From a virus (lineage: Duplodnaviria; Caudoviricetes): a stretch of DNA of 50,780 nt. The notes below the pieces were generated by a model, which worked only from the letters and a program-made list of their open reading frames with translations, had not been told where the DNA came from and did not search any database. The first letter of the stretch is position 1. The number at the start of each line of letters is the position of its first letter. The stretch spans positions 1 through 50,780 of IMG/VR virus record IMGVR_UViG_3300026097_000031; one strand, 5' to 3'. Shown here in pieces: positions 1 through 50,780 of the stretch. Made by a program: the position numbers and the translations under genes.

Positions 1-292
1 AGTTCTAGGCAAGTGCAGGCACATGCTCAGGTACAAGCACCCAAGAGTGTGAGCAGTTTGCGATCATGCTCAGGATCAAAGGCTAGGTATTCCCTGAGGA
101 CTCCTAGCAGTTATGTGAGCAGTTTCGACACATGCTCAGGTGCGACCTAGGCCCATCCACGGGTTAGCCCCAGGAACTTTTCAGGCAGTTGTGTAGCGGA
201 TGCCCAGCCGCAGCCCCGCACAGCAACCGTCCGGATGCCTGCGGGGAGAACTATCCCAAAAATCCAAACGAAAGACTGGACACTCTCGGCTT
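1..292. repeat. Left terminal overlap with 50522-50780 (circular or terminally redundant genome), with a variable internal allele
   Basis: 1-43 is identical to 50522-50564; 184-292 matches 50672-50780 with 1 mismatch; the intervening 44-183 and 50565-50671 differ. Confidence 0.92.
49..140. repeat. Palindromic repeat units GTGAGCAGTTT-N5-6-CATGCTCAGG
   Basis: Copies at 49-74, 115-140, 50490-50515, 50570-50596 and an expanded copy at 50515-50552 (its 3' part = 1-31); TGAGCA/TGCTCA arms. Confidence 0.85.
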
Positions 293-1330
293 GTCCGATT
301 CTAATGCCGTGGAAAGATTCCAATTCTTCCCGTCGGTAGAGTGCATGTACTTTCCCTTGTCCGACAGCCATATTGCCCTATCGGGACTCGCAGCAACCTT
401 TGATGAATTATTCACGTAACCCGTTTCCGGAGTGAAATCAACCTTCTCAAACGAATTTGCGTTGCCACTCAACACGAAGGAATTGTTGCCCGCTATGATC
501 GACCTGTCACCGATATTAGCCGCGCTTTGGATATCGGAAAAAGAATCGGAACAGTCTGCCAACCGCGACCAACTATTTGACGCAAACGGATCACCATTAC
601 TCTCGGCAATGGCAGTAACTGGACGCTGGCCAAGGCCAGGGGAGTAATACTGCAAAGCACACGCTCTGTTCAACTTAACGTCCCAGTAGGGGAAAGGTTT
701 CCTGAAAAGAGACGAAAGGGTTTCTGGAAAAGGTTGGCTTGCGTACAGCGTCTTATTGGCCGTGTCGTACCTCGTTACATATGTTGTTTTTTGGCCCAAG
801 ATCAACAAGTCGCCATTTGGTAAGGCAATACCGTCATTTAGATCATGGACTGTCGGTGCGTTCGGAAGTTCTAAGAAGTTCTCACCATTAAACACATGAA
901 TGGAGGTGTATTTATGGGTGGATGCATCTTTATCGACAAATATTGCGACGTCCATCCCAGGAGAATAGACTTGCAACTGCCCAACATTGCTTGGCACATC
1001 AACTTTATTCCAAGACAAACCATCTTTGCTTTCAACAATTTCTGGCCCGTACGCATAAGCAAAGACTTTTCCCCCAAGGAAAAAGGTGTTTGAAAAAAAA
1101 GCGTCGCCTAAACTTTCACCATACTTCCATTGCAGCCCGTCTGCCGAAATTGCGCTCTTTCCGTTGCCAAGTATGGCAATAAAAGTTGGCTGCACGTTTT
1201 GATAAAACTGAGTCCATTTGCCCTGGCTCAAAGCGAAACCGCCTTCTACTTCCTTCCACGATCCGCCGACATTGACAAAGGGTTTAGATTCTTGCCAATT
1301 CCCATCTGAATTTACTGGCACGCCGCTCAT
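251..1330 (-). CDS. Tail fibre / receptor-binding protein (beta-propeller-like, SxDGxxW repeats)
   Basis: N-terminal phage fibre motif ([10 protein letters not shown]...GKW), SADGLQW/SKDGLSW/STDGKNW repeats, ATG overlaps the upstream stop, visibly lower GC. Confidence 0.7.
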
Positions 1331-2667
1331 TTGATCTGCAACCAAACGTCGCCATCGCTGCCACCAGACGGGGCATCCGTAGAAACCGTGATGTTGCGCA
1401 TGCCCTTCTGCGAAGAAGAAGCCGAAGGTCCACCAGTTAAATCAGCCTTCTTGTACACGGCAGAACTCAACGCATTAACCGTGTTACCCGTATCCGTGAT
1501 CGTCGACTCATTCTCCAGAACCTTCGCGACAACATCCACGTTGTCAGCAATCAACTTCTGCTTCAGGTACACGACCTGGTCGAACGTTGCCGAACCACCA
1601 ACATGCAGCGGAGTTTCCGCAGCCTGACCATCCCGACCAATACTCACATTGTTATCGGAATCAATCTCCACCGTGCGAGTAGTCTCCGTACCAACACCAA
1701 GAGCCATATAGTCAATCGCGTTGATCGACAACCTGTCGCTGAACTTCGTCACCCACGCCTCAGTCCCCGCACCCTGGTGCGCGAACTTCACCATCGAAGC
1801 ACCATGAATCGTGTCACCCGTAGGTGACTGAACATCACCAGAGTTCACCGTCAACCCAGGACCCTCCGGATGCTGATCATTCGGACCGACACCCAGCAAA
1901 CCCATATCCGACTGAACCAAACCCAACGTCTGCGACGTTGAGTCATACGTCAACGGGGCATCAGCAGAGTTAATGCCAGCCGGGCCCTGCGGGCCCACAT
2001 CACCCTGCGGTCCACGCTGCCCCTGCGGCCCCGTCGGTCCCGTCGGGCCCGTGTCACCCTGGTTACCCTTCGGCCCAGGAACACCCTGCGGGCCCTCCGG
2101 GCCCTGCACACCACGGGGCCCCTGAGGCCCTGTCGGGCCCTCAGGACCAACCGGACCCTCCGGGCCCTTAATGTGCCCCACGTCCTCCCAAGAACCCGTA
2201 CCGTCCGTGACACCCCACGTGTACAAGTCACCCGGATCAACAACGTAATACGTGTCACCCGGCTGCATCCCCGTCATTTCCTGCAAATCAACCAGCGTCG
2301 CAACATGGCCGCGCATATAGATCCCAGGACCGATAGGTCCCCGTTGGCCCTGCTGACCCTGCGCACCAGTCGGGCCCACCGGGCCCTGCTCACCCGTGTC
2401 ACCCTTCGGGCCCTGCGGGCCCGTAGAACCAGGATCACCCTGCTTACCCTGCGGGCCAGTAGCCCCAGCCGGGCCCTGCTCACCCATTGGACCCTCAGGT
2501 CCAGCCGGGCCAGTAGCACCCGTAGAACCAGCCGGACCCTGCGGGCCGCGACCACCCTGAATGGCGGGGAACTCGCCCCGCTTCGACGGGTCCTTCAAAT
2601 CCTCAATGAACCCAACCCACTTGTTGTGTTCATCAATGTGACCGGACTGTCCGGGCTCAAACGTCAT
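1327..2667 (-). CDS. Collagen-like tail fibre protein
   Basis: Two long Gly-X-Y (GPQ/GPT/GAT) tracts; C-terminal [11 protein letters not shown] fibre motif. Confidence 0.88.
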
Positions 2668-2675
2668 TACTGCTC

Positions 2676-3062
2676 CTACGCAATCGGTGCTGGCTTATGC
2701 GCTTCCAGGTACGGCTTCGGATCTTCCAAGCCGCCCTCGCAAATGAAAAAGTCTTGAAACTCGTCGTTGTAGTCGTCCACGTAATGGACACCTTTCGCAC
2801 CGTCCTCAATGGCGGTGCGAGCCTGAGCCATCGTCAAGTAGTAGCCATCCCGGCCAACCTCGTAAACATTCCCCGGCCCATACTCCCGGAACGCGTCATC
2901 GCGTTCCAGGTTCGTTTTCACAAACCGGCCGTCCGTGAACACCCAGCAGCCCTGCGGTTCACCCGCATCGAAATCCATCCACATCGGATTCCCATGCCAG
3001 CCAATATTCGGGAACAACCCGGCATAAGAATTCGAATGAGTGCGTGGCCTAAACAACGGCAC
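2676..3062 (-). CDS. Hypothetical virion protein (downstream of capsid)
   Basis: 128 aa, RBS GGGAGG, operon position. Confidence 0.65.
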
Positions 3063-3081
3063 AGTTACCTCCCTTGGAAGT

Positions 3082-3120
3082 GGAGGAGGGAGCCCCCCTT
3101 GGGAAAGGGCCCCCTCCTCC
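3082..3120 (-). terminator. GC-rich hairpin after the major capsid gene (attenuator or stabiliser)
   Basis: GGAGGAGGG...CCCTCCTCC inverted repeat; no clear U-tract. Confidence 0.45.
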
Positions 3121-3131
3121 GGTCACGTTGA

Positions 3132-4340
3132 TCAGCCGTTGGCGCAAGCCACGAGCAGACCAGCGTTGTTGTCGTACGTTTGAACGCCGAAAGTTCCGAT
3201 CCAACCCAGGCCAGCCAGGCGGTTGAACTTGTCAGTCGTCGGAGTGACAACGGTGTGCGGTTCCTCGACGACAACGTCGCCGATACCTTCCGCACCAAGG
3301 AACAGAATGTTCGCTCCGTCGGTAGGTGCAGCCTCGATGATGCTGTTCGCATCAGCGGGGATCTCGCCGCCCTTGTTCAGGCCACGGAACTGCGGCCCTT
3401 CAATGAAGCGGACACCCTCATACACGCCAACGGTTCCACGCCAAATTGGCTCGTTGGAATCGCGGTCGAGATGTGGGTACCTCCATCCAGCCACATCAGT
3501 TTCCTCACGCAGTTTGACTGCGATCTCCGGAGTGATGAACGCGTTGTACAACCCATCGGAGTACGGGGCGACACCAAGCGAACGCAGATGGGCGACGATG
3601 CGGCGAACCGAATCGGAGTCCAGCGACAGCAAAGTGTCGTTCGCGTAGTCAACAACCGCGCCACCACGGTGACCCGGCTTGATCAACCCGTGACCACCCG
3701 CATCCTTGAACATGAGGTCTTCCTTCATGTTCCCATCAGCGGTCAGAGTCGGATCACCCTTCGCGAGGATCTGCGCCTGACGGAAGCCACCATCAAGGAA
3801 GCCACCCTTCAGCGAGTACAGAGCCTCCATGTAGACAGCGTCAACCGTGTCCCGCATGTTGCGGCCCACGTACTCCGCCTGCATCGGGTTGATCTCCGTC
3901 CACGAGAAACGCTGCAACCTCTGCGTGACAACGGTGGAGTTGCCGTACTCATTGACGGTCACATCCAACTTGTCTTCCAGCGGCGGCAACGCAACCGCGT
4001 CCGGGTCCGCGTACTCAGACAGCGGAGTCTTAGCCAAACCAAGACCCTGCGCGCCCGTGCGGAACATCGACACGGTGCTGCCCGGGTAGGCAGCCTGATC
4101 GACCATCCGCACGTTGGAGAACTGGCGGTACATCGGCTCAAAGCGGAGCCGCCACCGGATCACCTTGTCGAAAGTGGCCTTAACAATAGCCATTTCGTTG
4201 TAGGCTGTGGTTGAACCAGCAGCCAAGTTAGTGTTGGGGGGGTTAACGGTTAGCGCACCGTCAACACCAACACCTGAAGCAGTTAGTTCCGGGCCGGAAC
4301 CAACACGCATGGAATCATTGAGATTCCCCTGGGCAGACAT
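3132..4340 (-). CDS. Major capsid protein (N4-gp56-like family)
   Basis: 402 aa with EYGN, LREET...W, GTVGVYEGVRFIE and DKFNR motifs; follows scaffold; RBS GGAAGGAGG. Confidence 0.88.
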   Translation of the reverse strand: MSAQGNLNDSMRVGSGPELTASGVGVDGALTVNPPNTNLAAGSTTAYNEMAIVKATFDKVIRWRLRFEPMYRQFSNVRMVDQAAYPGSTVSMFRTGAQGLGLAKTPLSEYADPDAVALPPLEDKLDVTVNEYGNSTVVTQRLQRFSWTEINPMQAEYVGRNMRDTVDAVYMEALYSLKGGFLDGGFRQAQILAKGDPTLTADGNMKEDLMFKDAGGHGLIKPGHRGGAVVDYANDTLLSLDSDSVRRIVAHLRSLGVAPYSDGLYNAFITPEIAVKLREETDVAGWRYPHLDRDSNEPIWRGTVGVYEGVRFIEGPQFRGLNKGGEIPADANSIIEAAPTDGANILFLGAEGIGDVVVEEPHTVVTPTTDKFNRLAGLGWIGTFGVQTYDNNAGLLVACANG

Positions 4341-4362
4341 GATCTGCCTCCTTCCATAAGGG

Positions 4363-4794
4363 TTAGCCGCCTTGCTTCAGGACCGCCATCAGTTCCTCCA
4401 TGTTCTCCGCCTGATCAATCCTTGTCATGATGTCCTGCGGAGGGAGACCCTGAGCGCCCTGCTCAACGGCGTTAATGCGATTAATTTCTGCAGCCGCAGG
4501 ATCTGCCTGCGGCTGGGTTGGCCCACCGAACACGTCGGCATATTCATTCAGCCAATCATCAAGAGCATCCGCCTCGATGTCCTTCGGAACGAACGCAGCA
4601 ATCTTCGGGTTTAACCCGCGCTGCTGAATGGATTCAGCGAGCGTCTGCTTACGCCGATCCGCCTCAACCTCAGCGAACTTACTAGCGAGTTCATCTCGCT
4701 CTTTCGTAAGTTCCTTGATCTTGGCACGCAACTTCTTCGGCAGGTCAGCCGAATCGTTGTCTTCATCGAACAATGCGTCGTATTCGTTAGACAC
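4363..4794 (-). CDS. Scaffolding protein
   Basis: Acidic N-terminus, coiled coil, GLNPKIAAFVP..WLNEYADVFG; immediately upstream of capsid gene. Confidence 0.78.
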   Translation of the reverse strand: MSNEYDALFDEDNDSADLPKKLRAKIKELTKERDELASKFAEVEADRRKQTLAESIQQRGLNPKIAAFVPKDIEADALDDWLNEYADVFGGPTQPQADPAAAEINRINAVEQGAQGLPPQDIMTRIDQAENMEELMAVLKQGG

Positions 4795-4844
4795 ATCAAT
4801 CACCCTTACTTCCATATCGTGATGGTTCGCCACACGTTCCACGT

Positions 4845-4920
4845 CCAGGGGAAGAGGTGGAAGAAGTGACTATCGGACTAATGACACCCACCGGGGCCGA
4901 CCGATCCGGTTGGGGAACTA
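4845..4920 (-). ncRNA. Putative structured leader RNA (H-type pseudoknot) upstream of the scaffold/capsid genes
   Basis: Stem CCCAACCGG/CCGGTGGG; loop ATCGG complementary to downstream CCGAT. Confidence 0.4.
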
Positions 4921-4935
4921 TGCGCCGTAGCGCTG

Positions 4936-5016
4936 TGGAGGTGGCGGGATTCGAACCCGCGTTCCAGGGTCTACCCTCGTGGGGTCTTGAACCCTGGTCG
5001 AAACCAATCCACCCCC
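4936..5016 (-). ncRNA. tmRNA-like RNA consisting only of the tRNA-like domain (no mRNA-like domain)
   Basis: 5' GGGGGTG-GATTGGTTTCGA (tmRNA-type stemless D-loop); acceptor stem GGGGGTG/CACCTCC with G3-U70 and A73; P2 CCAGGGT/ACCCTGG; T-arm GCGGG-TTCGAAT-CCCGC. Confidence 0.85.
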
Positions 5017-5024
5017 GGCCTGTT

Positions 5025-5792
5025 TTAACCGAACAGAATTTGTTGAGCCTTCGGACCCCAATCACCTGGGGTTGGAACATGCCACCCGTGGTCGGCCTGC
5101 CAATTGGCGACAGCCTTACGCGGGTAACTCTGGTGATATTTCACAGGTTCGCCGTGGAAATAGCCCAGGTCTTTCAACCGGCAAGCCAGCCGGTACGCAG
5201 CCAGGCTCTTCACGCCAGTCTGCTCAGCCTTAATGACGTTCTCGTATGCAGGCACTTTTCCATCCCAGTACCGGGACGGGTCATCGTTGCCATGCTGAAT
5301 ACCCTCAGAGTCAATCTTGTGCTTGCGGAGGAAAGACTCAACGTCCTTAACAGTTGTGCCCTTCTTCAACTCCCAATGCATCGGGTCATAGTTCGACCCA
5401 TGCCAGTCGCCACCCCAATTCACCAGATCGCCGTACTTGTTCTTCATGTAGGCAATACCACGGTGATGCTTCGGATGGTCACTATCGAAGAATGAGCGTG
5501 GCGCAGACATGGCACCCTCATGCGCCCAATCCAGATCAACGGCAGTACCGCTGGAATGGTTTGACCAGTTGCTGTTCAAGCGGGACTTGCGGTAGTTGTA
5601 GCCACCCTCATCCCAATGACCCCGGTCAATGCTGGTCACATGCTTGTCATAGTCATGCGCTAACGCTAGGAAAAACGGCAACACTTCCCGGCGGGTAGTC
5701 AGTTTGCGGTGGGTGCCGGGGATCTTCCCGGTGGCGAGCATGTCATGATCGCGTGGACCGATAACGCGCCAATTGTTTATTGACCTAGGCAT
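5025..5792 (-). CDS. Endolysin, peptidase M15 family with a C-terminal peptidoglycan-binding-like domain
   Basis: GGYNYR, SNHSSGTAVD, WGGDW and DPMHWE zinc-peptidase motifs. Confidence 0.88.
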   Translation of the reverse strand: MPRSINNWRVIGPRDHDMLATGKIPGTHRKLTTRREVLPFFLALAHDYDKHVTSIDRGHWDEGGYNYRKSRLNSNWSNHSSGTAVDLDWAHEGAMSAPRSFFDSDHPKHHRGIAYMKNKYGDLVNWGGDWHGSNYDPMHWELKKGTTVKDVESFLRKHKIDSEGIQHGNDDPSRYWDGKVPAYENVIKAEQTGVKSLAAYRLACRLKDLGYFHGEPVKYHQSYPRKAVANWQADHGWHVPTPGDWGPKAQQILFG

Positions 5793-5867
5793 CAGCAGGC
5801 TCCAACTCTTCCTCGTCATCCCACGTAAACGGATCCCAAATATCAGGATCCCAATCAAAAGGCCCCA

Positions 5868-6020
5868 TCAACATGGTGCTCCTTCACAGCAATGTGACTT
5901 CCACTTACATTTCGGACAAAACCAGCGATGCCACGTACCGTCATAGAAATGACCACAGTTATCGCAATGAATCAAAACCGGTTCACTCCCACGAAGATGA
6001 CTACGCACCCACTCGATCAC
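5868..6020 (-). CDS. Small Cys-rich zinc-finger protein (50 aa, below the ORF-track cutoff)
   Basis: MIEWVR...HCDNCG...FCPKC..HCC; start overlaps the upstream stop. Confidence 0.55.
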   Translation of the reverse strand: MIEWVRSHLRGSEPVLIHCDNCGHFYDGTWHRWFCPKCKWKSHCCEGAPC

Positions 6021-6083
6021 TTACCAGACCTCCGGCTGACAACAATCTTCCCGTTACGTTCAGTAACCCTCATGCCAGCAGCC

Positions 6084-6464
6084 TCAGTCTGTTCCTTCAA
6101 CTGTCGATACTTCTCCGCCGCCGACAGGCGACTCCTCGACGGAGCCGCCTTCCTCGACGGGCTCACCGACCCCGACCGTTTCTTCGGGCTCGACTGATTC
6201 CACACGTTCTTCGCCACCAGGTGACTCCTCAATAGTCGCCGACACTTCCGGTGTCGGCTCAGGCGTTACATCCACAACCGTCTCTTCCGTCTCCGTCGCT
6301 GACGGAGACGGGCACGGGGAAGGCTCAGGGCAGTCACACACAACATCACTATTCGGACCCAAAGTTGGGCCTACTGCGCGGAACGGAATCGTTCCGGCAG
6401 TAACGAGGGAGGCAGCCCCGAACGCCACACCGAACGCAACCGCAACCGCAATCACGGTTTTCAC
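6084..6464 (-). CDS. Secreted/membrane protein with acidic Pro/Glu-rich tail
   Basis: N-terminal hydrophobic signal (AVAVAFGVAFGAASL); RBS GAGGGG. Confidence 0.6.
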   Translation of the reverse strand: MKTVIAVAVAFGVAFGAASLVTAGTIPFRAVGPTLGPNSDVVCDCPEPSPCPSPSATETEETVVDVTPEPTPEVSATIEESPGGEERVESVEPEETVGVGEPVEEGGSVEESPVGGGEVSTVEGTD

Positions 6465-6491
6465 GGGACCGCCCCCCTCTCTAGTTAGTTA

Positions 6492-6953
6492 CTACGGGGT
6501 GGTGGGATCGAAGATGACGGTAGCCATACCGTTCACTTGCTGCGCCTCAACAGCGTTGCTGAGCGTCAGCGTCCCAGGATCGGTGTCAGCCACAATGCTG
6601 TGGGAGACACTTGCGATGGACTGGTTAGCCGCATCGGTGATATCAATTTGCAGCGTCTGGGTTGCACACCCGGCAGCAGTCACATCCAGGCCAACCACGT
6701 TCACCGTGGTGATCTGGTAGTCGTTTACTGCTGCGGAATAGGTAGGCGCACCCAACTCCACTACATAACCGTCGCCGTCGCAAGTAGCGACGGCATCGGT
6801 GCTGGACACCACGGACGAAACCGTGGCCCCTCCAACAGCGGCGAAGGCAAATGCCCCCGCCCCAATTGCCAACCCACCAAGTGCGCCGACAATCGCATAA
6901 GCCCGCTTCTTACTGCGTGGCTTCTCAACATAGATGACCTGTTGATCGGTCAA
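6492..6953 (-). CDS. Secreted host-like protein, possibly TasA/CalY (SipW-class) pilin-like
   Basis: Basic N-terminus plus TM ending AFAFAA, two Cys (ATCDGDG, AGCATQ), beta-rich body; RBS GGGGAGG. Confidence 0.55.
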   Translation of the reverse strand: MTDQQVIYVEKPRSKKRAYAIVGALGGLAIGAGAFAFAAVGGATVSSVVSSTDAVATCDGDGYVVELGAPTYSAAVNDYQITTVNVVGLDVTAAGCATQTLQIDITDAANQSIASVSHSIVADTDPGTLTLSNAVEAQQVNGMATVIFDPTTP

Positions 6954-7062
6954 CTTTCCTCCCTGGGGAAGTAGGGAACTGCATTACATATTCATTTGTG
7001 TTGCCGACAGCAGGGGTAGAAGAACTACCCCCCCGCTGTCGAGCGAAGCAAAAAGGAACTAA

Positions 7063-7218
7063 CTACTTCTTGCGGCGCTTAGCCGCCGCCTTCTTAGCCC
7101 CGATAGATTCCTTACGGGAATCCCTCTTCTTCACCATCTTGCGGACATTCTTAGCCGACATCTCATCCATGCGAGCCTGCATGCCCTGCTTCTTACGGGT
7201 TGTCTTCTTCGCTGCCAT
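7063..7218 (-). CDS. Small highly basic protein
   Basis: MAAKKTTRKK..., RBS AAGGAG. Confidence 0.55.
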   Translation of the reverse strand: MAAKKTTRKKQGMQARMDEMSAKNVRKMVKKRDSRKESIGAKKAAAKRRKK

Positions 7219-7522
7219 TAGCACTCTCCTTGCTGATACTTTGACCAGAGCCAGCACCAACAGGTGGAGTAACCGGCAACTGATCTTGGACGTACATGGG
7301 CACGCTGGAGTTCCCCCTGCGAGCCCATGAAATTGCTTGCCACAAACCCGTGGCACCAGTTGCGATCAAGACAGCACGAATAAGTGCCTGGACTGCATCT
7401 TGATCAACGTTGATCTGCGGATCAACAGCGATGGCAGCCAAAACTTCGAAAGAGAAAACCGCCACCCAGACTGAAGCCCAATCAGCCAGATACCTCAAAA
7501 CTTTCGTGTTCTTCATCTTCAT
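7193..7522 (-). CDS. Membrane protein (lysis cassette)
   Basis: Two hydrophobic helices; adjacent to the holin-like gene. Confidence 0.5.
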   Translation of the reverse strand: MKMKNTKVLRYLADWASVWVAVFSFEVLAAIAVDPQINVDQDAVQALIRAVLIATGATGLWQAISWARRGNSSVPMYVQDQLPVTPPVGAGSGQSISKESANGSEEDNP

Positions 7523-7618
7523 CGACCTCAGGGGAAATGTGTTGGTCTTCGGTTTCCTCAACAACAGCAACCTCGACAGGTTCCGTCTCGCGCTCAGGCG
7601 CGAACTTCACGGCAGGGT

Positions 7619-7852
7619 TCATGACGCATCAACCCGACCGAACCGGGCATCCTTCGGATTCAACCAAGACGCAAGAACCGCTACAGCGGAAGATGCGGCA
7701 GGGATAACCCATTGCTGCCAATTATCAAACGAGAGAGTTCCCGTGTCGGACCAGTCAGCAGTCATCACCACAAGGAACGTGCCCAAGAAAACAGACAACG
7801 CATGCCCCAGCGGCGTGTTAGCCAACCAATTTTGAATCTCTTTAGGATCCAT
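7619..7852 (-). CDS. Holin-like membrane protein
   Basis: 77 aa, 2 TM segments, C-terminal WLNPKDARFG as in actinophage holins. Confidence 0.7.
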   Translation of the reverse strand: MDPKEIQNWLANTPLGHALSVFLGTFLVVMTADWSDTGTLSFDNWQQWVIPAASSAVAVLASWLNPKDARFGRVDAS

Positions 7853-7882
7853 TACTGCTCCAGTTTCGTACTTGTCGAATGC

Positions 7883-9058
7883 TTAACGCGCTTGCTTCTG
7901 CTTCAACGCGCTATTACTAATAGCGGAACTTCCCGAAAAGCGGGAACGTTCCTGACTGGCGAAACGCTTCTTACGTTGACCAGCCTCAACAGCGCCCGAC
8001 AACCCGAACGCTTCACGAATCAAATCCGCCTGACTTGCTTCCTCGCGAGCCAACGCAGCGATCCGTTCATAAGCCTTACTTTCATTCGAAACCGTTTTGA
8101 ATGTCGCAGACGACATGTCAAACGTTGAACCGAACTGAGTGCCAGCGATCTCGTCACGCAGAATGTCACTCAAACCAACACTCTGAGCCCTAGCGCCACC
8201 AGCAACATTCGCCTGAGATAGTCGCTTCTGGTACTGCGCATCCAAAGCCTCAATGGCCCGCTCCGGGTCGAGCACATACTCGACCATCTCAATATCCGTC
8301 AAACCATAAATGCTGCGCAGTTCCTGCTTAACGAAATCATTCGTGTTGTAGTTAATGAAATTCTTCGCAACGGTAACCCGGTCCGTTACTTCCTGCGGGG
8401 AAACATCGTTAACGATCCAGTCCGTGATGTCCTGATTAGTTCCCCAAATGGCTCCATCCGGAAGCCCCGATAGGGCGTTCCGGTAGCCAGACTCCAACGC
8501 CACATACGCTGCCGCTGTCGGCTCCGGGCGAGGAGGCAGACCCTGCGCGGCACGCTGCGCATTGATAGCACGCAGTTCCTTAATAGCGGGGAACCGGTTA
8601 TCGAAAGCCTTCTGATACTCCGGATCCCTCGACAAGATCGACATGATCGTGTCGGAGTCGTTATAACCCTGCTCAACGTACTTACGTACGCCACCCCACA
8701 AAGACATCAAACCGCTCGACTGGAAGAAACCTTCCATCGAAGCCAACGCAGCATTAACACGCTGCTTCTCCTGATCAGCGGCTAAACGCTCATCCTCCGC
8801 TTTACGCCAAGCACCATAATCAAAACCAGAATCCTCACCGCTAGAAGTCTCCGTCGTCCCCGCTGTTTGGACAGGGCCCCACGAGTTAGCGTGATTCACC
8901 ACAGCAGCAGCAACATTCGCGTTACCCGACTGTTGCGCATACTGGTACGCCTGCTGAGCGAAACCATCAGCAGCAGCACGATCACCACGGTTAATGGCGT
9001 TCTGCGCTGCAAGCATCACATTCTGCGCCTGCTGCGAATACCAATTGATAGCCATCAC
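7883..9058 (-). CDS. Internal virion (ejection) protein
   Basis: 391 aa helical protein in the podovirus core block. Confidence 0.6.
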   Translation of the reverse strand: MMAINWYSQQAQNVMLAAQNAINRGDRAAADGFAQQAYQYAQQSGNANVAAAVVNHANSWGPVQTAGTTETSSGEDSGFDYGAWRKAEDERLAADQEKQRVNAALASMEGFFQSSGLMSLWGGVRKYVEQGYNDSDTIMSILSRDPEYQKAFDNRFPAIKELRAINAQRAAQGLPPRPEPTAAAYVALESGYRNALSGLPDGAIWGTNQDITDWIVNDVSPQEVTDRVTVAKNFINYNTNDFVKQELRSIYGLTDIEMVEYVLDPERAIEALDAQYQKRLSQANVAGGARAQSVGLSDILRDEIAGTQFGSTFDMSSATFKTVSNESKAYERIAALAREEASQADLIREAFGLSGAVEAGQRKKRFASQERSRFSGSSAISNSALKQKQAR

Positions 9059-10071
9059 ACCACCGAACCAGGATCGTTAGAAAGGAACCCAAGATCGCGG
9101 AGGAATTTCTGCCCCGTGTTCAACAAAGTGTTCTTCCCGTTAGTTGTGTTCTGCCACTCCGAAGACTGCCGAAGAGCAGTCTCAAACTCATACAACGTCA
9201 TCGCCTTAGGAGTGCCATCCTCCGCAACACCGTTCAACGCCTTCGAAATCCACGGATCATCCAGACTCACATCGCCCCGCTCCAGCACACGCCGCATAGC
9301 CGACGTGTACGGAGAGGCAAGTTCGTTCACCGAAATACCGGCCTTAATCTTCTCACCGAAAACAGGAAACCTTTGAGCAGCCTGATCCCGAATCGTCTGC
9401 TCCCAATAGTTCTTATCCGTGTTATTGAGGGCGATAGAGTCCGCGACCTGCTTGTACCAGCCGTCACTAAACTCAACCCCGTTATTGATCGCTAAAGAAC
9501 GCAGCGAATCCAACGTGTCATCGATAGCACCCGTCGTACCCTCGACCCCTCCCGGGGCGAGGAACGACACCACAGCCTCCTGCGACCGGTTCTTATAACC
9601 GCCATAAACCCAACGGCGAACCATTTCCTTACCGGCCTCAGTATCCAAACCAAGAGAATCAACCGGGATACCAAGGTTCACCGCAGAGTTCTTAATCTCC
9701 TGCCGGGCGTTCTCTAAAGAACGCTCCCACGGCTCCCCACCTTCCTGCTCCTGCTTATATGCGGCAAGGGCGGAAGCAGTCTCATAGCCCGCGTCACGTG
9801 CCCAGTTCTTAACCGCAACTTTAAATCTTTCCGCTGACCATTCCTGGCGGACCGCCTCTTCGAATAACTCCTGCAGTTTCGGATCCGAATCGATGACAGC
9901 GACCGTGTATCCGTATTCAGCGCGAGCCGCCTCAACGGTGAACGGATCCGCCATCGGATCATCAGGGTTCTTCTCGTTGTACTTACGGACCTCTTCCTCC
10001 GTCAACAACTCATCGTTGTTCGTGTCCGCCTCAGTCTTCTTCTTCGCCTCAGGCTTCTTGTCCTCAGCCAC
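9055..10071 (-). CDS. Internal virion (ejection) protein
   Basis: 338 aa, translationally coupled to its neighbours. Confidence 0.6.
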   Translation of the reverse strand: MAEDKKPEAKKKTEADTNNDELLTEEEVRKYNEKNPDDPMADPFTVEAARAEYGYTVAVIDSDPKLQELFEEAVRQEWSAERFKVAVKNWARDAGYETASALAAYKQEQEGGEPWERSLENARQEIKNSAVNLGIPVDSLGLDTEAGKEMVRRWVYGGYKNRSQEAVVSFLAPGGVEGTTGAIDDTLDSLRSLAINNGVEFSDGWYKQVADSIALNNTDKNYWEQTIRDQAAQRFPVFGEKIKAGISVNELASPYTSAMRRVLERGDVSLDDPWISKALNGVAEDGTPKAMTLYEFETALRQSSEWQNTTNGKNTLLNTGQKFLRDLGFLSNDPGSVV

Positions 10072-11162
10072 TAGTACTCCAACTCGTTAATGACCTGCTG
10101 GAACGCATCCATGTAGGTGGTGGCTGCCGCATACTCACCAGCACCCTCCTGGCTTGCAGCCCACTTCTCAGCGAACAAAGTCGAATCGAAACCGCCAGTC
10201 TGCTCACTCGTCGACGTAGTACCCGCCTGGGAGCGGACACCCTTCGTCACCGTCTCCACCGGGTTGAACCGTTCATTACGGTTCAACTGCTTCACAAACT
10301 CCTGGATCTCACGATCAGACGCACGACGACCAAGATACGAAGCAAGCGAATCGTTCAAGATTCGCTCCGCCGTTGAAGCGTTCGTCAAGTTCAGGCTCTT
10401 CGAAACGTTCGTGAAAGCCTGCGGGCCGACACCACCAGCACCATTCGTGGCACCGCTGCCGCCGTTGCTTTGCTTCACCAACTTCCGCAAAGCCTCCTGC
10501 ACGCTTTCACCCGTGACAGCCGCCATCTGCACCGCATCCCGGAACGCGCCACGAGCCATAGCAGGGGTCACCTGATCGGTTCCCATCATTGCTTTAGCGG
10601 CAGAGTACGAAAGTTCCTCCACGCCTTTACCGGCAACGTCACCGAACGGACCCATCGCTAGCAGGTCACCCTGCGAAACGAAATTGTTTAAACCACCAGG
10701 TGCATACGCGTCACCAGACCCGAAAATGTTTCCATCTTTGCCGCCCTGGAAACCTTCAACGGAAGCCTCAATCTTGACTTTCTGAGTGGGGTTGTACTGC
10801 CCTGGCAGGTATCCCCCGGACGAAGACTGATTAACACCCTGCGCTGCTTCATCTTCCGCAGACGCTTCGTTTAAAGCAACCTCTGCGTCATCCTCACTCA
10901 TCGAAGGCAAATTCTGGCTACTGTTACCGCCTTGACCGTCGCGTGGTGTCGGAGTTCCCTCCACACTATTCGGGTTCTCCTCCGGGCCGTTAGCACCCAT
11001 GAACCGGCCAGTTGGTTGCGGGGGACCATTAGGCACCCGCACCATCTCCACGGCACCAACCGGGATACGACTCCCATCAAGATTGTCAATAGTCGGATCC
11101 GTCGGAGAAGACTCGTAAGCCTTGTTCCCATTATTGGGATCAATGTAGTAAATGTCAGCCAT
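10071..11162 (-). CDS. Internal virion protein
   Basis: 363 aa; YLGRRASDREIQEF motif; coupled to its neighbours. Confidence 0.6.
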   Translation of the reverse strand: MADIYYIDPNNGNKAYESSPTDPTIDNLDGSRIPVGAVEMVRVPNGPPQPTGRFMGANGPEENPNSVEGTPTPRDGQGGNSSQNLPSMSEDDAEVALNEASAEDEAAQGVNQSSSGGYLPGQYNPTQKVKIEASVEGFQGGKDGNIFGSGDAYAPGGLNNFVSQGDLLAMGPFGDVAGKGVEELSYSAAKAMMGTDQVTPAMARGAFRDAVQMAAVTGESVQEALRKLVKQSNGGSGATNGAGGVGPQAFTNVSKSLNLTNASTAERILNDSLASYLGRRASDREIQEFVKQLNRNERFNPVETVTKGVRSQAGTTSTSEQTGGFDSTLFAEKWAASQEGAGEYAAATTYMDAFQQVINELEY

Positions 11163-14100
11163 TAGAAACCTCCACCAAATCCTCAGTCCTCAGGTACTTG
11201 TCACCGCTGAAGAACCGACGATGCATGTAACGGAAGTCATCATTAATGTCGCCAATGTTTGACACCCGCTGCTCAACCACTCGCTTCAAAGCAGCATTCG
11301 ACTTCGCATCAATATTCCCCGAACCACCATTAGCGGCAGCCTCTTCCAACTTCTCAACAACCCAATTCCGGATCGTCACGAACTCCTGAATCGCATACAC
11401 ATACTGCTGCTGACGATTCATCTCCGTATACGGAGTGTCCTCCGGAGGGCCATACTCACGCATGAAGTCCTCATCGTTCAACACCAGATACAAAGCGTTA
11501 ACGGAGTTAACCCACCGGCCACCATTAACTTCCTGGAACTCCGCATACCACGGCTGGAACTCCTCAGACTGCGCCATCTTCGCAACAATCTTCCGCTTAG
11601 CAAGATTGATCACATCAGTAGAAGAACCACGCTGCTCAGCCAAAGCCTCAATACGAGTCACCTCAGCGTTGTACTTCTTCCAACCCAACTCGATCCGCGA
11701 ATCCGTCTCCAGCAGGCTCTCCGCAGCACCACCACGGAAAGTACGACCACCCGACCCAGGGATCGGGCGGTCCATCTGCCACGCATACACATTCGGATCG
11801 AAACCCTCGCCCGTGTTGAAAGGCTTCAACACCATGTTTATGTACTTAGCGTCCGGGCCGATAGCAGCCAACTCACCAACCAGCGGCTCAAACTTCGTTG
11901 CCGCCTCATACTCACCAAGGTCAGCAGCCATACCAGACTGGTTGCCGCTCTTCGAACGCGTGTACCGGAAGAACTCCTTGCCATACCGCTCAATGAAAAC
12001 TGCTTCCATCTCATCCAGCGACCAGCCCTCATCGAAACCCTGCTGCTGAATGGAACGCCAACCATCAATATAGAACTGGTACTTCGACTGGAACTGTGGA
12101 CTGAACGGGGCTGTAGCCGAAACAAGACTGCGGAAAGTTTGGAACTGCATCGCATCCTGAACAGCGTCCTTATACTTCGGGGGATCACCAACCCTGTCGT
12201 TCAAATCCCAATCAGTCATGCGGGTGCGGTGAATCTCCGCAGCAGCAGAAGCCAACTGGGAACTCGACTCGCCACGAAACTGCGTGATAATGCGCTTCGC
12301 CCAAGCAGGCGCATACTGCTCCACGGCAGCATCAATCAGATCCTTCTCCCGCGTAGGCTGCCCGAACGGGACAGCCCGCGAAACCAAAACCTCACCCAAC
12401 GTCCCATCAGTAACAATGGTTTCCTCATCGTTACCAAGTTTGAACGTGAAATCACCATTCGACTGAATCATCGACGTGATGTCCGGCCGGATCGCCGCAA
12501 ACCACGACAACGGCACAGAAACCAAAGGCGACGAAGTAGGGATCAACGGGAACTCACCCTGCAGCATCATGTCCACAGAACCCTTAGGAATCTTGACCGT
12601 GGATTGAGGACCGATCACGTCCTCAAACCAACCAAGATCCTCCTCCGGCACCTGGAAGAAAATGCTCGACGCATTCGAAGAACCCAGTTTCCGAACCATC
12701 GCCAACGTCGGAGACGAAGGCCCCGACACCCGCTGATTATCATCATCAACAGTCCAACCAGCACGATCCGGAGCCGAATCAACCATCGCATACCGAACCA
12801 GATTCTCCGGCCGCGTCTTCGGAACCTGATACAGCCAGAACTTCGCGGCACTAGCCCAAGCCGGGAAGAACGGAAGAATCAACCGCATCGCGTTAGCGAA
12901 AGTCGACACACGTTGAATCGTGTACAAGTTATCCCGCAAAGTAATCAACGATTCCTCGCGAGCAACACGAGCCATGTCCTCCAGCATTTGAGGAGTAAAC
13001 TCCTCAAACCCCTGCTCCGCATAGTTGTCAACCTGCTGCTGCATGCTCTCCCGGAACCTATTACGGAAGAAAGGAGAACGAGCCAACTTATCCTCAGGTA
13101 GCGTGCCAATCACGCGCATGATCCCACCGATAGCACGCTTATATAGGCCCTTGTCGTACTCGACCGCGTTCCCCAGGAACGGCTGCAGGCCAGGTCGCGG
13201 ACCAATCCGCGACCGAAGCAAATCAGCAGTCACCACCTTGTTCGGGTCCAGCATCGCCTGCTGAACCAACTCGTCAGGGAAATACGTATCAAGAATGCTG
13301 CGACGGTCAGCGAGGATCGCGACCACATCGTCACGCATACCCTCCGTCAGAGTTTCCCTCGACACAAGATCCTTGAACTCTTCAAAGTCAGGAAGTTTCC
13401 GCAAAGCGGAACGGCCACGATCTGTCTCAAACAGTTCCTGAATGATCTCGTCGTCAGTCTTCCCTTTCAGGATCCCCTCACCGATCAGGTCGTTACTGAA
13501 GTGACGCTCACCGAAGTTAGCCAAACCATTCCAGTACTCATCCGTGTAAGGCTGCAGGACCATTTCCCGCTGCGTCATCTTCATGCCGCGACCAGTCATG
13601 TCCGCCAAACCGAACATGTCCGCAGCAACACGATCATTGCTGGAAATCAACTGTTTCCACAACGAAGCCTGCTCCCCGAAAGCAGAGGGGATCTCCACCT
13701 CGCTCTGCTCGAAATCGCCATTAGGAGTTTTCGTCGTGTACTTCAACTTCTCATTCAACTGGCCGCCACTCCAAATAGCGCCGCCAGTCTTCTTACGCTT
13801 CGTCATGCGATTGTTTAAACGCTCCAGCGCCTTATCAACATTCGCTTGACGTTCCGCAACCTGAGAGTCCAGGCTCCTAGCCTGCGACTCCAAATCCTGA
13901 ATCTTCGTGTTCGTCTCGATGTAGCGATCCGACTTCGCCAACATCACCTGAGCGGCACGATCAACCTCGTCCTGAGCCAACGCCGCACCATACGCGGCAC
14001 CAGCATCGCGAGTACCAATCAACTCCGACTGTGACAGTTTCTTACCATTAGGTAAAAGAACATAGTCGAAACCATCATTGGCCATCTGCACCGCGAGGCG

Positions 14101-17100
14101 GGCCTTAGCCGCCTCCGGAATGTCCATCCCCTCCATTACGCGAGGAGCAGTATTAACATCCAGGCCGGTACGTCGAGCGATCTCTAACGCGTCAGCGTTA
14201 ACGAGATCCAACACCGGACCGACCTCATTCGCTGGAGCCTTCGACGGCATCAACTGCGGAATAGACTCTTCCGTGATCTCCGTCGCAGCGCCAGGGCGGA
14301 AGAAAACTTCCGCCTCATTCGAATGACCCATAGCCACAATGTCCCCACGACGCACCACGTAGTAACGCATCGTGTCATCCTGACCATAACCCCGGCCCTG
14401 CCAGCGAGGATCCAGCGAACCATTCACGTACGGGGCACCCGAATCCGGTGTGCCCCGGCGGGCAATAACAACCTGCTCATCGAACCCAGCGTTCCTCAAC
14501 TGCGTCTGCAACGTTTGCTTATACGTATCATCAGTCGCAGCGAAAACGAGATAGTCACCTGGGAATTCGCTGTCCAATACCCAGCCATCCATGCTGGCCT
14601 TGATGTTCTCATCCAGGAGAACATCCAAGTCATCATCGATGACAGACGCGAACTCCCTCACGGCCTCATCCGTTTGGCTAGCGCCAAGACGCTCTACCGT
14701 CTCATCAATAGTGAACACGCCAGGCTGCAAAGCCTCCTGGTTCACTTCCTCAGCAGCCTCCGACATCCAACCCGGGTAATTCGCGTCGATGTTGTTTCCG
14801 CCGTTGTAAACCTTGTCCGTCGCCAACTGCATCGAGTAGCCGCGAGGCGCGGTGAAATCAGGAGTGATGACCTTGCCGTAGCCGTTCTCCCGGGCGAACT
14901 CCAAAGCCAGTTCCTTCGTGATACCGGAACCAGTAATGGTGCTGGGATCATCAATAGCGTTAACGAGCGTTGCTGCCGGACGGGACTCCATCGGCAAAAC
15001 ACCAGAACGCAAACCAATAGGCGTTGACAGGATTTCGTCACGGCCCAACTTGGCGGACATTTGACGATCAACAAAGTCCATGTTCCGCGTCGCAGAGGAC
15101 TGCTGAATATGCGTACCGAAACGCTTTTGATGTTCAGTTGCCTGGAACATCAATTGACGCATACGGTCATTGAAAAGATTCTGCAAGTTTTGGATGGAAT
15201 CCATCATGCCCATGTCTGCGCCAGCGTCCATCCGCCACGCATCCCAATAGCGGTACAGGCGGTCACCTAACGGGCCCCCCTGTTCCACTTCACGTACGAT
15301 CCTCGTGACCAGATCATTGGCTATCCTGTCACGCATAAGGTTGACGTAATCGTCGTAGTCGTATCCCCTCTGCTGCGCCACAGCGCGCAGCAGCCTCTCA
15401 TAACCATTGTCTCTAGCGCGTTCCAAAATTGAATCGAAAGCAACCCCAGGGACTTTCCAGTCAGCGATCTCACCATGAGCGCGGTAGATACCAGATGCGC
15501 CATTATCGAACTTCGCTAACACAACACGACCGTCGTCCAATGTTCTCAAAAACATATTCTCGCCAGCCGGGCCAAGAGCATCAAAGTTCATGATCAACGC
15601 GTCTTCCGCGATCATCGTGTGAAGAACCCGATCCAAATACTGCGCCTCTTTTTCCGTCAAACCACGTGCTAAAGCCTGACCCACCGACTCGTAGGAAGAC
15701 ATGTCCTCCATGTATGACCCGTAGGCGAAACGCCGATCCGGTGTTTCGTCCGCGAATTTCACCATCGTCGACGAGCGACGTACAGGAGCAATCGAGTAAT
15801 CCAAGTCAATGAACATCTCCAGGAAACCCTGCGCAGGATCGTCATAATCCTTCACATAGAAATCCTGCAACCCAGTCGTGTCAGTCCACACGCCAGAGTT
15901 ACGCCCATACGTGTAGCCACCCAGTTGACCCTGGACACGCTCATTCATTGTCGGGAAAACGCGAGGCTGCTGACCCGTTGGCGCTTTCCACGCGGCAGCA
16001 GTCGGCACCGGGAGAGCCGTATCCTCTTCACTTAACGTGACACGGTAAACAGGGACACTCTGACCCTTAGCCTCGTTCCACTCGTCTCCAGTTTTCGTGA
16101 GTCGTACACCACGAGGCAACACAATCTCTTGCTCATAGTTGTTGCCAATGAGACGGTCGAATGACGCGTACGGGACACCAGGGTCAACATCTAAAAAGTA
16201 TTTGTAGTCAGTACCGTCAACACCAATGAACGCAGGGTTCGTGCTTGTTGACAAGTAGGCTGGGGTTGGGCTGTCCTCCAGGGCCGGGAAACCACTCTCA
16301 CGGTAAACACGCATCGGTTTAGTTCCCGCTACAACATGCGTGTTCAACGTCACGTAGTCCATGCCGGTGATCAACGGAGCCGCGAAATCATTGGCATCTA
16401 TCGGCCTGCCATCCCACAAAGCACCATTAACGTTGTCGTAACCGGAAACCTGGTACTGGTTCATGCGGTAAATGGACTGGGCTAACATGTCGAAACTGTC
16501 CTCAGCGTCGAGTGGAACTAATGCGTTCACCATGTCACGGAACTCCGTGTCATCCATCAGATGACCCTTTTCCCGTAGCCAGTCCACATACTGCGGATCC
16601 GAAATGTCCGAAAGCCGCAACTCAACTTGCTTACGAACAACCGGATCCAGTTCCGCAGCCTTCATAGTGCGGGCAATATCAACAATCAACCGTGCAGGCG
16701 GATTCGCCTCCATGCGCACACCAGGCCGGTCAGTTAAATATGTTTCCATATCCAGCCACGCTGGGGCACCATCGAAGTATTGCCACTCATCCAAGCCAGT
16801 CTCTATCTGCGACATTGGATCAAACATGTACGGTTGAACACCGCTGGTGTTTTCGTTCCAGAAAGGATCAAAGTAGCGAGGGTTGAAAAACCTCGATCCC
16901 GACTCCTTAACTTCTCGCTGGAAGTTAATATGTCCATTCTTCAGATAGGACCTGGTCGCATCTTTATGCATACGAAGAAGGTCGAAAGAGGGGCGACCCC
17001 TATCGTTAAATTTCTTATCGAAAACATCGTCCGCTTTGCTGCTGCGCAGTCGAATAACAACAGGAACCATTTCGTCCGCGTTGTACTGCGCAGCGCCAAG

Positions 17101-20100
17101 CACGCGCCGCGCACCATCAGCCAAAACCATTCGACCGTCATAACCTGACGGATCACCGAACGCGTCAATAATGATCGGCGAAGTCCACTCCGACGCTGCT
17201 GCCCGGGAAAAATCAACAGGATCCACCGTGTCGACCGTGTTGTACAGAGTATCTTCGAAGATCTCTGCCAAATGCCCGGCTTTCACATAACCGATTGCGT
17301 CGTTGTACTTCCCGTACCCACCAAGCGGGTCCGTGATACGAGTCATCTTCGGGTAATCACGGACAGGTGAAAACGTGTAAACGTCAGAATACTGATACAG
17401 GCGCTGCCACAGTTCATCCCAGTAAACACTTGGATCCATATGCACCTGGTTCCAGTTGTCACCGAAACCACCAGGACGCAAATCAAGAGTGCCACCACCG
17501 ACCTGCATCCGTGCGCCACGGATGCTGTCAATAGCATTCTCCGGAATGATGTTGATCTCATTCAAGATCGTTTCCGGGTTGCCGCCCTTCAAATAGTTCT
17601 CATCGAACCACGCCATCGGATCATGCAGAACCTCATACTTGCCGTTCTGCGCATCAATAACCCGAACCGGGATACCAGCCTGGCCACGTGTCTGATCAAG
17701 CCACCGCGACAAAGCAGTCAACTGCAAGCGAGCCTGACCTGCTGGGCTACTGTCGAACTTGTTCAGGTCTTCCTGTGTCAGCCATCCACCGACACGGAAA
17801 TCATCACGGATCGTCTCATCAACGGTTTGCCGTTGAATCGACGCGAACATGTCATCAGCGGGAAGACCCCTAACCCAGCCCGCTTCCTCCAAACCCTGCA
17901 CCAAAGCAGGATCAATCAGGACCTCATCAACGTTGTCATAGAAATCACGTCGACGTTCAATCTTCCCCTCGATCCGTTGCCACACAACGGACTCACCAGG
18001 CTGCCTACGTTTCGCCTCCTCGCGAGCAACCTTGATCGCGGACAGGCGGCGAGCCTGCGCGATCATCGCCTCACTCTTCGCCTTCTCCTCAGCGATCTTC
18101 TCCTTAACCTGGCTGCTCAACCGAATCCGGTCAGCCAAAGCAGAAGACTCAGCGTCCAAAGACTCACGCAACGCACGCATCGTGCCCTTCGTTCCATAAC
18201 GCATAGGGCCATGCACAACGAAGTTCTTCACGTTACTCAACCGGTCGGCAGCGTTCGAAGCGAGATTCACCCACTTCATGTCATTCGCTGAAGCGACACC
18301 GCGAGCGTTCTTGTAACCGGGGAACTGCGACGCATACGCCATCTCACGCAAGTTCGACTCAGCAACGTTACGCAGCGTGTAACCCAAACGCATCAAAACC
18401 AGAGGACGCCAAATCACGTCAATCGTGTTCAAGATACTTGTCGCACTCATGCCAACGTTCGACGCGGCACCCGACAAGCCACCCTTGTTGATGCGGAAAG
18501 CCTGATCGATGAAACGGAAATCAAGCAGAGGCTTACCCTCAGCGAGATCAGACTGGAACTTCGTTCCCTTCAGTTTCTCCTGAAGGTCCTTCACCACATG
18601 GATCTCGTTACTGGGTTGATCCCAATACCAGCCCCGGTCGCGGATCTGATCCGCGATCCGGTTACGCATCCGGTTCACACCCATCAGCACGTTCTCAGCC
18701 TGACTGAAATTCAAGCCATAAAACTCAGCCATCTCCATGAACATTTGCTTTTCGAAATCATCGAAAGCAGCCCAACGGGAAACCTCATCAGGTGCCGAAA
18801 GGACACGGTTGTAGAAACGATCACGGAACTGCACAGCGGTCTCCAACCGCTGCTGCTTCACCCACGCATCAAACTCGCCACTCGCAACGAACTCATCCCA
18901 CCGCTCCGGCGACATCGAATCGCGTTTCTCATTAATGGCACGCTTCGCCGAAGGCATCCAATCGCCAGCAACAGGATCAATCAAAGCATCATCAGCGACA
19001 CTCGTGGGACGGCGAGACAACTTCCGCAACAGAGGATTAGTTGTTAAAGCCGACTCCATCTCAATAAGCGACTCACGAGCGTTACGCACCTCAGCCCAGC
19101 CACGGATCCGCTTCGTACGCATGTACGAAGCGCCACCCCTAAACACGCGGATAGTGCGGCCCCACGTGCCGCCAGCCTGATACGCCTTCGAAGTCCACAA
19201 GTTCTCACCCGTGATCCGCTCATAGCGGGCACGAGCCTTACGTGACTGAGACTGGACACGAGAAGTGCCCATACTGCCGTACTTACCAACATTCAACTTA
19301 GAGATACGGACAGCACCGCGACCGCTCGCCACACCAGTAGTGAAATCCACCGCTGTACGGATCGGATCGAAAGGCTCCAGAATGTCCTGCGCCTCATCGA
19401 CCACCTTCTGCAACTGGTCATTCTGAGCGTTCAAACGCTGCAACCAGTTATCAAAATATGGGGTTAAACCACCAGGAGTGTTCGGGGAAGTGATCGACTT
19501 GCGGCGTTGAACCTCTTCGATCTCCGACAGCAACTCTGCCCGTCGAGACTGCGCATACGTCAACGCGTCAAGGGCCGTGAAGTTCTTCCCACCAATGTCG
19601 AGAGTTTGCTCATCCATACGGGCAGCGATCCGGCCGATAGCGTCCTGATCGCCACCAAGAGCCATCAAAGAATCAAACGCCTCATCAGCAGTTTTAGTGG
19701 AACCAAGAATGTCAGCGACCAAAGCCGGGTTCGAAGAATCCAATGCGATCTCATGCTGAGCCATGTACGTTTTCGGAGTGGCAGCGATCTCCATCGACAA
19801 GTCATAAATAGCGGTACGTCGCCCAGCCTCACCAGCAGTCTCCGCGAACGACTTACCCAACTCGAACTGGGCACGGGCCTTCGTCCGATCCTTCAAAGAA
19901 GTCATCCACACCGTGGTCAACTTCTGGGCACCCTTACCGGCGACCTTGAAAGCAAGCACCTCAGGTGCCAGCCACCACGCCACGGCAGCATCCAAACCAC
20001 CAGAAATCCAGCGGCCCCAACCTTGATCGGTTGCGGACTCCAACTGGCGCATGTCGCTAATATCGAACTCTGATGACAAACCAATGTTCGCGGAATACAT

Positions 20101-20922
20101 GCTGCGAGAGTTAGATTCCCTCGCCAGGTTCCGGCGAGAATCCTCAACTATCGCCTCATCGCCTTCCTCATTCCAGAAAGGCTGATTCAACGTACGGCCG
20201 ATAGTGAGCATTCCCGTTTGGCCGATAGTGATGTCGTTGTTCCACACCATGTCCCACGTGGAAGTGATGTCGTTCCATTGGAACCCGTCCTCTAGGTACG
20301 GGTTCAACTCCTGACCACCAGCAGTACCCAGGCCACCCATCGTGACCCCAGGTATCCCGACCTTCAAATTGTCGCCAGGTTTCGTGGCACCGCTCGCGAT
20401 AGCGGGAGCGTTCAGAAGCAAACCGAGAGTCGAACCGGCAGTATTGAAAACACCATACGATGCTTCGATACCCATCATTGTTCCCATGACAGGTTCAGCA
20501 AAATTGTTAGCGACGAAACCGGAACCAACATCAGGGTTACCAGCATTAGCAATATTCTCTAGAGCCCGCCGCGACTCAACAGACCCATCCTTGGGAACCT
20601 GGTTGATCTGGTAGACACCAAGAGCATCAGCGGCAGCCTGACCAATCATCCCCGGAGCGCCACCAAGGTTCGAAACACCAACTGCCATGCCACGCAGCCA
20701 ACCGACAAAACCGTCGCCGCCACCCATGTCACGCAAATACTGCGCAGCCTGAGCGTTACCACTAGGACCATACTGGCGTTCCCGCTGACGCTGCTCATAC
20801 TTACGACGCGTCTCCGCGAACTGCTCCGGAGACTGCGGCGTAACCGACGCACGCCACTCCTCAACCGGACTACCAGCACCCTCATTAGCGCGCAGCAACT
20901 GCTGCGGAGAAAGATTAGCCAC
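11155..20922 (-). CDS. Giant polyvalent internal virion protein with ParB-like, ADP-ribosyltransferase and kinase-like domains
   Basis: ~3255 aa; PIII..VLADGARRV (ParB/Srx); RVYR..YLSTS..YEQEIVLPRG (R-S-E ART); FYVK..DALIMNFD..GENM..FDNGASG (HipA/PI3K-like); likely GTG start at 20922. Confidence 0.85.
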   Translation of the reverse strand: MANLSPQQLLRANEGAGSPVEEWRASVTPQSPEQFAETRRKYEQRQRERQYGPSGNAQAAQYLRDMGGGDGFVGWLRGMAVGVSNLGGAPGMIGQAAADALGVYQINQVPKDGSVESRRALENIANAGNPDVGSGFVANNFAEPVMGTMMGIEASYGVFNTAGSTLGLLLNAPAIASGATKPGDNLKVGIPGVTMGGLGTAGGQELNPYLEDGFQWNDITSTWDMVWNNDITIGQTGMLTIGRTLNQPFWNEEGDEAIVEDSRRNLARESNSRSMYSANIGLSSEFDISDMRQLESATDQGWGRWISGGLDAAVAWWLAPEVLAFKVAGKGAQKLTTVWMTSLKDRTKARAQFELGKSFAETAGEAGRRTAIYDLSMEIAATPKTYMAQHEIALDSSNPALVADILGSTKTADEAFDSLMALGGDQDAIGRIAARMDEQTLDIGGKNFTALDALTYAQSRRAELLSEIEEVQRRKSITSPNTPGGLTPYFDNWLQRLNAQNDQLQKVVDEAQDILEPFDPIRTAVDFTTGVASGRGAVRISKLNVGKYGSMGTSRVQSQSRKARARYERITGENLWTSKAYQAGGTWGRTIRVFRGGASYMRTKRIRGWAEVRNARESLIEMESALTTNPLLRKLSRRPTSVADDALIDPVAGDWMPSAKRAINEKRDSMSPERWDEFVASGEFDAWVKQQRLETAVQFRDRFYNRVLSAPDEVSRWAAFDDFEKQMFMEMAEFYGLNFSQAENVLMGVNRMRNRIADQIRDRGWYWDQPSNEIHVVKDLQEKLKGTKFQSDLAEGKPLLDFRFIDQAFRINKGGLSGAASNVGMSATSILNTIDVIWRPLVLMRLGYTLRNVAESNLREMAYASQFPGYKNARGVASANDMKWVNLASNAADRLSNVKNFVVHGPMRYGTKGTMRALRESLDAESSALADRIRLSSQVKEKIAEEKAKSEAMIAQARRLSAIKVAREEAKRRQPGESVVWQRIEGKIERRRDFYDNVDEVLIDPALVQGLEEAGWVRGLPADDMFASIQRQTVDETIRDDFRVGGWLTQEDLNKFDSSPAGQARLQLTALSRWLDQTRGQAGIPVRVIDAQNGKYEVLHDPMAWFDENYLKGGNPETILNEINIIPENAIDSIRGARMQVGGGTLDLRPGGFGDNWNQVHMDPSVYWDELWQRLYQYSDVYTFSPVRDYPKMTRITDPLGGYGKYNDAIGYVKAGHLAEIFEDTLYNTVDTVDPVDFSRAAASEWTSPIIIDAFGDPSGYDGRMVLADGARRVLGAAQYNADEMVPVVIRLRSSKADDVFDKKFNDRGRPSFDLLRMHKDATRSYLKNGHINFQREVKESGSRFFNPRYFDPFWNENTSGVQPYMFDPMSQIETGLDEWQYFDGAPAWLDMETYLTDRPGVRMEANPPARLIVDIARTMKAAELDPVVRKQVELRLSDISDPQYVDWLREKGHLMDDTEFRDMVNALVPLDAEDSFDMLAQSIYRMNQYQVSGYDNVNGALWDGRPIDANDFAAPLITGMDYVTLNTHVVAGTKPMRVYRESGFPALEDSPTPAYLSTSTNPAFIGVDGTDYKYFLDVDPGVPYASFDRLIGNNYEQEIVLPRGVRLTKTGDEWNEAKGQSVPVYRVTLSEEDTALPVPTAAAWKAPTGQQPRVFPTMNERVQGQLGGYTYGRNSGVWTDTTGLQDFYVKDYDDPAQGFLEMFIDLDYSIAPVRRSSTMVKFADETPDRRFAYGSYMEDMSSYESVGQALARGLTEKEAQYLDRVLHTMIAEDALIMNFDALGPAGENMFLRTLDDGRVVLAKFDNGASGIYRAHGEIADWKVPGVAFDSILERARDNGYERLLRAVAQQRGYDYDDYVNLMRDRIANDLVTRIVREVEQGGPLGDRLYRYWDAWRMDAGADMGMMDSIQNLQNLFNDRMRQLMFQATEHQKRFGTHIQQSSATRNMDFVDRQMSAKLGRDEILSTPIGLRSGVLPMESRPAATLVNAIDDPSTITGSGITKELALEFARENGYGKVITPDFTAPRGYSMQLATDKVYNGGNNIDANYPGWMSEAAEEVNQEALQPGVFTIDETVERLGASQTDEAVREFASVIDDDLDVLLDENIKASMDGWVLDSEFPGDYLVFAATDDTYKQTLQTQLRNAGFDEQVVIARRGTPDSGAPYVNGSLDPRWQGRGYGQDDTMRYYVVRRGDIVAMGHSNEAEVFFRPGAATEITEESIPQLMPSKAPANEVGPVLDLVNADALEIARRTGLDVNTAPRVMEGMDIPEAAKARLAVQMANDGFDYVLLPNGKKLSQSELIGTRDAGAAYGAALAQDEVDRAAQVMLAKSDRYIETNTKIQDLESQARSLDSQVAERQANVDKALERLNNRMTKRKKTGGAIWSGGQLNEKLKYTTKTPNGDFEQSEVEIPSAFGEQASLWKQLISSNDRVAADMFGLADMTGRGMKMTQREMVLQPYTDEYWNGLANFGERHFSNDLIGEGILKGKTDDEIIQELFETDRGRSALRKLPDFEEFKDLVSRETLTEGMRDDVVAILADRRSILDTYFPDELVQQAMLDPNKVVTADLLRSRIGPRPGLQPFLGNAVEYDKGLYKRAIGGIMRVIGTLPEDKLARSPFFRNRFRESMQQQVDNYAEQGFEEFTPQMLEDMARVAREESLITLRDNLYTIQRVSTFANAMRLILPFFPAWASAAKFWLYQVPKTRPENLVRYAMVDSAPDRAGWTVDDDNQRVSGPSSPTLAMVRKLGSSNASSIFFQVPEEDLGWFEDVIGPQSTVKIPKGSVDMMLQGEFPLIPTSSPLVSVPLSWFAAIRPDITSMIQSNGDFTFKLGNDEETIVTDGTLGEVLVSRAVPFGQPTREKDLIDAAVEQYAPAWAKRIITQFRGESSSQLASAAAEIHRTRMTDWDLNDRVGDPPKYKDAVQDAMQFQTFRSLVSATAPFSPQFQSKYQFYIDGWRSIQQQGFDEGWSLDEMEAVFIERYGKEFFRYTRSKSGNQSGMAADLGEYEAATKFEPLVGELAAIGPDAKYINMVLKPFNTGEGFDPNVYAWQMDRPIPGSGGRTFRGGAAESLLETDSRIELGWKKYNAEVTRIEALAEQRGSSTDVINLAKRKIVAKMAQSEEFQPWYAEFQEVNGGRWVNSVNALYLVLNDEDFMREYGPPEDTPYTEMNRQQQYVYAIQEFVTIRNWVVEKLEEAAANGGSGNIDAKSNAALKRVVEQRVSNIGDINDDFRYMHRRFFSGDKYLRTEDLVEVSNG

Positions 20923-21070
20923 CCTGCTCACCAGCCAAAAACGCCAAAACCGTATCCCGGTCCTGCGGCGATTCCCATTGCACCTGAGCCAAAGCGAAAA
21001 CAATCGGCGAATACGTCAAACCAAGCGCATCCACGCCAGCAGCCACATTCTCAACAAAGTCAGCATTCAT
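20915..21070 (-). CDS. Small hypothetical protein (51 aa)
   Basis: MNADFVENVAAGVDALGL...; fills the gap and is coupled on both sides. Confidence 0.55.
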   Translation of the reverse strand: MNADFVENVAAGVDALGLTYSPIVFALAQVQWESPQDRDTVLAFLAGEQGG

Positions 21071-21517
21071 CTACTGCTGACCCCCATACGACTCCAAATA
21101 CTTCGTGAACAACTGAAACGAACGCGGCACGTTCTCCTGCTGCGCCAAAAAACGCATAGCAGGCAAATACTTCGCCATAACCTGCATGTCCTCAGCCATC
21201 ACATCAGTCAAACCCTGAAGACTGTTAGCGCCCTCACCAACCGGAACACCCTGAGTCAACGGTTCATTAGGACGCATCGACGGGTCACGCAAACCAGCAG
21301 GCGGAGCCATCGCAGGACCAGCACCAGCATCCATCATCGGGTCAGCGGCCATAGGCGCACCACCCTGAATCTCCTGAAAAGCCTTCTGCTCCCCGTAAGC
21401 AGCCTCACCCAGTTTCATGCGCGGCTGACCAGGGCCCCCATCAGTACGAGCCGACAACTGGCCAGGACCGGAAACAGGCGCAGGATTAGTGGGAATACGT
21501 TCACCACCTCTAGCCAT
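21071..21517 (-). CDS. Conserved-type virion protein
   Basis: MARGG..PAPVSGPGQLSARTDGGP; RBS GGAGG. Confidence 0.7.
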   Translation of the reverse strand: MARGGERIPTNPAPVSGPGQLSARTDGGPGQPRMKLGEAAYGEQKAFQEIQGGAPMAADPMMDAGAGPAMAPPAGLRDPSMRPNEPLTQGVPVGEGANSLQGLTDVMAEDMQVMAKYLPAMRFLAQQENVPRSFQLFTKYLESYGGQQ

Positions 21518-21773
21518 CTTCACCTACCTCCGAATCAAAAAACAAGTCATCAATTTCAGCCAACAACTCTTCATCTTCAACGTCACGCTGCAACGGGCCA
21601 ACATCAATCACGCCAGCATCAACAGCGGAATCAAGAGTGTTACGCCACACGTCATGCAACCGGTTCACCATGTCGTTAGCGACATCCGGCTGCCACGCAG
21701 AACCCTCAGAAACCAACACCGCATAAACCTCACCAACACCTACACGCATGATGATGTCTCGTGGCTGCGGCAT
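21510..21773 (-). CDS. Hypothetical protein
   Basis: 87 aa with acidic tail; operon position. Confidence 0.55.
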   Translation of the reverse strand: MPQPRDIIMRVGVGEVYAVLVSEGSAWQPDVANDMVNRLHDVWRNTLDSAVDAGVIDVGPLQRDVEDEELLAEIDDLFFDSEVGEDG

Positions 21774-21860
21774 CCCAAGTTTCCCTTCCAAAAAATATTT
21801 ACGACGCGACAGCAGGAGAGGCCACCTCACACGTGGCCTCTCCCACCATCAACACGACAA

Positions 21861-22064
21861 CTACTTGATCGGACCAACAGTCTTCGGTTGCGTAACCGTG
21901 ACCGTGTTATCCGGACGCTGCGGGAGGAACTCCAAGTTCCCACCCTGCGCTGGCGCGCCAGTCGGCATACCCGAATCAATCGGCTTAATGTCCTGCGGCG
22001 CGGAACGCGGATCAGGGAGGTTATGCCCACCCTTATTCGTAAGACCGAAATCAGCCTCGCTCAT
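21861..22064 (-). CDS. Hypothetical protein
   Basis: 67 aa; strong RBS GGGAGGAGG after the portal gene. Confidence 0.6.
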   Translation of the reverse strand: MSEADFGLTNKGGHNLPDPRSAPQDIKPIDSGMPTGAPAQGGNLEFLPQRPDNTVTVTQPKTVGPIK

Positions 22065-22078
22065 GTTCTACCTCCTCC

Positions 22079-23845
22079 CTATCCGATAGGTGCTTGCCGT
22101 AACGTCCGAACCGACGTTCCAGCGTTCCCACCCCCGGTAAGGGAGGCGAGCATCTGCTGCATGCCAGCAGGATTAGGGGCCCCACCCAAACCAGCGGCAC
22201 CCGGAGGCGCGCCGTCACCAGGAGGCGCAGGCTCACCCGGGGCAGGAACATCCGGCTCAGGTTCGGGTGGGGCAAAAGCAACCTCAATGGCCGCTTCAAT
22301 AGGAACACCCTTCTTACGCTGATCAATAAGCGATTGGACAGCCATCACAACTTTTTCTGGGTCTCCACCCTCAACAGCCATCGTGGGGATCGCTTGCGCA
22401 TAACCAGCGACAGCCTGCAAAGCAGACTCCCGCAGGCGTTCCACATCAATGACGCGCTCCTCTTCAAGCACGTCCATCTGCACCGGAAGATTCCGACGCA
22501 AATAAGACTTCGAAAACAAACCAGCACCCAAACCTTGCAAACCCCACACCAGGGCACGGTTCGGATCCAAACCAGCCATCACGCCATACTCAGCGGTCAC
22601 GCCACGCTCACCCTTAATAACATCCTTCGGGGTGTAACGCAGTTTGTACGGCGTACCATTCGTCACCGACGAAACCTCTTTACGCGTCGACGGCCACACC
22701 TTCTCATCCAACTCCAGGCACATCGACAACGCTTCCGCCATCGCATCACCCAACATTGATTGAGCAGTCTTAATCCGCTGATCAAAACCACCCATCAACG
22801 CCTGCACGCCACGACCAGTCACCACACTTGAATCGATCTGGCCAGCGCGAGCGTCCGGGAAACGAGAACCGAACTTCAACTCCTCATCAAGTTTGTTCTC
22901 CGTGATAAGTGAAGCCTGCGGCAAATCAAGACTGACCCTGCGGATACGTTCCGGAGTTTGAGAACGGAGGATCGCATCCGGACCGAAAGCCATCTCCTGT
23001 ACGTCTTGGGGGAGCGCTATTGGTGCTTCGACTGCTTTCTGGGTTGCCTCCAGCGAAAGTAACGCAAGTTTTGCTTTCGCTGCGAAAACCCACAGCACAT
23101 CATCAAAAGATCCACGCGGACTGTCATCGAGTGTGGGTCTTCCAGCAATAACAACAGGGATACGGTCGAGGCGGTTACCTACTGTGGAAAGAACAACTGC
23201 GTCTTCATCTGCGATGACGAGTCGTTCCGCTTCTTTATCCCAGTAGCGGATCATTTTGATCATGGGGTTTTCTTCGGTGCCCCATTCGCTTCGGCGTTCA
23301 AACCTGTAGGCATGTTCCGGGAACATTGCTGCTAGTTCGTTAGCGCGGCGGGAGAACACTCGCAGATAAGAGGTGAGGTTCCCGAAGCGGTCTTTAGTGA
23401 AGTAGGAACCCATCGGGTTGTCGAACTGCAGGTAGGGCGCTTGTGCCGTGTAGTCGGGTTCGACGCGGATGGGGAGGAATCCGTAGGTCATCATGCGGTC
23501 TGCGGCTTGCACGATGCGTGTTCCCAGCCGGGAGTGGTACACGTAATAGTTGATTATTTTGGTGAGTTTGTCGGCGCGGGAACGTCGTGATTCGTCCAGG
23601 ATGGAGTCGCCTGCTGCGGAGAATGTGGGCAGGGTGCCGATGGATTCGGCGAGGTCTTGGGCGACGACATCGATGGTGTTGGCGACGATGGGTTGCGGCC
23701 ATTCGCTGGGGAAGAGGGAGCCGTATAGGGCGCGTGCGTTGCCGGTGCGGACGAGTTGGACGGCACGCATGCGTGCGTCACGGTCTACGTTTTCACGTTC
23801 TAGGCGGTGCGACAGTTCGACCACGTCTTGCGCAGTTTCAGCCAC
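22079..23845 (-). CDS. Portal (head-tail connector) protein
   Basis: 588 aa directly after terminase; VANTIDVVAQD and TGRGVQALMGGFD motifs; Pro-rich C-terminus. Confidence 0.85.
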   Translation of the reverse strand: MAETAQDVVELSHRLERENVDRDARMRAVQLVRTGNARALYGSLFPSEWPQPIVANTIDVVAQDLAESIGTLPTFSAAGDSILDESRRSRADKLTKIINYYVYHSRLGTRIVQAADRMMTYGFLPIRVEPDYTAQAPYLQFDNPMGSYFTKDRFGNLTSYLRVFSRRANELAAMFPEHAYRFERRSEWGTEENPMIKMIRYWDKEAERLVIADEDAVVLSTVGNRLDRIPVVIAGRPTLDDSPRGSFDDVLWVFAAKAKLALLSLEATQKAVEAPIALPQDVQEMAFGPDAILRSQTPERIRRVSLDLPQASLITENKLDEELKFGSRFPDARAGQIDSSVVTGRGVQALMGGFDQRIKTAQSMLGDAMAEALSMCLELDEKVWPSTRKEVSSVTNGTPYKLRYTPKDVIKGERGVTAEYGVMAGLDPNRALVWGLQGLGAGLFSKSYLRRNLPVQMDVLEEERVIDVERLRESALQAVAGYAQAIPTMAVEGGDPEKVVMAVQSLIDQRKKGVPIEAAIEVAFAPPEPEPDVPAPGEPAPPGDGAPPGAAGLGGAPNPAGMQQMLASLTGGGNAGTSVRTLRQAPIG

Positions 23846-23929
23846 GTGGCTCCTTCCAAAGTGTTGCGTAAATGGTTCCTTCCTTGGTGTTTGTCAACGG
23901 GCCAGGTCATGTCCCTGACGTTGGAAGGT

Positions 23930-25804
23930 TTACGCGTATGTGGTTTGTTGTGTGAAGATTTCGTCTAGGTCGACGGTGTATTGGCGTTCCCGGTCCCCTT
24001 CGGAGCGGAACGGGTTCGCTGCGAAAGTGGCGCGGCCGGTGGATCGTGATGCGACCTCACGGGCGCGCAGTTCACAAAACCATAAAGCCATCACCGTGTC
24101 GCATTTGCGTTTCCGTGCTGGGATCTCCGGGTTCCAGGACACGAGTTCTTCGACGAGAACTTTCACGCCGTAGTTCTGTGTTGATGGCAGGTTGATCAGG
24201 TTGTCGCCTTGGTGTTTTTTTGTTCCTTGCACGGTGGCGGTTGATCCGAACAGTCCAGCCATGGATGCGACCCCGAATTCTGGGTCTTGCTTGTTGTTGC
24301 TGGTGTGGTGTGGTTTCACGACGATTCCCCGGTTGGCCATGTATTGGCCGATTTCCTCGTCGTACACGAGGAACCCTTGGAATGCGTTCGATTCAATCAC
24401 CCACTCTTTCGGCTGATATATCTCTGTCATGGAGTAGATCAGTTCGCGGATTTGCGCTGGGGTGGGGCCGGAGAGCACTTTCACGTCGAGTACGTATCGT
24501 TCCCCGGTTTGCCGGTCGATGCTGTAGGCGACGGCGGCGGTGTTCCCTGAGACCGCTGGGTCCATTCCGCATACGACATAGTGGCGGTCTGTTCGCTGCG
24601 GGTGCCCTTTCAGGTTCGCGTTCAACGGTCCCGCTTTGCGGTATCCGTTGACGGAGCCGTTCACGGCGACAATGTCGAACGTGGCATCTTCGGCTATCGG
24701 GTTGTTCATGTAGACGAGGGACCATTTCTTCGCCCCGACCTCGTTGCGGACGCGTGCTAGGCGCGGGCCGGTCCAGCGGGGGTAGCGTCCGTTCTCGTCT
24801 GGTTCGTCGTTGTCGGCGAAGGGTTCATCAGCGACGGGCCACAGCGTGACCCAGTCTTCTGGTTTCTCTTTATATTCCAGGACTGCTGGCATGGACAGGT
24901 ATGTCCATGGCACGACTCCGTCGGTGTAATGCACCGGGTTGGTGAGTTCGCTGTACAAATCGACTGGGGCGACGCGGGTGCCGACGACGAGGAGTTGCCC
25001 TTTGGGGCCTAGCCGGGTGGCTACTTCCTGCACTAGCCATTCGCGTTGCCGTTCATGTTCGCCAGCGTTGGACAGGGTGACTACGTCGTCGAGGATGATC
25101 AGGTCGGCGCGGGCTCCGTAGATTTGGCTGGCGAAACCGATGGCTTCCAGGCTGGGGTCTTTCGCGTCGGTGTCGCGTTCTAGGTAGATCTTGTTCGCGG
25201 ACCATTGCTCAGCGGTCGCCCGGAACCCGTCTGCGGGTCCGAAGGCGACTTGCATGTTCGCGTACCGGGGATGGGTGAGTCGTTGTTTCACCGCGTACAC
25301 GATTTTGCGGGCTAGGTCCGCTGACTTCGAAATGATGATGACGGCAGCGTCGGGGTTCTTCAGGAGGGTGTAGGTGACGTAGCCGATGCTGATCGACATC
25401 GTCTTCCCATGGTTCGGCGGCACGTTTATGATCACGCGTTTGCTGCCGGAAGAACCTTCCTCATACGTCATCGACGGGTGAAGGAAACCAGGCGAGTCCC
25501 CGTTCAGAATGTCGACCACGTTCTGCATGTGCGGGTACACCTCGTTGCCCAGGTACTCAGCGGAGAACGCGGAGAACGACGGCATGTCCAAGTCCTGAAG
25601 GGACTTGTCTTTCTTCTGGGAGCGGATCTGATCGATCAGTTCCGCCCAGTCTTTGTTCTTCCGCCGCTGCTCCTCATACCAGGATTGTGAACGCCCAATA
25701 ACTTCAAGAGCGTTTTTGATGAGGTAGCGCTGACGCATCAAGTCAGCGAACTCATCCCGGAGTTCCTCCGGGGTGCGCATGTCGCGAGGTTTGAAATTAG
25801 CCAC
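23930..25804 (-). CDS. terL: Terminase large subunit (with N-terminal helical extension)
   Basis: Walker A PPNHGKT, GARADLIILDD Walker B, VGTR coupling motif, GMDPA nuclease, DTVMALW; GTG start at 25804. Confidence 0.93.
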   Translation of the reverse strand: MANFKPRDMRTPEELRDEFADLMRQRYLIKNALEVIGRSQSWYEEQRRKNKDWAELIDQIRSQKKDKSLQDLDMPSFSAFSAEYLGNEVYPHMQNVVDILNGDSPGFLHPSMTYEEGSSGSKRVIINVPPNHGKTMSISIGYVTYTLLKNPDAAVIIISKSADLARKIVYAVKQRLTHPRYANMQVAFGPADGFRATAEQWSANKIYLERDTDAKDPSLEAIGFASQIYGARADLIILDDVVTLSNAGEHERQREWLVQEVATRLGPKGQLLVVGTRVAPVDLYSELTNPVHYTDGVVPWTYLSMPAVLEYKEKPEDWVTLWPVADEPFADNDEPDENGRYPRWTGPRLARVRNEVGAKKWSLVYMNNPIAEDATFDIVAVNGSVNGYRKAGPLNANLKGHPQRTDRHYVVCGMDPAVSGNTAAVAYSIDRQTGERYVLDVKVLSGPTPAQIRELIYSMTEIYQPKEWVIESNAFQGFLVYDEEIGQYMANRGIVVKPHHTSNNKQDPEFGVASMAGLFGSTATVQGTKKHQGDNLINLPSTQNYGVKVLVEELVSWNPEIPARKRKCDTVMALWFCELRAREVASRSTGRATFAANPFRSEGDRERQYTVDLDEIFTQQTTYA

Positions 25805-25832
25805 GAAGTCTTCTTTCCCATCTGGAACCAGA

Positions 25833-25865
25833 GCGACGCTCCGGGGAGCCGGAGCGGAGCGTCGC
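25833..25865. repeat. 33-bp palindromic element (11-11-11), copy 1
   Basis: GCGACGCTCCG-N11-CGGAGCGTCGC; inverted copy at 42202-42234 with 1 mismatch. Confidence 0.85.
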
Positions 25866-26547
25866 CCCCGAAGTAGTCGAACCCGGAAAGGTTCGACAAT
25901 CAGCCAGGAGAGAGTTCCCTGCTCTCGACTGGCACCGCGTCGGTCTACCGACCGACTAGTAGTCGAGATAGGCATCTCGACAACACCGCCTTGTCCCCCG
26001 CCTGGGGGACAAACCGGACAAAGATACACCCCTGGCCTATATGAGGGACACCAAGGACTACGTAAGTAGGACTTGGTGGCCCTTCCAGGCCTTGCGGCCC
26101 TCCAGGGCCTACGTAGTGGAGCGAGTAGCGCCGCTCGCATCTAGGCGATGCTCGCTCCGTAGTGAGCGCTCTCACTACTAGTGAGCCCTCTGCAACCGCT
26201 TACATAGTCACGTTGCACGGCGTTTCACCCCCCACCGTTACCAAACCGTTACCAAGAACCCCCCGTAGCCCAACTAAACCCAGCCACCCAGCCACCACCC
26301 CCACCAAGGACCAAACAGCAAAATTTACCGGGGGATGGGGGTGTAGGGGGGCGCGCCGCCCCGCAAACAACCGGGGGTCAAACGTCCTAGTTTGTCCGAA
26401 TTTGTCCCGATTCGTGGTTACCGGGGCAACCGTGCTTCGCAATCGACCCGGGACCCCCCCCGGGGGGTGAGTCGGCAGACTCACTCACCCTGCCCTCGTG
26501 GCTTATGGGGGTGCTGTGTTGGGCCGGGTGGCTGCTGTGTATGGCGG

Positions 26548-26737
26548 TCGACATCGATGTCGATGTCGACTGGCAGTCGAGCCCGGATCCGGGCTCGACA
26601 CGGGTCGAGCGGGGATCGATGTCGGCTGTCGGTCGAGCCGGGATCCGGGCTCGACATGCTGTGGACATCGATGTCGATGTCGACTGGCAGTCGACTGCTG
26701 CGCGGTCGACGCGCCGTCGATTCGACATGGGTGTCGA
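26548..26737. repeat. TCGA-dense palindrome/direct-repeat array
   Basis: 18 TCGA in 190 bp; perfect 24-bp palindrome at 26576-26599 with a near copy at 26632-26655; 31-bp direct repeat at 26550-26580 and 26664-26694. Confidence 0.9.
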
Positions 26738-26766
26738 TTGTCTGTATCGTCTCCATTGCAAGCACC
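26722..26766 (+). promoter_or_regulatory. Putative early promoter with operator-like 13-mer at the start site
   Basis: TCGACA-17-TATCGT followed by CATTGCAAGCACC. Confidence 0.55.
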
Positions 26767-26792
26767 AAACAACAACCGATTGTGAGGCAATC

Positions 26793-27026
26793 ATGAACGC
26801 AACACCTACCGCTAGCCGCCCGTGGGATACCCCGGAATTCAACCCGGCCGGCCATAACGGCGGATGGATGGTCACGCTGCGCTGCTCATGCGGATGGCAG
26901 TACCGATTCGAGGCTGTCGATGTCGAGCAAGCGATCCAGGCGCACGAGGACCACGTCGATTCACAGTACGTCTTCGCCGGTCCTAACCGGCACGACGGAT
27001 CCATGTCGTGGACCCCGCTGTCATGA
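26793..27026 (+). CDS. Small early protein (CxC..HxxH metal-binding)
   Basis: RBS GAGG; CSCGW..HEDH. Confidence 0.6.
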   Translation: MNATPTASRPWDTPEFNPAGHNGGWMVTLRCSCGWQYRFEAVDVEQAIQAHEDHVDSQYVFAGPNRHDGSMSWTPLS

Positions 27027-27104
27027 GGCGAAACACAGCAGCCCGCACCCGGGCTGCTGTGTCGACCCGGACTGTCCGCCCGGGTCCTGATGAGCCAAGG
27101 ACAG
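27027..27104 (+). ncRNA. Type II hammerhead ribozyme 1
   Basis: GGC-GAAA-stem III-GTC(27061-63)-GACCCGG/CCGGGTC-CTGATGA-GCC; loop CTGTCC pairs with downstream GGACAG. Confidence 0.9.
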
Positions 27105-27121
27105 ACATGAGAGGAATCACC

Positions 27122-28009
27122 ATGACGACAGCACTCACCTACCCTGAGCGGTTGATCCGCGATGGCGAATTTGGCGAGGGACTCAACCTAGGCGCGTCGC
27201 TCGACATCGACGCGCTGCGGCCCCGGCTGCGGGCTGCGCGGGACGCGTGGAAGACGTACCGGGCTGCGCACGGTTTCAAGCCGGACGCGGCTGCGATGCT
27301 CACCCCGCCGGATGCTCAACCGAAACTAGGTAAGAGTGAGACCCCGGCGTACGGGCTCATGCTTGTACCGGCTGCGGGTCTCCCGGCCGAATTCTGGCCG
27401 GGATCCCGCCCGGTCAATGTCTGCCCTAGGGCTAGTGCGGGCTGCGCTGCGGCGTGCCTCGCCTACGCGGGCAAGGGTGCCATGAGCACAGTCCAGCGGG
27501 CCCGGGCTGTGCGGACCGGGTTTCTACTGGCGCACCCTTTCCACGCCGGGATCCTAATCGGGCACGAGGCTGCTAAGGCTGTCGAGAAGCACGGCGATAT
27601 CGCGCTGCGGCTTAACGTGCTGTCGGACATCCGGTGGGAATCGGTGGCCTACGGCGGGCTCATGGCGCTGCGCGGGCTAGGTGTCCGGCTGTACGACTAC
27701 ACAGCGTGGATGCCGCAGCAGCGCCATCAGGGCGCGCTGTCGATGCTCGACTACTCACTTACCTACAGCGCCAAGGAACCCGCACACACCCCGGACGATT
27801 ACCTAACCGGGGTGCTGTCGAGCGGCGGAACCGTGGCGATGCCATTCACCACGAGGAAAGGGCAACCGTTGCCGGAATCGTGGCAAGGATTCCGCGTGAT
27901 CGATGGTGACCTATCGGATGCGCGTTACGAGGATCCGGCGGGCGTGGTGGTGGGGCTGCGCCAGAAGGGTCGAGCGGTCGACGAAACCGGGTTCATCCGT
28001 CAAGCCTGA
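27122..28009 (+). CDS. Gp88-like protein (Cys cluster, radical-SAM-related fold)
   Basis: VCPRASAGCAAACLAYAGKG, RLNVLSDI, YDYT, IDGDLSDARYED..VVGLRQKG. Confidence 0.78.
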   Translation: MTTALTYPERLIRDGEFGEGLNLGASLDIDALRPRLRAARDAWKTYRAAHGFKPDAAAMLTPPDAQPKLGKSETPAYGLMLVPAAGLPAEFWPGSRPVNVCPRASAGCAAACLAYAGKGAMSTVQRARAVRTGFLLAHPFHAGILIGHEAAKAVEKHGDIALRLNVLSDIRWESVAYGGLMALRGLGVRLYDYTAWMPQQRHQGALSMLDYSLTYSAKEPAHTPDDYLTGVLSSGGTVAMPFTTRKGQPLPESWQGFRVIDGDLSDARYEDPAGVVVGLRQKGRAVDETGFIRQA

Positions 28010-28113
28010 TTGCAAGTGCCTAGCAGCGCCGCACGGGGGTGCGGCGCTGCGGGGGACTCTCAATCGGGGGATCCACAGTCGAGCCCGCTACGGCGGGCGA
28101 GGAAGGCGGAATC

Positions 28114-28422
28114 ATGGCGGTACGCACACACACAGCGCGCATGAGCGCTGCGCGGTTAGCCCGCGCATACGCCGCGCACCATGAATGGCGCGGCACGCGT
28201 GGCGGATGGATTGTCGACCGGGAGGGGCGACAACTGGTCCAAGGGTGGACGAACCTAACCGGGCTGCTGGTGGGGCTAGGTGTCATCGAAGAGGGCACCG
28301 GGATCCTGTGGGGACGTGAGCGGGCACTCACCCCGGACAGTCCTAGCCCGGTCGACCGGGGCAGGCGGATGGGCACCCGGCTGCGGGCTGCCCATTACCG
28401 GGCGCGGGGGTGGCGACCATGA
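28114..28422 (+). CDS. Hypothetical early protein
   Basis: RBS GAGGAAGG; coupled to the next gene. Confidence 0.55.
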   Translation: MAVRTHTARMSAARLARAYAAHHEWRGTRGGWIVDREGRQLVQGWTNLTGLLVGLGVIEEGTGILWGRERALTPDSPSPVDRGRRMGTRLRAAHYRARGWRP

Positions 28423-28604
28423 GCGCACAGCGGGGAAGCCGCATCGTGAAGGGCGACCGGGTGACGGTCGACCTAGGGGAGGGGAACCCGTACACCGGGA
28501 GGGGCGGGCGGGTGGTCTCTTTCATCCCTCGCTCGAATCTGGTTCACGTCATGGTGGCGGGGGCACTCATCGCGGTGCCGTTGACGGGGCTGGTTCGGGA
28601 GTGA
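28419..28604 (+). CDS. Small SH3/KOW-like protein
   Basis: KGDRVTV....PYTGRGGRVV. Confidence 0.55.
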   Translation: MSAQRGSRIVKGDRVTVDLGEGNPYTGRGGRVVSFIPRSNLVHVMVAGALIAVPLTGLVRE

Positions 28605-28693
28605 GCCGAAACCGGGGCCGGGTCGAGCGCGTCGAGCGCTCGATGCGGTCCTGGTCCGGGGCGGGTGCCGCCGTCCCGCTGAAGAGGCAGGCA
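28605..28693 (+). ncRNA. Type II hammerhead ribozyme 2
   Basis: GCC-GAAA-extended stem III-GTC(28654-56)-CGGGGCGG/CCGTCCCG-CTGAAGA-GGC; loop TGCC pairs with downstream GGCA. Confidence 0.85.
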
Positions 28694-28715
28694 ACTATGA
28701 GTAAGGAGCGAAACC

Positions 28716-29375
28716 ATGAAGAGGAAAGAACTGGTCAAGGGAGTGGACTATGCGGTGCAGCGTCTCTACGCCCGGTCATACCGGCCGCACCCGGACCGTC
28801 TCACCTATGTCGGTGAGACTGAAGCGAGGTTCGGCAGCGGCTACGTGTCGTCCGAATTGATCCCGGCTGACTCGCCGGAGGCTGAGGCGCTCGACCGTCG
28901 CTTCGTCGATGTCGTCGAGGTCGACGGGAAGTGGCACTACGTGCGCACGTGGGGCTACAAGCCGGGGAAGAGCCGCCGGGCTGTGTTCGTGTGGTGGACA
29001 CAGCACTCGACCCCGAAGTTGATGGTCACGGTGATCCCGTTCGGGGAGTCCATCGAATGCACGTGGGCAGACTACGAGCAGATTGTCCGTGAGCGGACCC
29101 GCGCTCACTTGGAGCAAGAAGCCGCCAGGGATCGGCGACGTGAGTACAACATGGGGCTGATGATGGCTGCGGTGGAGATCCTCGACCAGGTCGAGGGGCT
29201 GGACTTCTACCGGCTGTTCAGCGTGGATCGTGACAAACTCGCGGAGTACTTTGATGGCGAGTACGAATGGCGGCCGGATTACCTGTGGAAGAGGGCAGCG
29301 CCGATTGTTCACGCTGTGCTGGTGACGCATGGCTGGGATCCGGACCTGGTGGACCTGGCGAGGCGGTGGTCATGA
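28716..29375 (+). CDS. Hypothetical early protein
   Basis: 219 aa, RBS AAGGAG. Confidence 0.7.
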   Translation: MKRKELVKGVDYAVQRLYARSYRPHPDRLTYVGETEARFGSGYVSSELIPADSPEAEALDRRFVDVVEVDGKWHYVRTWGYKPGKSRRAVFVWWTQHSTPKLMVTVIPFGESIECTWADYEQIVRERTRAHLEQEAARDRRREYNMGLMMAAVEILDQVEGLDFYRLFSVDRDKLAEYFDGEYEWRPDYLWKRAAPIVHAVLVTHGWDPDLVDLARRWS

Positions 29376-29620
29376 GCGTGACGGTGATGCTGACCGACGA
29401 GTCGGCCGTGACCCTGCCGTATGACGATGCTGTGCGGCTGTACATCCGACTGCGCTGGGCGTTGGACCGGGCGCAGCGTGACGCAGACACAGATGGGGAG
29501 GGGTCGTGAGCGCTGTGCTGGTGCTGCTGTTCCTAGGTTCGGTCGCTGTCGCCCTGGTGCTGGTGCATCAGGACGGCATGCGGCTGGGCCGAGAGCAAAA
29601 CGCTGACCATGAACCTGAAT

Positions 29621-29649
29621 TTGACACGAACGTAAGAACCCGACAGAAT
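29621..29649 (+). promoter_or_regulatory. SigA-type promoter with an operator-like site in the spacer
   Basis: TTGACA-17-CAGAAT; GAACGTAAGAACC at 29628-29640. Confidence 0.6.
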
Positions 29650-29689
29650 CATCCCTGTAAGTAATTCCACTACACGATTGGAGCACGAC

Positions 29690-30724
29690 ATGGCACACGA
29701 ACTAGAGATCCGCGAAGACGGCAGCGCCGCTGCCTTCATGGGCCGCACCCCCGGGTGGCATGGCCTAGGAGTTGTCGTCGACGACGACAACTACGACATG
29801 GAGCAGGCGCTGCTCATGTCCCGCATGCGCTACGAGTTCTCCCTCACCCCGACCGTGGTCGAGGTGGACGGGCGGACCGTGCCCGTGGCCAATGACAAGC
29901 ACGCTGTGCTGCGCCGCAACATCGATGACCCCTCCGACATTCGCGCCTTCGGCGGGTCCCTGTCGGAGAAGTACAAGGTCCACACGCTGCTCGACATGTG
30001 GGGCTGGATCGATGAAGTGCTGGGCGAGGGAGCCAAGGTCGAGACCCTGGGCAACCTGCACGACGGCGCTCAGTCCTTCGTCACGGTGCGCATGCCCCAG
30101 GGTGCGTTGCAGGCCACGCACAACGATGAAGTGGCCATGTACTTGACGGTGTCCACCCGCCACGACGGTGGCGGTTCGACGACAGCGTCGGTGTCCCCGG
30201 TGCGTGTCGTATGCGCAAACACCCTGGCCGCAGCCGACACGGCAGCGGTCACCGGGAGAGTGTCGGTGCGTCACAACATCGACCTGGCTGAGGCTAGCGA
30301 GGAGGCAGCCCGACGGGTGTTGCGGATCGCTGACCGGCAGGCTGAAGAGGTGGAGGCGCTGTACTCCACGCTGAAGACCGTGGAACTGGACGCTGCTGCG
30401 ATGGAGAAGATCGTGCATGACCTGTTCCCGATCCCGGAGCACGTCATGAAGAAGTCCTACGACGACATGACCACGGGTGAGAAGCGGCAGTTCTCGCTGG
30501 GCTGGAAGGCCCGCACGGGAGTGATGGATCTGCAAGAGTCCAGCCCGTACCGGGCTGAGGGTTCCGACGGTTGGAGCCTGTACCAGGCGGCAGTCGAGTA
30601 CGCCGACTACTACGCCCCGGTTAAGGGCAAGGACCTGGACAAGCGCCGCGCTGAGCGGGTGCTGGCAGGGAAGGCTGACGGGGTGAAGACCCGGGCCCTC
30701 GACCTGATCTTGGCTCGCGCCTGA
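29690..30724 (+). CDS. DUF932 domain protein (phage/plasmid TIGR03299-like)
   Basis: MAHEL..WHGLG, ETLGNL, HDGGGS..SPVRVVCANTL..RH, W.LYQAAVEYADY. Confidence 0.88.
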   Translation: MAHELEIREDGSAAAFMGRTPGWHGLGVVVDDDNYDMEQALLMSRMRYEFSLTPTVVEVDGRTVPVANDKHAVLRRNIDDPSDIRAFGGSLSEKYKVHTLLDMWGWIDEVLGEGAKVETLGNLHDGAQSFVTVRMPQGALQATHNDEVAMYLTVSTRHDGGGSTTASVSPVRVVCANTLAAADTAAVTGRVSVRHNIDLAEASEEAARRVLRIADRQAEEVEALYSTLKTVELDAAAMEKIVHDLFPIPEHVMKKSYDDMTTGEKRQFSLGWKARTGVMDLQESSPYRAEGSDGWSLYQAAVEYADYYAPVKGKDLDKRRAERVLAGKADGVKTRALDLILARA

Positions 30725-30833
30725 TCGCAAGATCCAAGCAACGCTGCAGGGGTCGGGGCGGTGAGCCCCGGCCCCTGTTTGCGTCTTACGGGGGTAGACT
30801 GGTGCATATCGACACACGAGGAGAGACACAACC

Positions 30834-31121
30834 ATGGACATATTGACGCTGCTGTGGGAGTCGTACACGACGTACCCAGCGCTGCCATTCATAGCCACCG
30901 GACCGCTGATCGTCGTGATGATCATCGTGTCCCCCATCATCGGGCTGGTCTTGACGTGGGGGTTCGTGTTGGGGCTGCTGGATCGGCGGAAGAGCAAGCC
31001 GGTGCCACGGTTCTCGCACGAGGCTGCTATTCAAGATGAACTGGCCCGAAGGAAGCGGGAGCGGGAACGCATAGAGAGGATGATGAAGGAATGTCGAGGA
31101 GAGACGAGACAGTTGCGGTGA
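30834..31121 (+). CDS. Membrane protein
   Basis: Long hydrophobic segment, basic tail, RBS GAGGAG. Confidence 0.6.
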   Translation: MDILTLLWESYTTYPALPFIATGPLIVVMIIVSPIIGLVLTWGFVLGLLDRRKSKPVPRFSHEAAIQDELARRKRERERIERMMKECRGETRQLR

Positions 31122-31276
31122 CGATGACCCGGTTCGAGGCTCGCACCCTGGCGTACTGCCTGGACCGCACGTACGAGGAGACGGTGGGAGAGCCCGCCGT
31201 GAAGATCGCTAGAGAGTTCCGTGACATCTTCATGGCGGCGGCGAAAAGCGGGGAGGCCATCGATGCGCAGGACTGA
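31091..31276 (+). CDS. Hypothetical protein
   Basis: 61 aa, overlapping operon arrangement. Confidence 0.5.
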   Translation: MSRRDETVAVTMTRFEARTLAYCLDRTYEETVGEPAVKIAREFRDIFMAAAKSGEAIDAQD

Positions 31277-31460
31277 CATCGATGCCTCGACTGGATCGCA
31301 AGAACCAGTCAAGGCGACCACGTTTGGCTACTGCTTGGACGGGTTCTGCTCGTCCTGCCCGGTGACCATTCACGTGCAACGCAAGGAAGGCAAGGACACC
31401 TACGAACGTAGGTACATCTGTGACTGTGAATGTCACAGGAACACATCGAAGGAGGAATAA
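31263..31460 (+). CDS. Small Cys-rich protein
   Basis: FGYCLDGFCSSC...CDCECH. Confidence 0.55.
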   Translation: MRRTDIDASTGSQEPVKATTFGYCLDGFCSSCPVTIHVQRKEGKDTYERRYICDCECHRNTSKEE

Positions 31461-31462
31461 GC

Positions 31463-31987
31463 ATGTACATATATACGAAGCGGGGAATGGTGGCTGTTGC
31501 TGCCTATGACCCGGAGCGCAAGAACCGTGCCACGTGGCTGATCGATGAGCAGCGGGAGATGCTGCACGACGAGGCGGCTGCAGGGTCACCGATCCTGCTG
31601 GTGCGGGGCTGGCACAACCAGGTCATCGCTGACCTGGTCGGGTCGGGCACTTGCGTGTACTACGACCCGGACGCTGACTACCCGTACCGGGCTCTCGTGC
31701 GGCCCGGGGATCTGGCGAGAGCCGTGGCACGGGAAGTGTTCAACATTGACTACCGGTCGCTGAAGGTGGCGGTCGGCAACTCGCACGACACGCTGTACTG
31801 CGGCACGTTGTGGAACGTGCATGAGGAAACGAAGGAACGGCACGACGACCGCATCGAAGAGGATGAGGAACTGCCGGACTTCTTGGAGTACGTCGACAGC
31901 GTCGGCTGGATGGACGACTTCGATCAAGAGACACGTGACCGGATCTTGCGTAGGCAGGGTTTCACGATCAATCGGGGTCAGGACTAG
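31463..31987 (+). CDS. Conserved phage hypothetical protein
   Basis: RBS AAGGAGG; LLVR..ADYPYRA..IDY pattern. Confidence 0.65.
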   Translation: MYIYTKRGMVAVAAYDPERKNRATWLIDEQREMLHDEAAAGSPILLVRGWHNQVIADLVGSGTCVYYDPDADYPYRALVRPGDLARAVAREVFNIDYRSLKVAVGNSHDTLYCGTLWNVHEETKERHDDRIEEDEELPDFLEYVDSVGWMDDFDQETRDRILRRQGFTINRGQD

Positions 31988-32472
31988 TGGCCCCTCGTAC
32001 TCGCGTTCTTCGTGATGCCCGACCGAATGTGGAGGTGACGTGGGTGAAGCAGATGCCTCGTCGAACATCGACTACGCGTGAGCAGAACCTTGCCCTGGCC
32101 CGGGAGATTGCCTCCCGGCCAGGGAAGTGGGCTCTGGTGAAGCCGTACCCGCCGACCGATAAGGGGTACAAGACAGCGAACTATCGGGCGAATGACATGC
32201 GCAGGCCGAAGCATGCGTTCTCTCAGGTGGGCTGGTTCCAGTATCAGATCCGTTTCGACCCGTTGTATGACGGGAAGGTTGAGGGTCGGGATGACGATGA
32301 GCGTGGAGCGTGGCTGCTGCTGGCGGTGTGCCGGGAGAAGCACAAGCGGGATGTTGAGGACATCCCGATGGAGGAGCGGTTCTTATTCACGACGGATGGG
32401 GAGGAGGCTGCTGGTGCGTCGGTCGAGGAAGAACGAGAGGGAGGCGCTGAAGCAGATTATTTCGGAGCCTAG
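31987..32472 (+). CDS. Hypothetical protein (possibly DNA-binding)
   Basis: 161 aa; SRPGKWALV; coupled. Confidence 0.55.
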   Translation: MAPRTRVLRDARPNVEVTWVKQMPRRTSTTREQNLALAREIASRPGKWALVKPYPPTDKGYKTANYRANDMRRPKHAFSQVGWFQYQIRFDPLYDGKVEGRDDDERGAWLLLAVCREKHKRDVEDIPMEERFLFTTDGEEAAGASVEEEREGGAEADYFGA

Positions 32473-32710
32473 TGAGGACATGGATCAGGTGTTGGCTGAT
32501 GGTGCTGTCGCCGTCATCAACACGTTCATGGATTCGCGAGAGTTCTATGTTGTGGGGTTGCGGTTGGAGGGTGGACAGTCCGGGCTTTACGGCCCGTACT
32601 TGTCCAAATCAGAGGCTCAAAAGGCTCTCTCCCGGCTCGTAAGCCCGCTGCCTAATACGGAAACGCAAGCCGCCATTTGGCGGCTGTATGACATACCTGA
32701 GGAGGTTTAA
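32414..32710 (+). CDS. Hypothetical protein
   Basis: RBS GGAGG; YGPYLSKSEAQKA motif. Confidence 0.55.
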   Translation: MRRSRKNEREALKQIISEPSEDMDQVLADGAVAVINTFMDSREFYVVGLRLEGGQSGLYGPYLSKSEAQKALSRLVSPLPNTETQAAIWRLYDIPEEV

Positions 32711-32713
32711 ATC

Positions 32714-33139
32714 ATGGCGAGAAAGAGAGTGCTACCAACCGACAGCACGTTGGCTGACATGGCGACACGAATGACGCATCAGCAGATAGCCGATGAGGTG
32801 TATCGGCAGACTGGTTACCGGGTGGGTAGGTCGAGCGTCTCAGCAGCCCTGTCCAGGGCTGGGGAGACAACACCGAAGCCACGTAAGGCGACGGTGCCGT
32901 GGCGGGTGGCTGAGCGGCACAGCGGCCGCTACCAGTTGGTGATGCTGCGTTGCTTGGATCGACGCAACAAGGGCGAGTCGATGCCGCTGGAGTATGAGCG
33001 GCGGTTGAATGCATGGCTGGCTCGCATGGATCGCGACAACGCTGTTGTCGCTTACTGCCGCTCGACTGATGAGGGGTTCTTCTATGTTCCACGTGAGCCT
33101 GGGGATGTGGGGTATGTGCGTCGAGAGGAGATTGTTTAG
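32714..33139 (+). CDS. Immunity repressor-like protein (mycobacteriophage cluster A / L5 gp71 type), paralogue 1
   Basis: HTH THQQIAD..SSVSAALSRAG; VPWRV..H..MLR..RLNAWL..NAVVAY..GFFYVPR..D. Confidence 0.75.
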   Translation: MARKRVLPTDSTLADMATRMTHQQIADEVYRQTGYRVGRSSVSAALSRAGETTPKPRKATVPWRVAERHSGRYQLVMLRCLDRRNKGESMPLEYERRLNAWLARMDRDNAVVAYCRSTDEGFFYVPREPGDVGYVRREEIV

Positions 33140-33233
33140 CGCGCATATTTGCAACACCCTGCCAGTCATGATTTGACAGGCATGCTACAATCATGTCATC
33201 GCTGCAAAACCAAAACGAGAGGAGTGGCAGCAA

Positions 33234-34040
33234 ATGCGCACACAACGAGACACCCAACGAAGCAAAGTCTACGCAGCCGAAAACGCCTGCTCATGGACAC
33301 AGTTCGGCCAAACCATCCCCACCGACCAACTCCAAACCTGGGCCTACAAAAACGTCTTCTCACGAGCCTGGTACCGCCGCCGCTGGGGCAACCACGCACC
33401 ACGCATCACCACCGGAGCACGAGGCAGAGGACTAGCCCGGGGCTCCTACCTCATCAAACTAGGAGTCGCCTCCCGAAACCCATGGGTCATGTGCCACGAA
33501 ATCGCACACACCCTCACCCCCACCGACGCAGGACACGGCCCCGAATTCGCACGCGTCTACCTCTTCCTCGTGGAACGAGTCATCGGCAAAGCCGAAGCCA
33601 AAGAACTGCGCGAAAAATTTCGGGAGCACCGCGTCAAAGTAGCGCCAGCAAAGAACCTGCTAGCCATCCGCTTCGCACCCGGCGAAGCACCCGCAGCAAT
33701 CAAACCACCGAAGCCCGCCAAGAAACCACGACGGCCCCGCAACTGGACCCCCGCCGACGTGCGGCGAGCCGCCGCCAAAGTCGGAGCAACCGTCCACCAC
33801 GACAAGAACCCCAGCAGCGGCTACCCAGTCCGGGGACTGTGGGATCTCGACGTGATCGCACCCGAAGGATACGAATGGGTCAGCGAAGGCTGGGACCTCG
33901 TCGACATCGACGAGACCCGAACCATCCTCAGCACCTACGCCTACCCCGAATCCGCCTTCACCGGCAGCGACCGCTGCCGTGAACTGATCACCCAGATCGA
34001 GGCCGGAATGCAAGAGACCAACAAGTCTGCTACTGTCTGA
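33234..34040 (+). CDS. HEXXH metallohydrolase (Rv0185/TIGR04338- or SprT-like)
   Basis: RDTQRSKVYAAE; CHEIAH...HGPEF. Confidence 0.8.
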   Translation: MRTQRDTQRSKVYAAENACSWTQFGQTIPTDQLQTWAYKNVFSRAWYRRRWGNHAPRITTGARGRGLARGSYLIKLGVASRNPWVMCHEIAHTLTPTDAGHGPEFARVYLFLVERVIGKAEAKELREKFREHRVKVAPAKNLLAIRFAPGEAPAAIKPPKPAKKPRRPRNWTPADVRRAAAKVGATVHHDKNPSSGYPVRGLWDLDVIAPEGYEWVSEGWDLVDIDETRTILSTYAYPESAFTGSDRCRELITQIEAGMQETNKSATV

Positions 34041-34258
34041 GAGTGACAGCGCCATGGCTGTCGCTCCTCTCGAAGAGGAGGGCCAAGATCTCCCCCGGTC
34101 TTGGCCCTCCATAGAGAGAGCCCCAGGTGAGCACTAGTTAAGAGCGTCTAGTGCGTGGGAGGGGAAGCCCCACCTGGGGCTTTCTCTTTGCCCCAATCAC
34201 ATGTACCAGTACGCAAGCCACAACACAACGAAGCAGGCTGCCCCCGAAAGGGCAGCCC
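34041..34258. terminator. Hairpin cluster / convergent terminators
   Basis: Several inverted repeats including AGCCCCAGGTG...CACCTGGGGCT-TTCTCTTT and GGCTGCCC/GGGCAGCC. Confidence 0.65.
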
Positions 34259-34282
34259 ACAACAGGAACACATCAAGCACCG

Positions 34283-34924
34283 TCACCAAGGTCGAGGGCC
34301 ACCCAAATAATCAACCATCGACTTCAACGCAGACTTCATCCTGCGCTCCACCGTCGACTCACTCATGTCCAGCATCTCCGCCAACTGCGGGCTCGACACA
34401 CCATGACCGTAATGCCGCACCAGCATCGCCTGGTCAGACTGATCTAACACCTGTAAAGCAGCCTGCACATCAGCCAACGTCGCCTCCGTGTTGAACCGCT
34501 CATGCAAAGGAGCAGCAGCCCGACGCGACAACTCATCACCCTGATTCGTCAACACACCGACACCGTTCACCAACACACCGATCCAGTCCCGCAACGAATC
34601 CTCGTTGTACCAAGCCACATCCTGAACCTCGTACCCAGAGTCCTTCGCCTTCACCTTCTGCGCATACCGCTCCGCAGCCCGCCCCAACGCTGTCAGCAAC
34701 GCTGACCAGCCACGCTTCCGATCCTTCTTCTCCTCCCGACCCAGATAGTCAGCGACCTTCGCTCGCTTCCTCCAGGCCCACAACCACAACTCCTGCTGAA
34801 TGTCTTCCTCCTCCAAGGAAGCCACCTTCGAATGCCGGAACTTTGAACGTGAAGCGCAAATCGACACAGCATCAGCCAACGCAGACACGTCAACACCTTC
34901 GGGCCACTCACCCCTCACCGACAT
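34283..34924 (-). CDS. RNA polymerase sigma-like factor
   Basis: EEDIQQELWLW (region 2); C-terminal HTH LAEMLDMSESTVERR (region 4). Confidence 0.8.
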   Translation of the reverse strand: MSVRGEWPEGVDVSALADAVSICASRSKFRHSKVASLEEEDIQQELWLWAWRKRAKVADYLGREEKKDRKRGWSALLTALGRAAERYAQKVKAKDSGYEVQDVAWYNEDSLRDWIGVLVNGVGVLTNQGDELSRRAAAPLHERFNTEATLADVQAALQVLDQSDQAMLVRHYGHGVSSPQLAEMLDMSESTVERRMKSALKSMVDYLGGPRPW

Positions 34925-35679
34925 GAGTACACCCGCCCAGCGAGCGTGAAGCGGCCATTAATAATCGGCACCAACTGCGGGAACACACGCCCCGCATCAT
35001 CGGTCTCCAACACTCCAGCACCGGCCTGCCAGTTCGCACTACCAGCATTCAGGTACGTGGCCTTCCGCATGTCCATCAGATGCCCAACCTCCATACCGAA
35101 ACGCAAACCAGTCACCTTCGAATTCAACGAACCGTGATCGTGCTGCAAACCCAGCCGGTGCGTGTGTCCACACACCACCGACCGCTGCCACCGCTTCGCC
35201 AAATTCATTGCGGTGCCGCCCGGTGTGCGGATCAGCGAACCCTCATCGCCGTGACCCATCACCCAGCCTTTCGTGAACTCGAAAGGCTGATGTTTGAAGT
35301 CGATATTCAACTCGTCGTAACGCAGCAAGCGTTCATAACTCAACGCCTCCAGGCTCGACAACGCTGGCGCATACTTACCGATGTACTTCTGGATCCGGTC
35401 CCCATGATTGGACCGCATCACAATGAACGGAGTCTTCTTCCCGATAGCGTCACGAAACCCAGCCATGATCTCGTGAGTCCTGTCAAGACCCGCTTGCAAG
35501 GTTCCTGCATACTCCGCCGCCATGCCCTTGTTCCACCGGGCAGGCTCAGGACTGTCGGCCTCATCGCCGACACACAGCAGCATGTCAGGCTTGTAATCCT
35601 TCACCGCTTCCTGCATCGCCGCGACTGCTTTCCGGTCCTCCATCGGAGCCTGAATGTCGCTGATCACAAAGATCTTCAC
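34915..35679 (-). CDS. Metallophosphoesterase
   Basis: ISDIQ, VGDEAD, SNH, HGD and GHTHR calcineurin-like motifs. Confidence 0.88.
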   Translation of the reverse strand: MKIFVISDIQAPMEDRKAVAAMQEAVKDYKPDMLLCVGDEADSPEPARWNKGMAAEYAGTLQAGLDRTHEIMAGFRDAIGKKTPFIVMRSNHGDRIQKYIGKYAPALSSLEALSYERLLRYDELNIDFKHQPFEFTKGWVMGHGDEGSLIRTPGGTAMNLAKRWQRSVVCGHTHRLGLQHDHGSLNSKVTGLRFGMEVGHLMDMRKATYLNAGSANWQAGAGVLETDDAGRVFPQLVPIINGRFTLAGRVYSCR

Positions 35680-35969
35680 GCTTCACCATCTCCTCGAAAC
35701 TCATTAGCCCGGTTGCGGACAGCCATCGCATGTACAGCGAGCATGGCGGCGTATGCGTACACATCGGCGACCTCGTCGAGTAGTTCGTCATAAATCTCCT
35801 CCACCGATTTAGTTTCGAACTGTTGGATGCGACCGCCGTACTGTGTTTCACCGACGGTGATGACACGTTGCGCTGTCCGATCCGCGACCTGGCGGATGAA
35901 GTCCGCCAACTCGACAGACGAAACCCCTTCACCCAACTGGGCGACGGCGGCGTGATGACGTAGAGACAC
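35676..35969 (-). CDS. Hypothetical protein (helical, MazG/dNTPase-like EEL.DE..D pattern)
   Basis: GETQY..QQFE..ELLDEVADVYAY. Confidence 0.55.
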   Translation of the reverse strand: MSLRHHAAVAQLGEGVSSVELADFIRQVADRTAQRVITVGETQYGGRIQQFETKSVEEIYDELLDEVADVYAYAAMLAVHAMAVRNRANEFRGDGEA

Positions 35970-35977
35970 GACTCTCC

Positions 35978-36646
35978 TTAAACAGTTGTAGTGGCTTTAA
36001 TTCCTAGATCTTGGAATAAGCCTTCGCGTCCCTTCAGGGAGTATAAGGCGTTTATGTCCAAGCCGCTGGGGATCACGACGTTCCTCGCATGCGGGATGTC
36101 CCGCAGGATCTTCGTCGCCAACATTTGCCCCGGGTTAGAACCATCCTGCTTATCGATATCGTTATCGACACACACGAGCACGTCGTCGAAACCATCCAGC
36201 ACCCGGGCGAAATGCGGTTTCCAATTCGACGCTCCACTCACAGCCACCACCGCTGGCACGCCAGCCTGCTTCGCTGTCACGCAATCGATCTCACCCTCAA
36301 CGATCAACACTTGCGGCGTGTTCACCAACGCATCAGTCACGTTGTATAAACGCACCCGTGAATTCTCCGGAGCCAAATACTTCGGACCCATGTCATCCAA
36401 GCGGCGGAACTTGAAACCAACAGTCCCGCACTTCGCGATGTACGGGATGCTCAACATCCCAGCGAAACGCTCATGCGAAGGCAACGGGTCAGAGACGTGA
36501 CCAAGGCGGAACGTACGGTTTGCTTCCCTTGCGTCGATTCCCCTTTCCTCCAGATACGCTGCGGCCGAAGAGCCCATCAGGCTGCTCGCGTACCTCTCCG
36601 CCGCCTCCTCCAAAAAGGCCCTCTGCGATTCGGTTAGCGTCTGCAA
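35978..36646 (-). CDS. DNA primase, TOPRIM part
   Basis: YLEERGI, IPY, KFRR..PKY, IVEGEID, DND. Confidence 0.88.
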   Translation of the reverse strand: MQTLTESQRAFLEEAAERYASSLMGSSAAAYLEERGIDAREANRTFRLGHVSDPLPSHERFAGMLSIPYIAKCGTVGFKFRRLDDMGPKYLAPENSRVRLYNVTDALVNTPQVLIVEGEIDCVTAKQAGVPAVVAVSGASNWKPHFARVLDGFDDVLVCVDNDIDKQDGSNPGQMLATKILRDIPHARNVVIPSGLDINALYSLKGREGLFQDLGIKATTTV

Positions 36647-36863
36647 AACTCACTCCATCTCTCAACTCGATAATCGTGTAGCCATCACCACCAGCGCCGC
36701 ATGCGAAGCACGTCCACAAACCATTGCTGATGTTCACGCTCGCTGACGCGTGCGTGTCATCGTGGACAGGGCAACGGCAACTGCGATCCCCGTAACCCCG
36801 GGGGAACGGCAAGTCGTAATGCTGGAACACGAGTTCCAGCAACTCCCCTTTATCTCTCTCCAT
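36489..36863 (-). CDS. DNA primase, CHC2 zinc-finger part
   Basis: CPVHDDTHAS...WTCFACGAGGD. Confidence 0.85.
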   Translation of the reverse strand: MERDKGELLELVFQHYDLPFPRGYGDRSCRCPVHDDTHASASVNISNGLWTCFACGAGGDGYTIIELRDGVSFADANRIAEGLFGGGGGEVREQPDGLFGRSVSGGKGNRRKGSKPYVPPWSRL

Positions 36864-37146
36864 GTTTCCCGTACCTAGGGTGCGAGAAGTTCTTCGGATC
36901 CAGGCAGTTGATGTCACGCTGCCGCCGGATCTGCCGACGCTGCTCCGGCGACGTGCCACCCCACCAGCCGTGATGTTCGAACTCCAAAGCCCACTCCAGG
37001 CATTCGCTGCGCACAGGACAGGACTGGCACACTCGCTGCACTTGCTCCCCGTAACCGCCCTGCGCTGACTTCATGCTGGGTAGCGTCTCCGGGAAGAACA
37101 GGTCTGTATCCATGTCACGGCATGCTGCTGCTTCACGCCAATCCAT
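36850..37146 (-). CDS. whiB: WhiB family transcription factor
   Basis: W..AAC..D.FFP..CQSCPVRSECLEWAL..GWWGG. Confidence 0.92.
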   Translation of the reverse strand: MDWREAAACRDMDTDLFFPETLPSMKSAQGGYGEQVQRVCQSCPVRSECLEWALEFEHHGWWGGTSPEQRRQIRRQRDINCLDPKNFSHPRYGKHGER

Positions 37147-37160
37147 TTTCCCAACAAGAC

Positions 37161-37505
37161 TCATGGCCCATACCCCGCTTCTTTCAACAGATTGACGAAC
37201 ACTTGCATTGGCATCGTCGCGTAGCAGCGACCAACCTCAGTCACCCCACGACGTTTATGAACCACGGCACCGACCAGGTTCCGGCCGTTGGCCATTTCGT
37301 TGACGAGTTCGTCAACCCACCCAGCCAAGTTCATTACCTTCTGGTTCTTCGCTTCGATGGTGACACCGACAACACCGTCGATGTCACCACGGTCGTCTTG
37401 CCAGCCAGCACGGGTACGTTCAGCACCGATCCAACCTTCGGCCCGCAGATACTTGACGATCTGCCGTTCCCACTCGCTGCCCTTCTGCTTACCTCGACTG
37501 GGCAT
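37161..37505 (-). CDS. Holliday junction resolvase (PD-(D/E)XK)
   Basis: KGSEWER..DRGDI..IEAKN. Confidence 0.82.
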   Translation of the reverse strand: MPSRGKQKGSEWERQIVKYLRAEGWIGAERTRAGWQDDRGDIDGVVGVTIEAKNQKVMNLAGWVDELVNEMANGRNLVGAVVHKRRGVTEVGRCYATMPMQVFVNLLKEAGYGP

Positions 37506-37842
37506 GTCTCTCCCTAATAGTTGCCGCGATCTGTTCCAGAACTGCAGCGGTCTCCAGGTCAGCCGTACCCAGGTAAACCTGGGTTCGGGTGTAGCCATCG
37601 GAGTGCCGTTCGTGCATGACTGGTTCGTTGCTGGCTGTGAACAGTTGCGCGATCAGTTCGTCGCCGTACTTGTACTGGTCTAACGCCAACGTGAGTGAGC
37701 CGCGCCCATCGACGAGGGCTTTCGCTGGCCCGGATGAGAACTCGCCACGCACCTGATCACCATCGGTTTCCCACATGTGATACGTGATGCCGTGCGCGGA
37801 GTTCCCTCGCTCTGTGCTTGCCCGATGCCTCCACCTATTCAT
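37489..37842 (-). CDS. Hypothetical protein
   Basis: Fills the operon and overlaps the resolvase start; start uncertain. Confidence 0.5.
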   Translation of the reverse strand: MNRWRHRASTERGNSAHGITYHMWETDGDQVRGEFSSGPAKALVDGRGSLTLALDQYKYGDELIAQLFTASNEPVMHERHSDGYTRTQVYLGTADLETAAVLEQIAATIRERHAQSR

Positions 37843-37920
37843 GCTGGAACTCGCTCTGTCCACACAGTTCGCACACGAGGAAGCCGCGACGGATGATCCA
37901 CTTGGGTCGATGCTTATCCA

Positions 37921-38436
37921 TCACCGATACCCCGGTCCGCGCCACTCTCTTTTTTGATCGTCGAGGCGGACGAACACTTCCCTCAACCGATCCAAGCGGT
38001 CTTCTTTCTCCGCTTCTCTTTCGTCAGCGCACACTCCACACATGAACTCGCTGGTGTTCTTTGCGTAGTTGTAGACGAGGGTGGCTACTGGACCGAAGTC
38101 GTCGTGCTGATCGGAGATCCCGCACGAGGCGCAGATGATTGGCTCATCATCATCGTCATCGTCTTCATTCCAATACACGCATTCGTGTGCTGGTAGCAGC
38201 ACATCAGCAGGTCCATCTGCTGTCGCTGGAATATGCTCGCCACATTCGATGAGCAATCCACCGTTCCCATCAGCCAACGTCACGTACACGTGGCCAGCAT
38301 CGGAGTCCACTTCAGCGGATGGATCGACCTTCGCTGACTTCAACAACTCACCCAGGTCGATCAGGTCTTGCGCACAGGTGACTCGTGTCTTCAACGAGGC
38401 GTATCCGAAGATCTCCATGTTCGGTTGCATCTGCAT
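37921..38436 (-). CDS. Hypothetical protein with C-terminal zinc finger
   Basis: RBS AAGGAG; CASC..CGVC. Confidence 0.6.
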   Translation of the reverse strand: MQMQPNMEIFGYASLKTRVTCAQDLIDLGELLKSAKVDPSAEVDSDAGHVYVTLADGNGGLLIECGEHIPATADGPADVLLPAHECVYWNEDDDDDDEPIICASCGISDQHDDFGPVATLVYNYAKNTSEFMCGVCADEREAEKEDRLDRLREVFVRLDDQKREWRGPGYR

Positions 38437-38446
38437 TCTTTTCTCC

Positions 38447-38923
38447 TTAGTGGTAGCCGGGACCGCAGTCGGTCCCGGGCACGGTTGCTTTCCAATGGAA
38501 AGCACCAGCGCCGTGGTCATAAATGAGGTGGAAAGCCATGTCCTGGTAGTAGCGGGACCACTTGTTCACAGGTGTATCCCGCAGTAAGCGACCGATACGG
38601 ATCGCTGTCTGTTTCGGCACGTTATGCACGTGCCGCAGTTCCTTCTGGATCATCCAGCCAGCACCAACACCCAGGGCTGGGCTCATCTGGTAAGCACCCC
38701 GGTACTTCCCGCTGCGCGAAACAGCGTGGTACTTGTCGTCCGATTCACGTCCGCGAATGCATTGCCGGATCCGCTCGTAGCGGGGCTCATAGAACCTGCC
38801 CCGGTACAGCGAATTCCCATCGAACGGTTTCTTTCCCACCACGACGACTGGTGGGTACGCCGGGGCGGACCGGTCTTCTGGCCCGGCCGCTACAGCGGCG
38901 GCGAGCAGTAGTGACTCCAACAT
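38447..38923 (-). CDS. Secreted Rpf-like lysozyme/transglycosylase
   Basis: Signal peptide; CIRGRES..Y..SGKYRGAYQM..QD..G.FHW. Confidence 0.75.
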   Translation of the reverse strand: MLESLLLAAAVAAGPEDRSAPAYPPVVVVGKKPFDGNSLYRGRFYEPRYERIRQCIRGRESDDKYHAVSRSGKYRGAYQMSPALGVGAGWMIQKELRHVHNVPKQTAIRIGRLLRDTPVNKWSRYYQDMAFHLIYDHGAGAFHWKATVPGTDCGPGYH

Positions 38924-38935
38924 GTGTCTCTCCTC

Positions 38936-39262
38936 TCAATCGACTGGTGTTGGGGACTTGCAAATGCTTCCGCAGTTAACGCAAGCAACTTCGATGAAAC
39001 GGCCACTCACTTCACGTTCGACTGGGTCGAACCACACCACCGCATGCCACAGTTCACTTCCGCATAGGCATGTTGATGTGGGCCCAGCCCACCTGTAGTC
39101 GTCACCGTCTTGTTCCTGGCTCAGTAGCAGTTCAATGGGAGCGGGCAATGAGCCCGTATCCGACAGCGTGCTGGCAGAAGCAGGCTTGCTCCCCAACACA
39201 TTGCGAATGAAATTCCATGCTGACAACACGAGCCTTGTCGGCACCATCGAGATCTCCTTCAT
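38936..39262 (-). CDS. Zinc-ribbon hypothetical protein (true start probably downstream)
   Basis: GPTSTCLCGS...CVNCGS..PTPVD. Confidence 0.55.
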   Translation of the reverse strand: MKEISMVPTRLVLSAWNFIRNVLGSKPASASTLSDTGSLPAPIELLLSQEQDGDDYRWAGPTSTCLCGSELWHAVVWFDPVEREVSGRFIEVACVNCGSICKSPTPVD

Positions 39263-39326
39263 CGATCAACCGAACAAGTTCCTTGTTCGCTGCTCCGCCA
39301 CGTAGGCATGAGTGACAAATAGCCAT
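39132..39326 (-). CDS. Small Cys/His protein
   Basis: ICHSC...HSQC...CFCQH; RBS GAGGAG. Confidence 0.6.
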   Translation of the reverse strand: MAICHSCLRGGAANKELVRLIDEGDLDGADKARVVSMEFHSQCVGEQACFCQHAVGYGLIARSH

Positions 39327-39335
39327 TGCTTCTCC

Positions 39336-40163
39336 TCACACGAACTCCATCATCGTTCGTGCCTTCTGCATTTCTGCTTGCGATTCGTATAGGGACATTC
39401 GTGCTGGGTCGACTGCGAGGGTGACGTACGTTTCCCCAGTCGGGTCGTGAGAACCGTGACGGTTCTTCACGGCTGCGAGTTTGAACACGTGATCGTTCGG
39501 GTTCATGGCCACCGACAGGATCTGCTCCGGCAACTGGTTCACTTTCCCTTGCACCGCTTTACGTGGCGGAGGGATGAACGCACGTGAATCGTTCTCGCTG
39601 ACGTGGTGTAGGCATAGGACGCACGCATCGATCTTCCTGGCCAGCGTGTGGAACGCTGCCATTGTCGCCCGCATCTCCTGCCACTCACTATCGGTGGAGT
39701 GGCTGATGTTCATGAGGTTGTCAATGATCAGCAGTTGCACGTGCTCACCTAGGAGTTCCTCGACAGCGAGGATCTCCTGCTCAATGTTCTCCAAAGATGG
39801 GCTGGGGTCGTAAGACCAGAACAGGAAGTCATCGAGTTGCTCCATTTGCTCATCGACGATGGCTGCGCCACTCGATGCGAGCATCTCTTCCACTTCTTTC
39901 GTCGGCACGTGCAGCAGGTTCGCTGCCGCACGCAGCCGCATCGTCGCCTCATCGGTGTCGGCGCTGATGAACAGCGTCGGCACTTTCATCTTCATCGCCG
40001 CGAACATTGCGAACAGCGACTTGCCGCCATTCGGTTGAGCCACGAGCATCGTCAACTGGCCACGCCGCAACCGGATCTCGTGTGCTTTCAAAATCGGGAA
40101 CACGTCCGGGAGGGGGGTCCCAGCGGACCCCCCTCTGCGTTGACGTTGACTGAGGCGCTTCAC
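39336..40163 (-). CDS. DnaB/RecA-like helicase
   Basis: Walker A QPNGGKS, IIDNL Walker B, LHH, VKNRHG. Confidence 0.88.
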   Translation of the reverse strand: MKRLSQRQRRGGSAGTPLPDVFPILKAHEIRLRRGQLTMLVAQPNGGKSLFAMFAAMKMKVPTLFISADTDEATMRLRAAANLLHVPTKEVEEMLASSGAAIVDEQMEQLDDFLFWSYDPSPSLENIEQEILAVEELLGEHVQLLIIDNLMNISHSTDSEWQEMRATMAAFHTLARKIDACVLCLHHVSENDSRAFIPPPRKAVQGKVNQLPEQILSVAMNPNDHVFKLAAVKNRHGSHDPTGETYVTLAVDPARMSLYESQAEMQKARTMMEFV

Positions 40164-40630
40164 AGCCAGCGAGTCTTTTCAGGGTCGTCGACTGGCTTCG
40201 TCGGCTTCGGTCCCTTAGTCGGGTCAACCCAACCCTTGAACGGTCCCTTCGCTCCACGCCCTTCCATCAGCACCATACGGCGACCGTCCTGCGTCATCGG
40301 TGCTTCCGGATGGTTGTACGTGAACTGTGTGCCCTTCGCGTTCTGCATCACCTCAGGTGCTGCAGTTGGTGCTGCAGTTTGTGCTGCAGCCTGCGGCTGC
40401 TCACTAATCACCTGACTGCCAGGCATCGCTTCGGTGACGTTCTGCACGGCCTGCTGCATCGTCGGCTTACCGCCGCCGATACCGGCAACAGTTGACGCGA
40501 ACGCATCCAACAACTCCGGGATCTCGTCATCGTTCACGAAGTCACGGATCTTGTCTTTCAGATCATCGACCGTGTCGGACTCGATATTGCAGTAGCCCTT
40601 GCTCACGGTGTAGTGGTACTTCCCTGCCAT
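40160..40630 (-). CDS. Hypothetical replication-module protein
   Basis: 156 aa between exonuclease and helicase; KGPFKGW C-terminus. Confidence 0.65.
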   Translation of the reverse strand: MAGKYHYTVSKGYCNIESDTVDDLKDKIRDFVNDDEIPELLDAFASTVAGIGGGKPTMQQAVQNVTEAMPGSQVISEQPQAAAQTAAPTAAPEVMQNAKGTQFTYNHPEAPMTQDGRRMVLMEGRGAKGPFKGWVDPTKGPKPTKPVDDPEKTRWL

Positions 40631-41350
40631 TTACTTTCCACCTTTCTTGTTTGGTTCTTGCGTTTGCAAGCCTTTGTAGTGGGGGGAGTCGGGGTCGAAC
40701 TTCCACGCATCGACACCGCCCTGCACGTAGCACGCTGACCGCACATCGCAAGACCAGCAACCAGATCCCTCTTTCGGGATGAACACTTCGTTGCTGACAG
40801 CGAAGTCGAACTGTTGGAACAGCCGGGTCACGTAGCGTTCGTCGTAACGGCCAAGAGGTGACGGCTCTGTCGGCTCACCCTTGCGGGTCATCCAGAACGA
40901 GCCATGTGTCGCATCGACACCGGTCGCTTTAGCAAGCATCACCCGGTACACACCCAGTTGCATCATCGCGGCAGGGGTGCGGCTACCAGTCTTGTAATCA
41001 ACCAGGACGATGTTCCCGGCATCGTCCTCCATGACCGCGTCCACGAAACCTTTGACATGGATCCCGTCGATGTGGCCACTCACGTCCGCTTCGATCAACG
41101 GTTGTCCTTCGTGGGCGACGAACTTCCAGTTCGTTTCGCTCAACCATTGGGTGTACTGCTCCAACTGGCGTACACCTTCTTCGGTCCACCACGTCAGGTC
41201 TTCACCGTTCGGTTTCGCTTTGGTGGTGCGGCCTGCTCTGCGCCAGCGATCTGTTGGCCAGTCGGGGCTGACCGATGACACTCGCTCCACTTCGCTAGCC
41301 AGGGCAGTCGACCATAGGTCTCGCAGTTCCTGTTGGGTTCTTGCATTCAC
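40631..41350 (-). CDS. Cas4/RecB-like PD-(D/E)XK exonuclease, C-terminal part
   Basis: KGFVD..LVDYKTG..QLGVY..CWSCDVRSAC; RBS AAAGGA. Confidence 0.85.
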   Translation of the reverse strand: MNARTQQELRDLWSTALASEVERVSSVSPDWPTDRWRRAGRTTKAKPNGEDLTWWTEEGVRQLEQYTQWLSETNWKFVAHEGQPLIEADVSGHIDGIHVKGFVDAVMEDDAGNIVLVDYKTGSRTPAAMMQLGVYRVMLAKATGVDATHGSFWMTRKGEPTEPSPLGRYDERYVTRLFQQFDFAVSNEVFIPKEGSGCWSCDVRSACYVQGGVDAWKFDPDSPHYKGLQTQEPNKKGGK

Positions 41351-41484
41351 GGCGAAAGTTCCTTTTCCATGTCGGTGTAAACCTCAACGACGGCTGCGTC
41401 GGGTATCGGGGTGTCGCTTCCCTTCGGGTACCACATGTCGTGGAAACGTTCCACGACGATGCGTGCTTCGAACGTGTTACGCAT
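41347..41484 (-). CDS. 45-aa ORF inserted between the halves of the Cas4-like nuclease
   Basis: MRNTFEARIVVERFHDMWYPKG...ELSP; overlaps the upstream TAA and downstream GTG (GTGA); RBS GGAG. Confidence 0.5.
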   Translation of the reverse strand: MRNTFEARIVVERFHDMWYPKGSDTPIPDAAVVEVYTDMEKELSP

Positions 41485-41662
41485 CTTGGCTCCGTTCGAA
41501 GTGTTCCCGGTTGATCTGCTCGATAGCGTGGTGGATGGCTGTCCCTGCGGCCAGCCACACGCTGGGTGTTTGCGGTGCCCGCACTAGGCGGCTGAGTTGG
41601 TATTGCTTCGGGCAATGCAGCCAGGAGTTGATCTGGCTGTACGAGTAGTTGTCAGGCTTCAT
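41477..41662 (-). CDS. Cas4/RecB-like exonuclease, N-terminal part
   Basis: SYSQINSWLHCPKQYQL..PSVWLAAGTAIHHAIE. Confidence 0.85.
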   Translation of the reverse strand: MKPDNYSYSQINSWLHCPKQYQLSRLVRAPQTPSVWLAAGTAIHHAIEQINREHFERSQDA

Positions 41663-41885
41663 CGGGTTCATCTCCATCGTGTACATCGCCGAACGTCAGG
41701 ATGTGCCGTTCGGCTTCGGTGTCCCACCATTGCTCACGGATGTCGAGCCCAAGGGCTCGTGCTGTGAGGAGCATTTGGCTGAGTTGCTTGACGGAACAGT
41801 TCTCCGTGTAGGAGATGATCATTCCGGTTTCGTCGTGACTGGCGAAGATGTCACCCTCGTCGGTGAGCACGGTTGGGTCTTGCAA
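41652..41885 (-). CDS. Hypothetical protein
   Basis: TTG start with RBS AAAGGAG; first gene after the promoter. Confidence 0.5.
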   Translation of the reverse strand: MQDPTVLTDEGDIFASHDETGMIISYTENCSVKQLSQMLLTARALGLDIREQWWDTEAERHILTFGDVHDGDEPDEA

Positions 41886-41914
41886 GGTGCTGCTCCTTTG
41901 GTTGCGGTGTGATG

Positions 41915-41948
41915 AGTTTAAGCAGTCCAGCGGGGGATTGCAAGAACC
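41915..41948 (-). promoter_or_regulatory. Replication-operon promoter overlapped by the 13-bp operator-like motif
   Basis: TTGCAA-17-TAAACT on minus; GATTGCAAGAACC at 41936-41948. Confidence 0.6.
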
Positions 41949-42091
41949 CGACACACGTGGCGTGTTGGTGTCGCTGAACAACGTACAGCGAGGGACTGAC
42001 AACCGTCAGGTAGGCAGCGCGGCGTGTCGCAGCGTGTTGGAAACGCGAACTTCGTTCGCTTTCAGCCAGGAAAAAAATACCGTGGTACGCT

Positions 42092-42235
42092 CTAGCGAGC
42101 GAGCGAGGCGAGAGCCGAGCGAGCGAGCGGCCCTAAGCACTTGGCCCCGGGGAGCGCATCGAAGCGCTTCCCCGGGAGCGAAGCGGACGGAGTCACTAGG
42201 AGCGACGCTCCGCTCCGGATCCCCGGAGCGTCGCT
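42092..42235. repeat. GAGC-repeat/hairpin region including copy 2 of the 33-bp palindrome (possible origin)
   Basis: GCGAGCGAGCGAGGCGAGAGCCGAGCGAGCGAGC next to an A-tract; palindrome at 42202-42234. Confidence 0.6.
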
Positions 42236-42239
42236 TTGG

Positions 42240-42671
42240 TTACTTCGCTGGCCGAATTGGCGGATGCAGCAGATCACCTTTGCGGCGGGTTCGATACACG
42301 AACCCGTCCGGATCGTCGTACACATAGTCAACGACGGCGTTGTTATCTTCCAGCCGTTGCAGCCACGAATCCAATCTTTCGTTCTGCTCGCTGGTTAATT
42401 TCTCGCCCGCATCGCGGCGGGCGAGATACCTAAGCATCGACAGCGGGTAAGCCCTAGCATGGTCTGGTCGAACAGGGGACCAAGGCACATGCGTCTCGTA
42501 GCGGATCCGGCTGGTCAGCCCAGCCCTGGAAAGGGCTGCGGCTATCGCCGACTTAGACACCTCAACGTTGTCTTGTTCTTTCACCCGGTCGACCATCTGC
42601 TGATGGGTCAAACCTTCTTCCTGCCAGCGTTCCAGAATGGAATCGCTAGGCAGCAATCGTTTTGCTGGCAT
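42240..42671 (-). CDS. Immunity repressor-like protein (cluster A type), paralogue 2
   Basis: LTHQQMVD..SAIAAALSRAG; VPW..H..MLR..RLDSWL..NAVVDY..GFVY; divergent from the integrase. Confidence 0.78.
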   Translation of the reverse strand: MPAKRLLPSDSILERWQEEGLTHQQMVDRVKEQDNVEVSKSAIAAALSRAGLTSRIRYETHVPWSPVRPDHARAYPLSMLRYLARRDAGEKLTSEQNERLDSWLQRLEDNNAVVDYVYDDPDGFVYRTRRKGDLLHPPIRPAK

Positions 42672-42825
42672 GGCGCAGCCTCCCTTCGTAATGTTTGTAA
42701 CAAGACAGTACTAGTTTGGTTTAACAGAATCCACTTCTGTCACGGTCATGACCGATCCATGACCAAATCATGTCCGAATTATACCCATTTGCACCACGTC
42801 ATGGTTACCGTTAGAACGCATGACA

Positions 42826-42860
42826 GGTTCTTGCAATCACCATCAGGGTTAATGTATTGT
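42826..42860 (+). promoter_or_regulatory. Integrase promoter overlapped by the 13-bp operator-like motif
   Basis: GGTTCTTGCAATC (reverse complement GATTGCAAGAACC); TTGCAA-18-TATTGT. Confidence 0.5.
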
Positions 42861-42893
42861 TCCCAACAACGCCAACACAGAGAGGAACACACG

Positions 42894-43898
42894 ATGAAAC
42901 TGGAACCTGCCATTCAGGGGTACCTGGCCTACCGTGCTAACGGCTGGTCAGCGTCCACCGTCCGGGGCGACAAGAAAGTCCTCGCCAAACTGCTCCGCCA
43001 CACCGGCAACGTGCAACTGGCATCCATCACCCCAGAGGTGATGGATGAACTGCTGCGATCCAAGCCGATGTCCGGTGGCTCACCAGCCACCTACAACCTG
43101 TACCTGTCCGGGCTGCGGAACTTCTTCAAGTTCTGCCGCCAACGCAAACACGCACCCATCGACTATGACCCGCTGGTTGGGCAACGCCCAAAGCCGAACC
43201 CTGAGAAACCAAAATTCCGTATCACGATGGATCAGTTCCCTGCCTTGCTGGATGCGGCTGGGAACGAACGTAACCGGATGGCTATCGCCATCGGGTTGTA
43301 TCTGATGGTTCGCGAAAGCGAAGCCCGCAGCATCCGGCTGGGTGATGTGGATCTGAACGAAGGCACGATTGCTGTGTGGGTTCACAAGACGAATGGGTAT
43401 GACGAGATGCCGATCAGCGCTGAGTTGGATGCTGAGTTGCGTCGATACCTGGTGTGGTACACGCAGCATCATGGGCCGTTGAAGGATGACTGGTTTCTGC
43501 TACCCCAACGCAAATTCACAAACCGGTTCCAGGTTTACGAACTGGCACCGTCGAGGGGACTGCAGCAAGGTGGCCTATCCCGTGTCGTACAACAGGCCGT
43601 AGGAGCCCTAGGACACCCCACAGCGGGCGTAGGAATGCACACCCTTCGCAGGTCCGCCGCTGCCGCCCTGTTCCAGGAGAAGACGCGTCAGGGCTACGAC
43701 GGGGCACTCAGGCAAGTGAGTGCCTGGCTGCATCACAAGTCGCAGCGCACCAGCGAGATCTATATCGGAATCGATATTGATCGCAACACTCGCAATGAAG
43801 AAACAAAGTCTCAGTCGCTGTATCCTTCACTCAACGACGACAAGGTTATAAATCTAGGAGATAAGCACGATGGCAGTAATTCCAACCAGGCTGTGTGA
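42894..43898 (+). CDS. int: Tyrosine integrase/recombinase
   Basis: Catalytic R (VRESEA), K (HKT), HTLRRS, LHH, Y (EIYIG); RBS GAGGA. Confidence 0.9.
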   Translation: MKLEPAIQGYLAYRANGWSASTVRGDKKVLAKLLRHTGNVQLASITPEVMDELLRSKPMSGGSPATYNLYLSGLRNFFKFCRQRKHAPIDYDPLVGQRPKPNPEKPKFRITMDQFPALLDAAGNERNRMAIAIGLYLMVRESEARSIRLGDVDLNEGTIAVWVHKTNGYDEMPISAELDAELRRYLVWYTQHHGPLKDDWFLLPQRKFTNRFQVYELAPSRGLQQGGLSRVVQQAVGALGHPTAGVGMHTLRRSAAAALFQEKTRQGYDGALRQVSAWLHHKSQRTSEIYIGIDIDRNTRNEETKSQSLYPSLNDDKVINLGDKHDGSNSNQAV

Positions 43899-44076
43899 TG
43901 CCTGTGGTGCGGTGGAAACAGCCAACAAGGCAGTCATCCAAATCGACATCAAACGCAGCGATGGCTACCGAACCATCGGGGACCTCTGCACCAAATGTTT
44001 AACCAGTCTGGAGAAAGAGTTCGGGCTGCAAACCACCAATAAGAAACGACGATCCACCTTCACCGTCAAAGACTGA
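43870..44076 (+). CDS. Small zinc-binding protein (Lsr2-N-like; possible recombination directionality factor)
   Basis: CDAC...DLCTKC; RBS AGGAG; overlaps the integrase end. Confidence 0.6.
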   Translation: MAVIPTRLCDACGAVETANKAVIQIDIKRSDGYRTIGDLCTKCLTSLEKEFGLQTTNKKRRSTFTVKD

Positions 44077-44080
44077 CAAC

Positions 44081-44119
44081 AAAAAAAAGAGGGGAGGCTT
44101 TTGCCTCCCCTCTTTGTTG
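44081..44119. terminator. Bidirectional intrinsic terminator
   Basis: A8-GAGGGGAGGC-TTTT-GCCTCCCCTC-TTTGTT between convergent genes. Confidence 0.88.
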
Positions 44120-44123
44120 CGTA

Positions 44124-44324
44124 CTACGCAACACCAAGATCCCTCAACACACCCTCATCAATCCACACCTCACCCGAATCCTCACCACGCAGCCTCCGCC
44201 AGCCACGCAACCGTTGAGCCAACTCGTTATCAAACATATTTGACACCGGGTACACACTCAGGCGCACCTTCACCTCAGCAACAACCGGATGCTCATCACC
44301 CGGACCCAAATACCAAAACGTCAC
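44124..44324 (-). CDS. Hypothetical protein
   Basis: 66 aa; coupled to the tail gene. Confidence 0.5.
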   Translation of the reverse strand: MTFWYLGPGDEHPVVAEVKVRLSVYPVSNMFDNELAQRLRGWRRLRGEDSGEVWIDEGVLRDLGVA

Positions 44325-46243
44325 GCCTGCCTCAAAGTGATCTGCGCAATACCACCGAACCCGGAAGCGCCAGCAGGCGGCGCAACCTGCAGAAACAACG
44401 CACGATCCACAACAGCCATATACGCGAACCCGCCAGAGAACTCACGCACACGAACAGCAGACCCCGAAGTCAACTGCTCCATCAAAGCCTCCCACCGTTC
44501 ACGCGCATAACCCTCATAGCCAACCTGAACACCCGACGAGTCACGCTCAAAATCGAAACACAACAAAGGCAACACAACCGTCTCGCCACGGTTACGCACA
44601 GCAGGCCACGCCCGGAAAGACCACGCCGACACCGTCGGCGCGAGAGAACCATCCACCTCATCTGGCCGCAACACAAACCGTGCAGCCATCGACGAATACC
44701 CATGCCTACCGCTGATCTTGAACGTACCCTCCTGCCCCACATTCGAAGTCAACACACCAACAGGCAACGTCACGCCAGCATCATCAATAACCGACACCGA
44801 CACAGAACCCTTCATCGGTGATTCACAAATCACCTTCAACTGGTCGAAGTACTTACCCTCCAAAGTGCCGAACCGAACCCACGAAGTTTGCAGCCAACCC
44901 TCCGACTCCAGGCCATTCTCCTCCCGCGCCTGATACAGCACCACGTCAGTCTTCCCACCAGCAGCAGGCTCCAACGCAATCAACGCCGCCTCGCGTTGAT
45001 CCAGAATCACCGCGTCAACAACACGCGACGATGACGGGATACGAGTCCAGTTCGCCCACGAGTTCCGACCATCCTCATCCGCGACACCAAGATCCACCAC
45101 CACGATCCCGCCGCGACCATCACCAGCATCAGAAACCGGATACGCCATGAACCTGTCAAACACAGAAATCTCATGCGACGTTCCCGTCGACGGAGGGGAA
45201 CCAATCAACGGCCCATACACCACGCCGCCCTCGTTCGTGACCGTCCCAATACGCACACCCTTATCCGTCAAGATGCCAAGGAACGTACCCAAATACGTGG
45301 CGATACCGATCAACGTTTCAGAGATCGGGAACTGGGCAACCTCGATAGGTGCATTCAACTCAGGGATAGAACCCGAATCGTCCAACGTTAAAGCCAACAC
45401 GGCAGACCCAGCCAGGCCATGACCAGCCAGCAGGATCGATGCTGGTGTTGATGCTGCACCAGCGAAACGCCACGACGAATCTTTCATATCCATCACGGGA
45501 ACGTGAGTTTCCGTGTCGGACAAGTCAATGTCCGCATCGATCAAGCCAGGTAACTCCCAGGCTTTATCACCAGCCATGAAAATTAAGCGGCCCTTCACCC
45601 ACGCCATCACCGGGATGCCGGTGAAACCAGAGATAGTGGAGACTTTCATCCCAGCCTCATCCTGCACAACCGCTTCATCCGTGAAACCGATCACCAGGTA
45701 CGGTCCAGCCATCACTAGGCTTGTTATATCCGATGAGAAATGCTGCCCAGCGTTCACGATGAAACCATCGAAAGACTGGTGATACAACACTTCACCAAGT
45801 GAATACACGTACCCGTGGGACGTGGTCGTGACACGACCAATCGTCCCCTCCTCCCGCGCTATCTCCACCGCCTTCGGCAGCAGCAAAAACGAACCAGGGG
45901 TGGAGAACACATCCACCCCAGCAGACTTGTAGAACTTACGTTTCACAAGATCTGTGGAGATGGGTTCCATGTATTCCTGGTCAGCGCCGCCAGACCAGTC
46001 AGTCTGGCTGCGCATCCACCAGCCCTCCAGCGACTGGTCGCCAGGAGTGATCGACGTGTCCAACTGTTCCTTCGTGATGCGGGTCAACTCACGCGTATAC
46101 GGGTACGTGTCACTAGCACCCGACAAGAACCGCACACCAGAAATGTCATAGTCAGCCCGGAACTCCAAGTTCGGGAACGTTGACGATGTGGACGCTACCG
46201 ATAATGGATGCGGTATCGCATGGATCTCATCAGGGACCGTCAC
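44321..46243 (-). CDS. Tail protein (nozzle / tubular-B-like)
   Basis: 640 aa beta-rich; GDQSLEGWWMRSQTDWSGGA and RFGTLEGKYF motifs. Confidence 0.72.
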   Translation of the reverse strand: MTVPDEIHAIPHPLSVASTSSTFPNLEFRADYDISGVRFLSGASDTYPYTRELTRITKEQLDTSITPGDQSLEGWWMRSQTDWSGGADQEYMEPISTDLVKRKFYKSAGVDVFSTPGSFLLLPKAVEIAREEGTIGRVTTTSHGYVYSLGEVLYHQSFDGFIVNAGQHFSSDITSLVMAGPYLVIGFTDEAVVQDEAGMKVSTISGFTGIPVMAWVKGRLIFMAGDKAWELPGLIDADIDLSDTETHVPVMDMKDSSWRFAGAASTPASILLAGHGLAGSAVLALTLDDSGSIPELNAPIEVAQFPISETLIGIATYLGTFLGILTDKGVRIGTVTNEGGVVYGPLIGSPPSTGTSHEISVFDRFMAYPVSDAGDGRGGIVVVDLGVADEDGRNSWANWTRIPSSSRVVDAVILDQREAALIALEPAAGGKTDVVLYQAREENGLESEGWLQTSWVRFGTLEGKYFDQLKVICESPMKGSVSVSVIDDAGVTLPVGVLTSNVGQEGTFKISGRHGYSSMAARFVLRPDEVDGSLAPTVSAWSFRAWPAVRNRGETVVLPLLCFDFERDSSGVQVGYEGYARERWEALMEQLTSGSAVRVREFSGGFAYMAVVDRALFLQVAPPAGASGFGGIAQITLRQA

Positions 46244-46638
46244 AGCAGATCACCCCACGTCAACCCAGACACCGGCTTCGGCAGCGGGGGAACAACACCC
46301 CCGTTGCCGTCATCGAGAACCTCAAACACCTTCGCCATATCATTGAACACAGCCGCTGTAGCGCCATGCTTCACCGTCGCACCAACCGAATGAGCGAACG
46401 GGGAACCACCGCCAGTAGCGCCATTGTCACCAATGGCGCGGTCAACCGTTAACTGGGTGCCAGCAACAGCAGTCACCTTCATGATCTCCTCAGTACCCAG
46501 ATCCGGGTCCACAATGATCATGAACGGAGCCGGTGGGAAACCAGACACAGACTCCACCGTTATGGCGGTAGCGCTGCTGGAAACGTCCTGAGTTAACTCC
46601 GTCTGTTGAGCGAAGTTCGTGTAATTCAACCGGGCCAT
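46240..46638 (-). CDS. Tail/virion protein
   Basis: ITVESVSGFP..EEIMKVT..LTVDRA..AHSVGATVKH. Confidence 0.7.
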   Translation of the reverse strand: MARLNYTNFAQQTELTQDVSSSATAITVESVSGFPPAPFMIIVDPDLGTEEIMKVTAVAGTQLTVDRAIGDNGATGGGSPFAHSVGATVKHGATAAVFNDMAKVFEVLDDGNGGVVPPLPKPVSGLTWGDLL

Positions 46639-46640
46639 AA

Positions 46641-47543
46641 CTACCTCTGATACCTAGCGCGACTGTTAGTGGAGTTGAGGAGACGCAACCGTTCCTCGTT
46701 CAAACGCTGCATGTACAGCGCCTGCAGATACTGGGACTGCTGCTGCGCAGCAGTAGACGACACTCGCGAATCCAACGCGTTCGCCTCAATGGACCTGGTT
46801 TGCACGTCGTACGCGTCAGCCATCGCCAACAATCGAGCAGCAGCACCAAGAACTGGGATGTCCTCAGCGGACTCCGGCAGCATCGTCTCAGAGAAATAGT
46901 CGCTGTCGTTATTCAACGGCAGCGGGTCACGGGAAACAACAGCCGTGAACGAACACGTCAAACACCAGTCGTCATACAAGTACAACGCTTTCCCAGTTTC
47001 GGAAACATCCAACGGGGCTGACTTGTCGAACGTCCAGTTCCGCAGATACATCACGTCACTATCGACGACACGATCATCGGTGATCGTGATCGTCAAAACG
47101 TCACGAACATACTCCGGCATCGGGTACTTGAAGTCGCCATTCAAATGAATCTTGATCGGCCGTAACTCCTCCACGCCATACAACTGCGAACCGATCTGAC
47201 GGATCGTCTGATTCAACGTGTCCTTCAAGAACTTACGCGGATACAGCGGAGACACAATCACCCGCGATCCCGCGTCATGCGGGTTCGCCTGAGTTCCATC
47301 CATGCCCCGCCCATACGGTGGGATCTCCAAAGAGTTGTCGTTCCTGACTGGCTTGTCCACCCAGATCAACTCGTCACCGATCTCGATGCGGCCACGTGAC
47401 ACGACACCAGCGTCGGCGACCGACGCAGTCGTCGCATCCACCGACAGGTCCTTAATCAAGTGAGTGCTGATCTCTTGATCACGCACGAACGAACGCAAAT
47501 ACGATTGTGTTTCAGCGACCATCTCGCCGAACGTTTTCATCAT
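46641..47543 (-). CDS. Tail adaptor (tubular-A-like) protein
   Basis: IEIGDELIWV..GRGMDGT..H..G..V..SPLYPR. Confidence 0.72.
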   Translation of the reverse strand: MMKTFGEMVAETQSYLRSFVRDQEISTHLIKDLSVDATTASVADAGVVSRGRIEIGDELIWVDKPVRNDNSLEIPPYGRGMDGTQANPHDAGSRVIVSPLYPRKFLKDTLNQTIRQIGSQLYGVEELRPIKIHLNGDFKYPMPEYVRDVLTITITDDRVVDSDVMYLRNWTFDKSAPLDVSETGKALYLYDDWCLTCSFTAVVSRDPLPLNNDSDYFSETMLPESAEDIPVLGAAARLLAMADAYDVQTRSIEANALDSRVSSTAAQQQSQYLQALYMQRLNEERLRLLNSTNSRARYQR

Positions 47544-47545
47544 GG

Positions 47546-47809
47546 CTAGTTCCTTAAAGTCAAAGCAGTATCGGCAGCCCTCGACGCTGCTACTGCTTCA
47601 CGAACATCGCTGACCTTCGACCCGGCAGGGCGAATACCCTGCTCGTGAGCCTTCTTATATTCCGTGATGTCCCGATCATTCCCAGCGTTAATGGAATACA
47701 AACGGTCCTTCGACTGGCTGCTGTTCCGCACAGCAGGCATCGACGCACGCAAGCATTCCGCATACGACGAATGGTTCTGAGACTTGCAGCCGGAAGCGCA
47801 GTTACTCAT
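47546..47809 (-). CDS. Hypothetical protein
   Basis: CASGC..H.SYAECLR..YKKAHEQGIRPAG. Confidence 0.68.
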   Translation of the reverse strand: MSNCASGCKSQNHSSYAECLRASMPAVRNSSQSKDRLYSINAGNDRDITEYKKAHEQGIRPAGSKVSDVREAVAASRAADTALTLRN

Positions 47810-48128
47810 TGTCCATGACCTCCCGGTACTCCTGGGAAACGATGCGTGCCTGGTTCATGACAAACAACGCAGTCTGGAACTCGTTAATGAGCGACAACTG
47901 GTTGTACTCCTGCATCCATTCCCCTAACGGAAGGTCAGGGTTAATACCAGCAAGTTCGCTGACCGCAACTTTGATGCGGTCATACAACGATTCAATGATC
48001 GAAGGATCATCCAAGTCGATGGCAGCAAGATTGTCGATCTCAGCGTTCGTCAAATAGATAAGGCTGCCGTCGTCCTCAACGAGGGAAGGGACACCGATTC
48101 GGTTCGTGACAATGTCCACCGTCACCAC
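47802..48128 (-). CDS. Hypothetical protein
   Basis: 108 aa; coupled to the downstream gene. Confidence 0.58.
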   Translation of the reverse strand: MVTVDIVTNRIGVPSLVEDDGSLIYLTNAEIDNLAAIDLDDPSIIESLYDRIKVAVSELAGINPDLPLGEWMQEYNQLSLINEFQTALFVMNQARIVSQEYREVMDNE

Positions 48129-48292
48129 TTACCCAACGGGCACGAGACAGAACGAACCTGAGTTTTGATGCGCATGAAACATCCGCATTCTTTGCATGTT
48201 CCCGTTGGCTTGAAGAACCGTGGACACTCAACACAAATGTCCCAACGTTCCTTCGCCAACTCACTACGAGACTTCTCCGACATCCCCTTCTC

Positions 48293-49399
48293 CTAGTAAA
48301 TAGTCGGTGTTTCTTTACTGCCAACCAAGCCGGTTGACTGCACAGTTGAAGGTGGAGGCCACTCGTAGCGAACCACAACAACGCCCTGTCGGCCAGAACC
48401 CCCACCAGGTTCTCTCGTGTCAACACATTGACGTGAACCGTTCGGGGCCATGCCCCGCACACAGTCCGTCCACACACGCTCTTGATGATGCTTTGTGTTA
48501 TCGCCCGTGCAGGATTTGCGGCAAGTGCTGCCGCTTAACGAGCCGCCGCTGTCGCAATGGTAACGAGTTCCATACACCGGTTGTGACGTGCAACAGTTAC
48601 AACCGCACACACTCCAACCGCCCGGGCATCCAGTCTGGCCACGGCCAGACCAATGCGCCCGACCAGCATGATCCAAGTATGCGAAGTTGCAGTCACACGG
48701 CCCATGACACAACACCGCGTTCGGTGGGCACGGGTTACACGGGCGGGCAGCGCCCGTGATGTTCGTCGTCCCCGACTGGTACCGCTCAGCCCTAGCCCCA
48801 TACGAACAGTCGTACGTGTACGGGCCACCCGTGGTCCACTTGCGGATGTAACTGGCCTGCGGGTACGGCTCCTGCAGTTTGAAACCACCGCCACCGCCCT
48901 GACCAAACCAGGTCGCATTCACCGGGCCGACATTGTCGCCACCGTCACCACCAGCCTTCTCCTGCCCAAGTGCCGCAGCGAACCCGGCAGGGATCGTCTG
49001 CGGATCCGCTGACTGTTCACCATGACCGCTGCCACCAGCAGACAACACCTGACCAGAAGGCAGGTTTATGAAAGAGTCCTCGCCATTCGATCCGACCCGG
49101 ATCGTGAAGATCTTGTACGTAGCCGACACCGTCGGCTCCGTGTGCCCCGTCACTTCACCACCGTCACCACCACGGCCAGGGTCCGTGTACGACGATGTTT
49201 GCCCATCGACACCGCCACCAACAACGAACACTTCAACCTCTTCAGAGTGGTTGAACCACGTCAACTGGTGCGAGCCAGGCGTACGAAAGATGTGATAGCG
49301 GTACTGCTTCCCGTCATCCGGGTCCGTATTGATGACGATGTCGCCACCAGTCGGCTCCGACGGGAGAGTACCTACAAAGGAAAAGGGAGGAAGAACCAC
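48293..49399 (-). CDS. Glycine-rich minor tail protein with a 16-Cys inserted domain (possibly the -1 frameshift extension of 49372-49773)
   Basis: TGG..YRYHIF..VEVFVVGGG..GGGGGG...GGSGRQGVVVVRY frame with a Cys-rich insert. Confidence 0.75.
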   Translation of the reverse strand: MVLPPFSFVGTLPSEPTGGDIVINTDPDDGKQYRYHIFRTPGSHQLTWFNHSEEVEVFVVGGGVDGQTSSYTDPGRGGDGGEVTGHTEPTVSATYKIFTIRVGSNGEDSFINLPSGQVLSAGGSGHGEQSADPQTIPAGFAAALGQEKAGGDGGDNVGPVNATWFGQGGGGGFKLQEPYPQASYIRKWTTGGPYTYDCSYGARAERYQSGTTNITGAARPCNPCPPNAVLCHGPCDCNFAYLDHAGRAHWSGRGQTGCPGGWSVCGCNCCTSQPVYGTRYHCDSGGSLSGSTCRKSCTGDNTKHHQERVWTDCVRGMAPNGSRQCVDTREPGGGSGRQGVVVVRYEWPPPSTVQSTGLVGSKETPTIY

Positions 49400-49773
49400 T
49401 CCCCACCGTGGTACACCGCACTCACGACCCCGTACTTGGAGCCAGATGAGTTAACCCCACCGCCGACAGGGGTGCCGCCAGCGTTAAGAATGATTTCCCC
49501 GTCACCCAGTTGATAGGCGGCGAGACGGTCCCCGTCTTGCAGCCCACCAGTTGGCAACGTCAACGTGATATTCGATGCGCCGCTGTACAAGATCAGATCC
49601 TGGACTTGTACATCCGTGTCACCGGTCACGGCGGTGACGTTCAGTCGAACGTTGGGGTAGGCGGGGATGCTGTCGGAGAACTGCGTCATCGCGGTGACGA
49701 TGTCAGCCGGATCGGTGAGTTCTGGGACGGTGTACGCGAAGCCGCTTTGCTGCCCCGTGTGGGTGGTTGGCAT
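49372..49773 (-). CDS. Minor tail protein N-terminal module
   Basis: MPTT..YTVP..PAD; ITLTLP..QLGDG; RBS AAAGAGGAG. Confidence 0.75.
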   Translation of the reverse strand: MPTTHTGQQSGFAYTVPELTDPADIVTAMTQFSDSIPAYPNVRLNVTAVTGDTDVQVQDLILYSGASNITLTLPTGGLQDGDRLAAYQLGDGEIILNAGGTPVGGGVNSSGSKYGVVSAVYHGGEWFFLPFPL

Positions 49774-50137
49774 GGATCTCCTCTTTCTGTTGCTACGGTT
49801 ATTCAGTTGTCATCTACGGGTTATGCGTAATTCCGCATAACGTGGCTTTATCCGCAATATGTGGTAAAACACATAACCGGCGTGAACCTGCCGATAGTGT
49901 TTAGGCAATACTCAGGGATACAAACGTGATACGAGATCGTGAGGATTTACTAAACACCCAACGTCAGCCTCGAAGAATCGCACCTACTGGCCTCGCATTT
50001 ATCCACAGTCACCTGAATAGAATCCAGTTGAGCACGACTGAGCATGACTTTGTTCCGGTTCCATTACGCGACGCAAGGTAAGGGAACAGTCACAGCGCAT
50101 GTCCACGAACGGCGACATTCACCCGAATGTCTGCGTT

Positions 50138-50293
50138 CTAAGACAATCTCCGCAACGTCCACAATGTTCGACCCACCCACACATCCAGAGTGTGCCTGCC
50201 ATGTAGCGACCATAATTGCCATCCATGCTGGCTGGTTTGCGCAGTACGTCGAATCAAATGCCAGTTGCCTAGCGTCCAGTCTTTACGGTTCAT
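50138..50293 (-). CDS. Small Trp-rich ORF in the variable locus
   Basis: 51 aa; ATGA-coupled to the upstream ORF; RBS GGAG. Confidence 0.45.
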   Translation of the reverse strand: MNRKDWTLGNWHLIRRTAQTSQHGWQLWSLHGRHTLDVWVGRTLWTLRRLS

Positions 50294-50424
50294 GGCAACT
50301 CCATTTCTTGCGCCAACCTGGTCAGTTCCCTCGCAGCCAGATCGTGACTGCATGGACGGCAGCCCTCATACTTCGTGTGATGGCAGTCGGCGTAGATCTC
50401 CGCTATCTGTTCATCCATCCCCAT
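50290..50424 (-). CDS. Small Cys/His ORF in the variable locus
   Basis: 44 aa; RBS GAAGGAAGG. Confidence 0.45.
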   Translation of the reverse strand: MGMDEQIAEIYADCHHTKYEGCRPCSHDLAARELTRLAQEMELP

Positions 50425-50521
50425 GGCCTTCCTTCTGTGACCACGCCACCTGAACCGACAGTTCTTCATCGGCAGCGTGGAACGTTTGGGTGAGCAGTTT
50501 GGGCACATGCTCAGGTGAAGC

Positions 50522-50780
50522 AGTTCTAGGCAAGTGCAGGCACATGCTCAGGTACAAGCACCCAGGTCGGTGAGCAGTTTCAGGACACTTGCTCAGGTGT
50601 CAATACACAACCCACAAGAGGTTGTGTGGGTGAACAGCCAAGTACTCCCGGAGGATTCTTGGCAGTTAGTGGGCAGTTGTATAGCGGATGCCCAGCCGCA
50701 GCCCCGCACAGCAACCGTCCGGATGCCTGCGGGGAGAACTATCCCAAAAATCCAAACGAAAGACTGGACACTCTCGGCTT
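50522..50780. repeat. Right terminal overlap with 1-292, alternative allele
   Basis: Same matches as the left end; includes the last 42 nt of the 251-1330 fibre gene. Confidence 0.92.

Follow-up and report, generated by a model that had tools for sequence, protein, structure and literature searches.

The two ends of this phage record carry two forms of one intergenic array, and the palindromic unit repeated in it is predicted to fold as a small RNA pseudoknot, hereafter the knot. In this study, we describe the fold of this unit, the strand to which it belongs, its spread among phages, its placement relative to genes, and the diversity of its haplotypes. The best explanation overall, to which we give an even chance, is that the ends represent haplotypes of a tandem knot cluster, that the knot belongs to a family of gene-end roadblocks, and that the cluster varies through recombination at its repeated cores.

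Two forms of one intergenic region at the contig ends

The window, that is, the whole IMG/VR virus record of 50,780 bases, is classed as linear by IMG/VR and estimated to be 100% complete by CheckV. In an end-overlap comparison, the left flank 1–43 is identical to 50522–50564, and the right flank 184–292 matches 50672–50780 at 99% identity with a single mismatch (193 G, 50681 A). The identity of both flanks claimed in the first-pass annotation is therefore exact on the left and fails at one base on the right. The middles between the flanks can barely be aligned and have the lengths given earlier, 140 nt (44–183) and 107 nt (50565–50671). The genes that frame the array or serve as landmarks are as follows:

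251–1345, minus strand: tail-fibre-like gene, 364 aa, with a weak PHROG match to a minor tail protein; its stop codon at 253–251 precedes the array
1327–2667, minus strand: collagen-like tail-fibre gene, preceding the 251–1345 gene
3132–4340, minus strand: capsid gene
22079–23845: portal gene
23930–26140: terminase gene
42459–43898: tyrosine integrase gene of the ordinary phage type, ~7 kb from the array
50290–50425, minus strand: first small gene of the downstream operon, 45 aa from the ATG at 50425

When the record is read as a circle, its ends become one intergenic region that runs from the stop codon at 253–251 to the start codon at 50425. The evidence supports reading the ends, from their sequences, as co-existing haplotypes A (left) and B (right) of this region. 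The record itself would be a wrap-around assembly that runs past the full circle of a circular or circularly permuted temperate-phage genome; this belongs to the explanation that we weigh evenly as a whole. After the last differing base, an exact common tail of 99 nt (194–292, 50682–50780) remains, as a graph assembler would probably produce where a bubble branch ends. The left common flank measures only 43 nt, and the left end is therefore probably a graph break within the repeat cluster. Moreover, one metagenome contig (L227) bridges the circle, joining 50126–50515 (92% identity) to 49–83 with the knot termed A1, followed by a hairpin and then by the knot termed U0.

We also considered whether the end difference is an assembly artefact, either a chimera of unrelated reads or a mis-called true terminal repeat. 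The linear IMG/VR class and the short left flank are consistent with such an origin, and all read-side support comes from assembled contigs. However, identical or almost identical copies of both forms are found in independent runs and metagenomes, L227 spans the circle, and the right overlap stops exactly 99 nt past the last variant base, as a graph branch presumably would. We regard an artefact as highly unlikely.

Predicted fold of the repeated unit

The palindrome TGAGCA-N9–13-TGCTCA occurs four times in the window, always in the two ends, against 0.02 expected from 100 shuffles, in agreement with the earlier report of one palindromic unit in both alleles. An exact-pattern scan of viral contigs with 21 conserved letters of the unit found the exact core in at least 119 contigs, which are otherwise unrelated and mostly AT-rich. 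The variable bases flanking CCUGAGCAUG (gene-sense strand) are complementary, with at least three consecutive pairs in 92 of the 110 distinct exact-core instances listed. The 90 of these 110 that have a 5-nt gap were placed in a gap-free alignment, A2, in which the three loop-adjacent pairs are formed in 90, 89, and 73 of the 90 rows and comprise the four Watson–Crick types. None of 500 shuffles reached the covariation score of A2, and sliding the partner by 1–3 columns lowered the pairing from 86% to 21–40%. The first C and the last G of the 10-mer make an invariant closing pair, which leaves a loop of 8 nt, CUGAGCAU. Six bases of this loop, UGAGCA, pair with UGCUCA behind the AAAC linker and thereby form a second stem, S2.

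S2 is invariant in A2 because the scan required it, and near-copies were therefore searched with up to 4 mismatches and no pairing rule. An S2 change is present in 55 of the 194 distinct 42-mers from the fetched loci, and the covariation counts for this stem come from loci picked for holding one canonical copy. At the level of single pairs, two-sided changes keep the pair in 9 cases and break it in 1, while one-sided changes are kept as G.U in 34 cells and break the pair in 31, most of the latter, by eye, at the two end pairs. Alignment A3 consists of 100 of the 194 rows; it includes each of the 55 rows in which S2 is changed, together with 45 of the 139 in which it is not, so that its S2 figures are not population frequencies. 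In A3, changes on both sides occur at four of the six S2 pairs, and among the 400 cells of the four inner pairs only 3 lack pairing. Matched changes include UGGACA/UGUCCA, UGAACA/UGUUCA, UGAGUA/UACUCA, and UGGGUA/UGCCUA. Read on the other strand, the 34 G.U cells would become A.C mismatches, which assigns the fold to the gene-sense RNA.

The resulting plan comprises a first stem, S1, of 4–5 bp closed by C-G, an 8-nt loop CUGRGCAU, and UGCYCA after an A-rich ..AAAC linker. At ~30 nt in total, with a first loop of one base, an S2 of 6 bp, and a last loop rich in A, it has the geometry of the classical compact H-type knot. A structural scan of 1.51 Mb of loci found 205 knots and none in their shuffles. 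Collectively, the covarying pairs identify the palindromic unit as a predicted H-type RNA pseudoknot of ~30 nt on the minus (gene-sense) strand.

The units could instead act as DNA-level sites, such as operators, iterons, packaging sites, phage-polymerase promoters, or attC/CRISPR-like integrase sites; their core is palindromic, they cluster at the start of an operon, and breakpoints fall at them. However, covariation links the stem within the palindrome spacer to bases outside it, the G.U pairs fit one strand, and gene orientation and stop spacing are kept in unrelated phages. In addition, no sigma-70-like promoter was found in either contig end and no T7-type RNA polymerase gene in the window, although the control of the latter search gave no signal in any genome. 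There is thus hardly any likelihood left for a DNA site.

Components of the array

A structure-based scan places six knots in the window, each on the minus strand and within one of the two ends, compared with a total of one in ten shuffled windows. When the degenerate copy is included, haplotype B has four knots and haplotype A five, all in this gap. The array contains the following elements:

214–246 (right copy 50702–50734), minus strand: long imperfect hairpin CCCCGCA...UGCGGGG directly after the stop codon, from folding
182–211, minus strand: left copy of knot U0, with S1 GCGG/CCGC, loop CUGGGCAU, linker ..ACAAC, and S2b UGCCUG, from the structural scan
50670–50699, minus strand: right copy of knot U0, with S2b UGCCCA, from the structural scan
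144–181, minus strand: hairpin private to haplotype A
116–143, minus strand: knot A2, in haplotype A only, from the structural scan; match to model R1 at 109–150, 40.2 bits
82–108, minus strand: hairpin module, haplotype A copy, GCUAGG..CCUAGC
50–78, minus strand: knot A1, from the structural scan; R1 match at 43–84, 44.6 bits; its S1 is unlike that of knot B at the equivalent position
50637–50663, minus strand: hairpin module, haplotype B copy, GCCAAG..CUUGGC
50605–50627, minus strand: hairpin private to haplotype B, ACACAACC/GGUUGUGU, a terminator-like match
50571–50601, minus strand: knot B, loop CUGAGCAA, from the structural scan; R1 match at 50564–50607, 18.2 bits
1–35, cut by the contig start (right copy ~50516–50557), minus strand: degenerate knot, with partial R1 matches at 21–32 and 50542–50553
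50491–50517, minus strand: final knot ahead of the operon, 65 nt from its ATG at 50425, from the structural scan; R1 match at 50484–50525, 41.7 bits

U0 is a variant knot, with the partner UGCCCA or UGCCUG for its loop, and adds to the four units recognized at first. The summed contig depth has its maximum at the right copy of U0 in all four runs mapped, reaching 6605 in soil run X1. In the degenerate knot, the linker is long, S2b contains a single bulged U, and the 3′ strand overlaps with S1 of the knot that follows. Units are spaced irregularly, 37–80 nt from start to start. The motif AACTGC (GCAGTT on the plus strand) is enriched throughout the window, with 58 occurrences against 24.9 expected, and 9 of the 58 lie in the two ends.

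The hairpins between the knots keep their pairing through changes on both sides, as seen in run and metagenome contigs. The outer stem of the long hairpin covaries in metagenome contigs (CCCCGC/GCGGGG, CCCACA/UGUGGG, and CCCUGC/GCAGGG), and an exact 20-mer of this hairpin is absent from the viral contigs scanned. The haplotype A hairpin shows the paired changes CCUGG..CCUAGG, CCUAG..CCUGGG, and CCUAC..GUAGG. The haplotype B hairpin covaries in run contigs, where 50610 A>G accompanies 50622 T>C and 50611 C>G accompanies 50621 G>C. In the shared module, two of the six outer pairs differ on both sides (U-A to C-G and G-C to A-U on the minus strand), and a third version, GCCAGG/CCUGGC, occurs in metagenome contig L185. 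The covarying shared module and the private hairpin of each allele, as first described, are thus borne out, and only the extent of the haplotype A hairpin, given then as 141–183, differs slightly.

Haplotype diversity and probable recombination

Logan contigs of four runs, that is, contigs and not reads, were mapped on 50000–50780, the haplotype B end. Soil run X1 contains haplotype B exactly over 50535–50680 at a depth of 17.3. Another X1 contig, at a depth of 28.7, covers the common part 50492–50564 with 37 unmatched letters ahead and stops at the fork that follows 50564. One contig of lake run X2 is identical over 50490–50564 and then enters haplotype A sequence. Run X3 has an A-like right junction, and another of its contigs skips from 50489 to 50570, which corresponds to a deletion between two knots. 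The earlier reading of the ends as two alleles is thus supported by independent contigs.

The exact U0 core occurs in 57 metagenome contigs. It is followed by the A-like hairpin in 18, by a different hairpin in 18, by the third version of the module hairpin and then knot A1 in 6, immediately by a ribosome-binding site and a gene in 5, and by another form in 4; five are singletons, and the B-like form occurs in one (L196). The number of knots also varies, from one in L183 (U0 alone, with a leader like that of the window) to two in L227 and three in L185. Behind the two-knot array of L227 lie the same leader and first small gene as at 50425.

The tail-fibre gene upstream is swappable as well. 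L196 and L182 match the window at 1342–1481 and 1342–1374, respectively, and match again at the long hairpin and first knot, while 251–1341 between them has no BLAST match. In L153, the nearest IMG/VR relative, synteny is confined to the part from 48898 downwards, and tightly packed genes stand in place of the array. We found no relatives for the 133-aa neighbour protein, no tRNA in the window, and no BLAST match among cultured phages for the right contig end. The initial description of a hypervariable array of conserved structure behind a receptor-binding gene fits these observations, since order and number vary, hairpins covary, and a tail-fibre-like gene lies upstream; the comparison with relatives that it called for revealed both module shuffling and covariation.

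The A/B breakpoints lie at the 3′ edge of U0 and just past ..AAACUGCUCAC of knots A1 and B. Because they fall at repeated cores, recombination there is probably the simplest source of the variety. The repeated cores of 20–30 nt would serve as short homologies, through which recombination would add, remove, and reshuffle knots and hairpins, and it would also exchange the upstream tail-fibre cassette. The proposal of recombination at the palindromes is therefore retained as to the site of the breakpoints and unsupported as an attC- or CRISPR-like process: the unit is a predicted RNA pseudoknot, mostly single in more than 100 unrelated phage contigs and irregularly spaced where it is repeated, and the sole integrase match, ~7 kb away, is to phage integrase families. 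No observation links the rearrangements to the integrase that had been named as the candidate recombinase, and short-homology recombination suffices for them.

Spread of the knot among phages

The family counts were obtained from scans for the exact core and from loci selected by those scans. The unit is single in at least 117 of the at least 119 viral loci. In prokaryotes, the exact core was found in 29 contigs, with one match each and none in tandem. These include several Saccharibacteria, among them one complete chromosome in which the knot lies between two hypothetical genes with an ABC transporter adjoining, and a Polaromonas prophage with the knot behind a Mu-type major head gene. In cultured phages, model R1 identifies a single copy in all three of the records searched, namely Paracoccus phage ParMal1, Mycobacterium phage Labelle, and Erwinia phage Berlingot. 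Synechococcus cyanophages S-RIM4 and S-EIVl, known from a BLAST match only, likewise have a gene–knot–gene layout. A BLAST search of one instance against cultured phages gave 97 weak raw matches. The knot is absent from all 16 loci of the relatives identified through the phrog_7578 protein, of which L153 is the closest.

The proteins encoded upstream form 67 clusters and those downstream 81, and no single partner gene therefore stands out. Rfam 15 has nothing that covers the knot in six sources totaling 52.8 kb (E up to 1) and no match in 50430–50780 of the window (351 bases, E up to 10). The titles and abstracts listed contained no description of the element in phages; supplementary tables of the coremin papers and of surveys of structured viral RNAs may list related matches. 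Of the full-text matches to core strings of 10–11 letters, those listed are mostly biomedical and none concerns phage RNA. Collectively, the knot is a widespread, uncatalogued element of phages; its reading as a family of gene-end elements is a component of the evenly weighed overall explanation.

About 20 of the ~30 positions are kept across phages of very different hosts, which suits a self-sufficient RNA, and the knot is found in intergenic positions and ahead of tRNAs. These features would fit either a ribozyme that cleaves itself or a site at which a specific RNase cuts polycistronic phage transcripts between one gene and the next. Moreover, a plain protective structure would not require ~20 conserved bases, and a specific partner or catalysis may hence be involved. 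However, no ribozyme family of Rfam 15 matches the 351 bases at E up to 10, and ~30 nt without a further helix is smaller than any natural self-cleaving class of which we know. We consider cleavage or processing at the knot to be distinctly improbable.

Placement relative to genes

In 186 instances with an upstream ORF, the stop codon lies 7–13 nt before the closing C in 79. The distance from stop to knot peaks at 8 nt (28 of 186), and only 4 instances are nearer; in 64, the stop is more than 40 nt away. Correspondingly, a stop triplet begins at −11 in 49 of 194 instances, compared with 3–27 at every other position between −30 and −3. TAA accounts for most of the stops (80 of 115), and the six bases behind the knot are poor in G (4–10%). 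On the downstream side, an ORF starts within 0–39 nt in 83 of 124 exact-core instances. Among 80 cases with long gaps, the knot lies close to the upstream stop in 36 and close to the downstream start in 12. The knot precedes a tRNA by 15 nt or less in 24 of 206 cases; 22 of these 24 are tRNA-Asp in one group of large phages, and the tRNA link is thus mostly a matter of one lineage. The tie to the upstream gene is tighter than that to the downstream ORF start or tRNA.

At a spacing of 8 nt, S1 starts 5–6 nt past the stop codon, which we take to be the mRNA entrance of a bacterial ribosome with the stop in its A site. The knot would thus be placed at the shortest distance at which a terminating ribosome does not unwind it. 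The same sharp peak, with S1 at this presumed entrance, would also suit a knot that acts on the ribosome itself by holding or blocking it at the upstream stop, insulating genes, preventing read-through or sliding, or recoding. Coremin-type knots are reported to obstruct scanning ribosomes and to promote −1 frameshifting in vitro (PMC10520033, PMC10321173). However, the stop is at the exact place in only 49 of 194 instances, distances of 8, 9, 12, and 13 nt set the knot in different frames, and the dominant TAA is not leaky. Additionally, the knots before tRNAs (24 of 206) and those far from a stop (64 of 186) do not fit. We therefore give an action on the ribosome a small probability.

Comparison with known elements

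The nearest described counterpart of the phage knot is coremin/xrRNA-WCC. According to PMC10520033, coremin (xrRNA-C) starts with a hairpin of 4 bp whose loop follows YGAD, or YG..AD if longer; next come a spacer of 8–10 nt with UUAAAC, the last bases of which interact with the loop, and a second hairpin that exonuclease resistance requires. In xrRNA-WCC, three loop bases form Watson–Crick pairs with the spacer (PMC10520033, PMC10321173). The same papers describe coremin-type elements as stalling Xrn1, blocking scanning ribosomes, and stimulating frameshifting, name beny-, cucumo-, picorna-like, and other eukaryotic RNA viruses as carriers of coremin and xrRNA-WCC, and place one natural WCC example 8 nt past the last ORF (PMC10520033, PMC10321173).

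The phage knot resembles coremin in its short first hairpin, in a single bridging pyrimidine (C or U) as the first loop base, in the A-rich ..UUAAAC.. spacer, and in its 3′ UTR or intergenic location. In the spacer, AAA is invariant and the next base is C in at least 90% of the 100 A3 rows, and the pairing covaries at four of six pairs. The antiparallel pairing of loop and spacer, which gives a compact H-type knot, is shared with WCC. In contrast, S2 of the phage knot has 6 bp and not 3, and its 8-nt loop, CUGRGCAU, departs from the YGAD/YG..AD rule: S1 has 4–5 bp, and the loop begins with C, ends in A-U, and has U rather than G as its second base in 100 of 100 A3 rows. The hosts also differ, being bacteria for the phage knot, which is carried by DNA phages and by a small number of bacterial chromosomes. 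Coremin knots are often followed by a hairpin kept in structure only, and such a hairpin is not general among the phage knots. Across the 194 canonical instances, the first 30 nt downstream show no more structure than shuffled sequence (mean z −0.13); of 31 distinct sequences of the U0 lineage, 23 have a hairpin of −5 kcal/mol or better behind U0. Given the common design, the failure of the loop rule, the 6-bp S2, and a second hairpin that is not general, the knot is coremin-like at best and is not placed in that class.

The luteoviral and retroviral frameshift-stimulating H-type knots (BWYV, SRV-1) discussed in PMC10321173 are of similar size; they also have a first loop of one base, a last loop rich in A that suits contacts in the minor groove, and a spacer of ~5 nt to the codon in the A site. 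In contrast, no slippery sequence lies upstream of the phage knot; a stop codon, mostly TAA, is found there, and the next gene stands in no consistent frame to it.

Phage copies of type III antitoxins can change in repeat number, and the number of knots differs among the haplotypes here. The array might give small decoy or sponge RNAs, like type III antitoxin repeats or other anti-defence RNAs, with copy number under selection. The antitoxins ToxI, CptI, and TenpI likewise consist of H-type pseudoknot repeats with two stems and an A-rich stretch (PMC12283969). However, these antitoxins are marked by head-to-tail repeats, a terminator, and a ToxN-like gene. The repeats of the phage array are not head to tail and their spacing is irregular, none of the 29 prokaryote matches is tandem, and the knot is single and tied to a stop in most phages. 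The genes downstream of the array encode 45 and 51 aa; judged from the neighbouring small genes alone, none beside the array is toxin-like, nor is any in the few annotated contexts. The decoy role raised in the initial description is considered very unlikely.

Repetitive extragenic palindromes (REP/BIME) and the promoter–stem-loop cassettes of T4-type phages are short, structured repeats that lie in intergenic regions at the ends of genes, where they interrupt assemblies and mark the joints of mosaics. The phage knot is likewise a gene-end repeat at which assemblies break, with 45 of the 57 U0 contigs ending within 300 nt of the core. It is neither a hairpin peculiar to one host nor a promoter, but a predicted pseudoknot whose sequence is kept across phyla. 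By eye against consensus motifs, sigma-54 promoters, N4-type hairpin promoters, boxA/nut sites, and preQ1-I riboswitches were set aside on a misfit of spacing or sequence.

Possible function and implications

We propose that the cluster is transcribed along with the minus-strand genes, its knots interleaved with hairpins of kept structure and varying sequence. Each knot would be an RNA roadblock placed as near behind the stop codon as the terminating ribosome permits, and it would shield the adjoining message from exonucleases or other machines that travel on RNA, as the coremin/xrRNA-WCC knots do in RNA viruses. From the comparisons above, we put forward this role as roadblock or gene-end cap tentatively, at somewhat below an even chance. 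To our knowledge, Xrn1 is absent from bacteria and RNase J is missing from enterobacteria. Both points count against the roadblock, the latter because an Erwinia phage carries the knot.

In a broader and rather unlikely reading, phages of most bacterial phyla would share a ~30-nt knot of coremin design as a universal, host-independent gene-end roadblock, amplified in this soil and lake phage lineage to a hypervariable array that doubles as a downstream homology arm for tail-fibre swaps.

The array shows how such elements multiply and reshuffle. Close relatives differ in the tail-fibre cassette whose 3′ edge lies at the conserved long hairpin and the first knot, which bears on the exchange of host-range modules. 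An element that breaks metagenome assemblies as often as this one can also yield false “linear” calls for complete genomes. If true, the reading as a gene-end family would account for a recurrent, uncatalogued conserved element in phage genomes, and the knot would be a very small portable part for stabilizing or insulating messages. If the knot is a mechanical roadblock, it would be, as far as we know, the first prokaryotic-virus counterpart of the exonuclease-resistant RNAs of eukaryotic viruses.

Depth and variants in public sequencing runs

Based on contigs from four public runs compared with 50000-50780, summed contig depth at 50672-50740 (equivalent to 184-252) reaches 6605 in the soil run X1, 1462 in the lake run X2, 163 in X3, and 837 in X6, and is only tens to hundreds at the flanking positions. 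This interval holds most of the first knot, an H-type RNA pseudoknot of about 30 nt, and the long hairpin that follows the stop of the tail-fibre-like gene; in the soil and lake runs, both elements are common to very many different contigs. Additionally, one relative in X1 carries 75 other letters in place of 117 nt in the small-gene region (50321-50439), and this altered form is the commoner one (depth 174 vs about 27).

The knot in prokaryotic and viral contigs

Two single copies outside the window and the large ORF of the window are as follows:

L131:6512-6538, exact knot copy (n = 1) in a Bacteroides MAG, within the final codons of an ORF for an AAA_15/AAA_21 ATPase
L171:1700-1980 (record 4123-5643), knot of Erwinia phage Berlingot, within an unannotated stretch of 1.5 kb
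11155-21003, minus strand, ORF of 3282 aa in the window; sole match phrog_10618 (unknown function), over the last third, and no Pfam family

Four Saccharibacteria contigs (L128, L132, L140, and L151) carry the exact knot core, flanked by a pair of conserved hypothetical genes (129 and 176 aa). L140 is the only one with annotated context; there, the pair adjoins an ABC transporter gene and an HxlR regulator, and no phage gene was found in the six ORFs scanned. The knot-bearing ATPase ORF of L131 overlaps the next gene; a position inside an ORF end is unusual for the knot family. By eye, several tRNA-like T-arm sequences lie downstream in the Berlingot stretch.

Moreover, an AT-rich viral contig (L112:7400-13700) contains at least seven knots within 6.5 kb. 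Four of these knots precede a common leader start (UACUCA or GACUCA), and three of the four have a longer leader in common, which lacks an SD (..CAACUCAAC..). The arrangement resembles a repeated cassette made of a knot and its leader.

The tail-fibre gene and its boundaries

Two metagenomic relatives, L196 and L182, each match the window in two blocks by BLAST: one at 1342-1481 (98.6%) or 1342-1374, the other at the long hairpin and first knot. The approximately 840-1200 nt separating these blocks have no BLAST match. Because the flanks match but the interior does not, the tail-fibre gene (251-1345) behaves as a swappable cassette, whose downstream boundary is the conserved hairpin and knot.

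Follow-up and report, generated by a model that had tools for sequence, protein, structure and literature searches.

A conserved tmRNA-like RNA gene without a tag reading frame in the late region of an uncultured phage

What is the 81-nt element that lies directly beyond the endolysin gene of an uncultured phage: an RNA gene, a piece of host DNA carried for integration, or a processing site within a late message? The window, meaning here the whole stretch of DNA analysed, is an entire IMG/VR virus record, linear, 50.8 kb in length and 100% complete according to CheckV, with capsid, terminase, tail-fibre and endolysin genes. A first-pass annotation, made from the letters of the sequence, had described the element as a tmRNA encoded by the phage and pared down to the tRNA-like domain (TLD). 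PMC8363625 presents trans-translation as a pathway of bacterial quality control that has been proposed as a target for antibiotics. If the description is true, a phage would have evolved an 80-nt mimic of the tmRNA head, and this would represent a ready-made competitor of trans-translation.

The description is borne out by a match to the Rfam tmRNA model and by conservation across a family of similar elements. The element lies on the minus strand, with the RNA 5′ end at 5016 and the discriminator, A73, at 4936. Infernal, which had been named as a suitable check, aligns 5016..4933 to the tmRNA model RF00023 with 63.0 bits (gathering threshold 47; E 2.4e-22). This alignment spans model positions 1-374, the 290 central positions, which comprise the pseudoknots and the tag frame, being replaced by 3 nt. 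The tmRNA_permuted model and the alpha, beta and cyano tmRNA models gave no match in the window at E<=1. ARAGORN, applied to all 50,780 bases, returned no tRNA, no tmRNA and no tag peptide; its silence on the element is expected because there is no tag frame. The phage genome thus has no tRNA gene by this program, and no gene for SmpB was found in it either.

Read on the minus strand from 5016 to 4936, the RNA is GGGGGUG-GAUUGGUUUCGA-CCAGGGU-UCAAG-ACCCCACGAGGGU-AG-ACCCUGG-AAC-GCGGGUUCGAAUCCCGC-CACCUCC-A, and its parts are listed in Table 1. The reading and the Rfam alignment agree with the anatomy given earlier: a 7-bp acceptor stem with a G3:U70 wobble, A73, a stemless D-loop, a perfect P2 and a tiny hairpin capping it. 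The accompanying statement that CCA is not encoded stands for the last two letters and fails for C74, which is templated (ACAG). The mRNA-like domain, with its resume codon, tag frame and stop codon, is absent, the strands of P2 being separated by only 27 nt. The ring of pseudoknots PK1-PK4 is likewise absent, and a 13-nt hairpin closes P2. The tRNA-like fold has an energy of -37.2 kcal/mol, compared with a minimum of -38.8 kcal/mol, and a folding energy as low was reached by only 4 of 200 shuffled sequences.

Table 1. Features of the element and of its genome setting, in positions of the window.
Feature	Position	Strand	Basis or remark
Mini-tmRNA (TLD-only) gene, 81 nt, G1 to A73	4936..5016	-	63 bits on Rfam tmRNA, 94 bits on model R1
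Acceptor stem, 5′ strand GGGGGUG, G3 at 5014	5010..5016	-	pairs with 4937-4943
Stemless D-loop analogue GAUUGGUUUCGA	4998..5009	-	aligned to Rfam consensus GGaUUCGAC
P2, 5′ strand CCAGGGU	4991..4997	-	perfect 7 bp with 4964-4970
A-rich linker UCAAG	4986-4990	-	precedes inner mini-hairpin
Inner mini-hairpin ACCC-CACGA-GGGU	4973..4985	-	folding; placed by Infernal in upper P2 of tmRNA
P2, 3′ strand ACCCUGG	4964..4970	-	reading and Rfam alignment
Linker AAC, middle A equivalent to E. coli A334	4961-4963	-	Rfam alignment
T arm GCGGG-UUCGAAU-CCCGC	4944..4960	-	Rfam alignment
Acceptor stem, 3′ strand CACCUCC, U70 at 4939	4937..4943	-	reading and Rfam alignment
Templated C74, genome A-CAG	4935..4935	-	reading
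GCGC-UACG-GCGC hairpin in 3′ trailer, 2 nt past discriminator	4922..4933	-	fold of 93-nt trailer
3282-aa ORF, no Pfam match	21003..11155	-	
Several proteins with PHROG matches only	11162..6084	-	
Endolysin (Peptidase_M15_4)	5858..5025	-	Pfam E 6.4e-06; PHROG 1512 E 1.2e-15
159-aa scaffold-like protein (phrog_7813), downstream of RNA gene	4842..4363	-	PHROG
Major capsid protein	4340..3132	-	PHROG 1357 E 1.1e-32; Pfam Phage_capsid_3
Collagen-like tail fibre	2667..1327	-	Pfam and PHROG
Tyrosine integrase	42459-43898	opposite to RNA gene	

Other identities for the element were considered and set aside. The acceptor piece of a two-piece (permuted) tmRNA is ruled out by the standard order of the ends and the closure of P2 within the molecule. 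A tRNA-Ala gene is ruled out by the ARAGORN result and by R1, a covariance model for which the window and four IMG/VR relatives supplied the sequences, the mycobacteriophage DS6A being left out; on R1 the element scores 94 bits and phage tRNA-Ala genes 27-41. A UAA following the 5′ strand of P2 might be read as the stop codon of a zero-length tag. This triplet is frequent among the family members but not conserved (UCAAG in the window, GAAAG in L002, a capsid relative described below, and GGAAA in others), and P2 of tmRNA points away from the decoding centre. Judged by its sequence, the element is a genuine and conserved RNA gene, a homologue both of tmRNA and of the 'TLD only' RNA of DS6A.

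How far such genes extend was addressed by two pattern scans of IMG/VR, which together gave more than 130 distinct look-alikes, a lower bound. The first pattern, GGGGNTG-N35-65-GGTTCGANTCCNNNCANCTCCA, was anchored on the acceptor and found at least 119 stretches. Together with five loci from relatives, 125 matches were listed, 58 of them ARAGORN tRNAs (52 tRNA-Ala) and 67 non-tRNA, the latter comprising 58 distinct sequences. The non-tRNA minis score 44-95 bits on R1, against 27-41 for tRNA-Ala controls. In a model alignment of 53 sequences, 93.2% of cells are paired versus 66.7% in shuffles, and none of 500 shuffles was as high, although alignments of this kind are fitted to the model and kinship among the sequences inflates shuffle statistics. 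Covariation across related phages, a survey of which had been proposed, is evident in the same set: compensatory changes occur in all seven P2 pairs and in three of the five T-stem pairs. The first-scan pattern fixes the acceptor stem and the T loop, and the 53-sequence set is uninformative on both.

The second scan was anchored solely on the D-loop analogue and the T loop (GGTTTCGAC...GGTTCGANTCC) and found at least 120 stretches. Among the matches listed there are 100 distinct sequences, and 92 of these form at least six of the seven acceptor pairs. Within these 92 (again of the matches listed), G3:U70 is present in 87 and A73 in 89, CCA is encoded in 21, and 62 would fail the pattern of the first scan. 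In a model alignment of 77 distinct sequences from the second scan, G1:C72 is found in 77, G2:C71 in 76 and G3:U70 in 77, the last figure to be read with the fact that R1 itself contains G3:U70. Acceptor pairs 4, 5, 6 and 7, by contrast, change on both sides in 32, 29, 27 and 3 sequences, respectively. The T-stem pairs are 100% paired, with covariation, across the family alignments. In a MAFFT alignment (A2) the strands of P2 were out of register, and RNAalifold gave back no stems but the acceptor and T stems, so that model-based alignments took its place.

Conservation extends beyond the paired positions. A C next to the discriminator (C74) is found in 98% of members in alignment A4 and in 95% in A5, and the A within the GGAC/GAAC linker, which corresponds to E. 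coli A334, is conserved at 96-100% in these two alignments. The A-rich linker followed by a mini-hairpin of the form CCNC-A-NG-NGG recurs in DS6A and in many members. The pattern of compensatory change marks the fold as being under purifying selection. The minis are mostly solitary, a tRNA gene lying within 500 nt in only 23 of 143 loci. Mini-tmRNA is common in uncultured phages and nearly absent from 185,579 species genomes.

G3:U70 is the determinant recognised by AlaRS, as stated in PMC8363625. In the alignment of 77 sequences this pair is never G:C or A:U while its neighbours covary, which argues for selection for AlaRS recognition; an invariant wobble in an otherwise covarying stem is the signature that such selection would be expected to leave. 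The alanine identity nucleotides are conserved, and the RNA is predicted to be chargeable by AlaRS. The same source places the contacts of SmpB in E. coli tmRNA at A15/U17/A334 and G19. Nucleotides that would correspond to U17 and G19, within the D-loop analogue, and to A334 are present in the element and conserved. The family has been little studied, and its invariant alanine identity set, C74 and inner hairpin are its notable features. The window on its own is of modest value, its kind having been published for DS6A; the features seen at the level of the family are more useful.

The position of the gene has its own history in this lineage. A search of IMG/VR with the capsid protein gave three relatives, with 67, 43 and 40% identity, and in all three a mini-tmRNA lies upstream of the capsid gene at a distance of 570-700 nt, just before the scaffold-like gene. 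Two of these RNAs match the Rfam tmRNA model, with 45.6 bits in L002 (2553-2633) and 36.1 bits in L003 (3227-3308). The third, in L004 (3278-3377), is a 100-nt variant with 37 bits on R1, whose acceptor stem GGGCAUG/CAUGUCC keeps G3:U70. The letters of P2 vary with pairing kept, as in CCAGGGU/ACCCUGG, CCCAGAUG/CAUCUGGG and CCGACU/AGUCGG. Amongst cultured phages, tblastn with the capsid protein gave 31 records, all below 60% identity and 29 of them Streptomyces phages, the nearest being Streptomyces podophages in the Beephvirinae with capsids about 32-34% identical. The Streptomyces phages Manuel and Immanuel3 (capsid ~32% identical) have 19 and 22 tRNA genes, respectively, at the corresponding slot, which directly precedes a 163-176-aa ORF and the capsid gene; the 159-aa protein of the window is weakly similar to the pre-capsid ORF of Manuel (E 4e-06). 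Thus, in this lineage, mini-tmRNA is found at the place in the late operon where distant cultured relatives have a tRNA array.

Searches around the locus in other collections returned little. Positions 3500-7500 had no blastn match in 50,697 phage records, and the capsid protein, sought in the genome contig collection for prophage copies, gave 23 pattern stretches, none of them confirmed. With the element itself as the query, blastn against cultured phages gave matches of which four unannotated ones were inspected, in Xanthomonas phage Rb1, Alcaligenes phage QDWS595, Mycobacterium phage Nanosmite and Acinetobacter phage BUCT628, and each of these four is a full-length or permuted tmRNA and not a mini. 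A search of sequencing runs for a 1.6-kb stretch gave four matches of DNA type and none of RNA, one holding 0.80 of the words.

As noted at first reading, the gene starts 9 nt past the endolysin stop: the TAA occupies 5027..5025 and the RNA begins on the ninth base after it. Neither a sigma-70-like promoter nor an intrinsic terminator was found around the RNA on the minus strand, so that the simplest reading would be transcription together with the late genes and subsequent processing of the tRNA type. The element had also been tied to two hammerheads and to recoding. Rfam finds one hammerhead, at 27026-27100 (39.7 bits), and no second even at E<=1. The window has five CTGATGAG cores, and a second hammerhead was sought at two sites and not found; the two gapped hammerhead patterns were too narrow to match even the known one. 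With a single hammerhead, the tie is unsupported.

The resemblance of the element to host tmRNA is close. Its last 25 nt are found in at least 120 genome contigs. In the 120 contigs listed, the 25-mer lies in ARAGORN full-length tmRNA genes (~350 nt, with normal tags) in 101 cases, in a tRNA-Ala in one and in uncalled sequence in 18. Many of the listed contigs are titled as Actinomycetota MAGs, the overlap of these titles with the tmRNA calls not having been tallied. The closest of the listed tmRNAs share 18 of the first 20 nt with the element. The TLD part is a close copy of real tmRNAs, probably actinobacterial ones. This likeness fits the actinophage-like proteins of the phage and suggests that the host group is actinobacterial.

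As to function, a balanced case can be made that the tag-less mini-tmRNA is an alanine-charged mimic, a rival of host tmRNA for SmpB and for ribosomes that have stalled. The RNA would be co-transcribed with the lysis and head genes and excised by the tRNA-processing enzymes of the host, RNase P cutting at G1 and 3′ trimming proceeding to C74 or A73. Its 3′ end would then be completed by the CCA-adding enzyme and, since CCA is not encoded, function would depend on this host activity. Once charged with alanine by host AlaRS, it would bind host SmpB and EF-Tu and compete for SmpB, as well as for stalled ribosomes, with the host's full-length tmRNA. The expected outcome would be a block late in infection of ssrA tagging and of the coupled proteolysis and mRNA decay.

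The published account supports one part of this scheme, namely that tagging is inhibited. According to PMC4131195, citing Mao et al. 2009, a molecule similar to the DS6A RNA is a strong inhibitor of tmRNA in vivo whether or not it can be charged, perhaps through titration of SmpB. The invariant alanine identity predicts charging as part of the function, whereas in this sole published test, by the account in PMC4131195, inhibition did not require charging. If inhibition has no need of chargeability, then plain titration of SmpB fails to explain the strictness of G3:U70 and A73. Such strictness suggests a step on the ribosome, be it block or release. The conserved inner hairpin and C74 are not accounted for by the competitor model.

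Two alternatives would deny the freed RNA any function of its own. One holds that the element is an attP core or a relic, a piece of host ssrA kept for integration or left by imprecise excision, and not an RNA gene at all. The phage does have a tyrosine integrase (Table 1), and the last 25 nt of the element are identical to many bacterial ssrA 3′ ends, although this identity is predicted in any case because the TLD is conserved. Against such an origin, the integrase gene is 37 kb from the element, or ~12 kb should the genome be circular; the two relatives that have an integrase match show distances of ~16 and ~13 kb, and another phage with a mini, whose record (that of L006) is 100% complete, is without an integrase match. 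The 5′ half, P2 and the acceptor strands covary, whilst DNA identity to a host site needs no covariation. Extension of the 25-mer by 5 nt further into P2 gives a 30-mer with no match in 185,579 species genomes, a result which also leaves a recent deletion derivative of host ssrA unsupported. The core is single-copy in the window, and the strict mini pattern is found in only three contigs of a 596-Gb genome collection, all of them MAG contigs of 20-50 kb, as compared with at least 12 of 236 viral loci plus the window. The first-pass annotation had allowed that the element might be only an attP core identical to the host ssrA 3′ end; in view of the distance, the covariation and the single copy, this does not hold, and an attP or relic origin is judged extremely improbable. 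Nor is a recent deletion supported by a Mycobacterium MAG that carries a mini (66 bits) alongside a full tmRNA (141 bits), for the two differ in acceptor pair 5 and the T stem, the binning of the contig being uncertain.

The other alternative is that the tRNA-like structure acts in cis as punctuation or as a stability element, providing an RNase P or 3′-processing site between the endolysin message and the scaffold-capsid message, or a protective 3′ end. The closeness of the RNA to the endolysin stop on the same strand, the lack of promoter-like and terminator-like sites nearby on that strand, and the use of the slot for a tRNA array in relatives would all be in keeping with such a role. RNase P, however, needs neither G3:U70, A73 and the SmpB-contact nucleotides nor the tmRNA D-loop analogue, all of which are conserved. 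Furthermore, the gene in L002 is ~500 nt from the upstream ORF, and the DS6A RNA lies in a different gene context. A purely cis-acting element is accordingly considered improbable. Less probable still would be a decoy or spare part which absorbs a host anti-phage nuclease or factor directed at tmRNA or tRNA-Ala, or which serves some other enzyme that uses alanyl-RNA. The argument for it is mimicry, the TLD being nearly identical to real actinobacterial tmRNAs. We know of no nuclease of that kind that acts on tmRNA, the window shows no associated gene and the idea is purely speculative; it is thought very unlikely.

A different use of the charged RNA is productive rescue. Here the alanine-charged mini-tmRNA, with host SmpB and EF-Tu, would enter ribosomes stalled on broken phage or host mRNAs and take over the nascent chain, which, as the RNA has no stop codon, would be released by a codon-independent factor of the ArfB or ArfA type, or by drop-off and peptidyl-tRNA hydrolase, so that ribosomes are recycled and proteins left unmarked. 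The strict alanine identity (G3:U70 in 77 of 77; A73 in 89 of 92 of the matches listed) is in favour of this, and the conservation of C74, with CCA encoded in 21 of the 92, speaks for the importance of charging and, with it, of delivery to the ribosome. Also in favour are tmRNAs of organelles which lack a coding sequence (CDS): in jakobid mitochondria and in two plastids they co-occur with SmpB and are believed to assist where mRNAs are incomplete (PMC11915505). On the other hand, to our knowledge there is no release mechanism for a peptidyl-TLD, and the molecule similar to the DS6A RNA was reported as inhibitory and not as rescuing (PMC4131195). Tag-less rescue is a possible but doubtful function. 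A broader proposal, equally tentative, is that the family encodes a charged RNA which enters ribosomes and is not a passive sponge for SmpB. It would constitute a phage-wide system that either releases stalled ribosomes with chains untagged save for one added alanine or locks them, with G3:U70 and A73, the near-universal C74 and the A-rich linker with its CCNC-A-NG-NGG hairpin as its marks, and with the hairpin as a putative binding site for a host or phage partner. Competition with host tmRNA, held at even confidence, remains the preferred reading.

The mycobacteriophage precedent, to which the first-pass annotation had pointed, is real. 'Mycobacterium phage DS6A (TLD only)' appears in Hudson, Lau & Williams 2014 (PMC4131195), the source for the DS6A TLD-only tmRNA, and is repeated in PMC11915505, where the tmRNA database entry is given as Phage__Mycobacterium.9. 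No paper was found in the literature under the names 'mini-tmRNA' or 'TLD-only' tmRNA; where other papers on phage tmRNA describe genes, these are full-length or two-piece. Between gp33 and gp34 in the DS6A record (JN698994, 26500-30500) there is no annotated feature, and R1 finds an 83-nt match there at 28478-28560 (67.9 bits, E 5.4e-14). The DS6A RNA and that of the window are both phage-encoded and ~80 nt long, with G3:U70, A73, the D-loop analogue and the T arm, and with no tag frame. In both, a P2 of 6-7 bp is closed by an A-rich linker and a mini-hairpin of the CCNCACGNGG type, of CCGCACGCGG design in DS6A. They differ in acceptor pairs 5-7 and in the T stem. They also differ in setting: DS6A belongs to the lineage Hnatkovirus and has its RNA flanked by gp33 and a DNA pol III gene, whereas the RNA of the window lies between endolysin and scaffold/capsid genes in a phage of unrelated lineage, with a 3282-aa ORF and a capsid distantly like that of the Streptomyces Beephvirinae. 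The RNA of the window is thus homologous to that of DS6A, though the two phages belong to unrelated lineages, and its kind has already been published.

Canonical one-piece bacterial tmRNA (RF00023) shares the whole TLD with the RNA of the window. It has in addition ~290 positions with PK1-PK4, the resume codon and the tag frame, which the phage RNA is without; having no tag frame or resume codon, the latter cannot tag proteins or supply a stop codon. Engineered molecules consisting of the TLD and a short P2 are, as laboratory constructs, reported to be sufficient for the binding of SmpB and EF-Tu and for entry to the A site, and a crystal structure that shows truncated tmRNA with SmpB and EF-Tu on the ribosome is cited in PMC8363625. 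CDS-less tmRNAs also occur in nature, in jakobid mitochondria and as two ~65-bp plastid genes of Mallomonadaceae (PMC11915505). Like the RNA of the window, these organellar molecules consist of the TLD only, with SmpB encoded elsewhere. The organellar forms, however, replace the resident tmRNA, whilst the phage RNA would enter a cell that presumably has a full tmRNA of its own.

A templated C directly behind the discriminator (window 4935) is conserved in 95-98% of mini-tmRNAs, the genes reduced to the tRNA-like domain (TLD), in the two model-based alignments of family members (A4 and A5). Since this C is kept although the complete CCA is encoded by only about one quarter of the mini-tmRNAs, a common 3'-end maturation rule is suggested across the family. 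In the window, a tetraloop hairpin begins 2 nt past the discriminator, inside the 93-nt spacer preceding the next ORF, with no U-tract behind it.

The tRNA gene arrays of Streptomyces phages Manuel and Immanuel3 lie immediately ahead of the scaffold-like and capsid genes, and the same slot is occupied by a single mini-tmRNA in the window and in its three IMG/VR relatives. In the most distant capsid relative (L004), a 32-nt insert replaces the mini-hairpin, and the acceptor stem reads GGGCAUG/CAUGUCC, with the alanine identity pair G3:U70 retained.

As a candidate attP, the non-coding stretch behind the integrase gene, which contains a 16-bp inverted repeat (44083-44118), is more likely than the mini-tmRNA. 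Two hammerhead ribozymes had been claimed in the first-pass annotation; a single one was recovered from the window with Rfam at E<=1, and the second was not reproduced. The recovered ribozyme sits where two gene blocks diverge, at the extreme start of a GP88-family ORF (27008-28009). The 3282-aa ORF, located upstream of the structural genes, makes up one fifth of the genome and has no Pfam match at E<=0.001.

Coordinates and scores of the features discussed
Feature	Source	Position	Strand	Score or remark
GCGC-UACG-GCGC tetraloop hairpin	Window	4922-4933	-	
3282-aa ORF	Window	11155-21003	-	
Type II hammerhead ribozyme	Window	27026-27100	+	Rfam RF02276, 39.7 bits (cut-off 37)
Non-coding stretch after integrase gene	Window	43900-44320		
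100-nt mini-tmRNA	L004	3278-3377		
19-tRNA-gene array	Manuel (L129)	1536-3401		
22-tRNA-gene array	Immanuel3 (L130)	1378-3326		
TLD-only tmRNA	Mycobacterium phage DS6A (L131)	1979-2061 (JN698994 28478-28560)		gp33-gp34 gap
Permuted/two-piece tmRNA	Xanthomonas phage Rb1			103 bits
Permuted/two-piece tmRNA	Alcaligenes phage QDWS595			111 bits
Permuted/two-piece tmRNA	Acinetobacter phage BUCT628			124 bits
One-piece tmRNA	Mycobacterium phage Nanosmite			111.5 bits

Full tmRNA genes are covered by unannotated stretches in cultured phages (loci L252, L253, L255 and L254, matched by blastn of the element). Nanosmite also has a GOLLD RNA (192 bits), the end of which adjoins a 'tRNA-OTHER' feature. 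The published TLD-only tmRNA of DS6A likewise has no feature over it in its GenBank record. Both forms are found in one Mycobacterium MAG, which has a normal 368-nt tmRNA and, on a 50-kb contig, an 81-nt mini-tmRNA (loci L135, on G001:C5, and L132, on G001:C175); the mini-tmRNA differs from the full tmRNA of the same MAG in acceptor pair 5 and in the T stem.
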